Part shown: positions 1-64,000 of the stretch, one piece after another
How positions within the stretch are numbered: the stretch's first letter is position 1
Layout of the letters: each line of letters starts with the position of its first letter
Assembly: GCA_017626395.1 (NCBI GenBank)
Contig: JAGAIU010000075.1
Location: forward strand, 42,349-106,348
Origin: Clostridia bacterium
Lineage (GTDB): Bacteria > Bacillota > Clostridia > TANB77 > CAG-465
DNA: 64,000 nucleotides
Reading direction: 5' to 3'
The notes under the pieces: generated by a model
Seen by the model: only the letters and a program-made list of their open reading frames with translations
Told to the model about the DNA's origin: nothing
The model's database searches: none
Position numbers and translations under genes: made by a program

Positions 1-1719
1 TTCATTTTTTGAAGTTATAATTTCTTTTGCCAAAGGGAGATATTCTTTTAATATAAAATCTTGAACTTTATCATTATATTTTTCTGGCTCAAAAATGCTT
101 ACACCAATATTATAATCATTCCAATACTCTTTAAAAACACCTGGATTTTTTTCTCTTTCAAGATGTCGTTCCTTAAAAATATTAACTATATTTTTTATTG
201 CTTCCAATTCATTATTATCTATTTCAATATTATATAAAATATTTTCAGTTGTACCTTTATTTTCAAATAATTCATTATATTTTTCAATTTTGGGATTTCG
301 TTGTTTTATTTTTATAATGCAATTAGAAATATCATAATTAATATGATTTTTATTTTTTATCAACGAATCAATAATATATTGATAAATTTCAAAATCAGTT
401 TGTGACAATTCTTCTACTTTAATTTCATTTATTATTTTTCCAAAATCAATATAGAATCTTGAATAACTTTTTTCAAAATATAATTTAAGTATATTCAATA
501 AATCACTAATTCTTTTATTTCTCAACATATTATTTCCAATAGACTTAAAAGCATCACTTACTATATTTATTTGATAGTCTTTATTTATATTAACAATAGA
601 ATATATATTATTAGTTAACTCATTAAATAATGAATCGTCTATATATTTACCATATACTTCATACAAAAAAATATTATTTTTATCTGTTTCAAATTTAAAT
701 AATGATTTTCGAATTTCAATCAGACAATTTATATAATCCTCATCATTAACAAAGTTATACCCTAATTTAATTTTATTATATAAACTTTTATACTTTTTAA
801 ATTCACCACTTAAAAATAATATCTTTAATGTTGTTTTATAAAAATCTTCATCTTCAAATGTGATTGCATACATATACATTATGTTTGCTATTAATTCTCT
901 TATAAGTTGCATATGAGTTATTGAACCATAAAAAACTGTTAAATATACTAATTGTTGAATTTGTTTAAAACATTCTTCTAAACCTATTCCATATATAACA
1001 GTATATTTAGACTTATTTTTATTATCAAAAATAGTTTTAGATAAATTATCAAAAATTTCTGATTTAATTCTATCAACATCAGGATATGACAACTTGTGTT
1101 TATTCTCATTAATTTTATTTTGATATTTATTTTTAAAAGAAAATCTATTAATTGAATTTTCATATTGATGAAGTATATTTCTACCATCTATGCAAATATC
1201 ATCTAAATACCAAGTTGGAAAATCATTACAATTAATAGCATAATCAAATAATTCATTATATCCATTTGTCGCTTTTTCTAAATCTCCACTAAAATATGCA
1301 AAATTCGCTTCCCATCGCTTACAAATCGTGCTATCGTCACTTAAATCAAATTCTGATTTAATGATATTATAAAATTCTAACAATTCTTTATCGGGAAAAT
1401 TAGATAAACCAAATATCCAATCCACTATTTTTTTACCTAATATTAACGGCTTGCTAGTAAATTCATATGTTTTTTTATTAAAATTCGGAAACACTAAATG
1501 ATATGCATAATTCTCTAATTCATCAAATTTGTTAAGGTATTTTTTGTAAAAAACATTATAATTAACCTTGTTTGTTATAATTTCATAACCCTTTTCTATA
1601 TTGATGTTGTAAACTGTCGTATTGTATATACTAGTTTCATTACCATTAATAACTTTTTCAACATTTTGATATAAGGCATTAGAATTATCAACTTTTCTTT
1701 TATCTATTTTTATCTCCAT
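1..1719 (-). CDS. Large hypothetical protein, partial (at least 570 aa; its C-terminus lies beyond the window start)
   Basis: Continuous minus-strand reading frame from an ATG near 1719 (MEIKIDKRKVDNSNALYQNVEK...) running off position 1. An AGGAG ribosome-binding site sits 8-9 nt upstream. It is missing from the ORF track because no stop codon falls inside the window. No recognisable family. Confidence 0.5.
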   Translation of the reverse strand, partial: MEIKIDKRKVDNSNALYQNVEKVINGNETSIYNTTVYNINIEKGYEIITNKVNYNVFYKKYLNKFDELENYAYHLVFPNFNKKTYEFTSKPLILGKKIVDWIFGLSNFPDKELLEFYNIIKSEFDLSDDSTICKRWEANFAYFSGDLEKATNGYNELFDYAINCNDFPTWYLDDICIDGRNILHQYENSINRFSFKNKYQNKINENKHKLSYPDVDRIKSEIFDNLSKTIFDNKNKSKYTVIYGIGLEECFKQIQQLVYLTVFYGSITHMQLIRELIANIMYMYAITFEDEDFYKTTLKILFLSGEFKKYKSLYNKIKLGYNFVNDEDYINCLIEIRKSLFKFETDKNNIFLYEVYGKYIDDSLFNELTNNIYSIVNINKDYQINIVSDAFKSIGNNMLRNKRISDLLNILKLYFEKSYSRFYIDFGKIINEIKVEELSQTDFEIYQYIIDSLIKNKNHINYDISNCIIKIKQRNPKIEKYNELFENKGTTENILYNIEIDNNELEAIKNIVNIFKERHLEREKNPGVFKEYWNDYNIGVSIFEPEKYNDKVQDFILKEYLPLAKEIITSKNE

Positions 1720-1900
1720 TATAAATTTCTCCTACATTTTGATATATTGCTTTCTTGTTGTTAATCTTTCTTTTATCTTTATTTATAGAACCTATCACAG
1801 TAAATTTATTTTTTACTATTATTATACTTCCAATACTTCCACCTACAAATCCAGAGATTAATGGAATAATGATATCAACAATAATTTCTTTTAAACTCAT
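1700..1900 (-). CDS. Small single-pass membrane protein (about 66 aa)
   Basis: Track ORF 1700..1921. The more likely start is the internal Met (MSLKEIIVDIIIPLISGFVGGSIGSIIIV...), which has a perfect AGGAGG 7 nt upstream. It contains one hydrophobic helix, and its stop codon overlaps the start of the large ORF downstream. Confidence 0.35.
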   Translation of the reverse strand: MSLKEIIVDIIIPLISGFVGGSIGSIIIVKNKFTVIGSINKDKRKINNKKAIYQNVGEIYNGDKNR

Positions 1901-2427
1901 ACTTTTCCTCCTTTTTTGCAAAAAATTATTTAATATATATTATATCATATCTTTTGGCTTAATAATATCTTATTTATTATTTAAATTATAAATATTTATT
2001 TTATATTCTAGCGCTCATTACATCCTTAATATTAATATTAATTTTATTTCTTTTTTAATTTTCCGTATATTTATTATCTTCTATATTCGGATGCAAATAC
2101 TATGTGGTACTTGCATTCCTACGTTGTATGTGCTGAACTTTCTGTGTATGAATTTTTCATACGTAAAAATCTCCCTTCGTATAATTATTTGGTTGCCGCC
2201 AATTACATTATACCATAAGGGAGATTTTCTTTTTTGTTACTTTATTCATAGCTAAAAGCTTTTTGGAACCACATGCATAGCATGTGCTCTTCTCTGAAGC
2301 CAAAAAGAAGGATTCAAAACTGAATCCTTCTTCTACTAATTATTTTGGGAAATTTTTCCTCTACTTTTGACTTAGAACCCAAAAATATCGTCTAACTTTG
2401 CCCAATATTTTAAGTGTACTTCATAAT

Positions 2428-3882
2428 TTAATTTACTTTTATTTTTAGCATTTTTTGAAACATATTTTTACTCATTCTCCAGAATTCATCTTTTTTTATT
2501 GCTAAAAAAGCTAATGTACATATCAAGAAAAACAATCCGCCAACCAATATTTGAACAACTATTGTTACTATACTATCTCCTATTAGTGTGCCTAACCAAT
2601 TAACTATAAACATCATACAAAATCCTATTATAAGAACAGGCATATATTCAAAAATATATTTAAGTACAGGGATTTCTTTTCTTACAGCAAAAACTTGCAT
2701 TATCATTACGCTAAATTCTGCAAATATTGTTCCTATTGCAGCACCAACAGCAGCGTATTTAGGTATCAACAATAAATTGATTATTAAATTTACAATTCCT
2801 CCAACCACAGTAGATATAACATAAATTTTATCATAATTATTTGGCATTAAATATTGTGTTCTGATAACATTAGCCCATGATATAAAAAATACAGTTATTG
2901 ATAATAAATATATAATTTTAGCAGATGGTTCAAATCCTTCTCCAAAAAAAACTGGTGTAAAAACATTACTAATTCCCATTAATCCAAAAGCAATAGCAGA
3001 TGATATTATAGTTACTAATTTAACAGATAAAGAAATATACTGCTTGCTTTTATCATTTTTACCATTAGCAACCATATTTGACATCCTTGGAAGCATAACA
3101 GTTCCTAAAGCTGTTATTATTCCCATCGGTATATTAATTATCTTTTCCGCATTATTATAATATCCTACTTCTGAATAATTAGATATATTTCCTAACATTA
3201 TTTTATCCATTACTTTATATATACTATAAGCTATAACAGGAATAAAAAGTATGATTATAGGCTTTATATTTTCTGTTATATTTCTAAAACTTACTTTTTT
3301 AAAAGTAACAAATTTCTTAACATAAAACCAAAGATATAATTGACTAATAAAAGTTCCTAATGACATAATCAAAGTATAAATCCATAAGTCACTTATATCT
3401 TTTACAAATATAAACATACTAATTACAGTTAAAATTTTAATTACAACATTTCTAAATACTGTCAATTTAAATTGTTCTAATCCGAAAAATAACCAACTAA
3501 TATCTAATAAACCTGAAGCAACATAAAAAGTTTGCAATAAAAATATCATGTTGTTTTCAGAAGCTATAAATAAAGAATATACAACATAACTTATTATTGC
3601 TATTATGAACAATATAAATTGCAATGAATATATACTGCTAAACTTTTCATTTAATTTTTCTTTATCATCACGTACAGATGCAATAGTTCTATTTCCATAA
3701 TTACTAATTCCGAGCATAGCAATTAATATAAAATAGTATGCAACAGAGTTGGTATAAGAATAAACTCCAACTGCATTGGCACCAAGTGTTCTAGAAATAT
3801 ATGGAGCGGTAATTAGTGGTAATATAACTAGTAATATTTGATATATTGTATTATATATAAAATTTTTCTTAACAGATTCCAT
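2428..3882 (-). CDS. wzx: Wzx-type oligosaccharide flippase (polysaccharide biosynthesis protein, MOP superfamily)
   Basis: 484 aa, multi-helix membrane protein. The N-terminus (IYNTIYQILLVILPLITAPYISRTLGANAVGVYSYTNSV) is typical of the PST/Wzx family. Confidence 0.85.
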   Translation of the reverse strand: MESVKKNFIYNTIYQILLVILPLITAPYISRTLGANAVGVYSYTNSVAYYFILIAMLGISNYGNRTIASVRDDKEKLNEKFSSIYSLQFILFIIAIISYVVYSLFIASENNMIFLLQTFYVASGLLDISWLFFGLEQFKLTVFRNVVIKILTVISMFIFVKDISDLWIYTLIMSLGTFISQLYLWFYVKKFVTFKKVSFRNITENIKPIIILFIPVIAYSIYKVMDKIMLGNISNYSEVGYYNNAEKIINIPMGIITALGTVMLPRMSNMVANGKNDKSKQYISLSVKLVTIISSAIAFGLMGISNVFTPVFFGEGFEPSAKIIYLLSITVFFISWANVIRTQYLMPNNYDKIYVISTVVGGIVNLIINLLLIPKYAAVGAAIGTIFAEFSVMIMQVFAVRKEIPVLKYIFEYMPVLIIGFCMMFIVNWLGTLIGDSIVTIVVQILVGGLFFLICTLAFLAIKKDEFWRMSKNMFQKMLKIKVN

Positions 3883-3892
3883 AACTCACCAC

Positions 3893-4768
3893 CTACTCCT
3901 TAACAATGCTTTGCTTAATCTTTTCTATTATTTCTCTGTCTTTATTTATATTAAATTTTCTCGCAAAAAGCATATTAGAGTTGATTAAAAACTCATAATC
4001 TTCTATTTTATACTCATAAGGATTTCCTCTATTCCAATCAATGCAATATAGAATAGAAGAATAATCATCATTGTAATTCTTATTATATAGCTTTTCTTTA
4101 TAAGAAGAATTTAATACTAGTGTTTGTAAAAACATTTCATCAGCTGTAACCGTATGATTGTATTTCTTGTATATCATTTTCTCATTTTCTAAAACATATT
4201 TAGCTAACTTATCAGTAATAGTAAACCAATTAGCTCCTTTTCCTAAAGCCATATCGCTTTTTAATCTATTAATATTAAATTGCAATATTAGCAGAACCTT
4301 ATTAACAATTTTTTGAATAACATTTTTGTTCTTTCCAGTAAATAAATAATATTTATTTATTCGCTCTTTATATTCTCCTTTTAAATCTTTTGAATCAAAA
4401 TGCACATATTCTACTCCATAGCTAGCTTCAAAAAAATTATAAATTTCTTCTTGTGTCTTTAAAGGTAAATCTACTCCTGAAATCAAGTGATAATATGTGT
4501 GATTTGTTTTAGTAGCTTCCTTTAGCAATTCAATTTCACATCTTATTTGCGAAAATCCACCCCAACACACATCAATTCTATTTTTAAGAAAATTTAGCTT
4601 ACCTTTTTTAACGAATCCAAAAAACTCTTCTTCATTGAAATGCTTTACTTTTTTATCAACATGAACATAAATATCATTTTTTTCATAATCTAAACATTGA
4701 AGCAATATCTTAAATTGTTCAAAATTATTATGAATCATAACAAGGTATGCATGTCTATTTGCCATCAT
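3893..4768 (-). CDS. Glycosyltransferase, GT14-like (core-2/I-branching type)
   Basis: 291 aa. The N-terminus (AYLVMIHNNFEQFKILLQCLDYEKNDIYVHVDKK) resembles the bacterial GT14 family, and the gene sits in a capsule locus. Confidence 0.5.
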   Translation of the reverse strand: MMANRHAYLVMIHNNFEQFKILLQCLDYEKNDIYVHVDKKVKHFNEEEFFGFVKKGKLNFLKNRIDVCWGGFSQIRCEIELLKEATKTNHTYYHLISGVDLPLKTQEEIYNFFEASYGVEYVHFDSKDLKGEYKERINKYYLFTGKNKNVIQKIVNKVLLILQFNINRLKSDMALGKGANWFTITDKLAKYVLENEKMIYKKYNHTVTADEMFLQTLVLNSSYKEKLYNKNYNDDYSSILYCIDWNRGNPYEYKIEDYEFLINSNMLFARKFNINKDREIIEKIKQSIVKE

Positions 4769-5921
4769 TTATCACCTTTGATAATTTATCTAAATAACCA
4801 TACGATTTTTCTTTTAAACCGTCTAATCTGCTATAAACATCTTCATAATCTGGCATTTCATTTAAATCCATTTCTTTTAAATCTTTTATTGTTTTATATC
4901 TTCCCATAAGATTTAATTGTGTCAAAAACGAAATCGCTCTATCATCTTTTGATGGATCATTTTTTCCACTATCTATATACCAGAAATTTTTACGATAAAT
5001 TGTTGCAAAAGCTGTTCCATGAAAAGATGTAGTTATAAACATTTTAGAATTTTTAACAACATTCATATATACATCTGGACCATAACTTTTTATTAATTTT
5101 ATTTTGTTTTTCCAGCATGTTTTTAAAGTCCATTCCTTGGCTTCCATAAAATATACTGGCATATTATATTTCTTTGAAACAAAATTTAAAAACTTTTGAA
5201 CTTCCTCTGTAATATGGAAACAATAATAAAAAATATAATCTCCTTTAATTATTGGTTCTCCTACATTTACAGTATTTTCCCATTCTTCCTCAGATAATAA
5301 CATAGTTGGGTCTAAGCAAATTTGTGGCTCTATACCAGTACCTGCTTTAATCCATTTTTGTGCATTATGTTCTCTAACAGAAAGTAAATTAAAATTTCTA
5401 ATGCATTCTGCATACTTGTCCTTCTTGTTAGTTAAAAAAGGATTATTTGCTCCAAAACTTACTGCATATGATAATTTAGGAGCTTTTGTTTCAAAATCTA
5501 AATAATAAATATCATCCGCATCTTGTGCTTTAACGTTCCAAACTTGGTCACTTCCAGCTACAAAAGCATCATACTTATCTTTTATTTTTTCAAATTCTTC
5601 TCTATTAGAAATAATCTTTCCCGATAACTTAAAGTACTTATTAATAAATTCATTATATGAATTAAATTGTATTTTTAATTGTTTTAAATTTGTAGCTAGA
5701 ATCATATTTTTAATGATTTTTTTATAGTTTGTTGCTTTTGATAAAACAGCATACATATTCTGTTGTGCTTCATTTGAATAATTAACTACTTCTGCATCAA
5801 AATTATATTTGTTTCTTAAAACACTTTGTAAAGCTAATGTTTGTAACATTGATCCATTATTATGTGACGCATGAAACGTCATTATACCTACTTTTTTCAT
5901 ACTTAAAACTTCCTTTCCCAT
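4755..5921 (-). CDS. Polysaccharide pyruvyl transferase family protein
   Basis: 388 aa. The N-terminal motif KVGIMTFHASHNNGSMLQTLALQ matches the PS_pyruv_trans signature (TFHxxHNYGAxLQAYAL). Confidence 0.65.
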   Translation of the reverse strand: MGKEVLSMKKVGIMTFHASHNNGSMLQTLALQSVLRNKYNFDAEVVNYSNEAQQNMYAVLSKATNYKKIIKNMILATNLKQLKIQFNSYNEFINKYFKLSGKIISNREEFEKIKDKYDAFVAGSDQVWNVKAQDADDIYYLDFETKAPKLSYAVSFGANNPFLTNKKDKYAECIRNFNLLSVREHNAQKWIKAGTGIEPQICLDPTMLLSEEEWENTVNVGEPIIKGDYIFYYCFHITEEVQKFLNFVSKKYNMPVYFMEAKEWTLKTCWKNKIKLIKSYGPDVYMNVVKNSKMFITTSFHGTAFATIYRKNFWYIDSGKNDPSKDDRAISFLTQLNLMGRYKTIKDLKEMDLNEMPDYEDVYSRLDGLKEKSYGYLDKLSKVINDGK

Positions 5922-5941
5922 TCATAATATCTTTTAATAAT

Positions 5942-7189
5942 CTAATTAATGTTAATTATTGTATAGATATTTTTTTCTTTAAAAATATTTTCTTTATTAT
6001 ATATATAAGCTAGGAAAATAACTAAATAGACATAATTAGTTATAGACCCAGAATTAAATAAATTTGCTTCAAATAAAGCAGTATACATATATACAACTAA
6101 TATTGGAAATATTTTAGTTTTCATAAATACATTTCCAGAAAAGTAAAAATTTTTCAATAATATATATATAGCATATAATATTAATGCAAAACCTATAATT
6201 CCAGTAGAAATTAATATATATATGTATCCATTATCTAACCAATATGTTGTATATGGAGTTAGATGTGTACCATATGCTGTATTAGATACATACCCCAATC
6301 CCTCATATACTCTACCACTACTCCAAAATTCTGGTAAAGCTTTTTCAAATAATAATGATCTTTGAGATTGTATAAGTATTTCATCAAAATCTAAATTAGA
6401 AGCAAAAACTATTAGTGCACCAAAAAAAGTAATTTTTATAAAGGTTATAGCAATCTTTTTTCTGTTGGAAATATTATTATTATAAAATTTCTCAAAAGCT
6501 ATAATTACAATAAAAGCTATCAATCCGGTTAAAGAGCTTCTTGAAGCACTACAAAGTAACATGATTATAGATATACTCATTAAAACAGTAGTAATTAATT
6601 TCTCAAGATTTTCTTTTTTTAGCATAGACCATAATATTACATTACATAGACAAGCACCGCCTAAAGTATTATAATGTCCAAACCCAAAATTAGCTCTTGT
6701 TCTTTCAGACTTACTCATTATATTTGCAATATTACTTAAATTTAAGTCTGAGAAATTTGATAATAATTGTACTACCAAAACAAATGATAAAGCATAAAAA
6801 GATGATTTAATAAATGTATCAACGGCATCAAATTTTATCGTAGCACATGCCGTTAAAATTACTATAACCACAAACATAATTTGAGATTTAAACTGACTAG
6901 TAGTTAAATCTATCATCATAGGATTTACTAAAATTTTTCCCCATACAATAGTATGTAATAACAATACCAGTGCCACTTTAAAAAAGTCTTTATGTTTAAA
7001 TGTATCTAATTTAATCTTCCCCTTAGATTTTATCAATAATAAAACCAATATTAAGACAATATAAATAATCTGCAAAAGTATAGGATCAATTGGAAGAGTA
7101 TAGTTACCTGTTAATACAAGAATTCTACTAACAAATAAAACAAAAAATATTACTCCAAATAGCACATTAACACTAATCTTTTTTTCCAT
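5942..7189 (-). CDS. wzy: Wzy-type repeat-unit polymerase / O-antigen ligase-like membrane protein
   Basis: 415 aa with roughly 10-12 hydrophobic helices and a large loop. It sits between glycosyltransferases and the flippase. Confidence 0.6.
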   Translation of the reverse strand: MEKKISVNVLFGVIFFVLFVSRILVLTGNYTLPIDPILLQIIYIVLILVLLLIKSKGKIKLDTFKHKDFFKVALVLLLHTIVWGKILVNPMMIDLTTSQFKSQIMFVVIVILTACATIKFDAVDTFIKSSFYALSFVLVVQLLSNFSDLNLSNIANIMSKSERTRANFGFGHYNTLGGACLCNVILWSMLKKENLEKLITTVLMSISIIMLLCSASRSSLTGLIAFIVIIAFEKFYNNNISNRKKIAITFIKITFFGALIVFASNLDFDEILIQSQRSLLFEKALPEFWSSGRVYEGLGYVSNTAYGTHLTPYTTYWLDNGYIYILISTGIIGFALILYAIYILLKNFYFSGNVFMKTKIFPILVVYMYTALFEANLFNSGSITNYVYLVIFLAYIYNKENIFKEKNIYTIININ

Positions 7190-7220
7190 CTCTTACCTCC
7201 TTTTCCATTCTTTTGGTGCT

Positions 7221-8252
7221 TTATATTTTACTTTCAACAATAATACGTTCTTTCTCTATTTTTAATATTTTTCTTTTAGTATAACTCCAACAATGCTTTA
7301 TAAATTCATCTACATCATCATATAATTCTTTTATGAAACTATAGGAATTGTACTTATTTATATTATTTTTTACATTTTCATCAACACATGTAAAAACTTT
7401 ATTTTTAGAAATAATCATTTTATTTGAAAATTCACCTTCCAAATCCCATTTTCTTTTTTGTATATGAATATATATGTACTCTCTTGATTTTACGACTTCA
7501 TTTTCTATATAATATTGGAAAATTTTTTTATCTTCCCACATAAATATTTGATTTTTAAAATTTACAGGATTATATTCTTTTCTAAATTCTTCATATATGC
7601 TTGGATAATATTTTAAATCAGTACACATTGTATATCTACGTTTTGATGGCCAGATATCTGCATAAATTATTTTATCAAAAAAACTATTTTTATTTTTATT
7701 AAAAATTTTAATAAGTGCTAATTCATCAAATAAATAATTTCTCTCATCAGTAAATATTTTCTTGTAATCTGAATATCCAACAACTTTTTCCATAAATTTA
7801 ATATTATTTTCTTTAGTATTTTTATACAAGCTCAAATGTCCCATTGGTAAAAATTTATCATATTTTTCTAAATTGTATTTTTCGAAAAAAGATCTTAAAT
7901 CTCCCCATATTAAATCAAAATCACAATGTCCCCAATAATCATAACCAATAAATAAATCGCTAAAAACAAATCCATAAGCTGGTTTATAATCACAAAGTTT
8001 AAATGGCGAATCAATTTTAGCTTTAAATCCAATTTTCTCACTCACTCTAGCTCTAACTTGCTTTAAAGTCATATTAATTATTTTAACATTTTCGGGAACA
8101 TTCTTAATACTTTGATCTGTTATAACTATAAAATCAACAGATGGATTATTTTCACATGATTTTAACCATACTGAAAAGTAATTTGGTAATTTTCCCATAT
8201 ATATTCCCATAATACATACTTTACTATTTTTTTTCATAAACTTTTTCTCCAC
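7221..8252 (-). CDS. Putative capsule-synthesis glycosyltransferase (nucleotide-diphospho-sugar transferase-like)
   Basis: 343 aa with no transmembrane segment. The N-terminus (KVCIMGIYMGKLPNYFSVWLKSC) resembles capsule-synthesis proteins. Placement inside the capsule operon is the main support. Confidence 0.4.
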   Translation of the reverse strand: MEKKFMKKNSKVCIMGIYMGKLPNYFSVWLKSCENNPSVDFIVITDQSIKNVPENVKIINMTLKQVRARVSEKIGFKAKIDSPFKLCDYKPAYGFVFSDLFIGYDYWGHCDFDLIWGDLRSFFEKYNLEKYDKFLPMGHLSLYKNTKENNIKFMEKVVGYSDYKKIFTDERNYLFDELALIKIFNKNKNSFFDKIIYADIWPSKRRYTMCTDLKYYPSIYEEFRKEYNPVNFKNQIFMWEDKKIFQYYIENEVVKSREYIYIHIQKRKWDLEGEFSNKMIISKNKVFTCVDENVKNNINKYNSYSFIKELYDDVDEFIKHCWSYTKRKILKIEKERIIVESKI

Positions 8253-8281
8253 TCAAATATGTTCGATATTATTTAATTTCA

Positions 8282-9250
8282 TTAACTATTGAATAATATT
8301 GAACATAATTTATACATTTTGTTTTTCAACAATATTTTTCTACTAAAATCTTTTAAATTCCTTACTTTTACATTTAATATATTTTTAATCATTTCGTTTT
8401 CACCAAAGATATTTTTTATTTGTTTTTTATTATATCCACTTTTATATAATTTTCCTGCATAATTAGCAATATTTCTTAAAAAAGCTATATTTATTTTTTC
8501 TTTATAAAAATCGCTTCTTTCACATTTTTTGATTTTATTACTAATATCTTCATAAATAGTATTAAACTCTTCAAGATGCTTTAAAGATGTTTTTCTATGA
8601 CACAATCCATTTTCATTTATAGTATGAAAACATATAGCTTCACTACTTAAAAAGATTTTATCACAACAATTAATGTACTCTAAATTAAAAATCAAATCTT
8701 CTCCCATATTTAATCCTGGTTTAAATCTTATATTGTTTTTTTCTATAATTTCTTTTAAATATATTTTATCCCATGGTGCATTAATCTTATTTTCACAAAT
8801 CCATTCCATTACTCTTGATTTTTCTATATATTTATCAAATTCATCAATTAACCATGTTTTTTCCTTATATATTTTATGATTTTCATCAATATAATTATCT
8901 AATATGCAAAAATCTTTATTTTCAGCAATTGAAATGATTGTTTCAACATATTTTTCACTAACATAATCATCACTATCTAAAAAGCAAATATATTTTCCTT
9001 TAGCATATTCAATTCCTTTATTTCTTGCTATGCTAACCCCACTATTTTTTTGAGAAAAGTATTTTATATTATCATATTTCTGTTGTAATTCAAAACATAT
9101 CTTTGCTGAATTATCTAATGAACCATCATCTATAAGTATAATTTCAAATTCTTTTGATTTTTTTCTCTGATTAATAATAGATAAAATATTTGTATAAAGA
9201 TATGACTCTGCATTATATACAGGCACAATAATACTTAATAATATTGGCAT
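8282..9250 (-). CDS. Family 2 glycosyltransferase
   Basis: N-terminus LSIIVPVYNAESYL...EIILIDDGSLDNS is the classic GT2 pattern, including the DxD region. Confidence 0.85.
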   Translation of the reverse strand: MPILLSIIVPVYNAESYLYTNILSIINQRKKSKEFEIILIDDGSLDNSAKICFELQQKYDNIKYFSQKNSGVSIARNKGIEYAKGKYICFLDSDDYVSEKYVETIISIAENKDFCILDNYIDENHKIYKEKTWLIDEFDKYIEKSRVMEWICENKINAPWDKIYLKEIIEKNNIRFKPGLNMGEDLIFNLEYINCCDKIFLSSEAICFHTINENGLCHRKTSLKHLEEFNTIYEDISNKIKKCERSDFYKEKINIAFLRNIANYAGKLYKSGYNKKQIKNIFGENEMIKNILNVKVRNLKDFSRKILLKNKMYKLCSILFNS

Positions 9251-9264
9251 TATAATCGCCTCCG

Positions 9265-10290
9265 TTAATTTGCTTTTCTTTTTTTATTTACGAATTTAGC
9301 TAATACTAAACTAGTAAAAATAAAATTACATTTCAATAAAATTATAAAAGCTTGTGCACTTTTAGGTAATCCTTTAAGTTTAATTCCTTTAAGAGTATTA
9401 TTGTCTCTTATATTTTTTCTTATGTGCTTAGTTGATTTTAATATTGGTTGATTAGATTTTATTTCATGAAATACTGCCATGATTAACCAATACGCTTTAA
9501 AAGCATTTATTTGGGCATCTATTATATTATTTTTTCCTCCAATTTTAGAATCAATATACTCTGTTAATAATCTATTATTTTCAAATCTAGTTGGATCATA
9601 ATTATTAGTCATAGATCCCATATTTAATTGATTGTAATAATATAGGACATCTTCACAAAAATAAACATTATTAGAATAGTATAGGCATTCAAACACAAAT
9701 GCATTATCTTCTCCCATTCTTATTCTTTCTTCTGTACAATAATGTTTAGTTAATAGCTCTCTCTTAAAGATTTTATTCCAAGCAACAGGAAATATTAACC
9801 CAGTACAAAATGGTTTTCTACAGTCATACATCATGTATGGATATACATCTTTTTCTAATTTTTCTTTATTATAAAAACCTTCTATAGCACCTTTAGGAAT
9901 TTCAACTTGTTTATCTTCAAACTGACGTACAGCACTAAAAACAACCATATCAGGCTCGTATTTACTTATAGCTTTATCCATTGTTATTTGTAACAACTCT
10001 TTTGAAATCCAATCGTCACCATCTACATAACAAATGTATTCTCCCGTTGCTGCTAAAACACCTGTATTTCTTGCCGCTACCAAGCCACCATTTTTTTTAT
10101 GAATTACACGTACTCTAGAGTCTTTTTTGGCATACTCATCACAAATTTGCGGACAATTATCTGGAGAACCATCATCTACTAATATTAATTCATAATTTTT
10201 GTATGATTGTTCCAAAATACTATCAACACATTTTCTTAAATATTTTTCAACTTTATATATTGGAACAATTATCGAGAATTTTTTACTCAT
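9265..10290 (-). CDS. Family 2 glycosyltransferase
   Basis: N-terminus FSIIVPIYKVEKYL...ELILVDDGSPDN is a GT2 signature. Confidence 0.85.
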   Translation of the reverse strand: MSKKFSIIVPIYKVEKYLRKCVDSILEQSYKNYELILVDDGSPDNCPQICDEYAKKDSRVRVIHKKNGGLVAARNTGVLAATGEYICYVDGDDWISKELLQITMDKAISKYEPDMVVFSAVRQFEDKQVEIPKGAIEGFYNKEKLEKDVYPYMMYDCRKPFCTGLIFPVAWNKIFKRELLTKHYCTEERIRMGEDNAFVFECLYYSNNVYFCEDVLYYYNQLNMGSMTNNYDPTRFENNRLLTEYIDSKIGGKNNIIDAQINAFKAYWLIMAVFHEIKSNQPILKSTKHIRKNIRDNNTLKGIKLKGLPKSAQAFIILLKCNFIFTSLVLAKFVNKKRKAN

Positions 10291-10306
10291 TTTTTCCTCC
10301 TATATA

Positions 10307-11476
10307 CTAACTCATCATCTGTTTTTCAATATCAGCATCTACTATTTCTTCGCCTGATTTATCTTTAAGTTGTTCTTTTGAAGCTTTTGATAAACCATCA
10401 TTTACAACACAATTCATATCACATGTTGAACATTTGTCTAAATCTTCTTTTGAAACTTTTCCATCTCTGTAGTCACGAACTATCTTATTTTCATACATAC
10501 TATATTTTTTCTTAGTCCAAAATTTTAACTTATGACAAAGCACCCACAATACTGGTACCCATATGTATTTATGCATTGCTGGAGAAACCGAACCAATCAT
10601 CCAACAATCTCTGTCACAACAGCGAACTTTTGAGCGAACTTCTTCTGCTTGTTCTGAATTCCATAACTGGTCCCAAGTTTGAGTATTTAAATTTCCCATT
10701 ACTTCTTTATCCTTTGTTCCATTACATGGCATTACATCACCATATGGATCAATAAAGAAAGTATCAAACGACATATCACAAGGTAATAATCTTTTTTGAC
10801 CGTAAATATAATTGATTAATCCATGATTAAAATATGCTCTAAACCATTTTTTTGGTGATTTTGAATTTAGTAGTTTATTTACTAGATTTTCAAAATTTTG
10901 AGCAACCATTAATCTATCATGAATAACATTTTTGGCTTCAACAAAATAAAAGCTATTATGTAAAGACGCTGTAGCAAATTCCATTCCCATTTCATCGGAT
11001 AATTCATACAATGGTACTAAATCTGGTGCATTCTTATCTTGAACAGTCATACCAAACCCAACATCTTTCATACCCATTTCTCTTAATTTTTTTAGAGTAG
11101 TATAACCTCTATTATAACCATCTTTTAATCCACGAATTTCATTATTAGTTTTTTCTAATCCTTCAATAGAAATTCTGATACCTATATTAGGAAATTCCTC
11201 ACATAATTTTATAATTCTATCAGTAAAAAAACCATTTGTTGAAATAACTATACGATCTGATTTTTTATAAAGTTCTCTAACAATTTCAGAAAGATCCTCT
11301 CTTATGAATGGTTCTCCACCTGTGATGTTAGTAAAGTACATTTCTGGTAATTTTTTTATAGTTTCAATACTTATTTCTTCCTCTGGTTTAGATGGACATT
11401 TATATCTATTACACATTGTACATCTTGCATTACATCTATAAGTAACAATAACAGTTCCATTTAATTTTTTTGACAT
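10307..11476 (-). CDS. Radical SAM enzyme with a C-terminal SPASM-like cysteine-rich domain
   Basis: CNARCTMC (CxxxCxxC) lies near the N-terminus. A GGEP motif is present. C-terminal cysteine clusters (PCDMSF...PCNG, CCDRDC, CSTCDMNC) are present. Confidence 0.8.
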   Translation of the reverse strand: MSKKLNGTVIVTYRCNARCTMCNRYKCPSKPEEEISIETIKKLPEMYFTNITGGEPFIREDLSEIVRELYKKSDRIVISTNGFFTDRIIKLCEEFPNIGIRISIEGLEKTNNEIRGLKDGYNRGYTTLKKLREMGMKDVGFGMTVQDKNAPDLVPLYELSDEMGMEFATASLHNSFYFVEAKNVIHDRLMVAQNFENLVNKLLNSKSPKKWFRAYFNHGLINYIYGQKRLLPCDMSFDTFFIDPYGDVMPCNGTKDKEVMGNLNTQTWDQLWNSEQAEEVRSKVRCCDRDCWMIGSVSPAMHKYIWVPVLWVLCHKLKFWTKKKYSMYENKIVRDYRDGKVSKEDLDKCSTCDMNCVVNDGLSKASKEQLKDKSGEEIVDADIEKQMMS

Positions 11477-12618
11477 TTTTCTCTCTCCTTCTTATATATT
11501 TCAATTGTTTTATTAACAACATCATCCCAGTTATATTTTTCTAAAATATATTCTTGAGAATCTTTTTTATATTTATTGACAATATTTTCATCATTTAGTA
11601 AATATTGTAATTTATCTTTTAAATCATTTACATCAGATTTTTTAAATGTAATTCCTTTATCTTCCATTACAGTTTTACATTCTTCTATATCTGATGTTAA
11701 ACAACAATTTTTATAACTCATTGCTTCTAATAGGGATAAAGGCATTCCTTCAAGATCACTAGGTAATACATATATGTACGCATTACTATATAATTCTTCT
11801 AATTCCTCACCTTGAATAAATCCAGTAAATATTATATTTTTATATTTCTTACTTTTTTCTAGTAATTCTTGATAATAAGTACTAGTGTCGCTTGCTCCAC
11901 CAGCAATTACTAATTTCTTTTCTGTTTTAAGTTCTTTATAAGCATCTATTAAATAGTGAATTCCTTTTTCTGGAACAATTCTACCCAAAAACAAAATATA
12001 ATCATCTTTATTTAAGTTGTATTTTTCTTTAATTATTTTAGGCTCTTTTATTTCTGGTTTATTAACACCATTAGGAATAAATTTAGTTTCTCTGTTGTAT
12101 GTTTCTAAAAAATATTTTTTAACATTTTCACTTAGCACTATTATTTCATCTGCATATTTAGCTGCCATTTTTTCACCAAACTTAATGTATTTTGTAGCAA
12201 AACCACCCCATTTAGCTCTTTGCCAATCTAAGCCATGTATAGTTACTATTATTCTTTTTTTACTAAAGAATTTTATAATTGGTATCATAGCACTTGGTCC
12301 TTCTGCATGAAAATGAACTACATTATTTTTAGAAAATAGTATTTTTATACTTCCAAAAAAAGAAGATGTCATAGCTGCTAAACCTTTTTTATCTATTGTT
12401 AATACTTTTTTTAGTTTAACACCTTTATATTCTTTAAGTTCTTCTAATTTTTGTGTCTTATCTAATGCATGCTTTCCTGAACGATTATAACAAGTTATAT
12501 CTAAATCTTTTTTTACCATTCTTGTAGAAAGTTCTTCAACAACAATCTCAATACCGCCTTCTCTAGAAGGAATACGTTTTTGACCAATCATTGCAACTTT
12601 CATTTTATTATCTTCCAC
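11461..12618 (-). CDS. Family 4 (group 1) glycosyltransferase
   Basis: 385 aa. N-terminus KVAMIGQKRIPSREGGIEIVVEELSTRM and a C-terminal EGMPLSLLEAM motif are typical of GT4. Confidence 0.85.
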   Translation of the reverse strand: MEDNKMKVAMIGQKRIPSREGGIEIVVEELSTRMVKKDLDITCYNRSGKHALDKTQKLEELKEYKGVKLKKVLTIDKKGLAAMTSSFFGSIKILFSKNNVVHFHAEGPSAMIPIIKFFSKKRIIVTIHGLDWQRAKWGGFATKYIKFGEKMAAKYADEIIVLSENVKKYFLETYNRETKFIPNGVNKPEIKEPKIIKEKYNLNKDDYILFLGRIVPEKGIHYLIDAYKELKTEKKLVIAGGASDTSTYYQELLEKSKKYKNIIFTGFIQGEELEELYSNAYIYVLPSDLEGMPLSLLEAMSYKNCCLTSDIEECKTVMEDKGITFKKSDVNDLKDKLQYLLNDENIVNKYKKDSQEYILEKYNWDDVVNKTIEIYKKEREKCQKN

Positions 12619-13382
12619 TATTTCGCTCCATCCTTATTTAATACTACACCTACTGTTTTAGTAAGTAATCCCATATCATAGAAAAAGCTTTTGTTTTCAT
12701 TGTATTCCATATCAAACTCTAATCTCTCTTCAAATGTTGTATTAGATCTACCAGATACTTGCCATAAACCGGTTATACCAGGTTTAGATTCAATTATTGT
12801 ATCATAGTAGTTTCCCATATCATCCATTTCTCTAGGTAAATATGGTCTAGGTCCTACTAGAGACATATCTCCTTTAAGTACATTTATTAATTGAGGTAAT
12901 TCATCTATACTAGTTCTTCTTAAGAATTCTCCAAGCTTTGTTATTCTAGGATCATTTTTAAGTTTTTTATTTATTCTATATTCTTCTCTAGCTTCTTCAT
13001 CTCTTTCAAGTAATTCGAAAAGTTTTTTATCTGCATCAGGTACCATTGTTCTAAATTTATATATATCAAATAATTTACCATCTTTACCTATTCTTTGTTG
13101 TGTAAACATAGCAGGTCCATCAGAGTCTTTTCTTATAGCTAAACTAGTAACTAAGAATATAGGAGATAAAACTAATAATGCTGCAGCTGATGCAGTAACA
13201 TCTACTGTTCTTTTTAAGAAAGAATAAGTCATTTCATTAAATGTTTTTCTTTCTGGATTCTTTAGTACTTTTGTATTTTCATTAAATTTAATAATTTCTG
13301 TTTTTTCTTCTGTTTCTGGAACTCTTGCACTTGTTTTAAAACTTAGTAATTTGTAATCTTTTGCTTCACTAGAATGTGACAT
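12618..13382 (-). CDS. Initiating sugar transferase (undecaprenyl-phosphate hexose-1-phosphate transferase, WbaP/CpsE family)
   Basis: C-terminal motifs FDIYKFRTM and DELPQLINVLKGDMSLVGPRP identify the bacterial sugar transferase family. It is the first gene of the operon, with RBS GGGGGAG. Confidence 0.85.
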   Translation of the reverse strand: MSHSSEAKDYKLLSFKTSARVPETEEKTEIIKFNENTKVLKNPERKTFNEMTYSFLKRTVDVTASAAALLVLSPIFLVTSLAIRKDSDGPAMFTQQRIGKDGKLFDIYKFRTMVPDADKKLFELLERDEEAREEYRINKKLKNDPRITKLGEFLRRTSIDELPQLINVLKGDMSLVGPRPYLPREMDDMGNYYDTIIESKPGITGLWQVSGRSNTTFEERLEFDMEYNENKSFFYDMGLLTKTVGVVLNKDGAK

Positions 13383-13530
13383 TTTTTACTCCCCCATTTT
13401 CTGATTTTCATTTTTCTTTCGTTATTAAAAATATATGTTTTAAGAATTAAATAATAAACTATGTTTTACTACATTTTACTATTCAAAAGAGCATAAAAAA
13501 CACAGATAGATCAAACCACCTTTTTTGTAC

Positions 13531-13558
13531 AAAAAAATGTGAGACTTCCTCTCTCACA
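13531..13558 (-). terminator. Intrinsic terminator inside the capsule-operon leader
   Basis: The minus strand reads TGTGAGAgaggaagTCTCACA followed by TTTTTTT. It overlaps the 16-bp palindrome TTTTTTGTACAAAAAA (13521-13536). Confidence 0.5.
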
Positions 13559-13829
13559 AAACATTGTACATTTTAATACTTATATTTACCTTGTGTTTTT
13601 CTTATCTGTTTCCTCTTGTTTATAACTTATCACATGTTGTAGTATCGATTGCATTCCTCTAGTGTTAAGTGCTTGTCCCCGTCTTGACTAGAAAATATAA
13701 ATACGATTGTTTCATAGCAAAGTTTGTGTTTGCTTATTTGTTTATTACAATATTTTGAACAGTATTTGTTACTCCGATTAACATATTTATTATTTATGTA
13801 TTCTCAATTATATACTTTCGACGGATTTC

Positions 13830-13858
13830 ATTATACCACTATTGTAAGAAATAGTCAA
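13830..13858 (-). promoter_or_regulatory. Sigma-A promoter of the capsule operon (TTGACT-17-TATAAT with extended -10 TGg)
   Basis: The minus strand reads TTGACTatttcttacaatagtggTATAAT. The predicted transcription start is about 440 nt upstream of the first gene. Confidence 0.55.
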
Positions 13859-13964
13859 TTATTTTGAACATATTTTGTTGTTTTTTGAGTATTTTTTATG
13901 TAATTTGTATAGTGAATTTTGGTAATTGAAAAGAGAAGTAGATTATTTTCTACTTCTCTTTAGG

Positions 13965-14654
13965 TTAATACGTATAATATAGCGAATCATTTTCCTGTTT
14001 TCTATATAGTTTTACTAGTTTATTTTGCAACTTCTCTAATGATTTAGCATAACGTGTTAGTTTTCTTGAATCCGATGTTGATAACTCTTTTTTAGACTTG
14101 TATCTTATTTCATGTTCCATTTCAGACCAGAAGTCCATTGCTACAGTTCTAATTTGTATTTCAACTTTAATTATTACTGTTTCACTATTGATAGTAACTG
14201 GTGTTTCTGCAATCATATGATACGCTGAATATCCACTCTTTTTAGGATGTTTAATATAATCCTTTTCTTCTATTACTTTTAGACTCGGTATCATACCAAT
14301 TATTTCTTTAATATTTAACACATCTTCTCTAATTGGACAGATTATTCTAATACCAGCAATGTCATCCACATTATCCACAAGATTTTTATATGTAATATCA
14401 TAACCTTTTTTAATCATTTTATTTATTATACTTGTTTTAGACTTTACCCTACTTGTAACTCTCTCTATTATTGGATAACCTGAAACCTCATTTATTCTAT
14501 CTTTTAATATTTTTATACTATTTACTACTTGATTCATTGCTATTTCATATATCTTTAGCAGATCATTATACTGCTTACTCTCTATATCTATTTCTTCATC
14601 TTCTGTTCTATTTATTTGATTATTTTGAACAACTAAACCTAGTCTTGGAATCAC
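13965..14654 (-). CDS. relQ: Small alarmone synthetase (RelQ/RelP-type GTP pyrophosphokinase)
   Basis: 229 aa. Motifs RVKSKTSIINKMIKKG, DIAGIRIICPI, YSAYHMI and EIQIRTVAMDFWSEMEH match the YjbM/YwaC synthetase domain. Confidence 0.8.
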   Translation of the reverse strand: MIPRLGLVVQNNQINRTEDEEIDIESKQYNDLLKIYEIAMNQVVNSIKILKDRINEVSGYPIIERVTSRVKSKTSIINKMIKKGYDITYKNLVDNVDDIAGIRIICPIREDVLNIKEIIGMIPSLKVIEEKDYIKHPKKSGYSAYHMIAETPVTINSETVIIKVEIQIRTVAMDFWSEMEHEIRYKSKKELSTSDSRKLTRYAKSLEKLQNKLVKLYRKQENDSLYYTY

Positions 14655-14800
14655 CTCCCTCTCCCATATATTATTGTATCATATAACTAAATATACTTAT
14701 ACGTTTTTATTGTGAATTTTTTTGGAAAATATTTCACAATTTCGCGATTTACTAAAGTTTGAATATATGATATAATTTTTTGTATCATTGGAGGGGTTAT

Positions 14801-15454
14801 ATGCAATATTTATTCTTAGATGAATCTGGTAATTTACACAAGAATAGTCCAGATAGATATTTCGTAATTGGTGGAGTATTTACTAACAATTATGCAGATA
14901 TAAAGAAATCATATGTTGAAATTAATCGTGAGCTTAAAGATAAGCTTAATATGGATTTTGAAACAGAACTAAAAGCTGCATATCTTAATATGGAAGAAAA
15001 AATGGATATAGTAGTTAAATTACAAGAAATGGATGGTATGTATATAGTTGGTATTATAGTAGATAAGTTTAAAATTGGTATTGAAATTGACCAAATACAT
15101 TTATACTATAACTATATAATTGGAAAATTATTAGATTATCTTGTAAAGATTAAATTAATTAATACTTCAGCAGGACAAAAGCTATTTATAAATATAGACA
15201 AAAGTTCTATGAAAATTGAAGATATTAACTCTTTAGAAATGTATTTAAAAATTCATTTTAATATTGAAAATAAAATGAAATTCTTGTTAGATGTTTCATA
15301 CTGGGATTCAAGTAAAAACTATATGATCCAAGTAGCAGATATAATGTGCAACACAATTTGGAATGTATGTCAATCTCCAAATCCAATGAGAGTATTTAAT
15401 TCACTAAATAAAAAGCATAGATTAAGAATTCATAAATTCGGTAAAAAAGTATAG
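14801..15454 (+). CDS. DUF3800-like protein
   Basis: Start at MQYLFLDESGN, the typical DUF3800 N-terminus, preceded by RBS GGAGGGG. Track ORF 14780 uses an earlier Met. Confidence 0.55.
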   Translation: MQYLFLDESGNLHKNSPDRYFVIGGVFTNNYADIKKSYVEINRELKDKLNMDFETELKAAYLNMEEKMDIVVKLQEMDGMYIVGIIVDKFKIGIEIDQIHLYYNYIIGKLLDYLVKIKLINTSAGQKLFINIDKSSMKIEDINSLEMYLKIHFNIENKMKFLLDVSYWDSSKNYMIQVADIMCNTIWNVCQSPNPMRVFNSLNKKHRLRIHKFGKKV

Positions 15455-15471
15455 CAATTAAGGGGGCAATT

Positions 15472-16128
15472 ATGAAAAAAGTAACAGTAATCGTAACAAT
15501 TTTTGTATTTGTAACATTAGGATTATTTCTAGGATACAGATACACAAAAAAGGCATCATCAAATTCAAATGATATAGTTGCTGAAAATAACAATAACAAA
15601 ATGGAAAACATGGATAACTCAAATAAAAATACTGATAATAGTATTCCTGTAGATAACACTGATGTTGAAACTAAAGATAAAAAATCAGATAAAATTATTA
15701 TTTTTGTAGGTATGGAAGATAATTTTAAAGAGTTTGAATTTAAAATGGCAGATAATTTAAGTGAACAACAACAAGCTGACACTTTAATTAATGAAATAGG
15801 TAGAATAATTGGATATAAATTACTAGTTAATGATATAGCTAAAGGTAAAGATGGAATTACAATTAATTTTAATTCTAACTCAGCACCATTTAATACAATA
15901 GATTCATATGTTGGTAAAGAAGAATATGTAATAGCAGATTATTCAACAATAGTTTATACTATTTTTGATAGTATAGATAAAACATTAAAAGAATATTTTG
16001 GTGCATCATATGGTATATGGTTTACTCTAGAAGATGGTGAAATAACAATTAAAGACGTTATTCCTACACTATATCTATCTTTTAGCGAACCATATCAAGG
16101 AAGTTCACATTATTTAGATAAAGAATAA
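15472..16128 (+). CDS. Hypothetical membrane-anchored protein
   Basis: 218 aa. It has an N-terminal signal/anchor helix, an Asn/Asp-rich linker and a globular C-terminal domain. It is probably co-transcribed with the DUF3800 gene, and a bidirectional terminator follows at 16163-16190. Confidence 0.5.
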   Translation: MKKVTVIVTIFVFVTLGLFLGYRYTKKASSNSNDIVAENNNNKMENMDNSNKNTDNSIPVDNTDVETKDKKSDKIIIFVGMEDNFKEFEFKMADNLSEQQQADTLINEIGRIIGYKLLVNDIAKGKDGITINFNSNSAPFNTIDSYVGKEEYVIADYSTIVYTIFDSIDKTLKEYFGASYGIWFTLEDGEITIKDVIPTLYLSFSEPYQGSSHYLDKE

Positions 16129-16206
16129 TACAAGTATTAGAAAAGAAATTATAAAAACTCACCTTAATGGTGAGTTTTTATTGTTTTATTATAATTTTTG
16201 TTTATA

Positions 16207-17178
16207 TTATTTCTTTATAATCTTCCATCTTCCTGTTTTATTAGAACCTTCTCTTTTAATTATATTTTTATCTTTTAAAACTTTCATATTATAAGAAATA
16301 CCATCTCTTGTTAAATTTAATTTTTCTGCAATTTCATTTTGAGTAATATCTGGATTCGATTTTATTAAATTTATAATTTTTTCTTGTGCAGTTTCTTTAG
16401 ATGAATTTTGCTCTACTATTATTTTATTTATAGTTTCATAAATCATTTTTAGCATAAACTCTATAAATTCAGTAGATTCACCTTCACTATTACAATTAGC
16501 AATAGCTGTATAATAATCATCTTGATATTGTTTTATTAAACTTTCAATAGGTAAATATTCAAAAATTCTTTTCCATTTAGATAATAAAGCTGATTGCCAA
16601 AGCCTAGCCATTCTGCCATTGCCATCAGAGAATGGATGTATAAATAAAAATTCATAATGAAATACAGATGAAAGTATTAATGGATGTACTACATCTCTAT
16701 TTTCTGCCATCCAAGCAAACAAATTTTCCATTAATTCTGGTACAAGCTTTTCAGATGGTGCGACAAATATACATTTATCTCCATCATAAACACCCTCGCC
16801 ATGATTTCTAAATCTTCCACTTTCTTCTACTGTCAGAAACGTCATTATTCCATGAACCATTTTTAAATCGTCAATGGAATACGGATTTATTTGTGAAATT
16901 TTATTATAAGCTTCGTATGCATTTTTAACTTCTTGAATATCTGTTTTATCTCCAATTACCATACGTCCATTTATAACATCTTCAACTTGAAAAAAAGATA
17001 ACTGATTATTTTCAATTGCTAAAGAAGAATGAATAGAATTAATTCTATTTTGTTTTCTCAACTCTGGCATTCTATTTAAATTTATATAACTGTTTATTTC
17101 TCCAATTTTTTCCATTATTTTTGAAACATAATCTAGTATCTTATCTGTTATTTTATATGGTGGTATATATTTTTCCAT
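16207..17178 (-). CDS. fic: Fic family protein (AMPylator/Doc-like) with a C-terminal winged-helix domain
   Basis: Canonical Fic motif HPFSDGNGRMARL. The C-terminus (NEIAEKLNLTRDGISYNMKVLKDKNIIKR) is HTH-like. Confidence 0.9.
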   Translation of the reverse strand: MEKYIPPYKITDKILDYVSKIMEKIGEINSYINLNRMPELRKQNRINSIHSSLAIENNQLSFFQVEDVINGRMVIGDKTDIQEVKNAYEAYNKISQINPYSIDDLKMVHGIMTFLTVEESGRFRNHGEGVYDGDKCIFVAPSEKLVPELMENLFAWMAENRDVVHPLILSSVFHYEFLFIHPFSDGNGRMARLWQSALLSKWKRIFEYLPIESLIKQYQDDYYTAIANCNSEGESTEFIEFMLKMIYETINKIIVEQNSSKETAQEKIINLIKSNPDITQNEIAEKLNLTRDGISYNMKVLKDKNIIKREGSNKTGRWKIIKK

Positions 17179-17237
17179 TATTTTCCTCCATTCTTTCTAT
17201 ACCTATATTATACTACATTTCACACACTATATCAATA

Positions 17238-17273
17238 TTTATTGTGTAGTTTATTGTGTAGTTTATTGTGTAG
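17238..17273. repeat. Three perfect tandem copies of the 12-bp unit TTTATTGTGTAG in the fic upstream region
   Basis: Read directly from the sequence, 60-95 nt upstream of the fic start codon. Confidence 0.8.
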
Positions 17274-17385
17274 TATTTTAAATATAAATCTCATTTTAAT
17301 ATCTATTATTTTCTATAGTTAAATTTATTATAACAAAAAAATCTCCTCATTTTTATGAAGAGACTTTTTTTATTATAAATTTATA

Positions 17386-19224
17386 TTATCTAGTTCCGCC
17401 GCCTCTGCTGCTTCCACCAGAGCTACGTCCGCCACCTCTACTGCTGCGACCACCGCCTCCACTACTACGACTTCTACTACCACTACTGCTTCCGCTACTT
17501 GCATGTGCTGCACGATATGCTCTTTCCGCTGCATATACACCATTATGTGATATTATTCTTATGCATGAGTTAATTTCATTTATTTCTAAATCTTCAATAA
17601 AGCTAAAGTCTGGATATAGCTTTTTAAATTCATCCTCTACTTTATCTGCAATTCCAAGTATTTGAGCAAATATTAAATATTCTTCCCATAACATTACTTC
17701 AATTGCTTGTCTTTCGTGTATTAAACTATAGTCTGATAAATATTTTCTAAGACCATATAGATTAATAGCATCTTGTTTAACTTCTGGATTTACAAAGTTT
17801 TGTTTTATTATTTTATTTCCAAATATAGATTTTACTTGTGTTTCTCTTTCTACAATTGCACCTTCTGCTACATATTCTTTAATAGCTTGTGTTGTAGCAT
17901 ATTCAAACCAATTATCTATTTTTCTATAGTTAGCATAGCACCATTTTTCAAATTCTTTAGATTCCAGTATTTCATTAGCACCTGCTGCTTCTCTTAACAT
18001 ATATATTAATTTTTCTTCTACTAAATCATCTGATGGCATAAGCATTGTTATATCTAATGCAAACTCATTTCTACCAAAATCTAAAATTCCACCTTTTGTT
18101 TTTACTATAGTTACTCTTTTATCTTTTATCCATCTTAAGAATATAGCACCCATAAGTCCTGATCTAGAGTCATTTCTTTTTACTGTAGATATATAGTTAT
18201 CTACTAAGAAATATCCTTTATATATACTTCCATCACATGGTATATCTCTATAATAATTTATATCTCTTTGGTTAGGTAATACTCTGCCTTTGGTTCCAAA
18301 GTTTAAAGAACCTTCTTTAGGTTTAGCTGCTTCATATAGCACAAAACCAAATATAGCTACTACAAATAACGGACCAGTTGCAAATGATATCATCATGAAG
18401 AAAACAGTTCCGAACATCTTAGGTATTATCCCTAACATTTCTCCAATACCTACATTTTTATCTTCATTATCTATATCTTCATCTAAATTATAATCTGAAC
18501 CTTGCATAGCTTCTAATTGAAGACTAGAGAAAACTTTATTTAGTTCTACAGTTGGACTAAATATATTTTCTTCAAATTTAACTAATGCTACCATATATTC
18601 AGAAGGATATAATCTTCCGTCTGAATCCATAACTATATTACTATTTTCAAAGTTAATTTCTCCATCATATCCATAAGCCCATATTTTAGCGTTTTCTTCC
18701 GTAAATTCAGTATCTGAATCTATAGTAATTTTAACACTTTTAGGTGATGGATTCATATCTTCTGGCATAAAGCTAAAATATATAGTTTGAGCATCATTTA
18801 ATTGTTGAACCAGTCCTTCAATATCATATTCTAGAGTATATGTTTTATCCCCATATTGGCTCATTCCCCAACATAGTTCTACTCCATTATATGTAGTAAG
18901 GATTCCACATTTATATGCTTTTGAACTAAAACTAGCTTTTGTATTCCAATTATGTATTGTTTCATATACTTTTCCTGTTTCATCTTTTACAGAGAAATTT
19001 TTAATTTTATAGTTTTTTAAGTTTCCATATGGTTTATATGCTTCTGTACCTTCATTTAAATTCATATCCCATACTTCTGTAACATGGCCACTACCATCTT
19101 TATTTAGAAATATATCCATAGTTATGCTATTTATTGTATTAGCGTCTACGTAAATATTTGAAGTAAAGAAAGCAATAGTTAAAAATACAGAAATAAAAAC
19201 TATCTTTTTTAATACTTTTTTCAT
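17386..19224 (-). CDS. DUF2207 family membrane protein with a C-terminal Gly/Ser/Arg-rich tail
   Basis: 612 aa. It has a signal peptide, a large extracellular domain, two internal transmembrane helices and a C-terminal (SSGGGGRSS) low-complexity tail. Confidence 0.7.
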   Translation of the reverse strand: MKKVLKKIVFISVFLTIAFFTSNIYVDANTINSITMDIFLNKDGSGHVTEVWDMNLNEGTEAYKPYGNLKNYKIKNFSVKDETGKVYETIHNWNTKASFSSKAYKCGILTTYNGVELCWGMSQYGDKTYTLEYDIEGLVQQLNDAQTIYFSFMPEDMNPSPKSVKITIDSDTEFTEENAKIWAYGYDGEINFENSNIVMDSDGRLYPSEYMVALVKFEENIFSPTVELNKVFSSLQLEAMQGSDYNLDEDIDNEDKNVGIGEMLGIIPKMFGTVFFMMISFATGPLFVVAIFGFVLYEAAKPKEGSLNFGTKGRVLPNQRDINYYRDIPCDGSIYKGYFLVDNYISTVKRNDSRSGLMGAIFLRWIKDKRVTIVKTKGGILDFGRNEFALDITMLMPSDDLVEEKLIYMLREAAGANEILESKEFEKWCYANYRKIDNWFEYATTQAIKEYVAEGAIVERETQVKSIFGNKIIKQNFVNPEVKQDAINLYGLRKYLSDYSLIHERQAIEVMLWEEYLIFAQILGIADKVEDEFKKLYPDFSFIEDLEINEINSCIRIISHNGVYAAERAYRAAHASSGSSSGSRSRSSGGGGRSSRGGGRSSGGSSRGGGTR

Positions 19225-19337
19225 ATATCTACCCTTTCTTAATTTTATACATATATTTTATATCATTTTTAAAGAATATAAAATAGTATTGTATTTTTTG
19301 CATAAAAAAAGAACATATACGTTTAAGTATATATTCT

Positions 19338-19508
19338 TTAAAATTCATCAGGATATGGTATTCTATCTTCATTATACATTTTATCTGCTATATTTACCAT
19401 TTTTTCTATTGTCTCTTTAGAATATCCTTTTGCTTCTAATTTTTTTATAAATTCTTTTCTTACAACATCAATTCTGAAATATTCATCCATAGAAATTATA
19501 TCCTTCAT
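19338..19508 (-). CDS. Small hypothetical protein (56 aa)
   Basis: MKDIISMDEYFRIDVVRKEFIKKLEAKGYSKETIEKMVNIADKMYNEDRIPYPDEF. RBS AGAGGGAAAAAT precedes the ATG. It is below the ORF-track size cutoff. Confidence 0.4.
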   Translation of the reverse strand: MKDIISMDEYFRIDVVRKEFIKKLEAKGYSKETIEKMVNIADKMYNEDRIPYPDEF

Positions 19509-19545
19509 ATTTTTCCCTCTATTACAATATTTATTTCTCTTTATA

Positions 19546-28749: not shown

Positions 28750-28839
28750 TGGCGGAGAGTGAGGGGCTCGAACCCTCGCGCCGCATACACGACCTAACAG
28801 TTTAGCAAACTGTCCCCTTCACCACTTGGGTAACTCTCC
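28750..28839 (-). tRNA. tRNA-Ser (anticodon GCU)
   Basis: The minus strand reads GGAGAGTTACCCAAGTGGTGAAGGGGACAGTTTGCTAAACTGTTAGGTCGTGTATGCGGCGCGAGGGTTCGAGCCCCTCACTCTCCGCCA. It has a long variable arm, a GGTTCGAGCC T-arm and an encoded CCA. Its own promoter (TTGACT-17-TATAAT) is in the spacer and a terminator follows. Confidence 0.85.
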
Positions 28840-28948
28840 AAACTATTTTTGCTACTCCTACATTATAACAATAAGATGTAAATAAGTCAACTCTTTTATT
28901 CATTTTTGCAAAAAAAAAATAGGACGTTAAAACGTTCTATTCTTTATG

Positions 28949-29037
28949 TGGCGGAAGAGGTAGGATTCGAACCCACGGTGCCTTTCGACATCACCAGTTT
29001 TCAAGACTGTCTCCTTAAACCACTCGGACACTCTTCC
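28949..29037 (-). tRNA. tRNA-Ser (anticodon UGA)
   Basis: The minus strand reads GGAAGAGTGTCCGAGTGGTTTAAGGAGACAGTCTTGAAAACTGGTGATGTCGAAAGGCACCGTGGGTTCGAATCCTACCTCTTCCGCCA. It has a long variable arm and a GGTTCGAATCC T-arm. Promoter TTGACA-16-TATAAT lies upstream, and a terminator hairpin plus T10 lies in the spacer. Confidence 0.85.
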
Positions 29038-29132
29038 ACATTCGGTACAGATATAATTATACCACTTATTTTAAATTTGTCAACACTAATTTTAATTTTT
29101 TTTAAATTTTTATTATATCTGTACATTTTTAA

Positions 29133-30011
29133 CTACATTTTTATATTTAACATAGATAATAAACTCTCTAAACCTTCTTCATCATTATATTCAATTATTA
29201 ATCTTTGATGTTTTTTAGTTTGATCTAGTTTTACTTTATAACCAAAGTAATCTTTTAGTTTATTTTCTAGATTTTGGTAATATACTGTTTTAGGTTGTTT
29301 TTTAGCTGGTTTTCTATTATATTTTTCATCACCATATATTAATTTTTCAACATCTCTAACAGTTAATTTTTTCTCTACTACTTTTTTAGCTATTTCAATT
29401 TGCTTTTCCTTATCATCTAAAACTAATAATGCTCTTGCTTGTCCTTCAACAAGTTCTCCTTTAAGTAGCATATCTAATATTTCTTCTGGTAATTTTAAAA
29501 GACGAATAATGTTAGAAATTGTAGATACATTTTTACCAGTTATTTTAGCCACTTCTGAATTAGTATATCCATCAATATCCATTAATTCTTTAATAGCTCT
29601 TGCAATTTCGACGATATTTAAATCTTCTCTTTGGATATTTTCAATTAAAGCTACTTGTTTTTTCTTAGTGTCAGTATAATCTTTAATTATTGCTGGTATT
29701 TTAGTAAGACCTGCAGCTTTAGCTGCTCTCCATCTTCTTTCACCCGCAACAATTGTATATCCATTCTTATCTTTAACAACTAAAATTGGTTGTATTACTC
29801 CATTTTGTTTAATTGAATCTGTTAACTCTTCCATTTTCTCTTTATCGAAAACTTTTCTTGGCTGATTTAACATTGGTTCAACTTCTGTAATATCTAATTC
29901 TACTACTTTTTCTAAGACTTTAGTTTTCTCTTTTTTTGTTACAGCCTCTAGAGTTGTATCATTTTCTTCTCCAAAGAATGCATCTAATCCTCTACCTAGT
30001 CCCTTAGCCAT
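29133..30011 (-). CDS. parB: Chromosome partitioning protein ParB (Spo0J)
   Basis: The ParB-box motif GERRWRAAKAAGL and a helix-turn-helix are present. The gene is adjacent to parA. Confidence 0.9.
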   Translation of the reverse strand: MAKGLGRGLDAFFGEENDTTLEAVTKKEKTKVLEKVVELDITEVEPMLNQPRKVFDKEKMEELTDSIKQNGVIQPILVVKDKNGYTIVAGERRWRAAKAAGLTKIPAIIKDYTDTKKKQVALIENIQREDLNIVEIARAIKELMDIDGYTNSEVAKITGKNVSTISNIIRLLKLPEEILDMLLKGELVEGQARALLVLDDKEKQIEIAKKVVEKKLTVRDVEKLIYGDEKYNRKPAKKQPKTVYYQNLENKLKDYFGYKVKLDQTKKHQRLIIEYNDEEGLESLLSMLNIKM

Positions 30012-30012
30012 A

Positions 30013-30783
30013 TTAATCCTCCTTTTCAGTTAACTTAACTAACTCTCTGGCAAGTTTTTTATATGTTTCTGCACCTTTTGATTCGTTATCATATAAAGTG
30101 ATAGGTAAGCCGTGGCTTGGTGCTTCACTTAATCTAATATTTCTAGGAATTATTGTTTGAAATACCTTATTTCCAAAATATTTTTCTACTTCTCTTGCTA
30201 CTTGAGTTGATAAGTTTGTCCTAGCATCAAACATAGTTAAGATTACTCCTTCAACTATTAGCTCAGTATTTAGTCTTTTTTGAACAAGCTTAATTGTATT
30301 AATAAGTTGTCCTAGCCCTTCAAGTGCATAATATTCACATTGAATAGGTACTAAAACACTATCTGATGCAGTAAAGGCATTTAAAGTTATAAGTCCAAGT
30401 GATGGTGGACAATCTATTAGTATATAATCATATAAATCTCTCACTTTGTCTATTGCATCTTTTAATCTGTTTTCCCTTGAAACCATTGAAACAAGCTCAA
30501 TTTCAGCACCTGCAAGATTTATATTTGCAGGACATACATCTAACTTTTTAACCATTGTTGGTACAATAGTTTCACTAATTTCCATATCATCTACTAAAAC
30601 ATTATATACAGATTTGTCTGTATGAGCTTCAATTCCTAATCCACTTGTTGCATTACCTTGTGGATCTGTATCGATCAATAAAACTTTTTTTCCTCTTTGA
30701 GCTAAACAAGCGCTTAAATTAACCGCAGTTGTTGTTTTTCCGACACCACCTTTTTGATTAGCTATTGATATTACTCTTGCCAT
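30013..30783 (-). CDS. parA: Chromosome partitioning ATPase ParA (Soj)
   Basis: Deviant Walker A motif KGGVGKTT. Length 256 aa. Confidence 0.9.
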   Translation of the reverse strand: MARVISIANQKGGVGKTTTAVNLSACLAQRGKKVLLIDTDPQGNATSGLGIEAHTDKSVYNVLVDDMEISETIVPTMVKKLDVCPANINLAGAEIELVSMVSRENRLKDAIDKVRDLYDYILIDCPPSLGLITLNAFTASDSVLVPIQCEYYALEGLGQLINTIKLVQKRLNTELIVEGVILTMFDARTNLSTQVAREVEKYFGNKVFQTIIPRNIRLSEAPSHGLPITLYDNESKGAETYKKLARELVKLTEKED

Positions 30784-30946
30784 AATGTCACCTCATGGTT
30801 ATTATATTACATTTACAAAAAAAATAAAAGAGTAAACTTTAAAATTTACTCTTTTTTGCTAAATTAGTTGCTTAGATAATTTTCTAATTAACTTACTTTC
30901 ATATTTTACCTAAATTATAACTTTTTTCGCTATATAATTTACATAG

Positions 30947-31687
30947 TTATAAAGGCTTTTTCTTTATTTGTCCGTAGTTTCTAGGATATTTTGATGGTGT
31001 ATTATTTAGTTTTTTAACAGATAAAATACTTCTATTATATTCTTCTCCATCAACTGTATAGCTGTATTCTGTTTTTCCTTCTACTTTTAGATTAAGAACT
31101 TTTAATGCATTTTGAGATAACTTAATTTCTTCTTCTACATTATCTCCCTTCATAACAATACACTTTCCACCAACTTTTACATATGGACTTGTATATTCTA
31201 AAAGTGTAGGTAATTGTGCTACAGCCCTTGATACACTTGCATCGTAGCTATTATACATATTATTTATTCTTATTGTTTCTTCTGCTCTACCATGTATAAT
31301 TTTAACATTCTTTATACCTAGTTTATCTATTACTTCTTGTAAAAAGATTAATCTTTTATTTAAAGCATCAAGCAAAGTAAACTTTTTGTTTGGATAATAT
31401 ATAGCAAGTACCATACCAGGAAAACCTGCACCAGTTCCTACATCTATAAATGTTTCTTCGTCGCTAATCACTTTAGTACATTCTAAACAATCTACAAAAT
31501 GTTTTAGAATAACACCCATATCATCTGTAATAGCTGTAAGATTCATCTTTTCATTCCATTCAACTAATAACTCTTTATACATATATAGTTGTTCAAGTTG
31601 ATTTTCGTTAAGTTCTATATTTTGACTTCTAGCTTCTTGACATAATTTTTCTTTAAATTCTTCTTTTAACATACCTTCAATTTTCAT
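30947..31687 (-). CDS. rsmG: 16S rRNA (guanine527-N7)-methyltransferase RsmG (GidB)
   Basis: SAM-binding motif DVGTGAGFPG. Conserved position after mnmG. Confidence 0.9.
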   Translation of the reverse strand: MKIEGMLKEEFKEKLCQEARSQNIELNENQLEQLYMYKELLVEWNEKMNLTAITDDMGVILKHFVDCLECTKVISDEETFIDVGTGAGFPGMVLAIYYPNKKFTLLDALNKRLIFLQEVIDKLGIKNVKIIHGRAEETIRINNMYNSYDASVSRAVAQLPTLLEYTSPYVKVGGKCIVMKGDNVEEEIKLSQNALKVLNLKVEGKTEYSYTVDGEEYNRSILSVKKLNNTPSKYPRNYGQIKKKPL

Positions 31688-31703
31688 GTGAAACTCCTTT
31701 ATA

Positions 31704-33602
31704 CTATTTTTTATTTTGACTTAAATATATTAATAATACTGATATATCGGCCGGTGAAACACCTGATATTCTAGATGCTTGACCTACAGATAAAGGTTTT
31801 TGTTTATTAAGCTTTTGTCTAGCTTCTAAGCATAATCCTTTAATATCATTATAATCTATATCTGAACTTAATTTTTTACTTTCTAATTGTTTAAATTCGT
31901 CTATTTGCTCTTGTTGAAGTTTAATATATCCTTCATATTTAATTTGAATTTCAGCTTCTTCTGCTACACTTCTAGGAAGTTCTTTTCTTTTCTTATCTAT
32001 TGGAGCTAAATCATTATATGTTAATTCACTTCTTCTTAATAAATCCGCTAACTTACATCCTGTTGTTAAAGGTGATGAATTAAGACTTGTTAACAATGCA
32101 TTAGTTTCCTCTGAAGGTCTTACCGCTGTAGCTCTTACACGTTCTACCTCACGTCTTATAGCATCTTTTTTTTCAGTAAATTTCTTATATTTTTCTTCAG
32201 TTACAAGTCCAGCTTTATATCCTTTTTCAGTTAATCTTAAATCCGCATTGTCTTGTCTTAATGCAAGTCTATATTCAGCACGTGATGTCATCATTCTATA
32301 AGGTTCATTTGTTCCTTTAGTTACTAAATCATCTATAAGAACACCAATGTATGCTTCAGATCTATCTAATATTAAAGGTTCTCTATTATCTATTTTTAAA
32401 ACTGCATTAATTCCAGCAATTAAGCCTTGTGCAGCTGCTTCTTCGTATCCAGAAGAACCATTAACTTGTCCTGCAAAGAATAACCCATCTATTCCCTTAT
32501 ATTCTAGACTTAGTTTTAAATTTGTAGAATCAATACAATCATATTCTATAGCATAAGCAGGTCTCATCATTTTAGCATTTTCAAGTCCTGGAACTGTTCT
32601 ATACATTTGAATTTGTACTTCTTCTGGTAATGATGAAGACATACCTTGAATGTACATTTCAGATGTCTTTTCTCCTAGAGGCTCTATGAATAATTGATGT
32701 CTTTCTTTATCTGCAAATCTTACTACTTTATCTTCTATAGAAGGACAATATCTAGGTCCTGTAGATTTAAGCTTCATATCTTGATTTGCTGTATATATTG
32801 GAGATCTGTGTAAATTTGCTCTAATAATTTTATGTGTTTCTTCTGTTGTATAAGTTAAATAACAAGAAACTTGTTTTTTATTTATTATTTCTTCATTTCC
32901 TTCGTTTCCAAAAGACATCGGAACTATTTCTTTATCTCCAAATTGTTCTTCCATCTTAGAAAAATCTATAGTATTAGCATTTATTCTAGCAGGTGTACCA
33001 GTTTTAAATCTTCTAAGTTCTATTCCTAAATCTAATAAGCTTTGAGATAAGTCATTAGCTGGAAATACACCATCTGGACCACTTTCATATGCTACTTCTC
33101 CTATTATTACTTTACCTTTTAAATATGTACCTGTAGCAACAACAATAGCTTTTGTATGGAAAGTAGCACCTATTTTAGTTTTAACTCCTACTACTTTTCC
33201 GTCTTCTACTAATATTTTAACTATTTCAGCTTGATAAACATCTAGATTTTCTTGTTCTTCCATAGTTTTCTTCATTTCTATATGGTACATTCTTCTATCT
33301 GATTGTACTCTTAAAGAGTGGACTGCTGGACCTTTAGAAGTGTTTAACATTTTAGATTGAATAAATGTTTTGTCTGCATTTTTAGCCATTTCTCCACCTA
33401 AAGCATCTATTTCTCTAACTAAATGTCCTTTAGAAGTTCCACCTATACTTGGATTACAAGGCATATTTGCTAATGTATCTAGGTTAATAACAAAAGCTGC
33501 TGTTTTCTTACCCATTCTAGCACTTGCAAGAGCTGCTTCACAACCTGCATGTCCTGCTCCAATTACTATAACATCATATTCTCCTAAACAATATTCGCTC
33601 AT
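31704..33602 (-). CDS. mnmG: tRNA uridine 5-carboxymethylaminomethyl modification enzyme MnmG (GidA)
   Basis: 632 aa with the FAD motif [14 protein letters not shown] near the N-terminus and conserved synteny. Confidence 0.95.
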
Positions 33603-33613
33603 TTTACCCTCCT

Positions 33614-34990
33614 TTATTTACCTAAACAGAATTTTTCAAAAATCTTAGCAATAATATCTTGTGTAACATCTGCTCCTATTATCTCGCCAAGAGTTTTTGT
33701 AGATTTTTTAACATATATTGATACTATATCTATAGGTTGTCCAAAAGATATTTCTTTTTTAGCATCTTCTAAATATCCTATAGCTTTCTTTAACAAATCT
33801 TTGTGTCTTTCATTAGTTATTATTAACTCATGAGAATAATCTAAATCATTTGCATCAAATAATTCTATTATCTCATTTTTTAAATCATCTATACCTTCAT
33901 TGTTCTCAACAGAGATACAAATTGGTTCTTTAATACCGTTTTTATTTAATTCTTTCAAAATACTATCTAAAATCGATTTTTCTGTTAAATCCATCTTATT
34001 TATCACAGTAATGTATTTAAGTCCTTTATTTTGGATTTTAGAAAGAATTTCAAAATCTTCTTTTGATACTCCTTCTTGACCATTAATTAAGTATAAAACA
34101 AGATCCATTTCTTCCAATATTTTTATACTTTTTTCTACACCTATTTTTTCAATTATATCATCTGTATCTCTAATACCTGCTGTATCAGAAATATTTAAAA
34201 CTATATTTCCCAAATTAATTGTCTCTTCAACTATATCTCTTGTAGTACCTGGTATATCTGTAACTATAGCTTTTTCATAATTAGCTAAATTATTTAAAAG
34301 TGAAGATTTTCCAACGTTTGGCTTTCCTAAAATAGCTACATTTACACCATTCTTAATGTATTTTCCATGTTCATAAGTTTTAACTATATTATCTATTTCA
34401 TTAATTTTCTTGTCTAACAAACTAACTATAGATGTTGGTTCTACTTCCTCATAATCATATTCAGGATAATCTACACTAACTTCAATATGAGCCATAAGTT
34501 CAACTAATTCTTCTCTTAATTCTCTTATTCTTTTAGATAGATCTCCTTCCATGTTTTTTGCAGCAATTCTAGTCTCTGTCTTTGTTTTAGCATTAATTAA
34601 ATTAATTACTGCTTCTGCTTGAGATAAGTCCATTTTACCATTTAAGAAAGCTCTTTTAGAGAATTCTCCTGGTTCAGCTAAAGAAGCACCATTTTCTAAC
34701 ACTATTTCTAGTATTTCTTTAGTTATTTGATTTCCACCATGACAGTTAATCTCACATACATCTTCACCTGTATATGAATGTGGTGCTTTAAAATATGACA
34801 CTAAAACATTATCTATAACTTCATTATTATCTACAATTTTTCCATAAATTATATGATTTGGTTCAAGTTTAGCACTAGATTTAAATATTTTATTTATTAT
34901 ATTTAAGCTATCTTTACCACTTAATCTAATAATACTTATTCCACTATTAGATAGAGCAGTACCAATAGCAGCTATTGTTGATGACATAAT
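33614..34990 (-). CDS. mnmE: tRNA modification GTPase MnmE (TrmE)
   Basis: G-domain motifs [12 protein letters not shown] and DTAGIRD, and a C-terminal CLGK. The likely start is MSSTIAAIG, inside track ORF 33614..35008. Confidence 0.95.
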
Positions 34991-35106
34991 TTTCCTCCTT
35001 TTATCCAAAAGAACTCAGTGAATAGCATAATATCTTAGTATTTGTGCTATATCACTGAGTTCTATTTAACTTTCACCTAAATAGAATGGTGATTAATATA
35101 TATTTT

Positions 35107-35262
35107 TTATTCTATTCCTAGTTCATCTCTCTCTTGAGCTTGGCCCATTCCGTCATCTCCTGATGCTTCTTTTTTTAACTTATTTAAAGGCCACTGTTCA
35201 ATAGGATCATTTCTGCTTTTAAGCTCCTCTTGGAAATATTCTTTTTCATCTTCCATATTCAT
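35107..35262 (-). CDS. Small acidic hypothetical protein (51 aa) between mnmE and jag
   Basis: MNMEDEKEYFQEELKSRNDPIEQWPLNKLKKEASGDDGMGQAQERDELGIE. A strong GGAGG RBS lies 7 nt upstream. It is not in the ORF track because it is under 60 aa. Confidence 0.45.
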   Translation of the reverse strand: MNMEDEKEYFQEELKSRNDPIEQWPLNKLKKEASGDDGMGQAQERDELGIE

Positions 35263-35276
35263 ACCTCCTAAAAGAT

Positions 35277-35948
35277 TTATTTATATTGATATTTTCTTTT
35301 AATAACAACTCTTCTTCTAGGCTCTTCACCAATAGATTCAGTCTCTACATCTCTTCTATCAGCTAGTTCTCTGTGTATTATAAGTCTTTCGTATGCTGAC
35401 ATTGGTTCAAGTCTAATTGGTCTTCTAAATTTAACACAATTAGCAGCCATTTTGTTAGCAAGTCTTCTTAATTTTTCTTCTTTTTTCTTTTTGTAGTCGT
35501 TTATTTCTACAAAAACTTTAGCATATTCTTCATCTTCTCTTTGTAACATAGAGTTTAGTAAAGATTGGAATGCTTCGATTGTTTTTCCTTTATATCCTAT
35601 TAAATGTGACATTTCATCACCTTTTATAATAAGATTTATTTGGTTATCTTTTCTTTCTATAGTGTATGAAACTTCTTCTTCAGTTATAGTAAAGATATTT
35701 TTAAGAATTTCTTCTAATTTTTCTTTAGTTCTATCTGCTTGTTCATCACTAATTTTTTTATCTACTGTAAGTCTTACTTTAGCAAGTTTAGCAGATAAAA
35801 TACCTAAAACTCCGCCATTTGATGGTTCTTCAAGAACTTCAATTTTAACATCATCTCTTGAAACTTTTAATTCTTCAAGTCCTTTTCTAATAGCTTCCTC
35901 TATTGTTTTTCCTATTTGTTCTGTAACTTTTTTAGTCATTATTTTCAC
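35277..35948 (-). CDS. jag: Jag/KhpB RNA-binding protein (KH and R3H domains)
   Basis: 223 aa. The C-terminal R3H motif is present (PMSAYERLIIHRELAD). Conserved position downstream of yidC. Confidence 0.85.
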   Translation of the reverse strand: MKIMTKKVTEQIGKTIEEAIRKGLEELKVSRDDVKIEVLEEPSNGGVLGILSAKLAKVRLTVDKKISDEQADRTKEKLEEILKNIFTITEEEVSYTIERKDNQINLIIKGDEMSHLIGYKGKTIEAFQSLLNSMLQREDEEYAKVFVEINDYKKKKEEKLRRLANKMAANCVKFRRPIRLEPMSAYERLIIHRELADRRDVETESIGEEPRRRVVIKRKYQYK

Positions 35949-36807
35949 CCTTTCCTAGGAATAATACTTTGTTTTTCTTTTCTTTTTTATCAGAATTAGC
36001 ATCTTTATCTTCCATTAATTTGTCCATTATTAATTGTTGACCAATACCTAGTACACTACCAAATAGCCAATATATTCCTAGTGCTATAGGCCATGCATAA
36101 GCTATATATGCTGAAAGTAATGGCATCATTAAATTCATAGATTTTTGCATTTCAGCTTGATCTTCAGTCATTTGCATTTTTCTTTTTGAAAGTTTATTAC
36201 TTAATATTGAAAATAATAGAGATAATACAGGAATTAATAATGTCCATTTACTAACTCTTTTAGCTTCATCCTTAGAAAATGCATCTTTTGGAGCATCTCC
36301 TAAATTAATATTTTCAGTTATATTCATATCCAATAAGTCATATTCTTTAGCTAATGTTATCTCAAGTGATTTAATTTGATCTTCAGATACTACTTCTTCT
36401 GTATTTAAGTATTGTTGTGCATAAGGCATAAGCTCTGAAGTTTCCATTTGAGCAATGTATTTTAGTGGTTGTTGAACAACACCAAACATAGCTAGAATTA
36501 TTGGTATTTGAATAAGTGGTAATAAACAACCTGCCATAGGATTAATCTTATTATCTGAATATAATTTTAAAATTTCCTCATTTAATTTTTGTGGATTATC
36601 ACTATATTTTTCTCTAAGTTTTTTGTCCTCTGGCGCAATTTTTTGTAATGCAGCTGTAGATCTAAGTTGTTTTAGCATTAATGGGAAAAGTAATAATTTA
36701 GTCAAGAAAGTAAATATTAATAAAGCTACCAAATAGTTGTTGCCAACTAAGTTATAGATAACCCTAATAATACTACCTAATAGACCAGATATAAAATCCA
36801 TATTCAA
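35932..36807 (-). CDS. yidC: Membrane protein insertase YidC/OxaA
   Basis: Multi-helix membrane protein with the YidC core, in the rnpA-yidD-yidC arrangement. Confidence 0.9.
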   Translation of the reverse strand: MNMDFISGLLGSIIRVIYNLVGNNYLVALLIFTFLTKLLLFPLMLKQLRSTAALQKIAPEDKKLREKYSDNPQKLNEEILKLYSDNKINPMAGCLLPLIQIPIILAMFGVVQQPLKYIAQMETSELMPYAQQYLNTEEVVSEDQIKSLEITLAKEYDLLDMNITENINLGDAPKDAFSKDEAKRVSKWTLLIPVLSLLFSILSNKLSKRKMQMTEDQAEMQKSMNLMMPLLSAYIAYAWPIALGIYWLFGSVLGIGQQLIMDKLMEDKDANSDKKEKKNKVLFLGKGENND

Positions 36808-36820
36808 TATCCCCCATTCG

Positions 36821-37069
36821 TCATTTTAGTAAATCCACTCCTCCTTTGGAAAATGGATTACATTTTAGTATTCTTATTATACCTAATAAACTACCTTTAA
36901 TTATACCATATTTGTCAACTGCTTGTTTAGTATATTCTGAACACGTCGGATAGTACTTACAGTGGCTTCCAATACGTGGAGATATACATAATTGATAAAA
37001 TTTAATTAAAGATATCACTATTTTTCTTGGAAATTTAATTATTTTTTGTATTTTACTCATATAAATCAA
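36821..37069 (-). CDS. yidD: Membrane protein insertion efficiency factor YidD
   Basis: 82 aa. CISPRIGSHCKYYPTCSEYTKQAV is the YidD signature. Confidence 0.8.
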   Translation of the reverse strand: MIYMSKIQKIIKFPRKIVISLIKFYQLCISPRIGSHCKYYPTCSEYTKQAVDKYGIIKGSLLGIIRILKCNPFSKGGVDLLK

Positions 37070-37409
37070 GATCCTTAAAACAATTTTTTATATCTTCTTT
37101 TACTAAATGATAATTTACTTCTTTAGCACTTGTATCTTTTTTGTACATAACTACTACATTTAAGCCTCTCTTTAAGCTTATTTCTTCTTCTTTATATACT
37201 TCTCTTGCTAGTCTTTTAAGCTTATTTCTATCTACACTATTTCCGTTTTTCTTAGAAACACAAACAGCAAAGAAATTTTTAGCATCCGGTTCATCTGCAA
37301 GTTTAGTTTTACAAGAATGTACTACAATATAATTACCTTTAGAATAATTCCCTTTTCTAAAAATATATTTAAAAACCCTGTTTTTCTTTATTCTAAGCGT
37401 ATATTTCAT
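37053..37409 (-). CDS. rnpA: Ribonuclease P protein component RnpA
   Basis: 118 aa, basic. Conserved rpmH-rnpA synteny. Confidence 0.9.
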   Translation of the reverse strand: MKYTLRIKKNRVFKYIFRKGNYSKGNYIVVHSCKTKLADEPDAKNFFAVCVSKKNGNSVDRNKLKRLAREVYKEEEISLKRGLNVVVMYKKDTSAKEVNYHLVKEDIKNCFKDLDLYE

Positions 37410-37470
37410 ATTTTTTCATCCCTTTATAACGACAAAAGTGGATATGAAAACATACCCACTCTAATAATAA

Positions 37471-37605
37471 TTAAGCACAAAGTACTTTTCTTCCTTTTGC
37501 TCTTCTTAATCTTAATACTTTTCTTCCAGAAGCTGTTGACATTCTTTGTCTAAATCCGTGTACTTTTTGTCTTTGTCTAGTTTTTGGTTGATATGTTCTT
37601 TTCAT
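37471..37605 (-). CDS. rpmH: 50S ribosomal protein L34
   Basis: [44 protein letters not shown]. Not in the ORF track because it is 44 aa. Confidence 0.9.
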
Positions 37606-37859
37606 GTTACTACACCTCCTAAAATGTATATATGTTAAATATTTTCAATCCAAAAAAAATAAATGCTAACTAAATAACTTAGATTAGTCATTTAAACATT
37701 TTAATAAGTGGTAACATTATACAATAATTCCTTTTTTTTGTCAACCCCTAAAAAAAGTAAAATTTTTCTGTGAAATTTTGCATTTTTAAAAAAAAGTTAT
37801 CAACAATTTTATGTAAATTTGTAAATTACAAATTGTTTTACCCGAAATTTAAAAAAATT

Positions 37860-39300
37860 TCCAAACCTGTGGATAACTTTTATTCTACACTATAATTTAA
37901 CCATTTTTTATGCCAAAAACGACATAATTTTATGAGTTATCCACAGTTTTTATGTAAAGTAAAATACCAGATAAATAATTTTAAGTTCAGAATTTTGCGC
38001 AATAAAATTTGGATCAAAAATTTCACAAATTAAAACTCGCTAAATTCAGTGTTTTCAAGCATTTCAAGGTTTCATAATTTTTAAATTTTTTGTGAAAATT
38101 TTAGAAGTTATCCACAGCTTTTATGTAATTTTTAATTCTGATTTTCACAAAATTATCATACTTTTTCCACAACCTGTGGATAACTCTGTGGATAACTTTT
38201 TCATTTTTAAGTTATCCACAGTTTTTCTTTGTAATTTACAAGTATTGTGTCGAATGTTTATTTTAATATATTTTGATGGTATTTTAGTCTACATATATAA
38301 TTTTATCAATTTTTTCTGTGAAAATTCGATATTGACATAATATTTTAAACCTGTGGAAAACTCACAAAAAATGATTTTTTTCGATTCTCTGAAATATGCT
38401 ATTTTACTGCATTTGAAGGTGTTTTTTATCAAATATTACTTAAAAATTACAAAAATATTGCAAACGTGTTAAAATCCCAACTTTTAAAAGTTATCCACAG
38501 GAAAGGTGTGGATAACCTGTGGATAACCTGTGGATAACTCTGTGATAGAATTGTGAAAATTAGTTACAAAAAAGTACCCCCTGTGGAAAGTGTGGATAAC
38601 TGCCATTTTTATCCACAGAGTTATCCACAGGCAAAATCCAGTCGTACCAAGGGTTTGACATAGTTATCCACAGTTTCCACAGCCCCTACTACTACTACTA
38701 TAATATAATAATAAAACTAATTAACTATTTTTATTATATTCGCACGCGCGCGCGTGAGAAAAAATTGGTTTACATTTTTCTGTGAATAAATAAAAAAATG
38801 AGGGATAAAAATATTTTGAAAAAATTTAAAAAATTATTTAAAAATTATTTTTAAATAATTATTTTTCATAAAAAGTTATCAACATTATCCACAAAATAAA
38901 ATGTTAATAGTGTGGATAACTAAATTAATATTTTTAAATTTTAAATAATTAATAAAATAGTAAATAAATTAATTCTAAATTATTTTATTATAAATAGAAT
39001 AGAGGAGTAATACACTATAAATTATTAATATGTTTATAATGTGGATAAGCATTAGTAATAACTAAATAATCAATTATTTTTATTAAAATATTTATTTATT
39101 ATTTATATAATTTTATTACTATATAAATAATAAAATTTATTCCTTAATGGTTAGTAAAATATATTATACAATTTTATGATTACTAAAATAATTTTTATTA
39201 TAATTATTAAAAACATATTATATTAAAAAAATCGATTTAATTATTCACATTATCAACAATATTAATTGTGAATTATGTGGATAACTTTCTGTTACAAAAA
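37860..39300. promoter_or_regulatory. oriC: oriC: DnaA-box cluster (about 20 TTATCCACA or near-consensus boxes in both orientations) and an AT-rich unwinding region upstream of dnaA
   Basis: Consensus boxes start at 37868, 37937, 38107, 38175, 38187, 38212, 38491, 38507, 38518, 38529, 38591, 38609, 38621, 38664, about 38886, about 38911, about 39041 and about 39276. The interval 38700-39400 is almost pure A/T. Confidence 0.85.
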
Positions 39301-39401
39301 AATATTTTTTATTGATTTTTTTTAATTAATTTATTATAATAAAAAAAGAATATACGGTAGTATAAAAAATATACATTTATTATTAATAGAAGGAGGGGAA
39401 A

Positions 39402-40811
39402 ATGGACGAGAATTTTATAAATATATGGGAAAAAGCATTAGAAATATTAAAAGACGAAACTTCACAAATAGCATATAAAACATATATAGAAGTTATGGTG
39501 CCAAGAATTATAGATAAAAATACAATTTGTTTTTTAGCACCTTCTGGTTATCATATAGAAGTTTGTAACAAAAGATATCTAGATTTAATAGAAAATACGC
39601 TAAAATATTTAACTAGTGTAGATTACAAAATAACTTTTGAAGCTAAAGATGCTATACCTGAAGAAGGAGAAGAAGAAAATTTAGATGTAGAAATTATTAA
39701 AGGACAATATGGTAATATAGATGTAAATAATAATTCTCAAATAATAAATAATAATCCTTCTGTTGATGTAAAAACTTTAAAGGAAAATGCTGGACTTAAT
39801 CCAAGATATTCTTTTGATAATTTTATTATAGGAACAAACAATAGATTTGCACAAGCAACAGCATATTCTGTTAGTCAAAATTTAGGATTAACTAATCCTT
39901 TATATATATATGGTGGAGTAGGACTTGGAAAAACACACTTAATGCAAGCTATAGGTAATGCAATAATAGATAAAGATCCTACAAAAAGAGTTATTTATTG
40001 TACAGGTGAGTTATTTGTTAACGAATTAATAAAAGCAATGCTAAATCCTAGTATGAATGATTCATTTAAAAAGAAATTTAGAAATGTAGATTTATTATTA
40101 ATAGATGATGTTCAAATAATTGCTGGAAAAGATAAATGTCAAGAAGAATTTTTCCACACTTTCAACTCTTTATTTGAAAGTGGAAAACAAATTGTTTTAA
40201 CATCTGAAAAACCACCTAAAGAAATTAATGGACTAGAAGATAGACTAAAAACAAGATTTTCAATGGGGGTTAGTGTAGATATTCAAACACCAGATTATGA
40301 GACTCGTTTTGCTATATTAAAGAAAAAAGCAGAAGAGGAGAGATACCTTATAGATGACGAGGTATTAGTAAAAGTTGCTACAAGAGTAAAATCTAATGTT
40401 AGAGAATTAGAAGGAGTATTTAATAAATTAATGGCTTATACTAAATTTACAAATTCGCCATTAACAGATGCAGTAGTAGATAATATTATTGAATCTATAC
40501 TCGTAAAAAACTCAAAAGTATTAAGTAGTAAATTAATAATGCAAGTAGTTGCAAAATTCTTTAATATAAATGTTTCAGATTTAACAAGTGATAAAAGATC
40601 TAATACAATTGCATTACCTAGACAAATTGCAATGTATTTATGTAGGGAAGTAGCAGATATGTCTTTTCCAGCAATAGGTAAAGATTTTGGAGGAAGAGAT
40701 CACTCAACAGTTTTACATGCTTATTCTAAAATTAAAGATGCTTATGATAGCAATACAGATACCAAAGATTTAATAGATGATATTAAAAAGACTTTAGAAA
40801 GAGAAAGTTAA
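39402..40811 (+). CDS. dnaA: Chromosomal replication initiator DnaA
   Basis: 469 aa. Walker A GGVGLGKTHL, AAA+ box VII and the C-terminal DNA-binding domain are present. Confidence 0.97.
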   Translation: MDENFINIWEKALEILKDETSQIAYKTYIEVMVPRIIDKNTICFLAPSGYHIEVCNKRYLDLIENTLKYLTSVDYKITFEAKDAIPEEGEEENLDVEIIKGQYGNIDVNNNSQIINNNPSVDVKTLKENAGLNPRYSFDNFIIGTNNRFAQATAYSVSQNLGLTNPLYIYGGVGLGKTHLMQAIGNAIIDKDPTKRVIYCTGELFVNELIKAMLNPSMNDSFKKKFRNVDLLLIDDVQIIAGKDKCQEEFFHTFNSLFESGKQIVLTSEKPPKEINGLEDRLKTRFSMGVSVDIQTPDYETRFAILKKKAEEERYLIDDEVLVKVATRVKSNVRELEGVFNKLMAYTKFTNSPLTDAVVDNIIESILVKNSKVLSSKLIMQVVAKFFNINVSDLTSDKRSNTIALPRQIAMYLCREVADMSFPAIGKDFGGRDHSTVLHAYSKIKDAYDSNTDTKDLIDDIKKTLERES

Positions 40812-40911
40812 TAATTACTATTGATTTTTTAGATATGTTTTATTATAATAAAAGAATAATTTACGAGATAAAAATAAGTTGTTAAATCTAAAAAGAAAGG
40901 GAGAAATATAA

Positions 40912-42030
40912 ATGAATATTAAATGTGATTTAAAAGAATTAATAAATGCTTTAAATATTGTATCAAAAACATCTAGTTCTAAAACAACTATGCCAATACT
41001 TGAAGGAGTTTTATTTGAAGCATACCAAAACAAATTAAAACTTATAACTAATGATTTAGAAATTGGTTCTGAACATACTTTTCCTTGTGAAGTAACAAGA
41101 GAGGGAAAAACAGTTGTAGATTTAAGAATGCTAAATGAAATAGTTAGAAAAATAGAAGATGAATCTGTAGAAATCTCTGTAGATGATAATTTATTTGTTT
41201 TAAAATCTATAAATGGTATTTTCAAACTTGCAGTTATGAATCCAAATGAATATCCAAAACTTCCAGTTTTTGATATTGAAAATAGTATAGAATTAGAACA
41301 AAGTGTTTTTAAAGATATGATTAGAAGAACATTATTCTCAGTTAGTACAGATGAAAATAGACCAGTATATAATGGAGCTCTAGTAAAAGTAGAAGATGGG
41401 GTATTAACAATAGTTACAATTGATGGATTTAGATTATCTTTAAAGAAACATTTATTTGAAAAAGAAATAAATAATTTTAAAGCTATCATTCCAGGTAGAG
41501 TATTATCTGAACTATTAAAAATATTAAGTGATTCAGATGATGAAACTGTAAGAATAGGAATTAATAGAAATCAAGCTTTATTTGAAATGGGTAATAGTAT
41601 AATAATTAGTAGATTAATTGAAGGTGAATTTTTAAATTACCAAAATATTATTCCAGAAACATATGAAACTAAAGTACGTGTAAAAACTAAAAAATTATTA
41701 GACTCATTTGAAAGAGTTGCATTATTTGCAAAAGAAAATAAAGAAAAAGATAAAAAATCTCCAGTTAAAATGAGATTAAACTTAGATGGAATTACTTTAA
41801 GTTGTGTAAGTGAAACAGGAGATGCAAAAGAAGTTATCACAGCACTAGTTGAAGGAAAAGAATTAGAAATTGGATTTAATCCTAGATATGTAATAGATGC
41901 ATTAAAAGTTATTGAAGATACAGAAATATGTATAGAATTTACTACTAATATTTCTCCAGTTTTATTCAAACCAGTAGTATCAAACGAATATACATATGTA
42001 GTTTTACCAATAAAAATAAAACAAGATTAA
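40912..42030 (+). CDS. dnaN: DNA polymerase III beta sliding clamp DnaN
   Basis: 372 aa with the three-domain clamp architecture. It lies 100 bp after dnaA. Confidence 0.95.
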   Translation: MNIKCDLKELINALNIVSKTSSSKTTMPILEGVLFEAYQNKLKLITNDLEIGSEHTFPCEVTREGKTVVDLRMLNEIVRKIEDESVEISVDDNLFVLKSINGIFKLAVMNPNEYPKLPVFDIENSIELEQSVFKDMIRRTLFSVSTDENRPVYNGALVKVEDGVLTIVTIDGFRLSLKKHLFEKEINNFKAIIPGRVLSELLKILSDSDDETVRIGINRNQALFEMGNSIIISRLIEGEFLNYQNIIPETYETKVRVKTKKLLDSFERVALFAKENKEKDKKSPVKMRLNLDGITLSCVSETGDAKEVITALVEGKELEIGFNPRYVIDALKVIEDTEICIEFTTNISPVLFKPVVSNEYTYVVLPIKIKQD

Positions 42031-42090
42031 TAATACAAAAGATAAAGCATGAGTATCTATTATTCATGCTTTATTTATTAAGGGGAATAT

Positions 42091-43164
42091 ATGTACTTAA
42101 AAAAATTAAAATTAGAAAACTTTAGAAATTACGAAAATGAAGAAATAGAATTAATAAATGGAATAAATCTTTTTCTAGGTTTTAATGCTCAAGGAAAAAC
42201 AAATATTATAGAAGCATTATATGTCTGCTCTTTTGGTAAATCATATAGAACTCTAAAAGATAATGAATTAATAATGTTTAATAAAGAATATTGTAATATA
42301 GCATTAGAATACGAAAAAAATAACATGGAAAATGTTACTAATTTCTATATAGACAATCTAAACAGAAAACAAATAAAAAATAATGAAGTAAAAATTAAAA
42401 AAATTGCAGATTATGTAGGGGAGATACCAATAGTAATTTTTTCTCCCGAAAGTTTAGATGTTGTAAAAGGTTCACCTAGTAAAAGAAGAAACTTTGTAGA
42501 TATGATATGTTGTCAATTATCTAAATCATATATTATTTATCATCAAGAATATATGAAATGTTTAAAAATGAAAAATAATCTATTAAAAAATGATCATATA
42601 GATGATAATTATATGCACGTCTTACATGAGAAAATGAGTGTATATATAAAAAGAATAGTTGAATTTAGAAAAGATATTATAGAAAAATTAAATAAGTTTG
42701 CTGTAAATATTCAAAAAAGTATAACAGAAGATAAAGAAGAAATTAATTTAATATATAATACAGACTTTTTAAATATGAATGAAGAAGATATTAAAAAATA
42801 TTTGGACGAGCATTTGTATATAGACAAATTAAGAAAATCATCTATCAAAGGAATTCAAAGAGATGATATAGAAATATATATTAATGGACAAGAAGTTTCT
42901 AAATATGGCTCTCAAGGACAAAAGAGAACATCACTTCTTACATTAAAACTTGCAAATTTTGAATTGCTAAAAGAAGAGAAGAACGAAATTCCAATTTTAC
43001 TATTAGATGATATAATGTCAGAACTAGATAGCAAAAGAATTAATTTTTTATTAAAATATATTCAGAATTACCAAAGTATTATAACTACTACAGAAGATAC
43101 CTTTGTTAAGAATATAGATAATATAAAAATTTCCAAAGTTTCAAATGGAAGACTTGAAAAATAA
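42091..43164 (+). CDS. recF: DNA replication/repair protein RecF
   Basis: Walker A GFNAQGKTN and an ABC signature/D-loop (LLLDDIMSELD) are present. Confidence 0.9.
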   Translation: MYLKKLKLENFRNYENEEIELINGINLFLGFNAQGKTNIIEALYVCSFGKSYRTLKDNELIMFNKEYCNIALEYEKNNMENVTNFYIDNLNRKQIKNNEVKIKKIADYVGEIPIVIFSPESLDVVKGSPSKRRNFVDMICCQLSKSYIIYHQEYMKCLKMKNNLLKNDHIDDNYMHVLHEKMSVYIKRIVEFRKDIIEKLNKFAVNIQKSITEDKEEINLIYNTDFLNMNEEDIKKYLDEHLYIDKLRKSSIKGIQRDDIEIYINGQEVSKYGSQGQKRTSLLTLKLANFELLKEEKNEIPILLLDDIMSELDSKRINFLLKYIQNYQSIITTTEDTFVKNIDNIKISKVSNGRLEK

Positions 43165-43199
43165 TATAAAAGTGTGATATAACTAAAAAGTATGAATAG

Positions 43200-45140
<1,941 letters not shown>

Positions 45141-45142
45141 GC

Positions 45143-45306
45143 TTGACAAATTACATAATTGTGGTATAATAGAACTCGTAAAGTAGAGGAAATCTTCTCA
45201 CCTTGCGAGTTTTGTCTTGTTAAGGTATCATTAAAAAAACATATAGGGTATTAATATGTTATATTTTTTGAGTTGAGAAGATTGCCATACAAGAGCAATC
45301 TTTTTT
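45143..45306 (+). promoter_or_regulatory. infC-rpmI-rplT operon promoter and L20-type leader/attenuator
   Basis: TTGACA-16-TGgTATAAT promoter at 45143-45170. A leader hairpin spans 45175-45210, and an intrinsic terminator (GAAGATTGC...GCAATCTTTTTT) spans 45277-45306 before infC. Confidence 0.6.
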
Positions 45307-45318
45307 ATATATTTTTTT

Positions 45319-45843
45319 GTGGAGGTGTTTCTTATAAAACAAGATTTTTTAGTTAATGAAAATATTGAATTTTCTAAAGTTCAAGTTGTTGATTCAAATG
45401 GTCAAAAAATTGGTCTTATGCCAACAGATAAAGCTATTGAATTAGCAAGAGAAGAAGGATTAGATTTAGTGTTAGTATCACCTAATCCAAGTAACCCTGT
45501 TTGTAAAATATTAGATTACAGCAAATATAAATTCGAAATGAATAAAAAAGCAAAAGAATCTAAGAAAAAACAAAAGGTTATAGAAATTAAAGAAGTCAGA
45601 ATATCACCAAATATAGATAAACATGACTTAGAAGTTAAAGCAAAGAATGCTAATAAATTTATTGATGCTGGTAACAAAGTTAAAGTAACAATGAGATTTA
45701 GAGGTAGAGAATTAAACTTTGTAGAACAAGGAAAAGAAATAATGTCAACATTTAGAGATCTAATTGTAGATGCTCAAGTTGAAAAAGAAGCTAAAATGGA
45801 AGGTAAAAACCTTGTAATGTTTTTAATACCAAAACAAAAATAA
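45319..45843 (+). CDS. infC: Translation initiation factor IF-3
   Basis: KQDFLVNENIEF...VCKILDYSKYKFE is IF-3-like. The start is non-AUG: a GTG at 45319 or the ATA/ATT just downstream. Confidence 0.9.
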   Translation: MEVFLIKQDFLVNENIEFSKVQVVDSNGQKIGLMPTDKAIELAREEGLDLVLVSPNPSNPVCKILDYSKYKFEMNKKAKESKKKQKVIEIKEVRISPNIDKHDLEVKAKNANKFIDAGNKVKVTMRFRGRELNFVEQGKEIMSTFRDLIVDAQVEKEAKMEGKNLVMFLIPKQK

Positions 45844-45871
45844 TTAGTGTTTGAGGGAGGAGAGAATTATT

Positions 45872-46069
45872 ATGCCAAAAATGAAAACACACAGTTCATC
45901 TAAAAAAAGATTATCAGTAACAGGTACTGGTAAAATTAAAAGAAATGTTGCAAATCGTGCACACAAATTAACAGGTAAATCTTCAAAAAGAAAAATGGCT
46001 TTAAAACAATCAGCTTATGCAGATAGTGCAAATCAAAAAGCTATTAAGAAGTTATTACCATACCAATAA
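45872..46069 (+). CDS. rpmI: 50S ribosomal protein L35
   Basis: [24 protein letters not shown]. Track ORF 45851 uses an earlier Met. Confidence 0.9.
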
Positions 46070-46103
46070 TAAGTGAATTTACATTCGAAAGGAGAGAATT
46101 TAA

Positions 46104-46451
46104 ATGGCAAGAATTAAAGGAGCTGTTACAACAAGAGCTAGACACAAAAAAGTTCTTAAAAGAGCAAAAGGATATTTTGGAGCAAAATCAATAAGATTCA
46201 GAATGGCTAACCAAGCTGTTATGAAATCTGGAAATTATGCATATGTAGGAAGAAAACAAAAGAAAAGAAACTTCAGAGCATTATGGATTGCAAGAATTAA
46301 TGCTGCTGCAAGAATGTGTGGAACTACATATTCTAAATTAATGAATGATTTAAAAGCTGCAAACGTAACAATAAACAGAAAAATGTTAGCTGAAATGGCA
46401 GTTAACGATATGAACGGATTCAAAGCATTAGTTGAAAAAGTTCAAAAATAA
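46104..46451 (+). CDS. rplT: 50S ribosomal protein L20
   Basis: [29 protein letters not shown] is an L20 signature. Confidence 0.95.
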
Positions 46452-46488
46452 TTGTATAATATAAATGTAAGCTATTTAGGAGGTATTT

Positions 46489-47043
46489 ATGGTAGCAGGA
46501 GAAATAAGAAAAGGTGTAACATTTGAATTTGAAGGTGCAGTATACAGAGTAGTAGATTTTATGCATGTTAAACCTGGTAAAGGATCAGCATTCGTAAGAA
46601 CTACATTAAAAAATGTTATAACTGGTAAAAATTTAGAAAGAACTTTCAATCCAAATGAAAAACTTGAAGAAACTCAAGTTACTGTTGAAGAAATGCAATA
46701 CTTATATGCTGAAGGCGATAACTATGTATTTATGAATACAGAAACTTATGAGCAAGCCGAACTAACTAAAGAACAAATAGCAGATACAATACCTTATTTA
46801 AAAGATAACATGCTTGTAAAAGTATTATCTTATAAAGGTACTATATTCGGAGTTGAACCTCCTACATTTGTTGAGTTAGAAGTTACTTATACAGAACCAG
46901 GAATTAAAGGTTCAACAGCTACAGGTACAACAAAACCTGCAACAGTTGAAACTGGTGCTACTTTCCAAGTTCCAATTTTCGTTGAAATCGGAGATAGAAT
47001 AAGAATTGATACAAGAACTGGATCATACATGGAAAGATGTTAA
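46489..47043 (+). CDS. efp: Elongation factor P
   Basis: 184 aa. The conserved KPGKG loop lies within [13 protein letters not shown]. Confidence 0.9.
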
Positions 47044-47088
47044 TCTAAAATCAGAAGAGTTAGCAATATATGCTAACTCTTTTTTTAT

Positions 47089-48171
47089 TTACACTATATA
47101 TTTTTTTATTATTGGAATCTTATTTATAATTCCAGATAAAAGCAATGAAATTAAAAACACCAAAATAGATATAACAGGAACAGAAAATAATGCATTAAAA
47201 GATAATGTATTTAAGTTTAACATAGAATTTAAATTATCAATAATTAATATATGAATTAAATATATTCCAAAGCATAATGTTGAAATATATTTGAATAATT
47301 TATTTGTTTTAAAATTATATTTAGCAAAAACGAATAAACATATAGATTCTAGGGTAACATTAACAGTTAGGTAATTATAAAATGTAGCTGTTGCCGTATT
47401 AGATATAGTACTTGCTATATTTGTCAAAAGTACTGTAGATACAAAACCTAACAATCCTGCTCCATAAATAATATACTGAGTTTTTTTAGATATATTTTTA
47501 TTATTTAAATAATACCCTAATACAAAATATCCTGCATAACCAAGACTTAATTTTAGATTTTCTATATTACTACTCATTGCACTAGAAAAAGCTTCTAAAT
47601 ATTTATTATTAAATAATAAAAGTAGATTAGATATTTGAGGTAATACACTAGATATTAAGAAGCATATAATTAAAAAATATTCACATATTTTTTCTAATTC
47701 AGTTATTTTTTTTAAGATAGGAGAGAGCATATATAATCCCATTATCATAAATATAAACCACATATGATAATTTCCTTTAAAAAAATTAGTGATTATTGTA
47801 AATATACCATCATTTCTATATTTAACAAGGGCATATAGCAAAGACCAAAAAAGAAAAGCTGTAAAAAGTCTTAATATCTTTTTAGAATATATTGTTTTAA
47901 TATCATATTCTTTAGATAAAATTAAAGTACCACTTATCATAACAAATATTGGAACAGCCCATCGAGAAATGCTATCGTAAATATTAAATAAATTCCAACT
48001 ATAACTGGTTATATCTGTTGAATACCAATTTTGTGCAGATACATGAATTACAATGACAGCTAAAGTAGCAATTATTCTTAACAAGTCTATATATTCTATT
48101 CGCTGATTTTTGTTTATATTTTTTTGTATTTTCATATAACCTCCTATATTAAGTATTATATCATTTACCAA
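47089..48171 (-). CDS. Acyltransferase family 3 membrane protein (polysaccharide/peptidoglycan O-acyltransferase-like)
   Basis: The motif YIDLLRIIATLAVIVIHVS is present, with about 10 transmembrane helices and no SGNH domain. Confidence 0.7.
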   Translation of the reverse strand: MVNDIILNIGGYMKIQKNINKNQRIEYIDLLRIIATLAVIVIHVSAQNWYSTDITSYSWNLFNIYDSISRWAVPIFVMISGTLILSKEYDIKTIYSKKILRLFTAFLFWSLLYALVKYRNDGIFTIITNFFKGNYHMWFIFMIMGLYMLSPILKKITELEKICEYFLIICFLISSVLPQISNLLLLFNNKYLEAFSSAMSSNIENLKLSLGYAGYFVLGYYLNNKNISKKTQYIIYGAGLLGFVSTVLLTNIASTISNTATATFYNYLTVNVTLESICLFVFAKYNFKTNKLFKYISTLCFGIYLIHILIIDNLNSMLNLNTLSFNALFSVPVISILVFLISLLLSGIINKIPIIKKYIV

Positions 48172-48245
48172 AAAACAGGTAAATACAGTATAATCAAATT
48201 AAGCATAAAAAAACTGCGATTATATTCGCAGTTTTAAATAAAAAG

Positions 48246-49004
48246 TTATATTTGTTTAATTGTTATAGTGTAAGAACTATTTCCTCTATATTTTCCAGTT
48301 TCTGGATCAAAATCATCCTCACTATCAAAGCAGAAAGCAGTAAGTTCTATATCTGAAACTATGTTATGAGATTCTACATCGCCAACAAGTTTTATAGATG
48401 AACAAATAGTATAGTCGTACATAACATCTTGAGTTATGTGATAATATCTTTGACCTGGAACTAAATTGACATCATCATATAAAAATACCATTACTTTAGG
48501 AAACATATAATATGCATCATCTGGATTTAGTATTTGACTATCTATAATTTCTCCAGATGCAAGTGTAAATTTTAAATTATATCCAATTCTATAATTTTCA
48601 GGATTAGGATATGTATTTATATAGTTTTTCCATAAAGTGTCAAAATCAGTATTAGAAATTGTTTCTTCTTGAGTTGGAACAGCATAGAAAACATCAAACA
48701 CATTTTCTGGTACCCAAGAACAAGTATATTCTGTAATTAATTTTTTTGCATTTCCTTCTTCAATGTAAATTCCAAGTTTTACTGGATTTTCATCTACATA
48801 TTCAGGAACTATAGGTTCTTCAACTATTGGAGGTGTTTCTTCAACAACTTCTTCAACTGGTGCATAAGATTTTCCCCATGTACTAAATAATACAGGTTCG
48901 TTATTTTTCATTCTGTTATGATCTATAACATAAAGACTTGCAAAAATTCCAAGTATGATAAAAATAATTATAAACAATAAAATTAAAATATATTTCTTTT
49001 TCAT
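48246..49004 (-). CDS. Hypothetical membrane-anchored protein
   Basis: 252 aa with an N-terminal transmembrane anchor and a Pro/Glu-rich linker. No family recognised. Confidence 0.45.
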   Translation of the reverse strand: MKKKYILILLFIIIFIILGIFASLYVIDHNRMKNNEPVLFSTWGKSYAPVEEVVEETPPIVEEPIVPEYVDENPVKLGIYIEEGNAKKLITEYTCSWVPENVFDVFYAVPTQEETISNTDFDTLWKNYINTYPNPENYRIGYNLKFTLASGEIIDSQILNPDDAYYMFPKVMVFLYDDVNLVPGQRYYHITQDVMYDYTICSSIKLVGDVESHNIVSDIELTAFCFDSEDDFDPETGKYRGNSSYTITIKQI

Positions 49005-49165
49005 AATTAAATATTATTTATATCCCCCTTTCAAAATCAAAGATATTGTATCATAAAAAAGAAGAAAATAAAATATAGAGATATATTTATGTAATATGTT
49101 GTTTTCTTAGTGTTGAATTTATGTACTAAATATTGTATAATACTAATGTTTAAAGGAGAATAATA

Positions 49166-50533
49166 ATGAAATTTGTAAATAGTTTTAAAGATAAAATGAA
49201 AAGTTATAACGGGGAACATAAATTAAAATATTATATAGATACAATGGGATGTCAAATGAATGAAAATGATTCTTTAAAATATGCAGGTATTTTAGAGTCA
49301 ATGGGATTTGAAAAAGGAGAAGAAGATAATTCAAATTTATATTTATTCAATACATGCTGTGTCAGAGAAAATGCAGAAAACACATTATTTGGAAGACTTG
49401 GCATGTTAAAGAAAAGAAAAATGAATAATGAAGAGGTATATATAGCTATAGTTGGATGTATGACACAACAAGAACATATATTAGAAAAAATTAAAACATC
49501 ATATAGATTTGTAGATGTTGTACTTGGTACAAGCTGTATGTCTTTATTCCCAGAAAAATTATACAATGCTATTGTAAATAGTAAAAAGAAAATTGAATAT
49601 ATAGATGTGAGTAATGCTTTAGAAGAAGAAGTTCCAATAAAATATGAAGATAAATATAAAGCAAGTGTAAGTATTATATATGGATGTAATAATTTCTGTA
49701 CATATTGTATAGTACCATATGTTAGAGGAAGAGAAAGAAGTAGAAGACCAGAAGATATAGTTAAAGATGTTAAAAAATTAGCTCAAGATGGATATAAAGA
49801 AATTATGCTTTTAGGACAAAATGTTAATTCTTATGGAAATGATTTTGAAGAAAAATATAATTTCCCTATGCTTCTTGAAGAATTAGAAAAAATAGATGGA
49901 ATAGAGATAATAAGATTCATGTCTCCACATCCAAAAGATTTTAAAGATGATTTAATTGAAGTAATAAAAAAATCTAAAAAAATAGCAAGACAAATTCATT
50001 TACCATTACAATCTGGAAATACAGAAGTATTAAAAAGAATGAATAGAAAATATACAAAAGAACAATTTGTAGAACTTGCATTAAAATTAAAACAAATATC
50101 AAATATTTCTTTATCTACAGACATAATAGTAGGATTTCCTAATGAAACAGAAGAACAATTCTTAGATACTTTAGATGTAGTAAAAACAGTAGAATTTGAT
50201 CAAATATATATGTTTATATATTCAAAAAGAAATGGAACTGTTGCAGCAAGAATGGAAGACGAAGTTACATATGAAGAAAAAGTAGATAGACTTGAAAGAT
50301 TAAAGAAATTATATGAAGAAACATTACCAGCTTTAAATGCAAAAATGATTGGAAATACATATAAAGTTTTAGTTGAAGGTAAAAGTAAAAATAATGCTGA
50401 ACTTTATACAGGAAGAAGTTCACAAAATAAAGTTGTTATATTTGAGGCAGATGATTCATATATAGGTAAAGTAGTGGATGTAAAAATAGATAGTGAACAT
50501 TTATGGTATTTAAAAGGGACAATAGTTAAATAA
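49166..50533 (+). CDS. miaB: MiaB-family tRNA methylthiotransferase (radical SAM)
   Basis: N-terminal MTTase domain (YIDTMGCQMNENDS), radical SAM motif CNNFCTYCIVPYVRG and a C-terminal TRAM domain. Confidence 0.85.
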   Translation: MKFVNSFKDKMKSYNGEHKLKYYIDTMGCQMNENDSLKYAGILESMGFEKGEEDNSNLYLFNTCCVRENAENTLFGRLGMLKKRKMNNEEVYIAIVGCMTQQEHILEKIKTSYRFVDVVLGTSCMSLFPEKLYNAIVNSKKKIEYIDVSNALEEEVPIKYEDKYKASVSIIYGCNNFCTYCIVPYVRGRERSRRPEDIVKDVKKLAQDGYKEIMLLGQNVNSYGNDFEEKYNFPMLLEELEKIDGIEIIRFMSPHPKDFKDDLIEVIKKSKKIARQIHLPLQSGNTEVLKRMNRKYTKEQFVELALKLKQISNISLSTDIIVGFPNETEEQFLDTLDVVKTVEFDQIYMFIYSKRNGTVAARMEDEVTYEEKVDRLERLKKLYEETLPALNAKMIGNTYKVLVEGKSKNNAELYTGRSSQNKVVIFEADDSYIGKVVDVKIDSEHLWYLKGTIVK

Positions 50534-50568
50534 TTGAAAATATAAATAATATATGGTATAATAAAAAT

Positions 50569-50654
50569 GTACATAAGGATTTGTGGTTTATAGACTTATG
50601 TACTAGACTTTTCATAGGCGGGTTTCACCCCGCCCTTTTATTTTAACTAAAACA
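50569..50654 (+). ncRNA. Candidate small RNA (about 85 nt) with its own promoter TTGAAA-17-TGgTATAAT (50534-50562) and an intrinsic terminator
   Basis: The promoter begins 1 nt after the miaB stop. The transcript has a 9-bp hairpin (GTACATAAG...CTTATGTAC) followed by a GGCGGGtttcaCCCCGCC hairpin and a U-run. Confidence 0.3.
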
Positions 50655-50786
50655 ATGATATGATATAGTTAAGAATATATTTATATATTCTATCTAAATA
50701 ACTAAGGAATTTTTAGTTATTATATATTAACAATTTTTGAACATTAGCATTGAAAAAAATTTCACACTAGAAAGGGGTGAAATTAA

Positions 50787-51074
50787 ATGGATATGAGAAG
50801 TCTATATAATGCTAATGTTCCACAAAACATTGGCATTATTCTTAATGAACTAATTAACAAGATTTCAGATTTGAGAGTTTTAAAAAATTACTTGAATCTT
50901 AATACTCTTAAAAGTTCAGAAAAAAGAACTTTTAGTTTGATTTTTAATAATATAATTAAAGATTGTCTAAATCTAATAGACAAGATAGATAATTATATTA
51001 CAGAGAGAAAAGATTATTTTGTTAATTATGTATGTCTATATTATATAGATCAATTTAATAAAATAATCATGTAA
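50787..51074 (+). CDS. Hypothetical protein (95 aa)
   Basis: RBS GAAAGGGGTG precedes the start. A terminator hairpin follows at 51100-51135. Confidence 0.4.
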   Translation: MDMRSLYNANVPQNIGIILNELINKISDLRVLKNYLNLNTLKSSEKRTFSLIFNNIIKDCLNLIDKIDNYITERKDYFVNYVCLYYIDQFNKIIM

Positions 51075-51199
51075 AATAATAAACTTTATAAATGCTAATG
51101 TTTCAATACTAGAGTAAACCTTACTCTAGTATTTTTTTATTTTCTAGTTATATTAATTTTTTTAGCTAATATAATTTAATAGAACTATTGGAGGAGTAT

Positions 51200-52225
51200 A
51201 TGGAAGAAATAGCTAAAAACAAATATACAAAAGAAGATATAGATTTATTATTTAAAGATGAATTAAAAAATCATTATATTAAAAGAGAAATAAGTATAGG
51301 AAATAATATACAAGATGTTAGAAATTATCCTACATATAAAGTCGAAGAAAATATAGAAGAAGAGAAAAAAAACATTTCTGGTAAATTTAAATATAAATTA
51401 ATGATTAAAGTAGTATTATCATTATTCATTTGCTTTTGTGTAGTGGGATATAGATATATAGAAAATCCAGAAATTAAAAATAATAGTGTAGTTAATTGGA
51501 TAAAATCTGAATATAAAAAAAGTTATTCAAAAGTAGAAGTAATAGAAAATATTGAAGAATTAAGTAAGAATATTTATGCCAAAATTGAAAATGTAATTCC
51601 AAATGAAATATATAACAAAGTGTTAGATAACTATCTAAATAAAATTAAGCCTGAAATAGTAAATTTTAATTTAAAAAATTTATTTGAAAATGCTAGTATA
51701 GATAATACAGTAGCAGTTTTTAATGAAGATAATATAGATTTAGATACAGAAAATTTAGCTGTAGCAGAAGAGGTAGTAGTTACAAGTAGTGCAGTAAGTT
51801 TGATGGGAATGGATGTAGAAGAAATTAAGTCTAAAAATATAAGCATAGTTTTACCTGTAAATGGAACTATAACATCTATCTATGGTGCAAGGGAAGAAAT
51901 ATTTGTAAATGTTGGATATCATACAGGAATAGATATAGCAAATGTTATAAATACTCCTGTGTCTAGTGCTACTGATGGTACAGTTATTTTAGCACAATCT
52001 ATGGATAAATATTATGGGAATAATATAGAAATTGAAAATAATGGTGTTATATTTAAATATGCACATTTAAATCAAATTAATGTAAAAGAGGGAGATATAA
52101 TCAAGCAAGGGGATGTAATAGGATTAATGGGTTCAACAGGGGCTTCAACAGGCTCACATTTACATTTTGAAATTAAAATAAATGATAGAACAGTTGATCC
52201 AGAATTATTATTAAAATTTAGGTAG
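51200..52225 (+). CDS. spoIVFA: M23/LytM-domain membrane protein, SpoIVFA-like
   Basis: Internal transmembrane helix and a C-terminal M23 domain (GYHTGIDIA...GSTGASTGSHLHFEI). It sits immediately upstream of the S2P protease gene. RBS GGAGGAG. Confidence 0.6.
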   Translation: MEEIAKNKYTKEDIDLLFKDELKNHYIKREISIGNNIQDVRNYPTYKVEENIEEEKKNISGKFKYKLMIKVVLSLFICFCVVGYRYIENPEIKNNSVVNWIKSEYKKSYSKVEVIENIEELSKNIYAKIENVIPNEIYNKVLDNYLNKIKPEIVNFNLKNLFENASIDNTVAVFNEDNIDLDTENLAVAEEVVVTSSAVSLMGMDVEEIKSKNISIVLPVNGTITSIYGAREEIFVNVGYHTGIDIANVINTPVSSATDGTVILAQSMDKYYGNNIEIENNGVIFKYAHLNQINVKEGDIIKQGDVIGLMGSTGASTGSHLHFEIKINDRTVDPELLLKFR

Positions 52226-52235
52226 TAAAATTATT

Positions 52236-52814
52236 ATGAAAATAAAATTAAATAGTTTTTTATGTGAAATTGAAAATTTATTAATTATCGTATTGATTTC
52301 TTTTTTCTTTTCTGATAAAATCAAATTGTTTTTGACGTCGTATTTTGTATGTTATTTATTTATAATTTTTCATGAATTATCACATATAATTTTTGCGAGT
52401 CTTTTTGGAAAGAAAATTAAAAAGATTAAACTATCACTTGCAGGCGTATGCGTAATATTTAATAATAATGATGATTTAGAATTAGTAAAGAAGTTAGTAA
52501 TATATATAGCTGGACCATTTTCAAATATATGTCTAGCAATTGCTTTTTATAATATAGATTTTATCTTTGAAATAAATATATTTTTAGCAATATTAAATCT
52601 AGTACCAGTATATCCTTTAGATGGATATAATATTTTAAAATGTTTACTAGATTTATTTCATATTAATGTTTTAAAGAATGTAGAATATACATTCTTATCT
52701 TTACTTTTTTTCATATCTATTTATATTCTATTTTATAGTTATAATCCGTCATTATTTATATTTTTTATTTACATTATGTTAATAAAATACGTTACAAAAA
52801 ATCAAGTGAAATAG
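52236..52814 (+). CDS. spoIVFB: Site-2 protease family (M50) membrane metalloprotease, SpoIVFB-like
   Basis: HExxH motif HELSHIIFA and the LDG motif (NLVPVYPLDGYNIL). Polytopic membrane protein of 192 aa. Confidence 0.7.
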   Translation: MKIKLNSFLCEIENLLIIVLISFFFSDKIKLFLTSYFVCYLFIIFHELSHIIFASLFGKKIKKIKLSLAGVCVIFNNNDDLELVKKLVIYIAGPFSNICLAIAFYNIDFIFEINIFLAILNLVPVYPLDGYNILKCLLDLFHINVLKNVEYTFLSLLFFISIYILFYSYNPSLFIFFIYIMLIKYVTKNQVK

Positions 52815-52952
52815 CGAAAATAGAAGGATTTTGCAATATTTTAAAAAAATTACAATAAGGTTGCATAAATATTACAAAATTTCTTCAAAATGCTTGATTT
52901 TTTTAGCAAAAGATAGTATCATATAGATAGCTCAAATTTGGAGGTGTGAGAT

Positions 52953-54221
52953 GTGGCTATAGGTGATATCATCGTTGGGCTAGATATTGGTGTATCCAAG
53001 GTAAGTTGTGTAATTGGACAAGTCAATAAATTTAGCGAGATTGAAGTCATTGGGTATGGCCTCTCAAACAACTCAGGAATAAAAAGAGGACAAATACTAG
53101 ATTATGAAAGAGTGGGCCAGTCAATAAGAGACGCAGTAAATTCAGCTGAACAAATTTCTGAGCTTTCAGTAAATTCTGCCTATGTAAATATTAAAGGCAT
53201 GAATGTTAGAATAGAGAAGGTTGTTATGGAATCTGAGGTCGAAAGACCAAATGATGGTATGACAGTAAATGATATTTATAATTTGTATACAAAAATTCAA
53301 ATTTCTACTAGATTAGAAAGAGATGAACAAATTATTGATATTTTACCATCTGCATATGTTGTCAATGGACGATTATATAAAGAAGAACCTATAGGAGCCT
53401 TTTGTAAAACATTTCAAATGGAAGTTGAAGTGGTAATTGCAAAAGGTGATTATATTGTTGGGGTTCAAAAAGCATTAAAATATGCTGGATTAAAAATAGA
53501 TGGTTTAATTTTAGAGACTTTAGCTACATCAAATATAATATTAATGCCTGAAGAAAAACAAAATGGGGTATTAATGATTGATATAGGTGGAGGACATACA
53601 GATATATCATTGTACAAAAGGGATAGATTGGAATTCTATACAACACTTCCTGTTGGGGGAAATCATATAACTAATGATATAGCACTGACATTTGATATAA
53701 ATACTGAAGAAGCTGAGAAATTAAAAAGGCAATATAATTTAGCTTTAGTTTCTATGATAACTAATAATCATGAAATTAAACTAACTTCTAAAGCTGCTGG
53801 AACAAATGACGTAGTAAAATGTAGTGAAATTGTACAAGTAATAGAAGCAAGAATTAAAGAAATATATCAATTAACAAGAAGAATGCTTCAAGAAAAAGGG
53901 ATGATTACGGCCATTAATACTGTAGTTTTAACTGGTCAAGGAATAAGTAATATAGTTGGCGCTGAAGAGTTAGCCACACGTACTCTAAAAATTAATCAAG
54001 TAAGAGTATGCAGTCCAAAATTAATTAACGTTATTAAGCCACAACATACTACTGTGTATGGAATGGTAAGATATATATCTGGTTTAGGATTAAGTAAACA
54101 CGTAAATAGTGATGTACAAATAGTTACTGAGCCAAGCTTTAAAGATAAAATATTTGAAGGTATAGAAAACTTCAAAGAAAAATTCTTTTCAAGTAAAAAG
54201 AAAAAAAAGAAGAAGTTTTAA
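52953..54221 (+). CDS. ftsA: Cell division protein FtsA
   Basis: IVGLDIGVSKVSCVIGQ is the actin-like N-terminus. GTG start. The C-terminus is a lysine-rich tail (KKKKKKKF). Confidence 0.9.
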   Translation: MAIGDIIVGLDIGVSKVSCVIGQVNKFSEIEVIGYGLSNNSGIKRGQILDYERVGQSIRDAVNSAEQISELSVNSAYVNIKGMNVRIEKVVMESEVERPNDGMTVNDIYNLYTKIQISTRLERDEQIIDILPSAYVVNGRLYKEEPIGAFCKTFQMEVEVVIAKGDYIVGVQKALKYAGLKIDGLILETLATSNIILMPEEKQNGVLMIDIGGGHTDISLYKRDRLEFYTTLPVGGNHITNDIALTFDINTEEAEKLKRQYNLALVSMITNNHEIKLTSKAAGTNDVVKCSEIVQVIEARIKEIYQLTRRMLQEKGMITAINTVVLTGQGISNIVGAEELATRTLKINQVRVCSPKLINVIKPQHTTVYGMVRYISGLGLSKHVNSDVQIVTEPSFKDKIFEGIENFKEKFFSSKKKKKKKF

Positions 54222-54247
54222 TTATAGATTTTAAGGGGGAATAAATA

Positions 54248-55456
54248 ATGGAAAACGAAAACAAAACAGGGATGGCTACAATTAAGGTTGTTGGAGTCGG
54301 AGGAGCTGGTAACAACGGTGTTAACAGAATGGTTGAAAACGGATTAAAAAGTGTTGAATTTATTTCTGTAAATACTGATAGACAGCAATTAAACGTATCA
54401 AAAGCAAATAAAAAAATTCAAATAGGTGAAAAATTAACAAGAGGTCTTGGTGCTGGAGCTAACCCAGAAGTTGGTAAATGCAGTGCTGAAGAATCTAAAA
54501 GTGAAATAGCAGAAGCACTAAAAGGTGCAGATATGGTATTCGTTACTGCTGGTATGGGAGGCGGAACCGGTACAGGTGCTGCTCCAATAGTTGCGGAAGT
54601 TTCTAAAGAAATGGGAATATTAACAGTAGGTGTTGTAACAAAACCTTTCCCATTTGAAGGAAAAAGAAGAATGATGCAAGCAGAAGCTGGTATCGAAGAA
54701 TTAAGACACAATGTAGATACATTAATAATTATACCTAATGAAAAATTACTACAAGTTGTTGAAAAACAAACTTCAATAATGGATGCTTTCAAAATGTCAG
54801 ATGATGTTTTAAGACAAGGTGTACAAGGTATATCTGACTTAATTACTATAACTGGTCTTGTAAACTTAGACTTTGCTGACGTTAAAACAATAATGTTAGA
54901 TGCTGGTGTTGCTCACATTGGTATTGGTAGAGCTTCAGGAGAACACAGAGCTCAAGAAGCTGCTAGACAAGCAATACATAGCCCATTACTTGAAACTTCA
55001 ATCGAAGGTGCAGGCGGTGTGTTACTTAACGTTACTGGTGGTAAAGATTTATGCTTACTAGAAATTAGTGAAGCAGCAGATTTAGTTCAAAAATCAGTTG
55101 ATGCAGATGCAAATATCATATTTGGTGCTGTAATAGATGAAAAACTTGAAAATGAAATTGTAATAACTGTAATTGCTACAGGATTTACTAAAAATTCATT
55201 CCAAACTTTAGAACTAGATAATATTGTTGGAGAAGCTTTGAAAAATGCTACTGTATCTCAAAATACACAACCAACATCAACTAGTTTTTCAGATTTAGGT
55301 TCTTTATCTGGATTGTCATCACAATCATCTTCATTATCTGGAATAGGTGCTACTTCTAGTACAATAAGTTCAACTAGAACAAGCATTGGATCAAATAATG
55401 AATATAAGATAGTGGATTTAGATATACCACCATTCTTAAGAAGAAATAAAGATTAA
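54248..55456 (+). CDS. ftsZ: Cell division GTPase FtsZ
   Basis: Tubulin signature [10 protein letters not shown], and a conserved C-terminal peptide (DIPPFLRR). Confidence 0.95.
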
Positions 55457-55630
55457 TAGTAACCCCATTATTAAAAATCTATAAATATAATAATTAAAGC
55501 TAGAATTATATAAAAATTCTAGCTTTTTTGTTTTAATATAGCTAAATTAATAGAAAATATTTTTAATTATCATTGTAAATTATGACAAAGTTTGAATGTT
55601 AAATTAAATATAATTAGTCTAGGTGATTAA

Positions 55631-56437
55631 ATGCAAATCTACCTAGACTATATTTTTTTAGAAAATTTAATAGTAAATACAGTAATAATTATAGAAACAA
55701 TTATATTTACAAAGAGCGATATTTCAATAAAAAGAAAAGTGTTTATCATACTTTTAGATACAATTCTATCGTGTTTTTTAGCAATTAATACTAATCTAAA
55801 TACCTATATACTTCATTTATTTTTTTCTACTATAACACTTTTCATACTTTTTAAATCTCCTAATATTTATGAATTACTTAAAAAAATGGCCTGTTATTAT
55901 ATGCTTTACTTTTTATATATGGGATTAATAATTTCGTTTTGTATTATTTTTAATATAAATTTAGAGGTTTTTATAAATAAAATAATATTATATGTTTTTT
56001 CTGCTTTAGTTTTTCATTTTATTTGTAAAGACTTGTGGAAAATGTGGAAGATTAATATAACTCAGAAAAATTTATATTATACATTAAAATTTAAAAAAAT
56101 AGAAATTAAAGCTTTTGTAGATACGGGAAATAGTATAAAAGATCCAATTACTTCTTTAGATGTTATATTTATTAACGAACAATTAAAATATTCTATATTA
56201 AATGAAATTAAAGAATATAAAAAAATAAATATAGATGTTTTAACTATAAACGGAAAAGATACTAAAGAAGGATATATAGTAAAAGATGTTATAGTATATA
56301 AAGAAAAAAGAGAGATTGCTAAAATAAGTAATATAATTTTATCTTTTTCATTAAATAATAGTAGTACTCCAGAAAAATATAGTGCAATAATTGGGTATGA
56401 TACATACTTAGATAAATTAGAGGGGGTAATATTATGA
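55631..56437 (+). CDS. spoIIGA: Sigma-E processing peptidase SpoIIGA
   Basis: Polytopic N-terminal half plus a C-terminal aspartic protease motif FVDTGNS. It overlaps sigE by 4 nt. Confidence 0.85.
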   Translation: MQIYLDYIFLENLIVNTVIIIETIIFTKSDISIKRKVFIILLDTILSCFLAINTNLNTYILHLFFSTITLFILFKSPNIYELLKKMACYYMLYFLYMGLIISFCIIFNINLEVFINKIILYVFSALVFHFICKDLWKMWKINITQKNLYYTLKFKKIEIKAFVDTGNSIKDPITSLDVIFINEQLKYSILNEIKEYKKINIDVLTINGKDTKEGYIVKDVIVYKEKREIAKISNIILSFSLNNSSTPEKYSAIIGYDTYLDKLEGVIL

Positions 56438-57141
56438 TAAAAGAAGAAATTAGATTGATGTATTTAAAAGTGTTAAGATGGTTAGGTTTAGGAGAATCTT
56501 TTGTATACTATATAGCAGGTAATGATAAACTTCCAGCACCACTATCCGAACAAGAAGAATATGAACTTTTAAAAAGATTAATGAATAAGGATAAAGAAGC
56601 TAAAGATATTTTAGTAGAGAAAAATCTAAGATTAGTTGTATATATTGCTAAAAAATTTGAAACATCAGGTATTAATATAGAAGACTTAATTTCTATAGGC
56701 ACTATAGGTCTTATGAAAGCAATTAATAGTTATAATTTAGATAAAAATATTAAACTTGCCACATATGCTTCAAGATGTATAGAAAATGAGATTTTAATGT
56801 ATTTAAGAAAGAATAATAAGATTAAAACAGAAATTTCTATAGACGAACCAATTAATGTAGATAGTGAAGGTAATGATTTATCTTTAGCAGATATTTTAGG
56901 AACAGATAACGATGCAATTTTTAAAAGTATAGAAGATGAAGAAAATAAAAAAATATTAAAAAATGCAATTCAAAATTTAAACAAAAGAGAAAAAACTATA
57001 ATGCAACTTAGATATGGGTTTGATGGTAAAGAAGAACTAACTCAAAAAGAAGTAGCAGATAAACTAGGGATTTCTCAATCATATATATCAAGACTGGAGA
57101 AAAAAGTTATAAATAATTTAAGAGAAGATTTTACTGCATAG
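56434..57141 (+). CDS. sigE: Sporulation sigma factor sigma-E (pro-sigma-E)
   Basis: N-terminal pro-sequence followed by sigma-70 regions 2-4 (YIAKKF...GLMKAI; C-terminal HTH QKEVADKLGISQSYISRLEK). Confidence 0.9.
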   Translation: MIKEEIRLMYLKVLRWLGLGESFVYYIAGNDKLPAPLSEQEEYELLKRLMNKDKEAKDILVEKNLRLVVYIAKKFETSGINIEDLISIGTIGLMKAINSYNLDKNIKLATYASRCIENEILMYLRKNNKIKTEISIDEPINVDSEGNDLSLADILGTDNDAIFKSIEDEENKKILKNAIQNLNKREKTIMQLRYGFDGKEELTQKEVADKLGISQSYISRLEKKVINNLREDFTA

Positions 57142-57196
57142 TTTGTTGATAATTTATTTATTCTGTGCTATTCTAATACCAAAGGATGTGAATAGC

Positions 57197-57751
57197 ATGT
57201 ATGTATTAATTTTAATAACTATAATCTTAATAATAACTACAATTTGCATATATAACACTATGCTTTCAAAAAAGAATAAATTATTAAAATCATATGCAAG
57301 TTTAGATGTTATGCTAAAGAAAAGATATGATTTGGTTCCTAATGTGGTAAATACAGTAAAAGCATATGCTAAATATGAACAAGAGACTTTAGAAAAAATT
57401 ATTAGCATAAGAAGTAGAGCAAATGAGTGTAAAGATTCAAAAGATTTAGAAGAAGTATCACAAAATTATAATATGTTTATGGACGATGTAAGTTTTCTTG
57501 CTGAACAATATCCAGATTTAAAAGCTAATACTAATTTCTTACATTTGCAAAAATTATTAAATGAATTAGAAGAGCAAATATCTGCTGCAAGAAGAACATA
57601 TAATGCTCATGTTGAGAAATTTAATACATATATTAGCTACATTCCATTAAATATCTTTGCAAGTATATTTAAATTCAAGCCTTATGATTTCTTTGAAATT
57701 AATTCGCATGAAAGAGAAACTAAAATTTGGTTTAACGAGGATGAAAAATAA
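57197..57751 (+). CDS. lemA: LemA family protein
   Basis: N-terminal transmembrane helix and the LemA core (RRTYNAHVEKFNTYISYIPLNIFASIFKFKPYDFF). Track ORF 57143 starts earlier. Confidence 0.75.
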   Translation: MYVLILITIILIITTICIYNTMLSKKNKLLKSYASLDVMLKKRYDLVPNVVNTVKAYAKYEQETLEKIISIRSRANECKDSKDLEEVSQNYNMFMDDVSFLAEQYPDLKANTNFLHLQKLLNELEEQISAARRTYNAHVEKFNTYISYIPLNIFASIFKFKPYDFFEINSHERETKIWFNEDEK

Positions 57752-57753
57752 AT

Positions 57754-58812
57754 ATGAATAAAGAATGGGAAAATGAGTTTAATATATTTTATGAAGAATA
57801 TACAGGTAAAATAAATGAGTATTATGAAGAGATAAATAAAAAGAAAAATAAAACAATAGTGGCTGCTTCCATGATAATTATTGCTTTAATAATAGTGTTT
57901 TTACTAGGGACATATGAAATAAATAATATAATACCTAATGGCTATATACTTCAAATAATAGGGGGAATATTAATTATAGTTGTATCATGTGGAGCTGTTG
58001 TTCTTAAAATAAAGCAAGAATTGTCTAGTAAAAGTATAGATATCATTCATAATATAATAAAGAATATTTCTAAAGATGATAACTGCTTTTTTAATCCTAA
58101 AAATAGAATTAATAATAAAAACATCGAAGAAATGGGATTATTTAATCTAAACAACCTAAAGTATAATGGAAGAAATGCTATTGCAGCAAATTATAATGGG
58201 AATATGATGAATTTTGCTGATATGGAACTATTTTATTTTAAAGATAAAGTAAGAGAAGAAGTATATTATGATAGTCAGGGTATAAAACATATTAAAACAA
58301 TTAAGAGCAAAATAAAAAAAGAATTTTTTAGTGGATGCTATATTAGTGCTACTTTAAATAAAAAAATAGCGGATCATATATATCTTATACCAAATAATTT
58401 GAAAGAAATAGTAATAAATGGAACTATTAATGAATATATTAAATATCCCGGTGAAAAATTAGAATTAGAGAATTTAGAATTTTCTGAGAAATATAGGGTA
58501 TATAGTAAAGATGAAATACAAGCTAGATATATTTTATCTTTAAAATTAATGGAACAAATAAATCAAATAGATGATATATTACCTGGTAAAAAATATATAG
58601 TTTTTAAAGAAGGTAGAAGATTTGCTATTTGTATACAAGATTTTAAAATTGAAGATTTGAAAAAAACAACTTTACCATTAAATAAAAATTCAGAAAAATT
58701 AAAATCAAATATAAGATACATATATAAAAATATTTATAAATTATTTGAAATATATAATATTTTAGATTTAGGAAATGATTTATATGTAAATAATTATGTT
58801 GACAAAAAATAA
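57754..58812 (+). CDS. Hypothetical membrane protein, possibly DUF3137-like
   Basis: 352 aa with two transmembrane helices. It lies 2 nt after lemA. The DUF3137 assignment rests on that gene order and on size, and is weak. Confidence 0.35.
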   Translation: MNKEWENEFNIFYEEYTGKINEYYEEINKKKNKTIVAASMIIIALIIVFLLGTYEINNIIPNGYILQIIGGILIIVVSCGAVVLKIKQELSSKSIDIIHNIIKNISKDDNCFFNPKNRINNKNIEEMGLFNLNNLKYNGRNAIAANYNGNMMNFADMELFYFKDKVREEVYYDSQGIKHIKTIKSKIKKEFFSGCYISATLNKKIADHIYLIPNNLKEIVINGTINEYIKYPGEKLELENLEFSEKYRVYSKDEIQARYILSLKLMEQINQIDDILPGKKYIVFKEGRRFAICIQDFKIEDLKKTTLPLNKNSEKLKSNIRYIYKNIYKLFEIYNILDLGNDLYVNNYVDKK

Positions 58813-58827
58813 AAATTAATATATAAT
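58799..58827 (+). promoter_or_regulatory. Perfect sigma-A consensus promoter TTGACA-17-TATAAT for the cysS leader
   Basis: The plus strand reads TTGACAaaaaataaaaattaataTATAAT. Confidence 0.6.
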
Positions 58828-58856
58828 ATATGCATATTTGAAGGGAGAGATTTAGT

Positions 58857-58898
58857 ATGAAAAAATATAATATTGTTAACTGTTGTTGTATGAGATAA
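58857..58898 (+). CDS. Candidate 13-aa Cys-codon leader peptide MKKYNIVNCCCMR
   Basis: RBS AAGGGAGAG lies 8 nt upstream of the ATG. Three consecutive TGT codons at 58881-58889 are followed by ATG AGA TAA. Confidence 0.5.
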   Translation: MKKYNIVNCCCMR

Positions 58899-58988
58899 CA
58901 CTCTTATCTATGTGAGTAGGTATGAGTGATTAATTTCATGCCTACGTTAGCAATATATATTTGAATCATATTATTTAGAATATATAAA

Positions 58989-59019
58989 AACTATGTAGGC
59001 ATACTACATAGTTTTTTTG
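58989..59019 (+). terminator. Leader intrinsic terminator (attenuator) upstream of cysS
   Basis: AACTATGTAGgcataCTACATAGTT followed by TTTTTTT, 20 nt before the cysS RBS. The 5-prime arm (GTAGGCAT) can alternatively pair with ATGCCTAC at 58938-58945. Confidence 0.6.
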
Positions 59020-59039
59020 TATTTAAGGGAGGAATAAAA

Positions 59040-60512
59040 ATGAAAATATACAATTCAATGACAGGTAAAAAAGAAGAATTTAAACCTTTAGAAGAAGGAA
59101 AGGTTAAAATGTATGCTTGTGGTATTACAGTTTATGATTTAAGTCATATTGGTCATGCAAGACAAGCAATAGTTTATGCTATGATAGCAGATTATTTAAG
59201 ATATAGAGGATACGATGTAAAATATGTAAGAAATTATACAGATGTTGATGATAAAATAATTAATAGAGCTAACTTGCTAGGAAAAAATGCAATAGAATTT
59301 TCAAAAGAACAAATAGAAGAAACAGAAAAAGATATGACTGCATTACATATACATGATGCAGATGTTAAAACAAAAGCTTCTGAATATATAGATAAAATAA
59401 TACAATTTATTGAAAAACTAATTGAAAAAGGAATTGCATATTCAACAGAAAAAGGAGATGTATATTATTCTGTTAGAAAATTTAAAGAATATGGAAAACT
59501 ATCTAAAAGAAAAATAGATGAATTATTAAACGGTGTTAGAAAAGATGTAGAAGAGGGAAAAAATGACCCTTTAGATTTTGCACTATGGAAAGCAGTTAAG
59601 CCAGGAGAGATATATTGGGATTCGCCTTGGGGAAATGGAAGACCTGGATGGCATATAGAATGTTCTGTAATGGCTTTAGATAATCTAGGTGAAACTGTAG
59701 ACATTCATGGTGGTGGTAAAGATTTAGTATTCCCACATCATGAAAATGAAATAGCACAAAGTGAAGCTTTGACAGGAAAAGAATTTGCTAAATATTGGTC
59801 ACATTGTGGGTTAATTAAAATTAATGGAGAAAAAATGAGTAAATCTTTAGGAAACTCTTTAACAATTAGAGAAGCTCTAAAAAAATATAATTATGAAGTA
59901 ATAAAATATGTTATGTTTTTAAAACATTATACATCAGATATTGATTTATTAGATAGTGATTATGCACTTGCTGAAAGACATCTATACTATTTCTATAATA
60001 CTATAAATAAAATAAATGAAATAATAAAAGAAAATGAAGTGGAAAATGTGAATAACTATTTATCAGATGATATTTCTGACGAAATAAAGAATAAATTTAT
60101 AGAAGCAATGGATGATGATTTTAATACTACAGTCGCATTATCTGAACTTTATTCTATATTTAAATATTTAAATAATATAATAAAAGCAATGAATAGAGGA
60201 AATAAAGAGCAAACAATAAATACTTTAAATAGAATATTAACTAATTTAAAAGAAGTTTATAGTATATTAGGGTTATTTGAACAAAACCCAATTGAATTTA
60301 TATTTGGACTAAAAAATAAATATATTAGTCAATTGAATATAACAGAAGAAGAAATAGAAAGCAAAATAAATAAAAGACTAGATGCTAAGAAAAATAAAGA
60401 TTTTGATATAGCAGATAAAATAAGAGATGAATTAAATGAAAAAGGTATCATATTAAATGATACAAAAGAAGGAACTACATGGGATTTAAAAGGATTATAT
60501 ACAATAGAATAG
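59040..60512 (+). CDS. cysS: Cysteine--tRNA ligase
   Basis: HIGH motif (LSHIGHARQ) and KMSKS (KMSKSLGN) are present. Length 490 aa. A terminator follows at 60516-60542. Confidence 0.95.
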   Translation: MKIYNSMTGKKEEFKPLEEGKVKMYACGITVYDLSHIGHARQAIVYAMIADYLRYRGYDVKYVRNYTDVDDKIINRANLLGKNAIEFSKEQIEETEKDMTALHIHDADVKTKASEYIDKIIQFIEKLIEKGIAYSTEKGDVYYSVRKFKEYGKLSKRKIDELLNGVRKDVEEGKNDPLDFALWKAVKPGEIYWDSPWGNGRPGWHIECSVMALDNLGETVDIHGGGKDLVFPHHENEIAQSEALTGKEFAKYWSHCGLIKINGEKMSKSLGNSLTIREALKKYNYEVIKYVMFLKHYTSDIDLLDSDYALAERHLYYFYNTINKINEIIKENEVENVNNYLSDDISDEIKNKFIEAMDDDFNTTVALSELYSIFKYLNNIIKAMNRGNKEQTINTLNRILTNLKEVYSILGLFEQNPIEFIFGLKNKYISQLNITEEEIESKINKRLDAKKNKDFDIADKIRDELNEKGIILNDTKEGTTWDLKGLYTIE

Positions 60513-60705
60513 TAAAAAGAGTGCTTAGCACTCTTTTTTTGTCTATGTAACTCGAAATTATCATTAAATAATAAACCATTCATATAAGTATAATAGGAAA
60601 TTCCGTCAAAATTGAGTGTGTTTGACTAAAAAGCACAAGAATAGTCGAAAGGGAATATCTTAAAACTCATATGTAAAAAATATTAACGATGAAGGAGAGG
60701 TACAT

Positions 60706-61500
60706 ATGATGAATGGAACAAATGTAAAAGTAGAGATACAAGGATTAGATACATCTAAACTTCCTAAATTGTCTCAAAAAGAACAAATGGAAATGTTAAA
60801 GAAGATAAAGGATGGGCAAACACAATATAAAGAAGAATTTATTAATGCAAATTTAAGATTAGTTTTAAGCTTAGTAAAGAAATTTAATAATAGAGGTGAA
60901 AATATTAACGATATTTTCCAAGTAGGAGTAATAGGCCTTATTAAAGCAATTGATAATTTTGATATTACTCAAGAGGTACAGTTTTCAACTTATGCTGTTC
61001 CAATGATAATAGGTGAGATAAAAAGATATTTAAGAGATAATAGTGCTTTTAGAGTAACTAGATCGTTAAGAGATTTATCTTATCTAATATCACAAGAAAG
61101 AGAAAAATTTATTGCTAAAAATAATGAAGAACCTACAATAGATGATTTAGAAAAAATAACTGGAGCACCAAGAGAGCAAATTATACTCGCTATAGATAGT
61201 ACTGTTGCACCAATGTCTATATATGATACTGTATATAATGATGGTGGAGATCAAATATATTTACTAGATCAACTAAAAAATGAAAAGGAAGATTCTGAAG
61301 ATTTAATAAATAAAATATCTATAGAACAAATACTAGATAATTTAAATGAAAAAGAAAGATATATAATTGAAAAAAGATATTTTAAAGATAAAACTCAAAT
61401 AGAGCTAGCAGAAGAATTAGGAGTATCGCAAGCACAAGTTTCAAGAATTGAAAAAGCAGCATTACTTAGGATTAGAAATAAAATAGGGAAAGAAATATAA
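60706..61500 (+). CDS. sigG: Sporulation sigma factor sigma-G (SigF/SigG family)
   Basis: Sigma-70 regions 2-4 are present (LVKKFNNRGENINDIFQVGVIGLIKAIDNFD; C-terminal HTH QIELAEELGVSQAQVSRIEK). Confidence 0.85.
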   Translation: MMNGTNVKVEIQGLDTSKLPKLSQKEQMEMLKKIKDGQTQYKEEFINANLRLVLSLVKKFNNRGENINDIFQVGVIGLIKAIDNFDITQEVQFSTYAVPMIIGEIKRYLRDNSAFRVTRSLRDLSYLISQEREKFIAKNNEEPTIDDLEKITGAPREQIILAIDSTVAPMSIYDTVYNDGGDQIYLLDQLKNEKEDSEDLINKISIEQILDNLNEKERYIIEKRYFKDKTQIELAEELGVSQAQVSRIEKAALLRIRNKIGKEI

Positions 61501-61552
61501 TGTTGTATTTTTAATTTCTATGTGATAGAATACCATTGATTAGGAGGTTGTT

Positions 61553-61768
61553 ATGGCAGAAATTAAGTATGAGATAGTTAAATCGCTAGGAGTTTTATCA
61601 GAAAGTGCTAATGGATGGAAAAGAGAATTAAATCTAATTAGTTGGAATGGCAGGGCACCTAAATATGATATTAGAGATTGGGATCCAGAACATGAAAAGA
61701 TGAGTAAAGGTATTACTTTATCTCAAGAAGAAATGGAAATTTTAGTAGATTTAATGAAAAACAATTAG
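61553..61768 (+). CDS. ydbC: YdbC family protein (PC4-like single-stranded DNA-binding fold)
   Basis: MAEIKYEIVKSLGVLSESANGWKRELNLISWNGRAPKYDIRDWDPEHEKMSKGITL closely matches the YdbC family. Confidence 0.7.
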   Translation: MAEIKYEIVKSLGVLSESANGWKRELNLISWNGRAPKYDIRDWDPEHEKMSKGITLSQEEMEILVDLMKNN

Positions 61769-61799
61769 AACTGGTATAATATACCAGTTCTTTTATATA

Positions 61800-62369
61800 C
61801 TAAAATAAATCAAGAATCATAAAGAATAAATTTATAAAAATAATTAGTAGTAAATACATAAAAGGGAGTAATATAATTATATAAACTATTTTCTTTACTT
61901 TATCTGAAAGTTTCTTTGAGTAAATCATCCACACTAATAAACTAAATAAAGCTGTACAAAAAATACCTTCAGCAATGAAATAAGTAATATTATCTGGAGT
62001 ATCAGAAAAATAAATTGCTTCAGTTATACAGGCTTGTACAATTAAAGGTATTTCGATAATAATAAATATTATGAAAGTAATTAGTGTTATAATCTTTTTA
62101 ATGTTGGGATTAATTTTTTTTATTTTATGTATAAGCACTATAAGAGGATATATCAAAAAAAGTACTATCAAAAGAAAACTACTTAAAATACCAGCAAAAT
62201 TATTACGCTTTATAATTCCTACTGAGGCATTGTTATAGTACTGTGGATTATCACCAAAAGTTTTCTCCATATCTAATGCTTTTATAATTCCATTAAAGTT
62301 TGGGGAAAAAACAAATATTAATAATAAAACTATTGAAAAAATTAATGCATGTTTAAAAAATTTTTTCAT
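61800..62369 (-). CDS. Hypothetical polytopic membrane protein
   Basis: About 190 aa with 5-6 transmembrane helices. Track ORF 61800..62381. Confidence 0.45.
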   Translation of the reverse strand: MKKFFKHALIFSIVLLLIFVFSPNFNGIIKALDMEKTFGDNPQYYNNASVGIIKRNNFAGILSSFLLIVLFLIYPLIVLIHKIKKINPNIKKIITLITFIIFIIIEIPLIVQACITEAIYFSDTPDNITYFIAEGIFCTALFSLLVWMIYSKKLSDKVKKIVYIIILLPFMYLLLIIFINLFFMILDLF

Positions 62370-62503
62370 ATATATCACCAAAAAAAGTATATATTAAATA
62401 ACCCAAAAAGTAAATAATTATTAAATATAAATGTTAAAATAATTAATAATAGGTATATTATAATTACTAATATAATACCTATATAAATAGTAGGAGGTAT
62501 TAA

Positions 62504-63049
62504 ATGGAAGAAAGAATTGTATATTTAAGTCCATCAACACAAGAGTTTAATATAGGATATGGAGATTATGGAACAGAAGAATATAGGATGAATAGAATAA
62601 CGGATATAGTAGAACGTATATTAAAAGAACAAGGTTATACTGTTCATAGAAATAATCCTAATGATTCGCTTAGTGCAGTGGTAAGAGAAAGTAATTCAAT
62701 AGGACCAGATATTCATGTATCATTACATAGTAATGCTAGTGGTCAAGGATATAGTGCTCAAGGGCCAGAAATTTTTGCTAATAGACCAAATACAGCAGGT
62801 GACAGACTAGCTAATTTCATTTATGATGAAATAATGAAGATTTATCCTGATCAATCTAAAGGAAGAGGTGTTCTTTATACAAGTAGTCTGTATGAAATAA
62901 TTCGTACAAATGCACCAGCAGTTTTACTTGAGGTTGCTTTTCATGATAATCCAGAAGATGCAAATTGGATTATGAACAATGAAAATGCAATAGCTCAAGC
63001 TGTAGTAACTGGAATAAATAATTATTTTAATGCTCTTGCAAATGGATAA
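62504..63049 (+). CDS. N-acetylmuramoyl-L-alanine amidase (Amidase_3 family)
   Basis: HSNA motif, the catalytic glutamate region, and NAPAVLLEVAFHDNPEDA. Confidence 0.75.
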   Translation: MEERIVYLSPSTQEFNIGYGDYGTEEYRMNRITDIVERILKEQGYTVHRNNPNDSLSAVVRESNSIGPDIHVSLHSNASGQGYSAQGPEIFANRPNTAGDRLANFIYDEIMKIYPDQSKGRGVLYTSSLYEIIRTNAPAVLLEVAFHDNPEDANWIMNNENAIAQAVVTGINNYFNALANG

Positions 63050-63081
63050 TAATGTGGTAAAATTAAAAACAGGTGATATAA

Positions 63082-64000
63082 ATGCTAAATGTAAGAGAAA
63101 TACTTGAAGCAACAAATGGTGAGTTGTTAAATGGTGATATAAATAAAAATATAGTTGATTATAAATTCGATAGTAGAGAGATAAATGAGGGAGACTTTTA
63201 TATTCCAATTATAGGTGAAAGAGTAGATGGCCATAAATTTATAACAGATACAGTGAAAAGTAAATGTGTTGGATTTTTTACATCAGAGGAAATTGAATTA
63301 AATGAAATAATAAATTTAAATAATGAAGTAGTAATAATAAAAGTTGAAGATACACTAAAGTCATTACAAGATATTGGACGATATAATAGAAATAAGAAAA
63401 TAAATATTGATGTAATTGGTATAACAGGAAGTGTTGGAAAAACTAGTACTCGTGAAATGATAGCTTCAGTTATTTCACAAGAGAAAGATACATTAGTTAC
63501 ACAAAAAAATATGAATGGGCATATAGGACTTCCGCTAATGACATTGAAAATGGAAAATCAAGCAATAGCGGTATTGGAAGCGGGTATTGATTTTGTTGGA
63601 GAAATGGATGTATTAAAAAGTTTACTTTTACCAGACGTAGCTGTCGTTACTAATATTGGAACTTCTCATATTGGAAAATTTGGAAGCCAAGATGTGATAT
63701 ATCAAGAAAAATTAAAAATAGCAGATACATTAAAAGGTAAAAAAATACTTTTATTAAATAAGGATGATAAATATTTAAGAGAGTATAAGAATGATAAAAT
63801 AAATATTATATATTATAGTATAGATGATGCAAAAGATATTATAATAAATGAAGATAGTATAACATTTACTACTAATATATATAATAAAGAAGAAAAACTA
63901 AAAATTAATGCTTTAGGAAATCATAATATTTTAAATGCTATAGCTGCTATAAGAATAGGTGAAATATATAATTTACCAGTAGAAAAAATAATTACTGGAG
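63082..64000 (+). CDS. murF: UDP-N-acetylmuramoyl-tripeptide--D-alanyl-D-alanine ligase MurF, partial (3-prime end beyond the window)
   Basis: P-loop GITGSVGKTSTRE and Mur ligase central-domain motifs. The ORF runs off the window end. Confidence 0.8.
   Translation, partial: MLNVREILEATNGELLNGDINKNIVDYKFDSREINEGDFYIPIIGERVDGHKFITDTVKSKCVGFFTSEEIELNEIINLNNEVVIIKVEDTLKSLQDIGRYNRNKKINIDVIGITGSVGKTSTREMIASVISQEKDTLVTQKNMNGHIGLPLMTLKMENQAIAVLEAGIDFVGEMDVLKSLLLPDVAVVTNIGTSHIGKFGSQDVIYQEKLKIADTLKGKKILLLNKDDKYLREYKNDKINIIYYSIDDAKDIIINEDSITFTTNIYNKEEKLKINALGNHNILNAIAAIRIGEIYNLPVEKIITG

Follow-up and report, generated by a model that had tools for sequence, protein, structure and literature searches.

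Several radical SAM enzymes that act on sugars or sugar-like compounds have been described. BtrN and SpeY are dehydrogenases working on carbohydrate-like aminocyclitol or inositol substrates; in both, the core is followed by a short beta-hairpin domain holding a four-Cys auxiliary [4Fe-4S] cluster, with two of the cysteines in the hairpin and a Cys pair later in the chain. BlsE, the cytosylglucuronate decarboxylase (7vob), provides a precedent for a radical SAM enzyme working directly on a pyranose ring. NeoN (aminoglycoside) and AviX12 (orthosomycin) are radical SAM sugar epimerases acting on antibiotic intermediates, a precedent for inverting an unactivated sugar stereocentre by abstraction and return of a hydrogen atom, which in NeoN is donated by a catalytic Cys. 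A different kind of enzyme, Gnu, is the Und-PP-GlcNAc 4-epimerase of E. coli O157, in which the sugar is tailored on undecaprenyl-PP before the next glycosyltransfer. In gut Clostridia, Erysipelotrichia and related bacteria, the polysaccharides of the cell surface affect immune recognition, phage susceptibility and colonisation, and their chemistry is largely unknown.

The window analysed here, a 64-kb stretch of DNA from a Clostridia bacterium, carries the gene for a radical SAM/twitch-SPASM enzyme inside a polysaccharide operon, every gene of which lies on the minus strand with gaps of at most 45 nt (Table 1). The plus-strand frame across 10307..11476 is riddled with stops. Ahead of the minus-strand start a Shine-Dalgarno sequence, AAGGAGAG, occupies 11490-11483, with the ATG 8 nt beyond it. 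The proteins expected of a Wzx/Wzy locus were found over cutoff for the initiating transferase, the GT4, the two GT2, the Branch protein and the Polysacc_synt/MurJ flippase, and the assignment of 5942-7189 as Wzy is tentative. A preliminary description of this DNA had presented the locus as a classic cps operon with initiating transferase, GT4, two GT2, GT14-like enzyme, Wzy, pyruvyl transferase and Wzx, lacking wzc/wzd. The gene list stands apart from Wzy, for which the match is only sub-threshold, and so does the lack of wzc/wzd, as no CpsC/CpsD (Wzz or tyrosine kinase) homologue was found within the 64 kb; the only P-loop match, at 30013-30783, was rejected as CpsD and is a chromosomal ParA. 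What did not stand is the word capsule: a polysaccharide locus is present, but it may equally make an EPS or a polysaccharide linked to the wall, and a capsule is not established. The initiating transferase scores 284-314 bits with the WbaP/EPS_sugtrans families, just under their cutoffs. The DUF6625 gene (7221-8252) was missing from the preliminary description; its cluster recurs in 15 loci, the window and its source contigs counted in. The total of promoter-like sites equals the shuffled expectation, and the best of them, at 13830..13858, is a consensus match only. An Rfam scan of the whole window gave two tRNAs above threshold, and on the 5' leader of the operon only chance-level matches.

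Table 1. Features of the radical SAM gene and of the surrounding polysaccharide operon; coordinates are those of the window.
Feature	Coordinates	Strand	Basis
Radical SAM/twitch-SPASM enzyme gene	10307..11476	-	ATG-started ORF, 389 aa plus stop
CX3CX2C radical SAM cluster motif (C15, C19, C22)	11411..11434	-	Read off sequence
TGGEPF (GGE) SAM-binding motif, residues 52-57 (T52 to F57)	11306..11323	-	Sequence
Truncated SPASM/twitch domain, residues 233-291; auxiliary C233, C251, C287, C291	10604..10780	-	Pfam, alignment
Hydrophobic helix then basic cluster, residues ~300-320, IWVPVLWVLCHKLKFWTKKK	10517..10579	-	AF2 helix 306-320
Clade-specific C-terminal extension, residues 325-389; C349-x2-C352, GEEIVDADI tail	10310..10504	-	Conservation
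Initiating transferase, small polyprenyl-phosphate hexose-1-phosphate (Bac_transf)	12618..13382	-	Pfam 1e-66
DUF1972-type GT4	11461..12618	-	Pfam DUF1972 + Glyco_transf_4 + Glycos_transf_1
GT2 glycosyltransferase, 16 nt 3' of radical SAM gene	9265..10290	-	Glycos_transf_2 3.3e-39
GT2 glycosyltransferase	8282..9250	-	Glycos_transf_2 1.2e-33
DUF6625 protein, uncharacterised	7221..8252	-	Pfam DUF6625 9.3e-84
Putative Wzy polymerase, 415 aa	5942..7189	-	Sub-threshold Wzy_C match E 0.0099 + size
Polysaccharide pyruvyl transferase	4755..5921	-	PS_pyruv_trans 3.1e-27
Branch (GT14-like) glycosyltransferase	3893..4768	-	Pfam Branch 5.1e-27
Wzx/MOP-family flippase	2428..3882	-	Polysacc_synt 1.3e-31, MurJ 9e-14
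Best promoter-like site upstream of operon, TTGACT-17-TATAAT, extended -10 TG	13830..13858	-	11/12 consensus matches

The CxxxCxxC radical SAM core of the preliminary description is present as C15, C19 and C22, and Pfam gives an above-threshold match to Radical_SAM (PF04055) over residues 9-147 (E 1.2e-15, 58.5 bits against a cutoff of 29.5). The CX3CX2C motif is 99-100% conserved among 76 species and does not vary in a 56-sequence alignment (A1), in which G53, G54, E55, P56 and F57 are likewise found without exception. Together with the four auxiliary cysteines, these two motifs are invariant across homologues even at ~37% identity. The alignment also contains the invariant Arg and Lys residues R14, K42, R59, R75, R101 and R115, and among the homologues no conserved non-cluster Cys is an obvious H-atom donor for an epimerisation: 92% of the clade have C92, but the 51% identical homologue P0141 has Ala at this position. 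In the AF2 model (pLDDT 91.8, pTM 0.90) strands and helices alternate over residues 5-171. The top PDB fold matches to this model are all radical SAM enzymes, the best being twitch/SPASM enzymes that include the sugar-acting BlsE, DesII, SpeY and AbmM; GDGT-MAS is also among the PDB matches.

The profile search for SPASM that had been suggested in the preliminary description returned a Pfam match over residues 233-291 (E 1.6e-10, 41.5 bits against a cutoff of 21.5; PF13186 / TIGR04085 type). The SPASM-like auxiliary domain is therefore there, but truncated and twitch-like, and the canonical motif is incomplete. The full seven-Cys SPASM motif, which goes with two auxiliary clusters, runs CX9-15GX4C - gap - CX2CX5CX3C - gap - C. 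The window protein keeps the first half (C233-x12-G246-x4-C251), its second block is shrunk to (C286)C287-x3-C291, and an alignment to CteB shows no CX2CX5CX3C block, the two cysteines that should follow being absent. The region pairs with the opening half of CteB's SPASM domain and with the twitch region of BtrN, which aligns with the family profile at 227-291 (E 6.6e-9). An abbreviated SPASM of the twitch type has three or four cysteines, a pair in the hairpin and a later pair, and four invariant cysteines occupy the expected positions. Because C233, C251, C287 and C291 are the only auxiliary cysteines that are invariant in the alignment, the pattern fits, at the level of sequence, a twitch-like domain with a single cluster (BtrN/MoaA subclass).

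Beyond this domain lie two further conserved elements. In the hydrophobic helix W311 is invariant and K316 nearly so, and the segment is kept even in distant homologues and in the fusions described below. This helix could serve as a membrane-interface anchor or as a lid of the barrel. In an amphipathic-helix test residues 300-320 had a mean hydrophobicity of 0.45-0.58 and a low hydrophobic moment; because the moment is low, a role as membrane anchor is speculative, and the helix may instead be a buried lid. The C-terminal extension (pLDDT 59-95 in the model) is absent from short forms of the protein at 63-70% and at ~40% identity, and the second Cys pair is confined to it. Among 76 species C352 is conserved in 100%, C349 in 91%, C286 in 80% and C356 in 50%; the extra C-terminal cysteines could form a third site.

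The radical SAM gene had been thought unusual in such a locus. On the contrary, the enzyme is widespread: species-representative genomes yielded at least 592 matching stretches, and one 90%-identity cluster contains more than 10,000 sequences. Its setting is a polysaccharide locus in all 66 related loci with full gene order, where it lies near the 5' end, and in all nine further contexts. The usual order is PGT, DUF1972-GT4, an optional second GT4 or acyltransferase_3, radical SAM, variable GTs, Wzy and Wzx. Synonymous sites are saturated (pS 0.87, pN 0.11) and the GC3 of the homologues ranges from 13% to 90%, following host GC; since the median amino-acid identity is 86% despite this, the enzyme is under extreme purifying selection. 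Recent horizontal transfer as the origin of the 84-91% identities is ruled out by the host-tracking GC3, by the pS value and by the neighbouring GT4, which is more diverged (61% identity). In our judgement, conservation at this level is expected only of core informational proteins. A full-text search of openly readable papers retrieved none on this radical SAM family, and within the same literature no biochemical or genetic evidence on any member, nor did any curated family give it a function; a radical SAM protein from a C. difficile essential-gene study is unrelated, being of the PDZ/DUF512 type.

The most constant neighbour of the enzyme is the DUF1972 GT4. Its gene lies upstream of the radical SAM gene in 52 of the 54 loci that have at least 6 kb of upstream sequence, and in the reverse check all three close GT4 homologues had a radical SAM gene 0-2.2 kb downstream. 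Gene overlap points to translational coupling: in the window the 3' end of the GT4 gene runs 16 nt into the radical SAM gene, and in paralogues of ~40% identity the overlap is 4-8 nt. In the close clade the two are joined in a GT4::radical SAM fusion (P0394), present on 3 contigs, and P0206 and P0261 are further fusions, GT2::radical SAM and GT4::radical SAM. P0171 combines a pseudo-radical-SAM domain with a DUF1972 GT4 that is 35% identical to the window GT4 over its full length, and directly upstream of it lie the genes of a FAD/NAD reductase and of a true radical SAM enzyme that shares 51% identity with the window protein. Three other candidate fusions were rejected: P0001 (482 aa) and P0002 (444 aa) are assembly artefacts of internal duplication, and P0144, in which a radical SAM fragment is joined to Polysacc_synt_2, probably reflects a chimera or a truncated gene call. 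The auxiliary cysteines are lost in P0206 and P0261, and CX3CX2C is lost in P0171; because these distant, GT-fused homologues have lost them, some of the wider family may have another mode of action or no catalytic activity. In our reading the radical SAM enzyme is coupled to the DUF1972 GT4 functionally, and probably physically too. The best NCBIfam match of this GT4 is the Cps2T beta-1,4-rhamnosyltransferase family NF046071, over the full length, with 124.6 bits against a cutoff of 500; it resembles Cps2T/WchF-type rhamnosyltransferases, although below the cutoff neither membership nor donor sugar is established. In eight related loci rmlC, sometimes with rmlD, adjoins these GT4s, and the 64-kb window contains no rml gene.

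The results described above incline us to the view that the radical SAM enzyme is a dedicated glycan-tailoring enzyme of Wzx/Wzy-dependent assembly, coupled to the GT4 that adds the second sugar. The preliminary description had suggested that the enzyme modifies a sugar of the repeat unit, and the tie to glycan assembly has gained from the 66 loci and nine contexts, from the GT4 coupling, from the fusions, and from the lack of an RRE, a precursor and a sulfatase. We infer that the substrate is a sugar, linked to a lipid and not to a nucleotide, and the outcome of the reaction is inferred in the same way; epimerisation and oxidation are our guesses at the chemistry, and dehydration is likewise a guess. 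In the scheme that we envisage, the enzyme would be catalytically competent and hold a single auxiliary [4Fe-4S] cluster of the twitch type, while its C-terminal extension might provide a second metal site. The DUF1972 GT4 would add a second sugar, most likely a rhamnose-type 6-deoxyhexose, to the polyprenyl-PP-hexose made by the initiating transferase. SAM would then be cleaved reductively to the 5'-deoxyadenosyl radical, which at the cytoplasmic face of the membrane would attack the early mono- or disaccharide carried on undecaprenyl-PP and remove a hydrogen from one of its sugar carbons. Return of a hydrogen atom to the substrate radical from the opposite face would give an epimer, while passing an electron to the auxiliary cluster would give a keto-sugar, and the variable downstream glycosyltransferases would then extend the repeat unit. 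Because an enzyme ~86% identical is found in the polysaccharide loci of hundreds of anaerobic gut and rumen species, an undescribed radical step in the building of surface sugars suggests itself. More tentatively, this may be a novel radical step on undecaprenyl-PP-linked intermediates with an obligate DUF1972 GT partner, possibly one that inverts an unactivated sugar stereocentre. Such an inversion might, for example, turn a D-hexose into an L-hexose by epimerisation at C5; one such L-hexose, L-altrose, is reported in Butyrivibrio EPS.

Much of this evidence also bears on another, in our opinion less likely, explanation, in which the enzyme turns a common NDP-sugar (dTDP-L-rhamnose or a UDP-hexose) into an unusual soluble donor for the DUF1972 GT4 by radical epimerisation, dehydration or decarboxylation. 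The tightly linked GT4 could use the product, and the GT fusions are equally compatible with channelling of a donor; BlsE, which has the closest TM-score, DesII and AbmM all act on soluble nucleoside or nucleotide sugars, and the many invariant Arg and Lys residues would suit a diphosphate ligand of either kind. Gene order argues the other way, however, because in most loci the radical SAM gene follows one to three GT4 genes instead of preceding them together with sugar-precursor genes, and the conserved helix, hydrophobic and basic, may speak for a role close to the membrane.

Tailoring of a lipid-linked sugar has also to be weighed against maturation of a peptide or protein, of the RiPP sactisynthase or anSME kind, by an enzyme whose presence in the locus is accidental or whose target is a pathway protein, such as the GT4 or the enzyme's own conserved C-terminal tail. 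The top PDB sequence/profile scores are indeed those of the RiPP maturases SkfB (E 4e-19) and CteB, then of anSME, a weak match (E 2e-5 with the profile). SPASM domains typically belong to enzymes that modify peptides, the tail (CSTCD...GEEIVDADI) shows unusual conservation, and conservation this extreme is seen more typically where an enzyme has a macromolecule as its partner. We consider this improbable nonetheless. Pfam finds no RRE or other leader-binding domain, the Radical_SAM core starting at residue 9 with no other N-terminal domain, and the alignments of SkfB and CteB to the window protein begin only at their residues ~100-110. There is no precursor peptide gene and no small ORF would fit, as the flanking genes overlap by 16 nt or stand 16 nt off. 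The NCBIfam models of AlbA, PapB, SkfB, MftC, StsB and WgkB give 38-58 bits against cutoffs of 265-850, and that of anSME is likewise far under its cutoff. No sulfatase-family gene is among the 22 recurrent neighbour families of 80 loci whose representatives were read, judged from these sequences by eye and not by HMM. The short forms without the tail (63-70% identity, for example P0331) and the paralogues at ~40% keep the GT4 context. We rejected on these grounds the RiPP maturase class (sactisynthases, ranthipeptide synthases, MftC, PqqE), because the window protein has no RRE, no precursor and no above-cutoff HMM of that class, and anSME, which has no sulfatase partner here and whose two auxiliary clusters contrast with the truncated SPASM of the window protein. 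Pfam returns only Radical_SAM and SPASM and no B12-binding or HemN_C domain; C-methylation, one of the reactions put forward in the preliminary description, is therefore unlikely, and the class B and class C radical SAM methylases were discarded for want of a cobalamin or HemN-like domain. The 44 NCBIfam equivalog matches, compared among others with AhbC/AhbD, NirJ, MoaA, HpnH, Tes and the tungsten-cofactor maturase, are all far under their cutoffs, the best being PTO1314 with 73.4 bits against 306.

Equally improbable is a mainly structural or electron-transfer subunit of a membrane GT complex, or an HpnH-/Tes-like chemistry on the polyprenyl carrier: the pseudo-radical-SAM half of P0171 suggests a scaffolding interaction with its GT4, HpnH (55 bits) and the tetraether lipid synthase Tes (38 bits) match weakly in NCBIfam and GDGT-MAS is among the PDB matches, but the P0171 locus has its own bona fide radical SAM enzyme and reductase, the HpnH and Tes scores reflect generic core similarity far under cutoff, and the catalytic motifs are all invariant in the window clade despite saturated synonymous divergence, which argues for catalysis.

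One uncharacterised enzyme, tied to a specific GT at the start of repeat-unit assembly, is present in at least several hundred species, and its carriers are predicted to share a radical-generated sugar modification beyond standard nucleotide-sugar enzymology. Identifying the step would extend bacterial glycan assembly by a new type of reaction and, with the function, fill an annotation gap of more than 10,000 database sequences; the modification could be a conserved glycan epitope, or the enzyme a target, across many commensals. Should the undecaprenyl-PP-linked version be true, this would be the first radical SAM enzyme shown in a Wzx/Wzy assembly line, and the reducing-end core of the surface polysaccharides in hundreds of gut and rumen anaerobes would carry a common, conserved feature of undescribed chemistry.

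Compared with the known systems, Gnu offers an analogy of pathway position only, since it is not a radical SAM enzyme and its fold and mechanism are unrelated. Our searches detected no specific relationship to NeoN or AviX12, and no invariant Cys equivalent to the catalytic one of NeoN was identified in the window family. The top curated family is TIGR03961 (the PTO1314 family, archaeal and uncharacterised), which gives 73 bits over residues 11-296 and scores P0261 at 87 bits; the window protein, far under the 306-bit cutoff, is not a member. SkfB, CteB, SuiB and anSME share with it the core-plus-SPASM architecture. However, SkfB, CteB and SuiB carry an N-terminal RRE of ~100 residues and have an adjacent precursor gene, neither of which accompanies the window protein, and anSME, which has no RRE, requires a sulfatase substrate, a partner that the window protein lacks. 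CteB and anSME also have the full seven-Cys SPASM with two auxiliary clusters, whereas the window protein has the first half of the motif only. BlsE gives the best superposition (TMq 0.59, TMt 0.69, rmsd 4.8 A), and its similarity to the family profile (E 1.7e-10) is limited to the N-terminal core (residues 10-155); it differs in its 16% identity and in belonging to a nucleoside-antibiotic pathway, and UDP-glucose dehydrogenase and uronate genes are found in a minority of the related loci only. BtrN and SpeY have the arrangement of core, hairpin and four-Cys cluster predicted for the window protein, although SpeY is just 13-14% identical to it in the fold search, and both belong to antibiotic pathways in which they act on soluble small molecules without a glycosyltransferase partner. 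The window protein, in turn, has CX3C where these enzymes have CX2C, and adds an extra hydrophobic helix and a 65-residue C-terminal extension with a Cys pair of its own.

The reading frame of the radical SAM protein opens with an ATG and runs for 389 codons on the minus strand; the plus-strand frame over the same interval is not open and has many stops. A strong Shine-Dalgarno sequence, AAGGAGAG, lies 8 nt 5' of the ATG, and the start codon lies inside the preceding GT4 gene, 16 nt from where that gene ends. The radical SAM core claimed in the preliminary description is borne out by this frame, by a Pfam Radical_SAM match (residues 9-147; 58.5 bits against a cutoff of 29.5) and by the motifs CX3CX2C (C15/C19/C22) and GGE (TGGEPF, residues 52-57). 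All genes of the polysaccharide operon are on the minus strand, with overlaps or gaps of at most 45 nt. Its composition is as previously described for the initiating phosphoglycosyl transferase (PGT), the glycosyltransferases, the pyruvyl transferase and Wzx; the putative Wzy was called from a sub-threshold Wzy_C match, and a DUF6625 gene had gone unmentioned. The DUF6625 cluster is found in 15 loci, counting the window and its source contigs, and its product may be a further glycosyltransferase-like enzyme. The reported lack of chain-length and tyrosine-kinase genes holds for the whole 64 kb: CpsC and CpsD proteins of related loci, used as queries, matched only the chromosomal ParA beside ParB. 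About 6 kb upstream of the operon, beyond unrelated genes, there is a LytR-CpsA-Psr gene. In the operon leader, which has no Rfam family match, the best promoter-like site (11/12 matches plus TG) is about 450 nt 5' of the PGT start, and a terminator-like hairpin with a T-run stands between the two; the leader could be regulated or antiterminated.

Table. Positions of the operon genes and of surrounding features in the window
Feature	Position	Strand	Remark
Bac_transf small initiating transferase	12618-13382	minus	Pfam
DUF1972-type GT4	11461-12618	minus	Pfam; precedes radical SAM gene
Radical SAM gene	10307-11476	minus	exact ORF limits
Shine-Dalgarno of radical SAM gene	11490-11483	minus	
Two GT2 genes		minus	Pfam; downstream of radical SAM gene
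DUF6625 protein	7221-8252	minus	E 9.3e-84; between GT2 and putative Wzy
Putative Wzy, 415 aa		minus	sub-threshold Wzy_C
Pyruvyl transferase		minus	Pfam
Branch/GT14-like transferase		minus	Pfam
Wzx flippase		minus	Pfam
Operon leader	13383-13964	minus	
Promoter-like site	13858-13830	minus	
Terminator-like hairpin	13558-13538	minus	
Large AT-rich ORF	1-1730	minus	exceeds window start
Palindrome	2270-2286		
RelA_SpoT-type synthetase	13965-14654		
DUF3800 gene	14780-15454		
LytR-CpsA-Psr gene	19546-20505		
VanZ-like gene	20566-21069		
148-aa ORF	22879-23325	minus	
126-aa ORF	23378-23758	minus	
SocA/Panacea gene	23978-24427		
Stealth-family gene 1	26550-27536	minus	
Stealth-family gene 2	27548-28555	minus	
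Origin region	29133-45140		
dnaA	39402-40811		

The wider window is chromosomal and comes from a low-GC gut MAG. It includes the chromosomal origin region (parB, parA, mnmG, mnmE, then dnaA, dnaN, recF and gyrB), and the operon is therefore origin-proximal (about 25 kb). An identical radical SAM protein is encoded on ENA scaffold ERZ28654753; in gene order the window is closest to an 'uncultured Bacilli' MAG. Just 5' of the operon are genes for a small RelA_SpoT-type alarmone synthetase, a DUF3800 protein and a VanZ-like protein; the same neighbourhood lies 5' of the PGT on an independent metagenome contig (L090, 1-4001), and this synteny may be conserved in the lineage. Further out, two adjacent paralogous small ORFs with no Pfam match share an internal Y[IM]FAFSN and a C-terminal IAKC[FL]A-stop motif and adjoin a SocA/Panacea antitoxin-domain gene. 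Two tandem Stealth-family genes carry the CR1 and CR2 regions and, in one of them, CR4, which are typical of capsule hexose-1-phosphate transferases; the pair suggests that a further phospho-glycan system, one that does not depend on Wzy, is encoded about 13 kb from the operon. Downstream of the operon, beyond an intergenic region of about 550 nt with a palindrome, comes a long AT-rich ORF that has no Pfam annotation; in the source contig (L001) it encodes 781 aa.

ORFs were taken from 80 retrieved related loci and clustered, and the full gene order could be read in 66. In all 66 the radical SAM gene belongs to a polysaccharide locus and stands close to the 5' end of that locus. It is a fixed member of Wzx/Wzy-type loci. 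The usual order is PGT, DUF1972-type GT4, often a second GT4 of about 400 aa and/or an acyltransferase_3 gene (a frequent flanker), the radical SAM gene, and then GT2, GT4, pyruvyl transferase, Wzy and Wzx genes in varying combinations. Of the 54 loci that extend 6 kb or more upstream, 52 have the DUF1972 GT4 orthologue and 44 the second GT4. Since the window operon has no second GT4, the minimal conserved module is the PGT, the DUF1972-type GT4 and the radical SAM enzyme. A small reverse check found the radical SAM gene 0-2.2 kb 3' of the GT4 in 3/3 close GT4 homologues, which had been selected for the length of their contigs. Paralogues of 40-47% identity in Kineothrix and Butyrivibrio fibrisolvens keep the same triad, with GT4 and radical SAM genes overlapping by 4-8 nt, and a 70% identical short form in a Solirubrobacterales MAG is flanked by two genes of GT4 type, of which the one downstream matches DUF1972 weakly. 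The B. fibrisolvens locus of the roughly 42% identical paralogue P0299 (CP065800.1; L087) also encodes a second Radical_SAM protein (13214-14338, 374 aa), directly 3' of a pyruvyl transferase and with no SPASM match recorded.

Fusions that occur in nature speak for a direct functional link with glycosyltransfer. P0394 (837 aa; 3 contigs, close clade) is a GT4::radical SAM/SPASM fusion, P0261 joins GT4 and P0206 GT2 to radical SAM; the last two keep CX3CX2C and have lost the auxiliary cysteines, and the auxiliary cluster is thus not universal in the wider family. In P0171 (717 aa, two independent samples) a radical-SAM-like domain that has lost CX3CX2C is joined to a DUF1972 GT4, 35% identical to the window GT4 over its full length. 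In its locus, on JGI and Logan metagenome contigs (L088, 6238-10154; L089), a genuine radical SAM enzyme that shares 51% identity with the window protein is followed by a FAD_binding_6/NAD_binding_1 reductase and then P0171, an arrangement in which the reductase may be a dedicated electron donor and P0171 a scaffold of the pseudo-enzyme kind. These fusions and their details suggest that the radical SAM fold interacts physically with the glycosyltransferase. By co-occurrence, overlap and fusion, the enzyme is coupled to the GT4 that acts after the initiating transferase.

The SPASM-like domain proposed in the preliminary description was recovered by a Pfam profile search, above cutoff (residues 233-291; 41.5 against 21.5 bits), but it is a truncated, twitch-like SPASM rather than a full one. 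The first half-motif is kept (C233-x12-G246-x4-C251), the CX2CX5CX3C block has shrunk to (C)C-x3-C, the following two SPASM cysteines are missing in an alignment with CteB, and the same region matches the twitch domain of BtrN (E 6.6e-9). C15, C19, C22, C233, C251, C287 and C291 are invariant both across 76 species and in an alignment of 56 sequences reaching down to about 37% identity, and the four auxiliary ones are so placed as to predict one fully ligated twitch-type cluster. By its motifs the protein is a radical SAM enzyme whose catalytic apparatus is intact, with an auxiliary site of the twitch type. Its clade carries a 65-residue C-terminal extension, absent from relatives at 63-70% and about 40% identity, with a conserved C349-x2-C352 pair and the conserved tail GEEIVDADI; this extension may hold a further metal. 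A confident AlphaFold2 model (pLDDT 91.8, pTM 0.90) has only radical SAM twitch/SPASM enzymes as PDB fold neighbours, all below 20% identity: SkfB (best by E-value), the sugar decarboxylase BlsE (best by TM-score, 0.59/0.69), then CteB, SuiB, anSME, MoaA, DesII, SpeY and AbmM.

The enzyme had been considered unusual; it is instead widespread, with at least 592 matching stretches, 83-91% identical, in a scan of one genome per species. Hosts among the matches listed include Lachnospiraceae, Oscillospiraceae, Erysipelotrichales, Acetivibrio, one Veillonella MAG and one Collinsella MAG. A homologue search gave about 8,000 clusters at 90% identity, a single one of which has 10,053 member sequences; the best 120 are all 84-88% identical and near-full length except P0001 and P0002, longer homologues that were discarded as internally duplicated artefacts. 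The cluster of P0093 also contains 'acyltransferase family protein' entries of about 338 aa from Eubacterium coprostanoligenes, probably an artefact of clustering in which a gene that is fused or wrongly called made the bridge. When clustered at 50% identity, and fragments aside, a library shows a gap: the next homologue below the clade at 78% identity or above stands at 51%, and proteins at 33-44% come after it; short forms at 63-70% also occur. Among the homologues amino-acid identity has a median of 86% and a minimum of 78%, and 52% of positions are invariant across the 76 species; the neighbouring GT4 is 61% identical at equal pS. The proportion of synonymous differences is 0.87 (saturated) and of non-synonymous ones 0.11, while GC (27%-60%) and GC3 (13%-90%) follow the host loci. 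Saturated pS and host-tracking GC3 rule out recent transfer, and the extreme conservation reflects purifying selection, for which several obligatory protein or membrane contacts are one possible source.

As to function, the sugar modification suggested earlier is well backed in its glycan link by the comparative data. The enzyme would abstract H from a sugar of an early repeat-unit intermediate. An undecaprenyl-PP-linked mono- or disaccharide is the favoured substrate, because the gene is usually 3' of the early glycosyltransferases and a hydrophobic and basic helix (about 300-320) is kept even in distant relatives. Nearly as plausible is that the enzyme produces an unusual nucleotide-sugar donor for the GT4. 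RiPP maturase, anSME and class B/C methylase identities were rejected on their defining features: the window protein lacks an RRE and a B12 domain, its gene has no precursor peptide gene beside it, and no sulfatase partner recurs among its neighbours in the loci examined.

The second sugar, which the GT4 would add, may be a rhamnose-type 6-deoxyhexose, since the top NCBIfam match of the partner GT4 is a Cps2T/WchF-type beta-1,4-rhamnosyltransferase (full-length alignment, 124.6 bits, under the 500-bit cutoff) and rmlC, sometimes with rmlD, flanks partner-type GT4s in 8 related loci; the 64-kb window has no rml genes. No additional tailoring enzyme (reductase, aminotransferase) recurs with the gene in the loci examined, which speaks for a reaction that is complete in itself, with epimerisation as one candidate outcome. 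The auxiliary clusters of BtrN, SpeY and anSME accept an electron, and on that analogy a second candidate is oxidation to a keto-sugar; BlsE-like decarboxylation or dehydration are further possibilities. C-methylation, also proposed earlier, is unlikely because the protein has no cobalamin or HemN-type domain. The exopolysaccharide of B. fibrisolvens, which carries the gene (P0106), reportedly contains L-altrose. L-altrose is the C5 epimer of D-galactose, and the inversion would plausibly need radical chemistry, making it a speculative lead for the product.

The weight of the finding lies in its breadth (hundreds of species), the extraordinary conservation and a directly testable prediction, namely that abundant anaerobes of the gut and rumen share a glycan chemistry new to science. 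Homologues are named in databases only 'radical SAM protein' or 'MoaA/NifB/PqqE/SkfB family radical SAM enzyme', and by NCBIfam cutoffs the protein belongs to no curated family; no model came near its cutoff, the top one being the uncharacterised archaeal PTO1314 family (73 bits against 306). Searches of openly available full texts found no description of this family, nor of any radical SAM enzyme at work in Wzx/Wzy-dependent polysaccharide synthesis. We rate the protein as a twitch radical SAM enzyme that probably acts on carbohydrate, in a pathway where such enzymes are new and with a putatively obligate glycosyltransferase partner, to be likened to the carbohydrate-acting twitch/SPASM enzymes BtrN, SpeY, BlsE and DesII.

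Follow-up and report, generated by a model that had tools for sequence, protein, structure and literature searches.

How is transcription of cysS controlled in a clostridial genome where the usual regulator of this gene is missing? In Firmicutes cysS is usually under T-box control, a premise of the preliminary description of this locus that agrees with Andre et al. 2010 (PMC2940859). Within the window, by which we mean the whole stretch of 64,000 nucleotides that was analyzed, we saw no T-box sequence or specifier loop in the cysS leader, and an Rfam scan of 58300-59500 gave zero matches to the T-box or any other family at E <= 10. The same was true of the whole window at gathering score, and the Rfam T-box model had zero matches in 16 related loci, among which every other type of copy described below is included. 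On this absence of covariance-model matches at the locus, in the window and at the 16 related loci, a T-box riboswitch (RF00230) was rejected as the identity of the element, and the earlier claim that no T-box sequence or specifier loop is present stands.

The cysS leader at 58799-59018 is very probably a cysteine-specific leader-peptide (ribosome-mediated) transcription attenuator, and it most likely reads charged tRNA-Cys via ribosome stalling. That a trp/his-type attenuator sensing Cys-tRNA charging takes the place of a T-box before cysS had been proposed from the sequence, and the proposal is supported by all three of its computational refutation tests. The parts of the leader, their conservation, their complementarities and their fixed geometry are directly established; each of the features noted earlier is present, with coordinates that are exact or at most 1 nt off. 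The mechanism is classical attenuation and is already known, and the leader sequence family is new: we found no description in the literature of the family to which this Cys-codon leader belongs. The elements that frame it are the following.

58799-58804 and 58822-58827, + strand: sigma-70-type promoter, TTGACA and TATAAT with a 17-nt spacer
58841-58849, + strand: Shine-Dalgarno sequence of the leader, AAGGGAGAG, 7 nt 5' of the ATG, read from the sequence
58857-58898, + strand: leader ORF MKKYNIVNCCCMR, 13 codons, ATG at 58857 and TAA at 58896-58898
58881-58889, + strand: a run of three Cys codons (TGT TGT TGT), where the ribosome is proposed to stall and thereby sense that Cys-tRNA(Cys) is scarce
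58986-59018, + strand: intrinsic terminator, 13-bp stem (58986-58998 / 59004-59016), loop GCAUA, U7 at 59012-59018
59025-59033, + strand: cysS RBS, AAGGGAGGA, unsequestered in every predicted fold
59040-60512, + strand: cysS, cysteine--tRNA ligase of 490 aa (TIGR00435, 541 bits against a cutoff of 340)

The promoter is perfect, as first described, and is the sole 12/12 match in 57500-61000; the DUF3137 gene upstream extends at its 3' end into the -35 hexamer. The leader ORF lies ~30 nt past the -10 box, behind a 5' UTR of ~23-30 nt, and has its own Shine-Dalgarno sequence and start codon; both its length of 13 codons and its three TGT codons were confirmed. So was the terminator with its U7 tail just before the cysS RBS, which folds at -14.3 kcal/mol (58986-59016). 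As a whole, 58830-59042 folds at -63.9 kcal/mol, as compared with -35.9 +/- 3.6 kcal/mol in 200 dinucleotide shuffles (z = -7.8), none of which folded as well, and 4 terminator-like sites are observed versus 0.4 expected. Several RNA segments compete with one another in the window copy.

58873-58896, + strand: segment 1, which spans the leader ORF's 3' half with its Cys codons, partner of 58933-58953 in ribosome-free RNA
58899-58928, + strand: relay hairpin A:B, with strand A CACUCUUAUCUA at 58899-58910, loop at 58911-58916 and strand B UAGGUAUGAGUG at 58917-58928
58916-58924, + strand: strand B in its alternative role, GUAGGUAUG (the same as GTAGGTATG), pairing with CAUGCCUAC (the same as CATGCCTAC) at 58937-58945
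58933-58953, + strand: segment 2 (C), the contested strand, with segment 1, B or the terminator 5' arm as partner
58954-58986, + strand: AT-rich hairpin in the spacer from C to D, part of the predicted antiterminated fold
58991-59002, + strand: segment 3 (D), CUAUGUAGGCAU, part of the terminator (upper 5' arm plus loop) and complementary to segment 2

Each of the three possible partners of segment 2 is well matched to it. The RNAalifold consensus independently joins segment 1 to segment 2 through 16 predicted pairs, 7 of which are kept through two-sided changes by our own tally of the per-pair table (9 pairs are so kept in the fold in total), and the duplex has an energy of -6.2 to -14.7 kcal/mol across 11 sequences; the same consensus also predicts the nested A:B hairpin and the terminator. 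Hairpin A:B (CACUC-U-UAUCUA / UAGGUA-U-GAGUG; -12.3 kcal/mol) sits directly 3' of the leader stop codon. Its B strand is complementary to segment 2, the pairing of 58916-58924 with 58937-58945 that had been proposed from the sequence, and the B:C hairpin amounts to -15.5 kcal/mol in the window copy. The third partner is the terminator 5' arm, which faces the antiterminator strand of segment 2, AUGCCUACGUUAG at 58938-58950: here ATGCCTAC (58938-58945) is complementary to GTAGGCAT (58995-59002, terminator 5' arm and loop), and the C:D duplex of the window copy reaches -15.2 kcal/mol; over the 11 sequences the range is -11.7 to -19.6 kcal/mol, with z = -2.1 to -5.5 relative to shuffles. The spacer hairpin, whose ATATAT / ATATAT blocks are semi-conserved, may draw both antiterminator strands together; this is the weakest part of the model. 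A further small hairpin (AGATAA..TTATCT, 58893-58909) that had been pointed out at the leader stop codon does exist, but it is weak (-1.8 kcal/mol) and is not conserved in relatives; the conserved hairpin at this place is 58899-58928.

Related leaders were found in uncultured Clostridia, 12 copies in 10 contig lineages, located before cysS (8), cysE (1; TIGR01172, 236 bits, over the cutoff) and CysK-like genes (3; the CysK/M-like genes score 286-306 bits with TIGR01136). One contig, L003, carries two copies, one before cysS and one before cysE. The placement before cysE and CysK-like genes goes further than what had been proposed from the sequence. The mini-ORF and its Cys codons, for which conservation had been predicted, are kept throughout: 12/12 copies retain the frame, the start codon and an ORF of 12-14 codons, each with a purine-rich SD-like stretch at most 16 nt before the start codon, and all 12 carry a run of 3-4 Cys codons that lies one or two codons ahead of the stop. 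Four of the 12 show synonymous TGT/TGC changes within the Cys run. The N-terminal residues vary, and the leader peptides differ outside the run (MKKYNIVNCCCMR, MKKILFTNCCCMR, MKLFLNARCCCMS, MRKMLFTNCCCNI, MIKNMFVNCCCCMR, MKQNNVVINCCCR, MDFNHIITICCCS, MSLIIIANCCCM and MIKNIIMNCCCCM). Three copies were retrieved with a metagenome pattern in which Cys codons were not specified, and all three contain the run. Nine of the ten lineages show a TTGACA-type -35 and a TATAAT-like -10 before the leader; TTGACA-17-TATAAT is clear in L003, L004, L081, L085, L087 and L089, the -10 in L206 is TATATT, and for L099 and L208 the observation is of the hexamers alone.

The geometry of the leader is also fixed. 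In each of the 11 distinct sequences, the hairpin that follows has its base 8-10 nt past the last Cys codon, which is about as far as a ribosome extends past its A site, and 0-3 nt past the end of the leader stop codon. The leader element is absent from roughly half the close CysS lineages and from two CysK-like lineages, and our own covariance model, run on 1.68 Mb of fetched DNA, found nothing comparable elsewhere bar one unrelated weak match.

Conservation beside the Cys run has to be weighed against a different sensor, in which the nascent peptide N-C-C-C-M stalls the ribosome via the exit tunnel and drives the same RNA switch, the trigger perhaps being a small molecule or redox state and not Cys-tRNA charging. 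An N precedes the run in 9/12 copies and an M follows it in 9/12, which could reflect either RNA pairing or a role of the peptide, and because the RNA part would be identical, the structural data fail to separate the two ideas. However, the flanking codons lie within segment 1 and pair with segment 2, so that their conservation is accounted for at the RNA level; the variants CCCR*, CCCS*, RCCCMS and ICCCS break the flanking motif, whereas the Cys run is always kept. Moreover, the regulated genes are exactly those that make cysteine or charge tRNA-Cys, as a charging sensor predicts, and leader peptides of 12-14 residues are short beside known arrest peptides. We regard peptide arrest as very unlikely and keep to a leader that reads Cys-tRNA charging.

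The alternative pairings put forward in the preliminary description are also borne out across the copies. For A:B, B:C, C:D and D:E, 93-99% of cells are paired, versus 12-56% in slid-partner controls, and there is compensation in the stem between the leader and segment 2 and in the terminator. Hairpin A:B, paired in 95% of cells over the 12 copies, has one pair that alternates between CG and UA and another that occurs as UG, UA and CG. In the terminator (D:E, 99% of cells) two pairs are compensated (AU<->GC); where the D strand changes from A to G, in L004 and L099, E compensates (AU to GC) and C still pairs via U.G. C:D is paired in 97% of cells in the 10 copies that allowed an alignment and forms favorable duplexes in 11/11 distinct sequences, and for the divergent terminator arm of L208 the best partner is the C strand of the same copy (-15.7 kcal/mol, as compared with -14.4 kcal/mol for the C strand of L206 and -8 to -11 kcal/mol for those of the remaining copies). 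B:C, at 93% of cells, has zero two-sided changes, and a G to A change in the B strand of L004, L099, L206 and L208 gives an A.C mismatch. The support for C:D and B:C comes from conserved complementarity without two-sided compensation, the copies being too alike for a harder test.

Such conservation of nucleotides might also be expected of a switch made of RNA only, with a protein, a tRNA or a metabolite reading it in trans. Examples would be a T-box-like element in very degenerate form or a so far unknown riboswitch that responds to a sulfur metabolite; the ORF would then be incidental or serve for ribosome loading alone. CCTAC and TAG of segment 2 are invariant in 12/12 copies, the hairpins and the loop-proximal GUAGGUAUGAGUG and CCUAC are highly conserved in nucleotides, and a T-boxCys is usual for such genes in Firmicutes (PMC2940859). 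Against this, the T-box and other Rfam families are unmatched even at E <= 10, and the helices are plain, with conserved ligand-type internal loops or junctions absent. An RNA-only switch also leaves the conserved SD, ATG, frame and synonymously varying Cys codons unexplained, and it has to contend with the spacing between Cys codons and hairpin that is fixed at 8-10 nt. We give it little credence and return to an attenuator that is read by the ribosome.

For the cysS leader we infer as follows how the leader is translated, how the ribosome stalls, how this is timed against RNA polymerase and what results for regulation. Transcription would start ~7 nt past the -10 box, and the 13-codon leader would be translated as RNA polymerase proceeds. 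When Cys-tRNA(Cys) is scarce, the ribosome would stall with one of the UGU codons of 58881-58889 in its A site, covering segment 1 (58873-58896) with its front edge at or short of the base of A:B (58899-58928). As A:B would remain folded, strand B would be locked and segment 2 (58933-58953) left without an upstream partner, and it would therefore pair with 58991-59002 once this is transcribed; this antiterminator would block the terminator and cysS would be transcribed. When Cys-tRNA(Cys) is plentiful, the ribosome would reach the UAA at 58896-58898, which adjoins the A:B hairpin. A distance of ~38 nt separates the stop codon from segment 2, too far for a ribosome at UAA to cover segment 2 directly; the conserved relay hairpin appears instead to release B as a substitute partner, strand A being melted by the ribosome at UAA and B thereby freed to pair with segment 2. 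Upon ribosome release, segment 1 may re-pair with segment 2. With segment 2 sequestered by B or by segment 1, the terminator at 58986-59018 would form and transcription would stop before cysS.

We modeled these states by masked folding, in which the transcript is folded before the terminator 3' arm is made and ribosome-covered RNA is blocked, in 11 sequences. P(C:D) was ~1.0 in 11/11 sequences when the first Cys codon was the stall site and the ribosome edge was set at +9 to +15; placing the last Cys codon in the A site left it at ~1.0 for edges up to +12/+13. With the ribosome at the stop codon, P(C:D) was 0.0-0.4 in the 7 copies of the cysS/cysE type (edges +11 to +14), and B:C forms in this state; naked pre-terminator RNA gave 0.0-0.2 in 9/11 sequences. 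The stop state of L004, L099 and L208 still yields C:D at equilibrium, as does the naked pre-terminator RNA of L004 and L099. In the model, the mask of a Cys stall thus predicts the antiterminator in 11/11 sequences, and the stop mask or naked RNA predicts sequestration of segment 2, and hence termination, in most copies.

At full length, the terminated conformer of the window copy is favored by ~3.5 kcal/mol (-36.2 kcal/mol versus -32.7 kcal/mol for the antiterminated one), and its equilibrium fold keeps the terminator in all ribosome states (P ~0.9-1.0). Because full-length equilibrium favors the terminator, the switch must be kinetic, like those of classical attenuators, and it could work only with an antiterminator that is formed before the terminator and is then kinetically long-lived. 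A constitutive terminator that insulates cysS or sets a low basal level, the ORF and the complementarities being chance products of AT-rich DNA, in which hairpins and short ORFs arise readily, would suit that equilibrium fold but is scarcely credible in view of the perfect promoter between the upstream gene and the terminator (by which the terminator acts on transcripts begun 190 nt before it), the Cys run in 12/12 copies before three different cysteine-related gene families, the z scores of the fold (-7.8) and of C:D (-2.1 to -5.5), and a covariance model that found nothing comparable in 1.68 Mb bar one unrelated weak match.

With copies before cysE and CysK-like genes in relatives, the ribosome-read attenuator would make a small cysteine regulon. 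We lean slightly toward the broader idea that in a lineage of very AT-rich uncultured gut Clostridia this leader-peptide family, with its stop-adjoining relay hairpin, replaced T-boxes regulon-wide. If so, at least cysS, cysE and CysK-like genes would form a 'Cys ribulon' controlled through transcription termination, and the relay hairpin would stay intact under a ribosome stalled 8-10 nt upstream and be melted by one at the stop, whereupon the freed strand would lock the antiterminator.

The overall layout resembles that of the classical attenuators (trp, his, leu, thr, pheA, ilv and pheST), which likewise have a promoter-proximal short ORF with tandem cognate codons, a segment 1 over these codons that pairs with segment 2, a segment 2 that alternatively pairs with the terminator 5' arm, and an outcome set by the position of the ribosome. 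The sharing of a strand between 2:3 and 3:4 pairing is seen here in the pairing of 58938-58950 with 58991-59002. The his and thr attenuators have more than four segments, as does the cysS leader. However, similarity in sequence or covariance model to the Rfam families Trp_leader, His_leader, Leu_leader, Thr_leader and Phe_leader is absent, and the cysS leader would sense cysteine in low-GC spore-forming Clostridia, whereas the classical cases are mostly from Proteobacteria. Its relay hairpin A:B, combined with a stop codon ~38 nt from segment 2, is its departure from the classical design.

The closest counterpart by gene is uORFC-8-2 of Rhodobacterales, a predicted ribosome-mediated attenuator before cysS (Brewer et al. 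2021, PMC8632094). It too has a uORF with tandem Cys codons in the first stem, followed by a terminator stem and U run, and the proposed logic is the same; like the Clostridia leader, it is a prediction. By its published description it is nevertheless set apart, and we rejected identity on Cys number and position, architecture, host and gene range: its uORF contains two Cys codons (mostly UGC, usually as codons 14-15), as compared with 3-4 at positions 9-12 that are mostly UGU; it has two prominent stems and is alphaproteobacterial, whereas the Clostridia leader has more than four segments; and it precedes cysS only, whereas the Clostridia leader is also found before cysE and CysK-like genes. 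As GC content and layout are very different, convergence is more likely than homology.

The mycobacterial 'Cys ribulon' consists of polycysteine leaderless short ORFs (Canestrari et al. 2020, bioRxiv 10.1101/834739), whose response to cysteine was demonstrated by experiment (10.1101/834739); Cys-codon leaders had been predicted there earlier (Seliverstov et al. 2005, PMC1262725). Here as well, Cys runs near the stop precede several cysteine loci, one signal serving one regulon. However, the mycobacterial ORFs are leaderless, and the stalled ribosome opens an RBS-sequestering structure, a translational control without an intrinsic terminator. The Clostridia leader differs in having a 5' UTR of ~23-30 nt with an SD, an intrinsic terminator and a cysS RBS that is unpaired in the predicted folds, and on these grounds we rejected its assignment to the mycobacterial leaderless class.

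In function, the nearest relative is the T-boxCys (RF00230) of Firmicutes, which is found before cysS/cysES, cysK-cysE and related genes (Andre et al. 2010, PMC2940859). Position, terminator/antiterminator output and signal, the charging state of tRNA-Cys, are all the same, but the T-boxCys reads uncharged tRNA directly, through its specifier codon and T-box sequence and without translation. In the Clostridia leader these features are absent and the ribosome would be the reader, and the leader family apparently fills the role that the T-boxCys has in other Firmicutes.

The cysS gene of the window is preceded by a leader for which the preliminary description had claimed a promoter, a mini-ORF with Cys codons, and a terminator within 58799-59042; all three were confirmed in the sequence, and the coordinates of the ORF were recomputed.

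Features of the cysS leader and its surroundings
58799-58827, + strand: perfect sigma-70-type promoter (TTGACA 58799-58804, 17-nt spacer, TATAAT 58822-58827), the sole 12/12 match within 57500-61000
58841-58849, + strand: Shine-Dalgarno sequence AAGGGAGAG
58857-58898, + strand: leader ORF of 13 codons (ATG 58857 to TAA 58896-58898), peptide MKKYNIVNCCCMR
58881-58889, + strand: three TGT (Cys) codons in the leader ORF
58986-59018, + strand: intrinsic terminator (13-bp stem 58986-58998 / 59004-59016, GCAUA loop, U7 59012-59018)
59025-60512, + strand: cysS, cysteine--tRNA ligase (RBS 59025-59033, ORF 59040-60512; TIGR00435, 541 bits)
60514-60538: perfectly symmetric terminator AAAAAGAGTGCT-TAG-CACTCTTTTT with flanking T runs on both strands, immediately 3' of cysS and 5' of the sigG promoter region

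The minimum free energy of the leader is -63.9 kcal/mol, as against -35.9 +/- 3.6 kcal/mol for shuffled sequence (z = -7.8). Downstream, the symmetric terminator insulates cysS from sigG. In Clostridia, sigE usually lies next to sigG; within 55631-61500 of the window, lemA (57143-57751), a DUF3137 gene (57754-58812) and cysS lie between spoIIGA-sigE (55631-57141) and sigG (60706-61500), and this order, spoIIGA-sigE-lemA-DUF3137-cysS-sigG, is kept in four of the related uncultured Clostridia whose contigs were fetched (L081/82, L085/86, L087/88, and L089/90).

The nearest CysS proteins are those of uncultured gut Clostridia, with 57-72% identity in GTDB genomes and 71-100% across the best 120 matches in a large protein collection. 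When the DNA upstream of CysS relatives was fetched for 13 lineages, the leader was found in six CysS lineages beyond the window (L081/82, L085/86, L087/88, L089/90, L003, and L004); it was absent upstream of CysS in L001, L002, L005, L006, L009, L083/84, L091, L095, L096, and L098, and every element-less CysS locus that was scanned with Rfam lacked a T-box. Contig L003 carries a second copy at 5200-5244, upstream of cysE (TIGR01172, 236 bits, exceeding the cutoff of 211). A metagenome collection was also scanned with the pattern GTAGRTATGAGT-N8-25-CCTAC, which covers hairpin sequence only and leaves the Cys codons unspecified: at least 120 stretches matched, mostly by chance inside unrelated sequence, and three of the listed matches (L099, L206, and L208) were true copies, each with a short ORF bearing CCC or CCCC. 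These three precede not cysS but CysK/M-like genes (TIGR01136, 286-306 bits, under the curated cutoff of 344); two further CysK-like lineages (L219-L222) are without the element. A covariance model (R1) built from eight copies recovers 12/12 copies at 64-171 bits and gave no other convincing match in 223 sources (1.68 Mb), and a regular-expression search of the window found no second copy there.

The mini-ORF and its Cys codons, expected to be conserved upstream of cysS in relatives, are indeed retained in every copy found there, and also before cysE and the CysK-like genes. The leader peptides are MKKYNIVNCCCMR (window), MRKYNIVNCCCMR, MKKILF(T/A)NCCCMR, MKKILFANCCCMI, MKLFLNARCCCMS, MRKMLFTNCCCNI, MIKNMFVNCCCCMR, MKQNNVVINCCCR, MDFNHIITICCCS, MSLIIIANCCCM, and MIKNIIMNCCCCM. 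All copies share the start codon, the Shine-Dalgarno sequence, the reading frame, the Cys run, and a length of 12-14 codons; the remaining residues vary, and a synonymous TGC occurs in four copies at differing positions within the run. That the Cys run persists through synonymous changes, and does so before three cysteine-related gene families, is the best evidence for the Cys codons as the functional signal.

To describe the helices we refer to segment 1 (the 3' half of the leader ORF), strands A and B (the hairpin after the stop codon), C (segment 2), D (the 5' arm and loop of the terminator), and E (its 3' arm). RNAalifold, run on the model-based alignment of the copies, predicts a long stem between segment 1 (58873-58896) and segment 2 (58933-58953), within which the A:B hairpin (58899-58910 / 58917-58928) is nested, together with the terminator; nine of the pairs in this fold hold through two-sided changes.

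Pairing of each helix across the aligned copies (+ strand)
A:B hairpin: 95% of cells paired; one CG<->UA compensatory pair and one pair of UG/UA/CG types
58916-58924 / 58937-58945, B:C: 93% of cells paired; no two-sided changes; four A.C cells
Segment 1:2, core: 86% of cells paired; two-sided changes in three pairs
58938-58950 / 58991-59002, C:D antiterminator with one bulge: 97% of cells paired; no two-sided changes
D:E terminator: 99% of cells paired; two compensatory pairs

When the partner strand was slid by 1-3 columns as a control, pairing fell to 12-56% for every helix. The lack of two-sided covariation in B:C and C:D follows from the close similarity of the copies. The antiterminator is further supported by the energy of the C:D duplex, which in 11/11 distinct sequences is -11.7 to -19.6 kcal/mol (z = -2.1 to -5.5 relative to shuffled sequence), and by the divergent terminator arm of L208, whose best partner is its own C strand; matched and mismatched C x D duplexes average -15.0 and -13.6 kcal/mol, a small gap that is informative for L208 only. 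Where an A of the D strand has become G, E compensates and C keeps pairing via wobble, as expected for a strand having two alternative partners, which is a third point for the antiterminator. The B strand has a G->A change in four copies (L004, L099, L206, and L208) that places an A.C mismatch in B:C. One further element of the preliminary description, a small AGAUAA/UUAUCU hairpin over the stop codon, does exist but is weak (-1.8 kcal/mol) and broken in L087, L089, and L003, and we have dropped it.

The geometry of the leader is tightly kept: from the last Cys codon to the base of A:B there are 8-10 nt in 11/11 sequences (exactly 9 nt in nine), and from the end of the stop codon to that base 0-3 nt. 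The footprint of a bacterial ribosome reaches roughly 9-12 nt past the first base of the codon in its A site. For masked folding, we kept just the RNA downstream of the ribosome and cut it immediately before the 3' arm of a hand-defined terminator, which represents the moment of decision. Stalling at the first Cys codon gives C:D a probability of ~1.0 in 11/11 sequences for ribosome edges of +9 to +15; when the A site holds the last Cys codon, the value is again ~1.0 as long as the edge does not exceed +12/+13. For a ribosome that has reached the stop codon, edges of +11 to +14 give 0.0-0.4 in the seven cysS/cysE-type copies, and naked RNA folded up to the terminator 3' arm gives 0.0-0.2 in 9/11 sequences. 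For L004, L099, and L208 the at-stop state is not told apart from the stalled state at equilibrium; in the mismatch copies (these three and L206), the Cys-codon region may contribute more than B:C by sequestering segment 2 (UGUUGUAG : CUACAAUA).

For the window copy, the predicted energies are -12.3 kcal/mol for A:B, -15.5 kcal/mol for B:C, -14.3 kcal/mol for the terminator, and -28.8 kcal/mol for segment 1:2 plus A:B. The antiterminated and terminated conformers, at -32.7 and -36.2 kcal/mol, are by these calculations close enough in energy for a kinetic switch. The alternative conformers of the preliminary description are supported by folding ahead of the terminator, but at full length equilibrium folding of the window copy retains the terminator in every ribosome state, so that the switch must be kinetic, like classical attenuators. 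Since none of the predicted folds pairs the cysS RBS, control would be exerted at the level of transcription termination.

Under the proposed mechanism, a ribosome stalled at the Cys codons would cover segment 1 and leave A:B intact, locking strand B and depriving segment 2 of an upstream partner. A ribosome that reaches the stop codon would have to open strand A, which would free strand B for segment 2, and with no ribosome segment 1 would pair with segment 2.

The locus was scanned with Rfam at E <= 10 for a T-box or another known RNA family; there was no T-box and no real family, only noise (a trpB motif at E = 5.9, snoZ39, mir-1277, and LhrC). At gathering score, two tRNA-Ser genes are all that the 64-kb window yields, and 16 related loci contain only tRNAs and no T-box. 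These scans rule out both possibilities and agree with the preliminary description, which had seen no T-box; the element, at ~180 nt, is compact and without a counterpart in Rfam 15. Taken with the conserved Cys run, the alternative helices, and the geometry, they favor ribosome-mediated attenuation, which, with the refinements described here, is very probably how the cysS leader works.

Several other leaders and repeats were seen. A weak match to model R1 (26121-25990, minus strand, 39 bits) lacks the Cys run and all of the motifs and is not a member; it falls in an unrelated 5' leader of ~150 nt that follows a promoter-like site (25988-26157, minus strand), with a palindromic hairpin GGCGACAUGUCGC (~26080-26067) and an intrinsic terminator AGACUUUACGCG-AAAAA-GGCGUAGGGUCU with U7 (~26023-25988) just 5' of the RBS of a Ca2+/Na+ antiporter gene (25962-25015, minus strand; TIGR00367, 264 bits). 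This leader matches no Rfam family at gathering score and could be an undescribed attenuator or riboswitch of a cation transporter. In L093 (~2897-2974) and L094, which form one lineage, cysS is preceded by a different uORF of 25 codons with a good Shine-Dalgarno sequence and two adjacent Cys codons (MSNVIGKKTYNSIKRCCNFKFINIL), ending ~28 nt upstream of the start codon; its region has no visible terminator and no similarity to the Cys leader, and it could be a separate Cys-sensing leader that acts on translation, or a product of chance. Upstream of it (~2640-2860), several tandem inverted-repeat units GGGGACACACACCGAAAT / ATTTCGGTGTGTGTCCCC resemble a small repeat or mobile element that has inserted between the genes. 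In L083/L084, the CysS lineage of P0047, the ~310-nt intergenic region upstream of cysS (~2691-3000) holds a strong hairpin GACUGACUAGAAAUAGUCAGUC; it lacks a Cys leader and matches nothing in Rfam.

In Proteobacteria, the control of amino-acid and aminoacyl-tRNA synthetase genes by leader-peptide attenuation is textbook knowledge; in Firmicutes, where T-boxes dominate, such control is uncommon. We regard the element as a new sequence family of an already known type of switch. In one lineage of gut Clostridia that are uncultured, AT-rich, and spore-forming, it precedes cysS, cysE, and CysK-like genes at the least, and it adds a cis-regulatory family common to at least three cysteine-related gene families; in our literature search, whose coverage was incomplete, no earlier description of it in Clostridia or other Firmicutes was found. 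It marks cysteine-metabolism genes in uncultured gut bacteria and, as a small part that responds to cysteine, could find use in AT-rich anaerobes; it changes no principle and is a clean, well-supported addition. In Firmicutes T-boxCys normally precedes cysS or cysES, and in some clostridia also cysK-cysE and transporter genes (PMC2940859), and the element is likely a functional replacement of it. Andre et al. (2010) noted that some clostridia have no T-box before cysK, so that other mechanisms must exist (PMC2940859), and for one lineage the element offers a concrete candidate. Its proposed working mechanism is that of the classical trp/his/pheST attenuators. Cys codons in leaders have also been described in Rhodobacterales, where the cysS leader uORFC-8-2 has two and is a prediction only (PMC8632094), and in mycobacteria, where polycysteine leaders were predicted earlier (PMC1262725) and leaderless polycysteine sORFs have been tested experimentally and exert translational control with no terminator (10.1101/834739). 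The Clostridia element would be the third independent case of Cys-codon sensing by the ribosome, an instance of convergent evolution.
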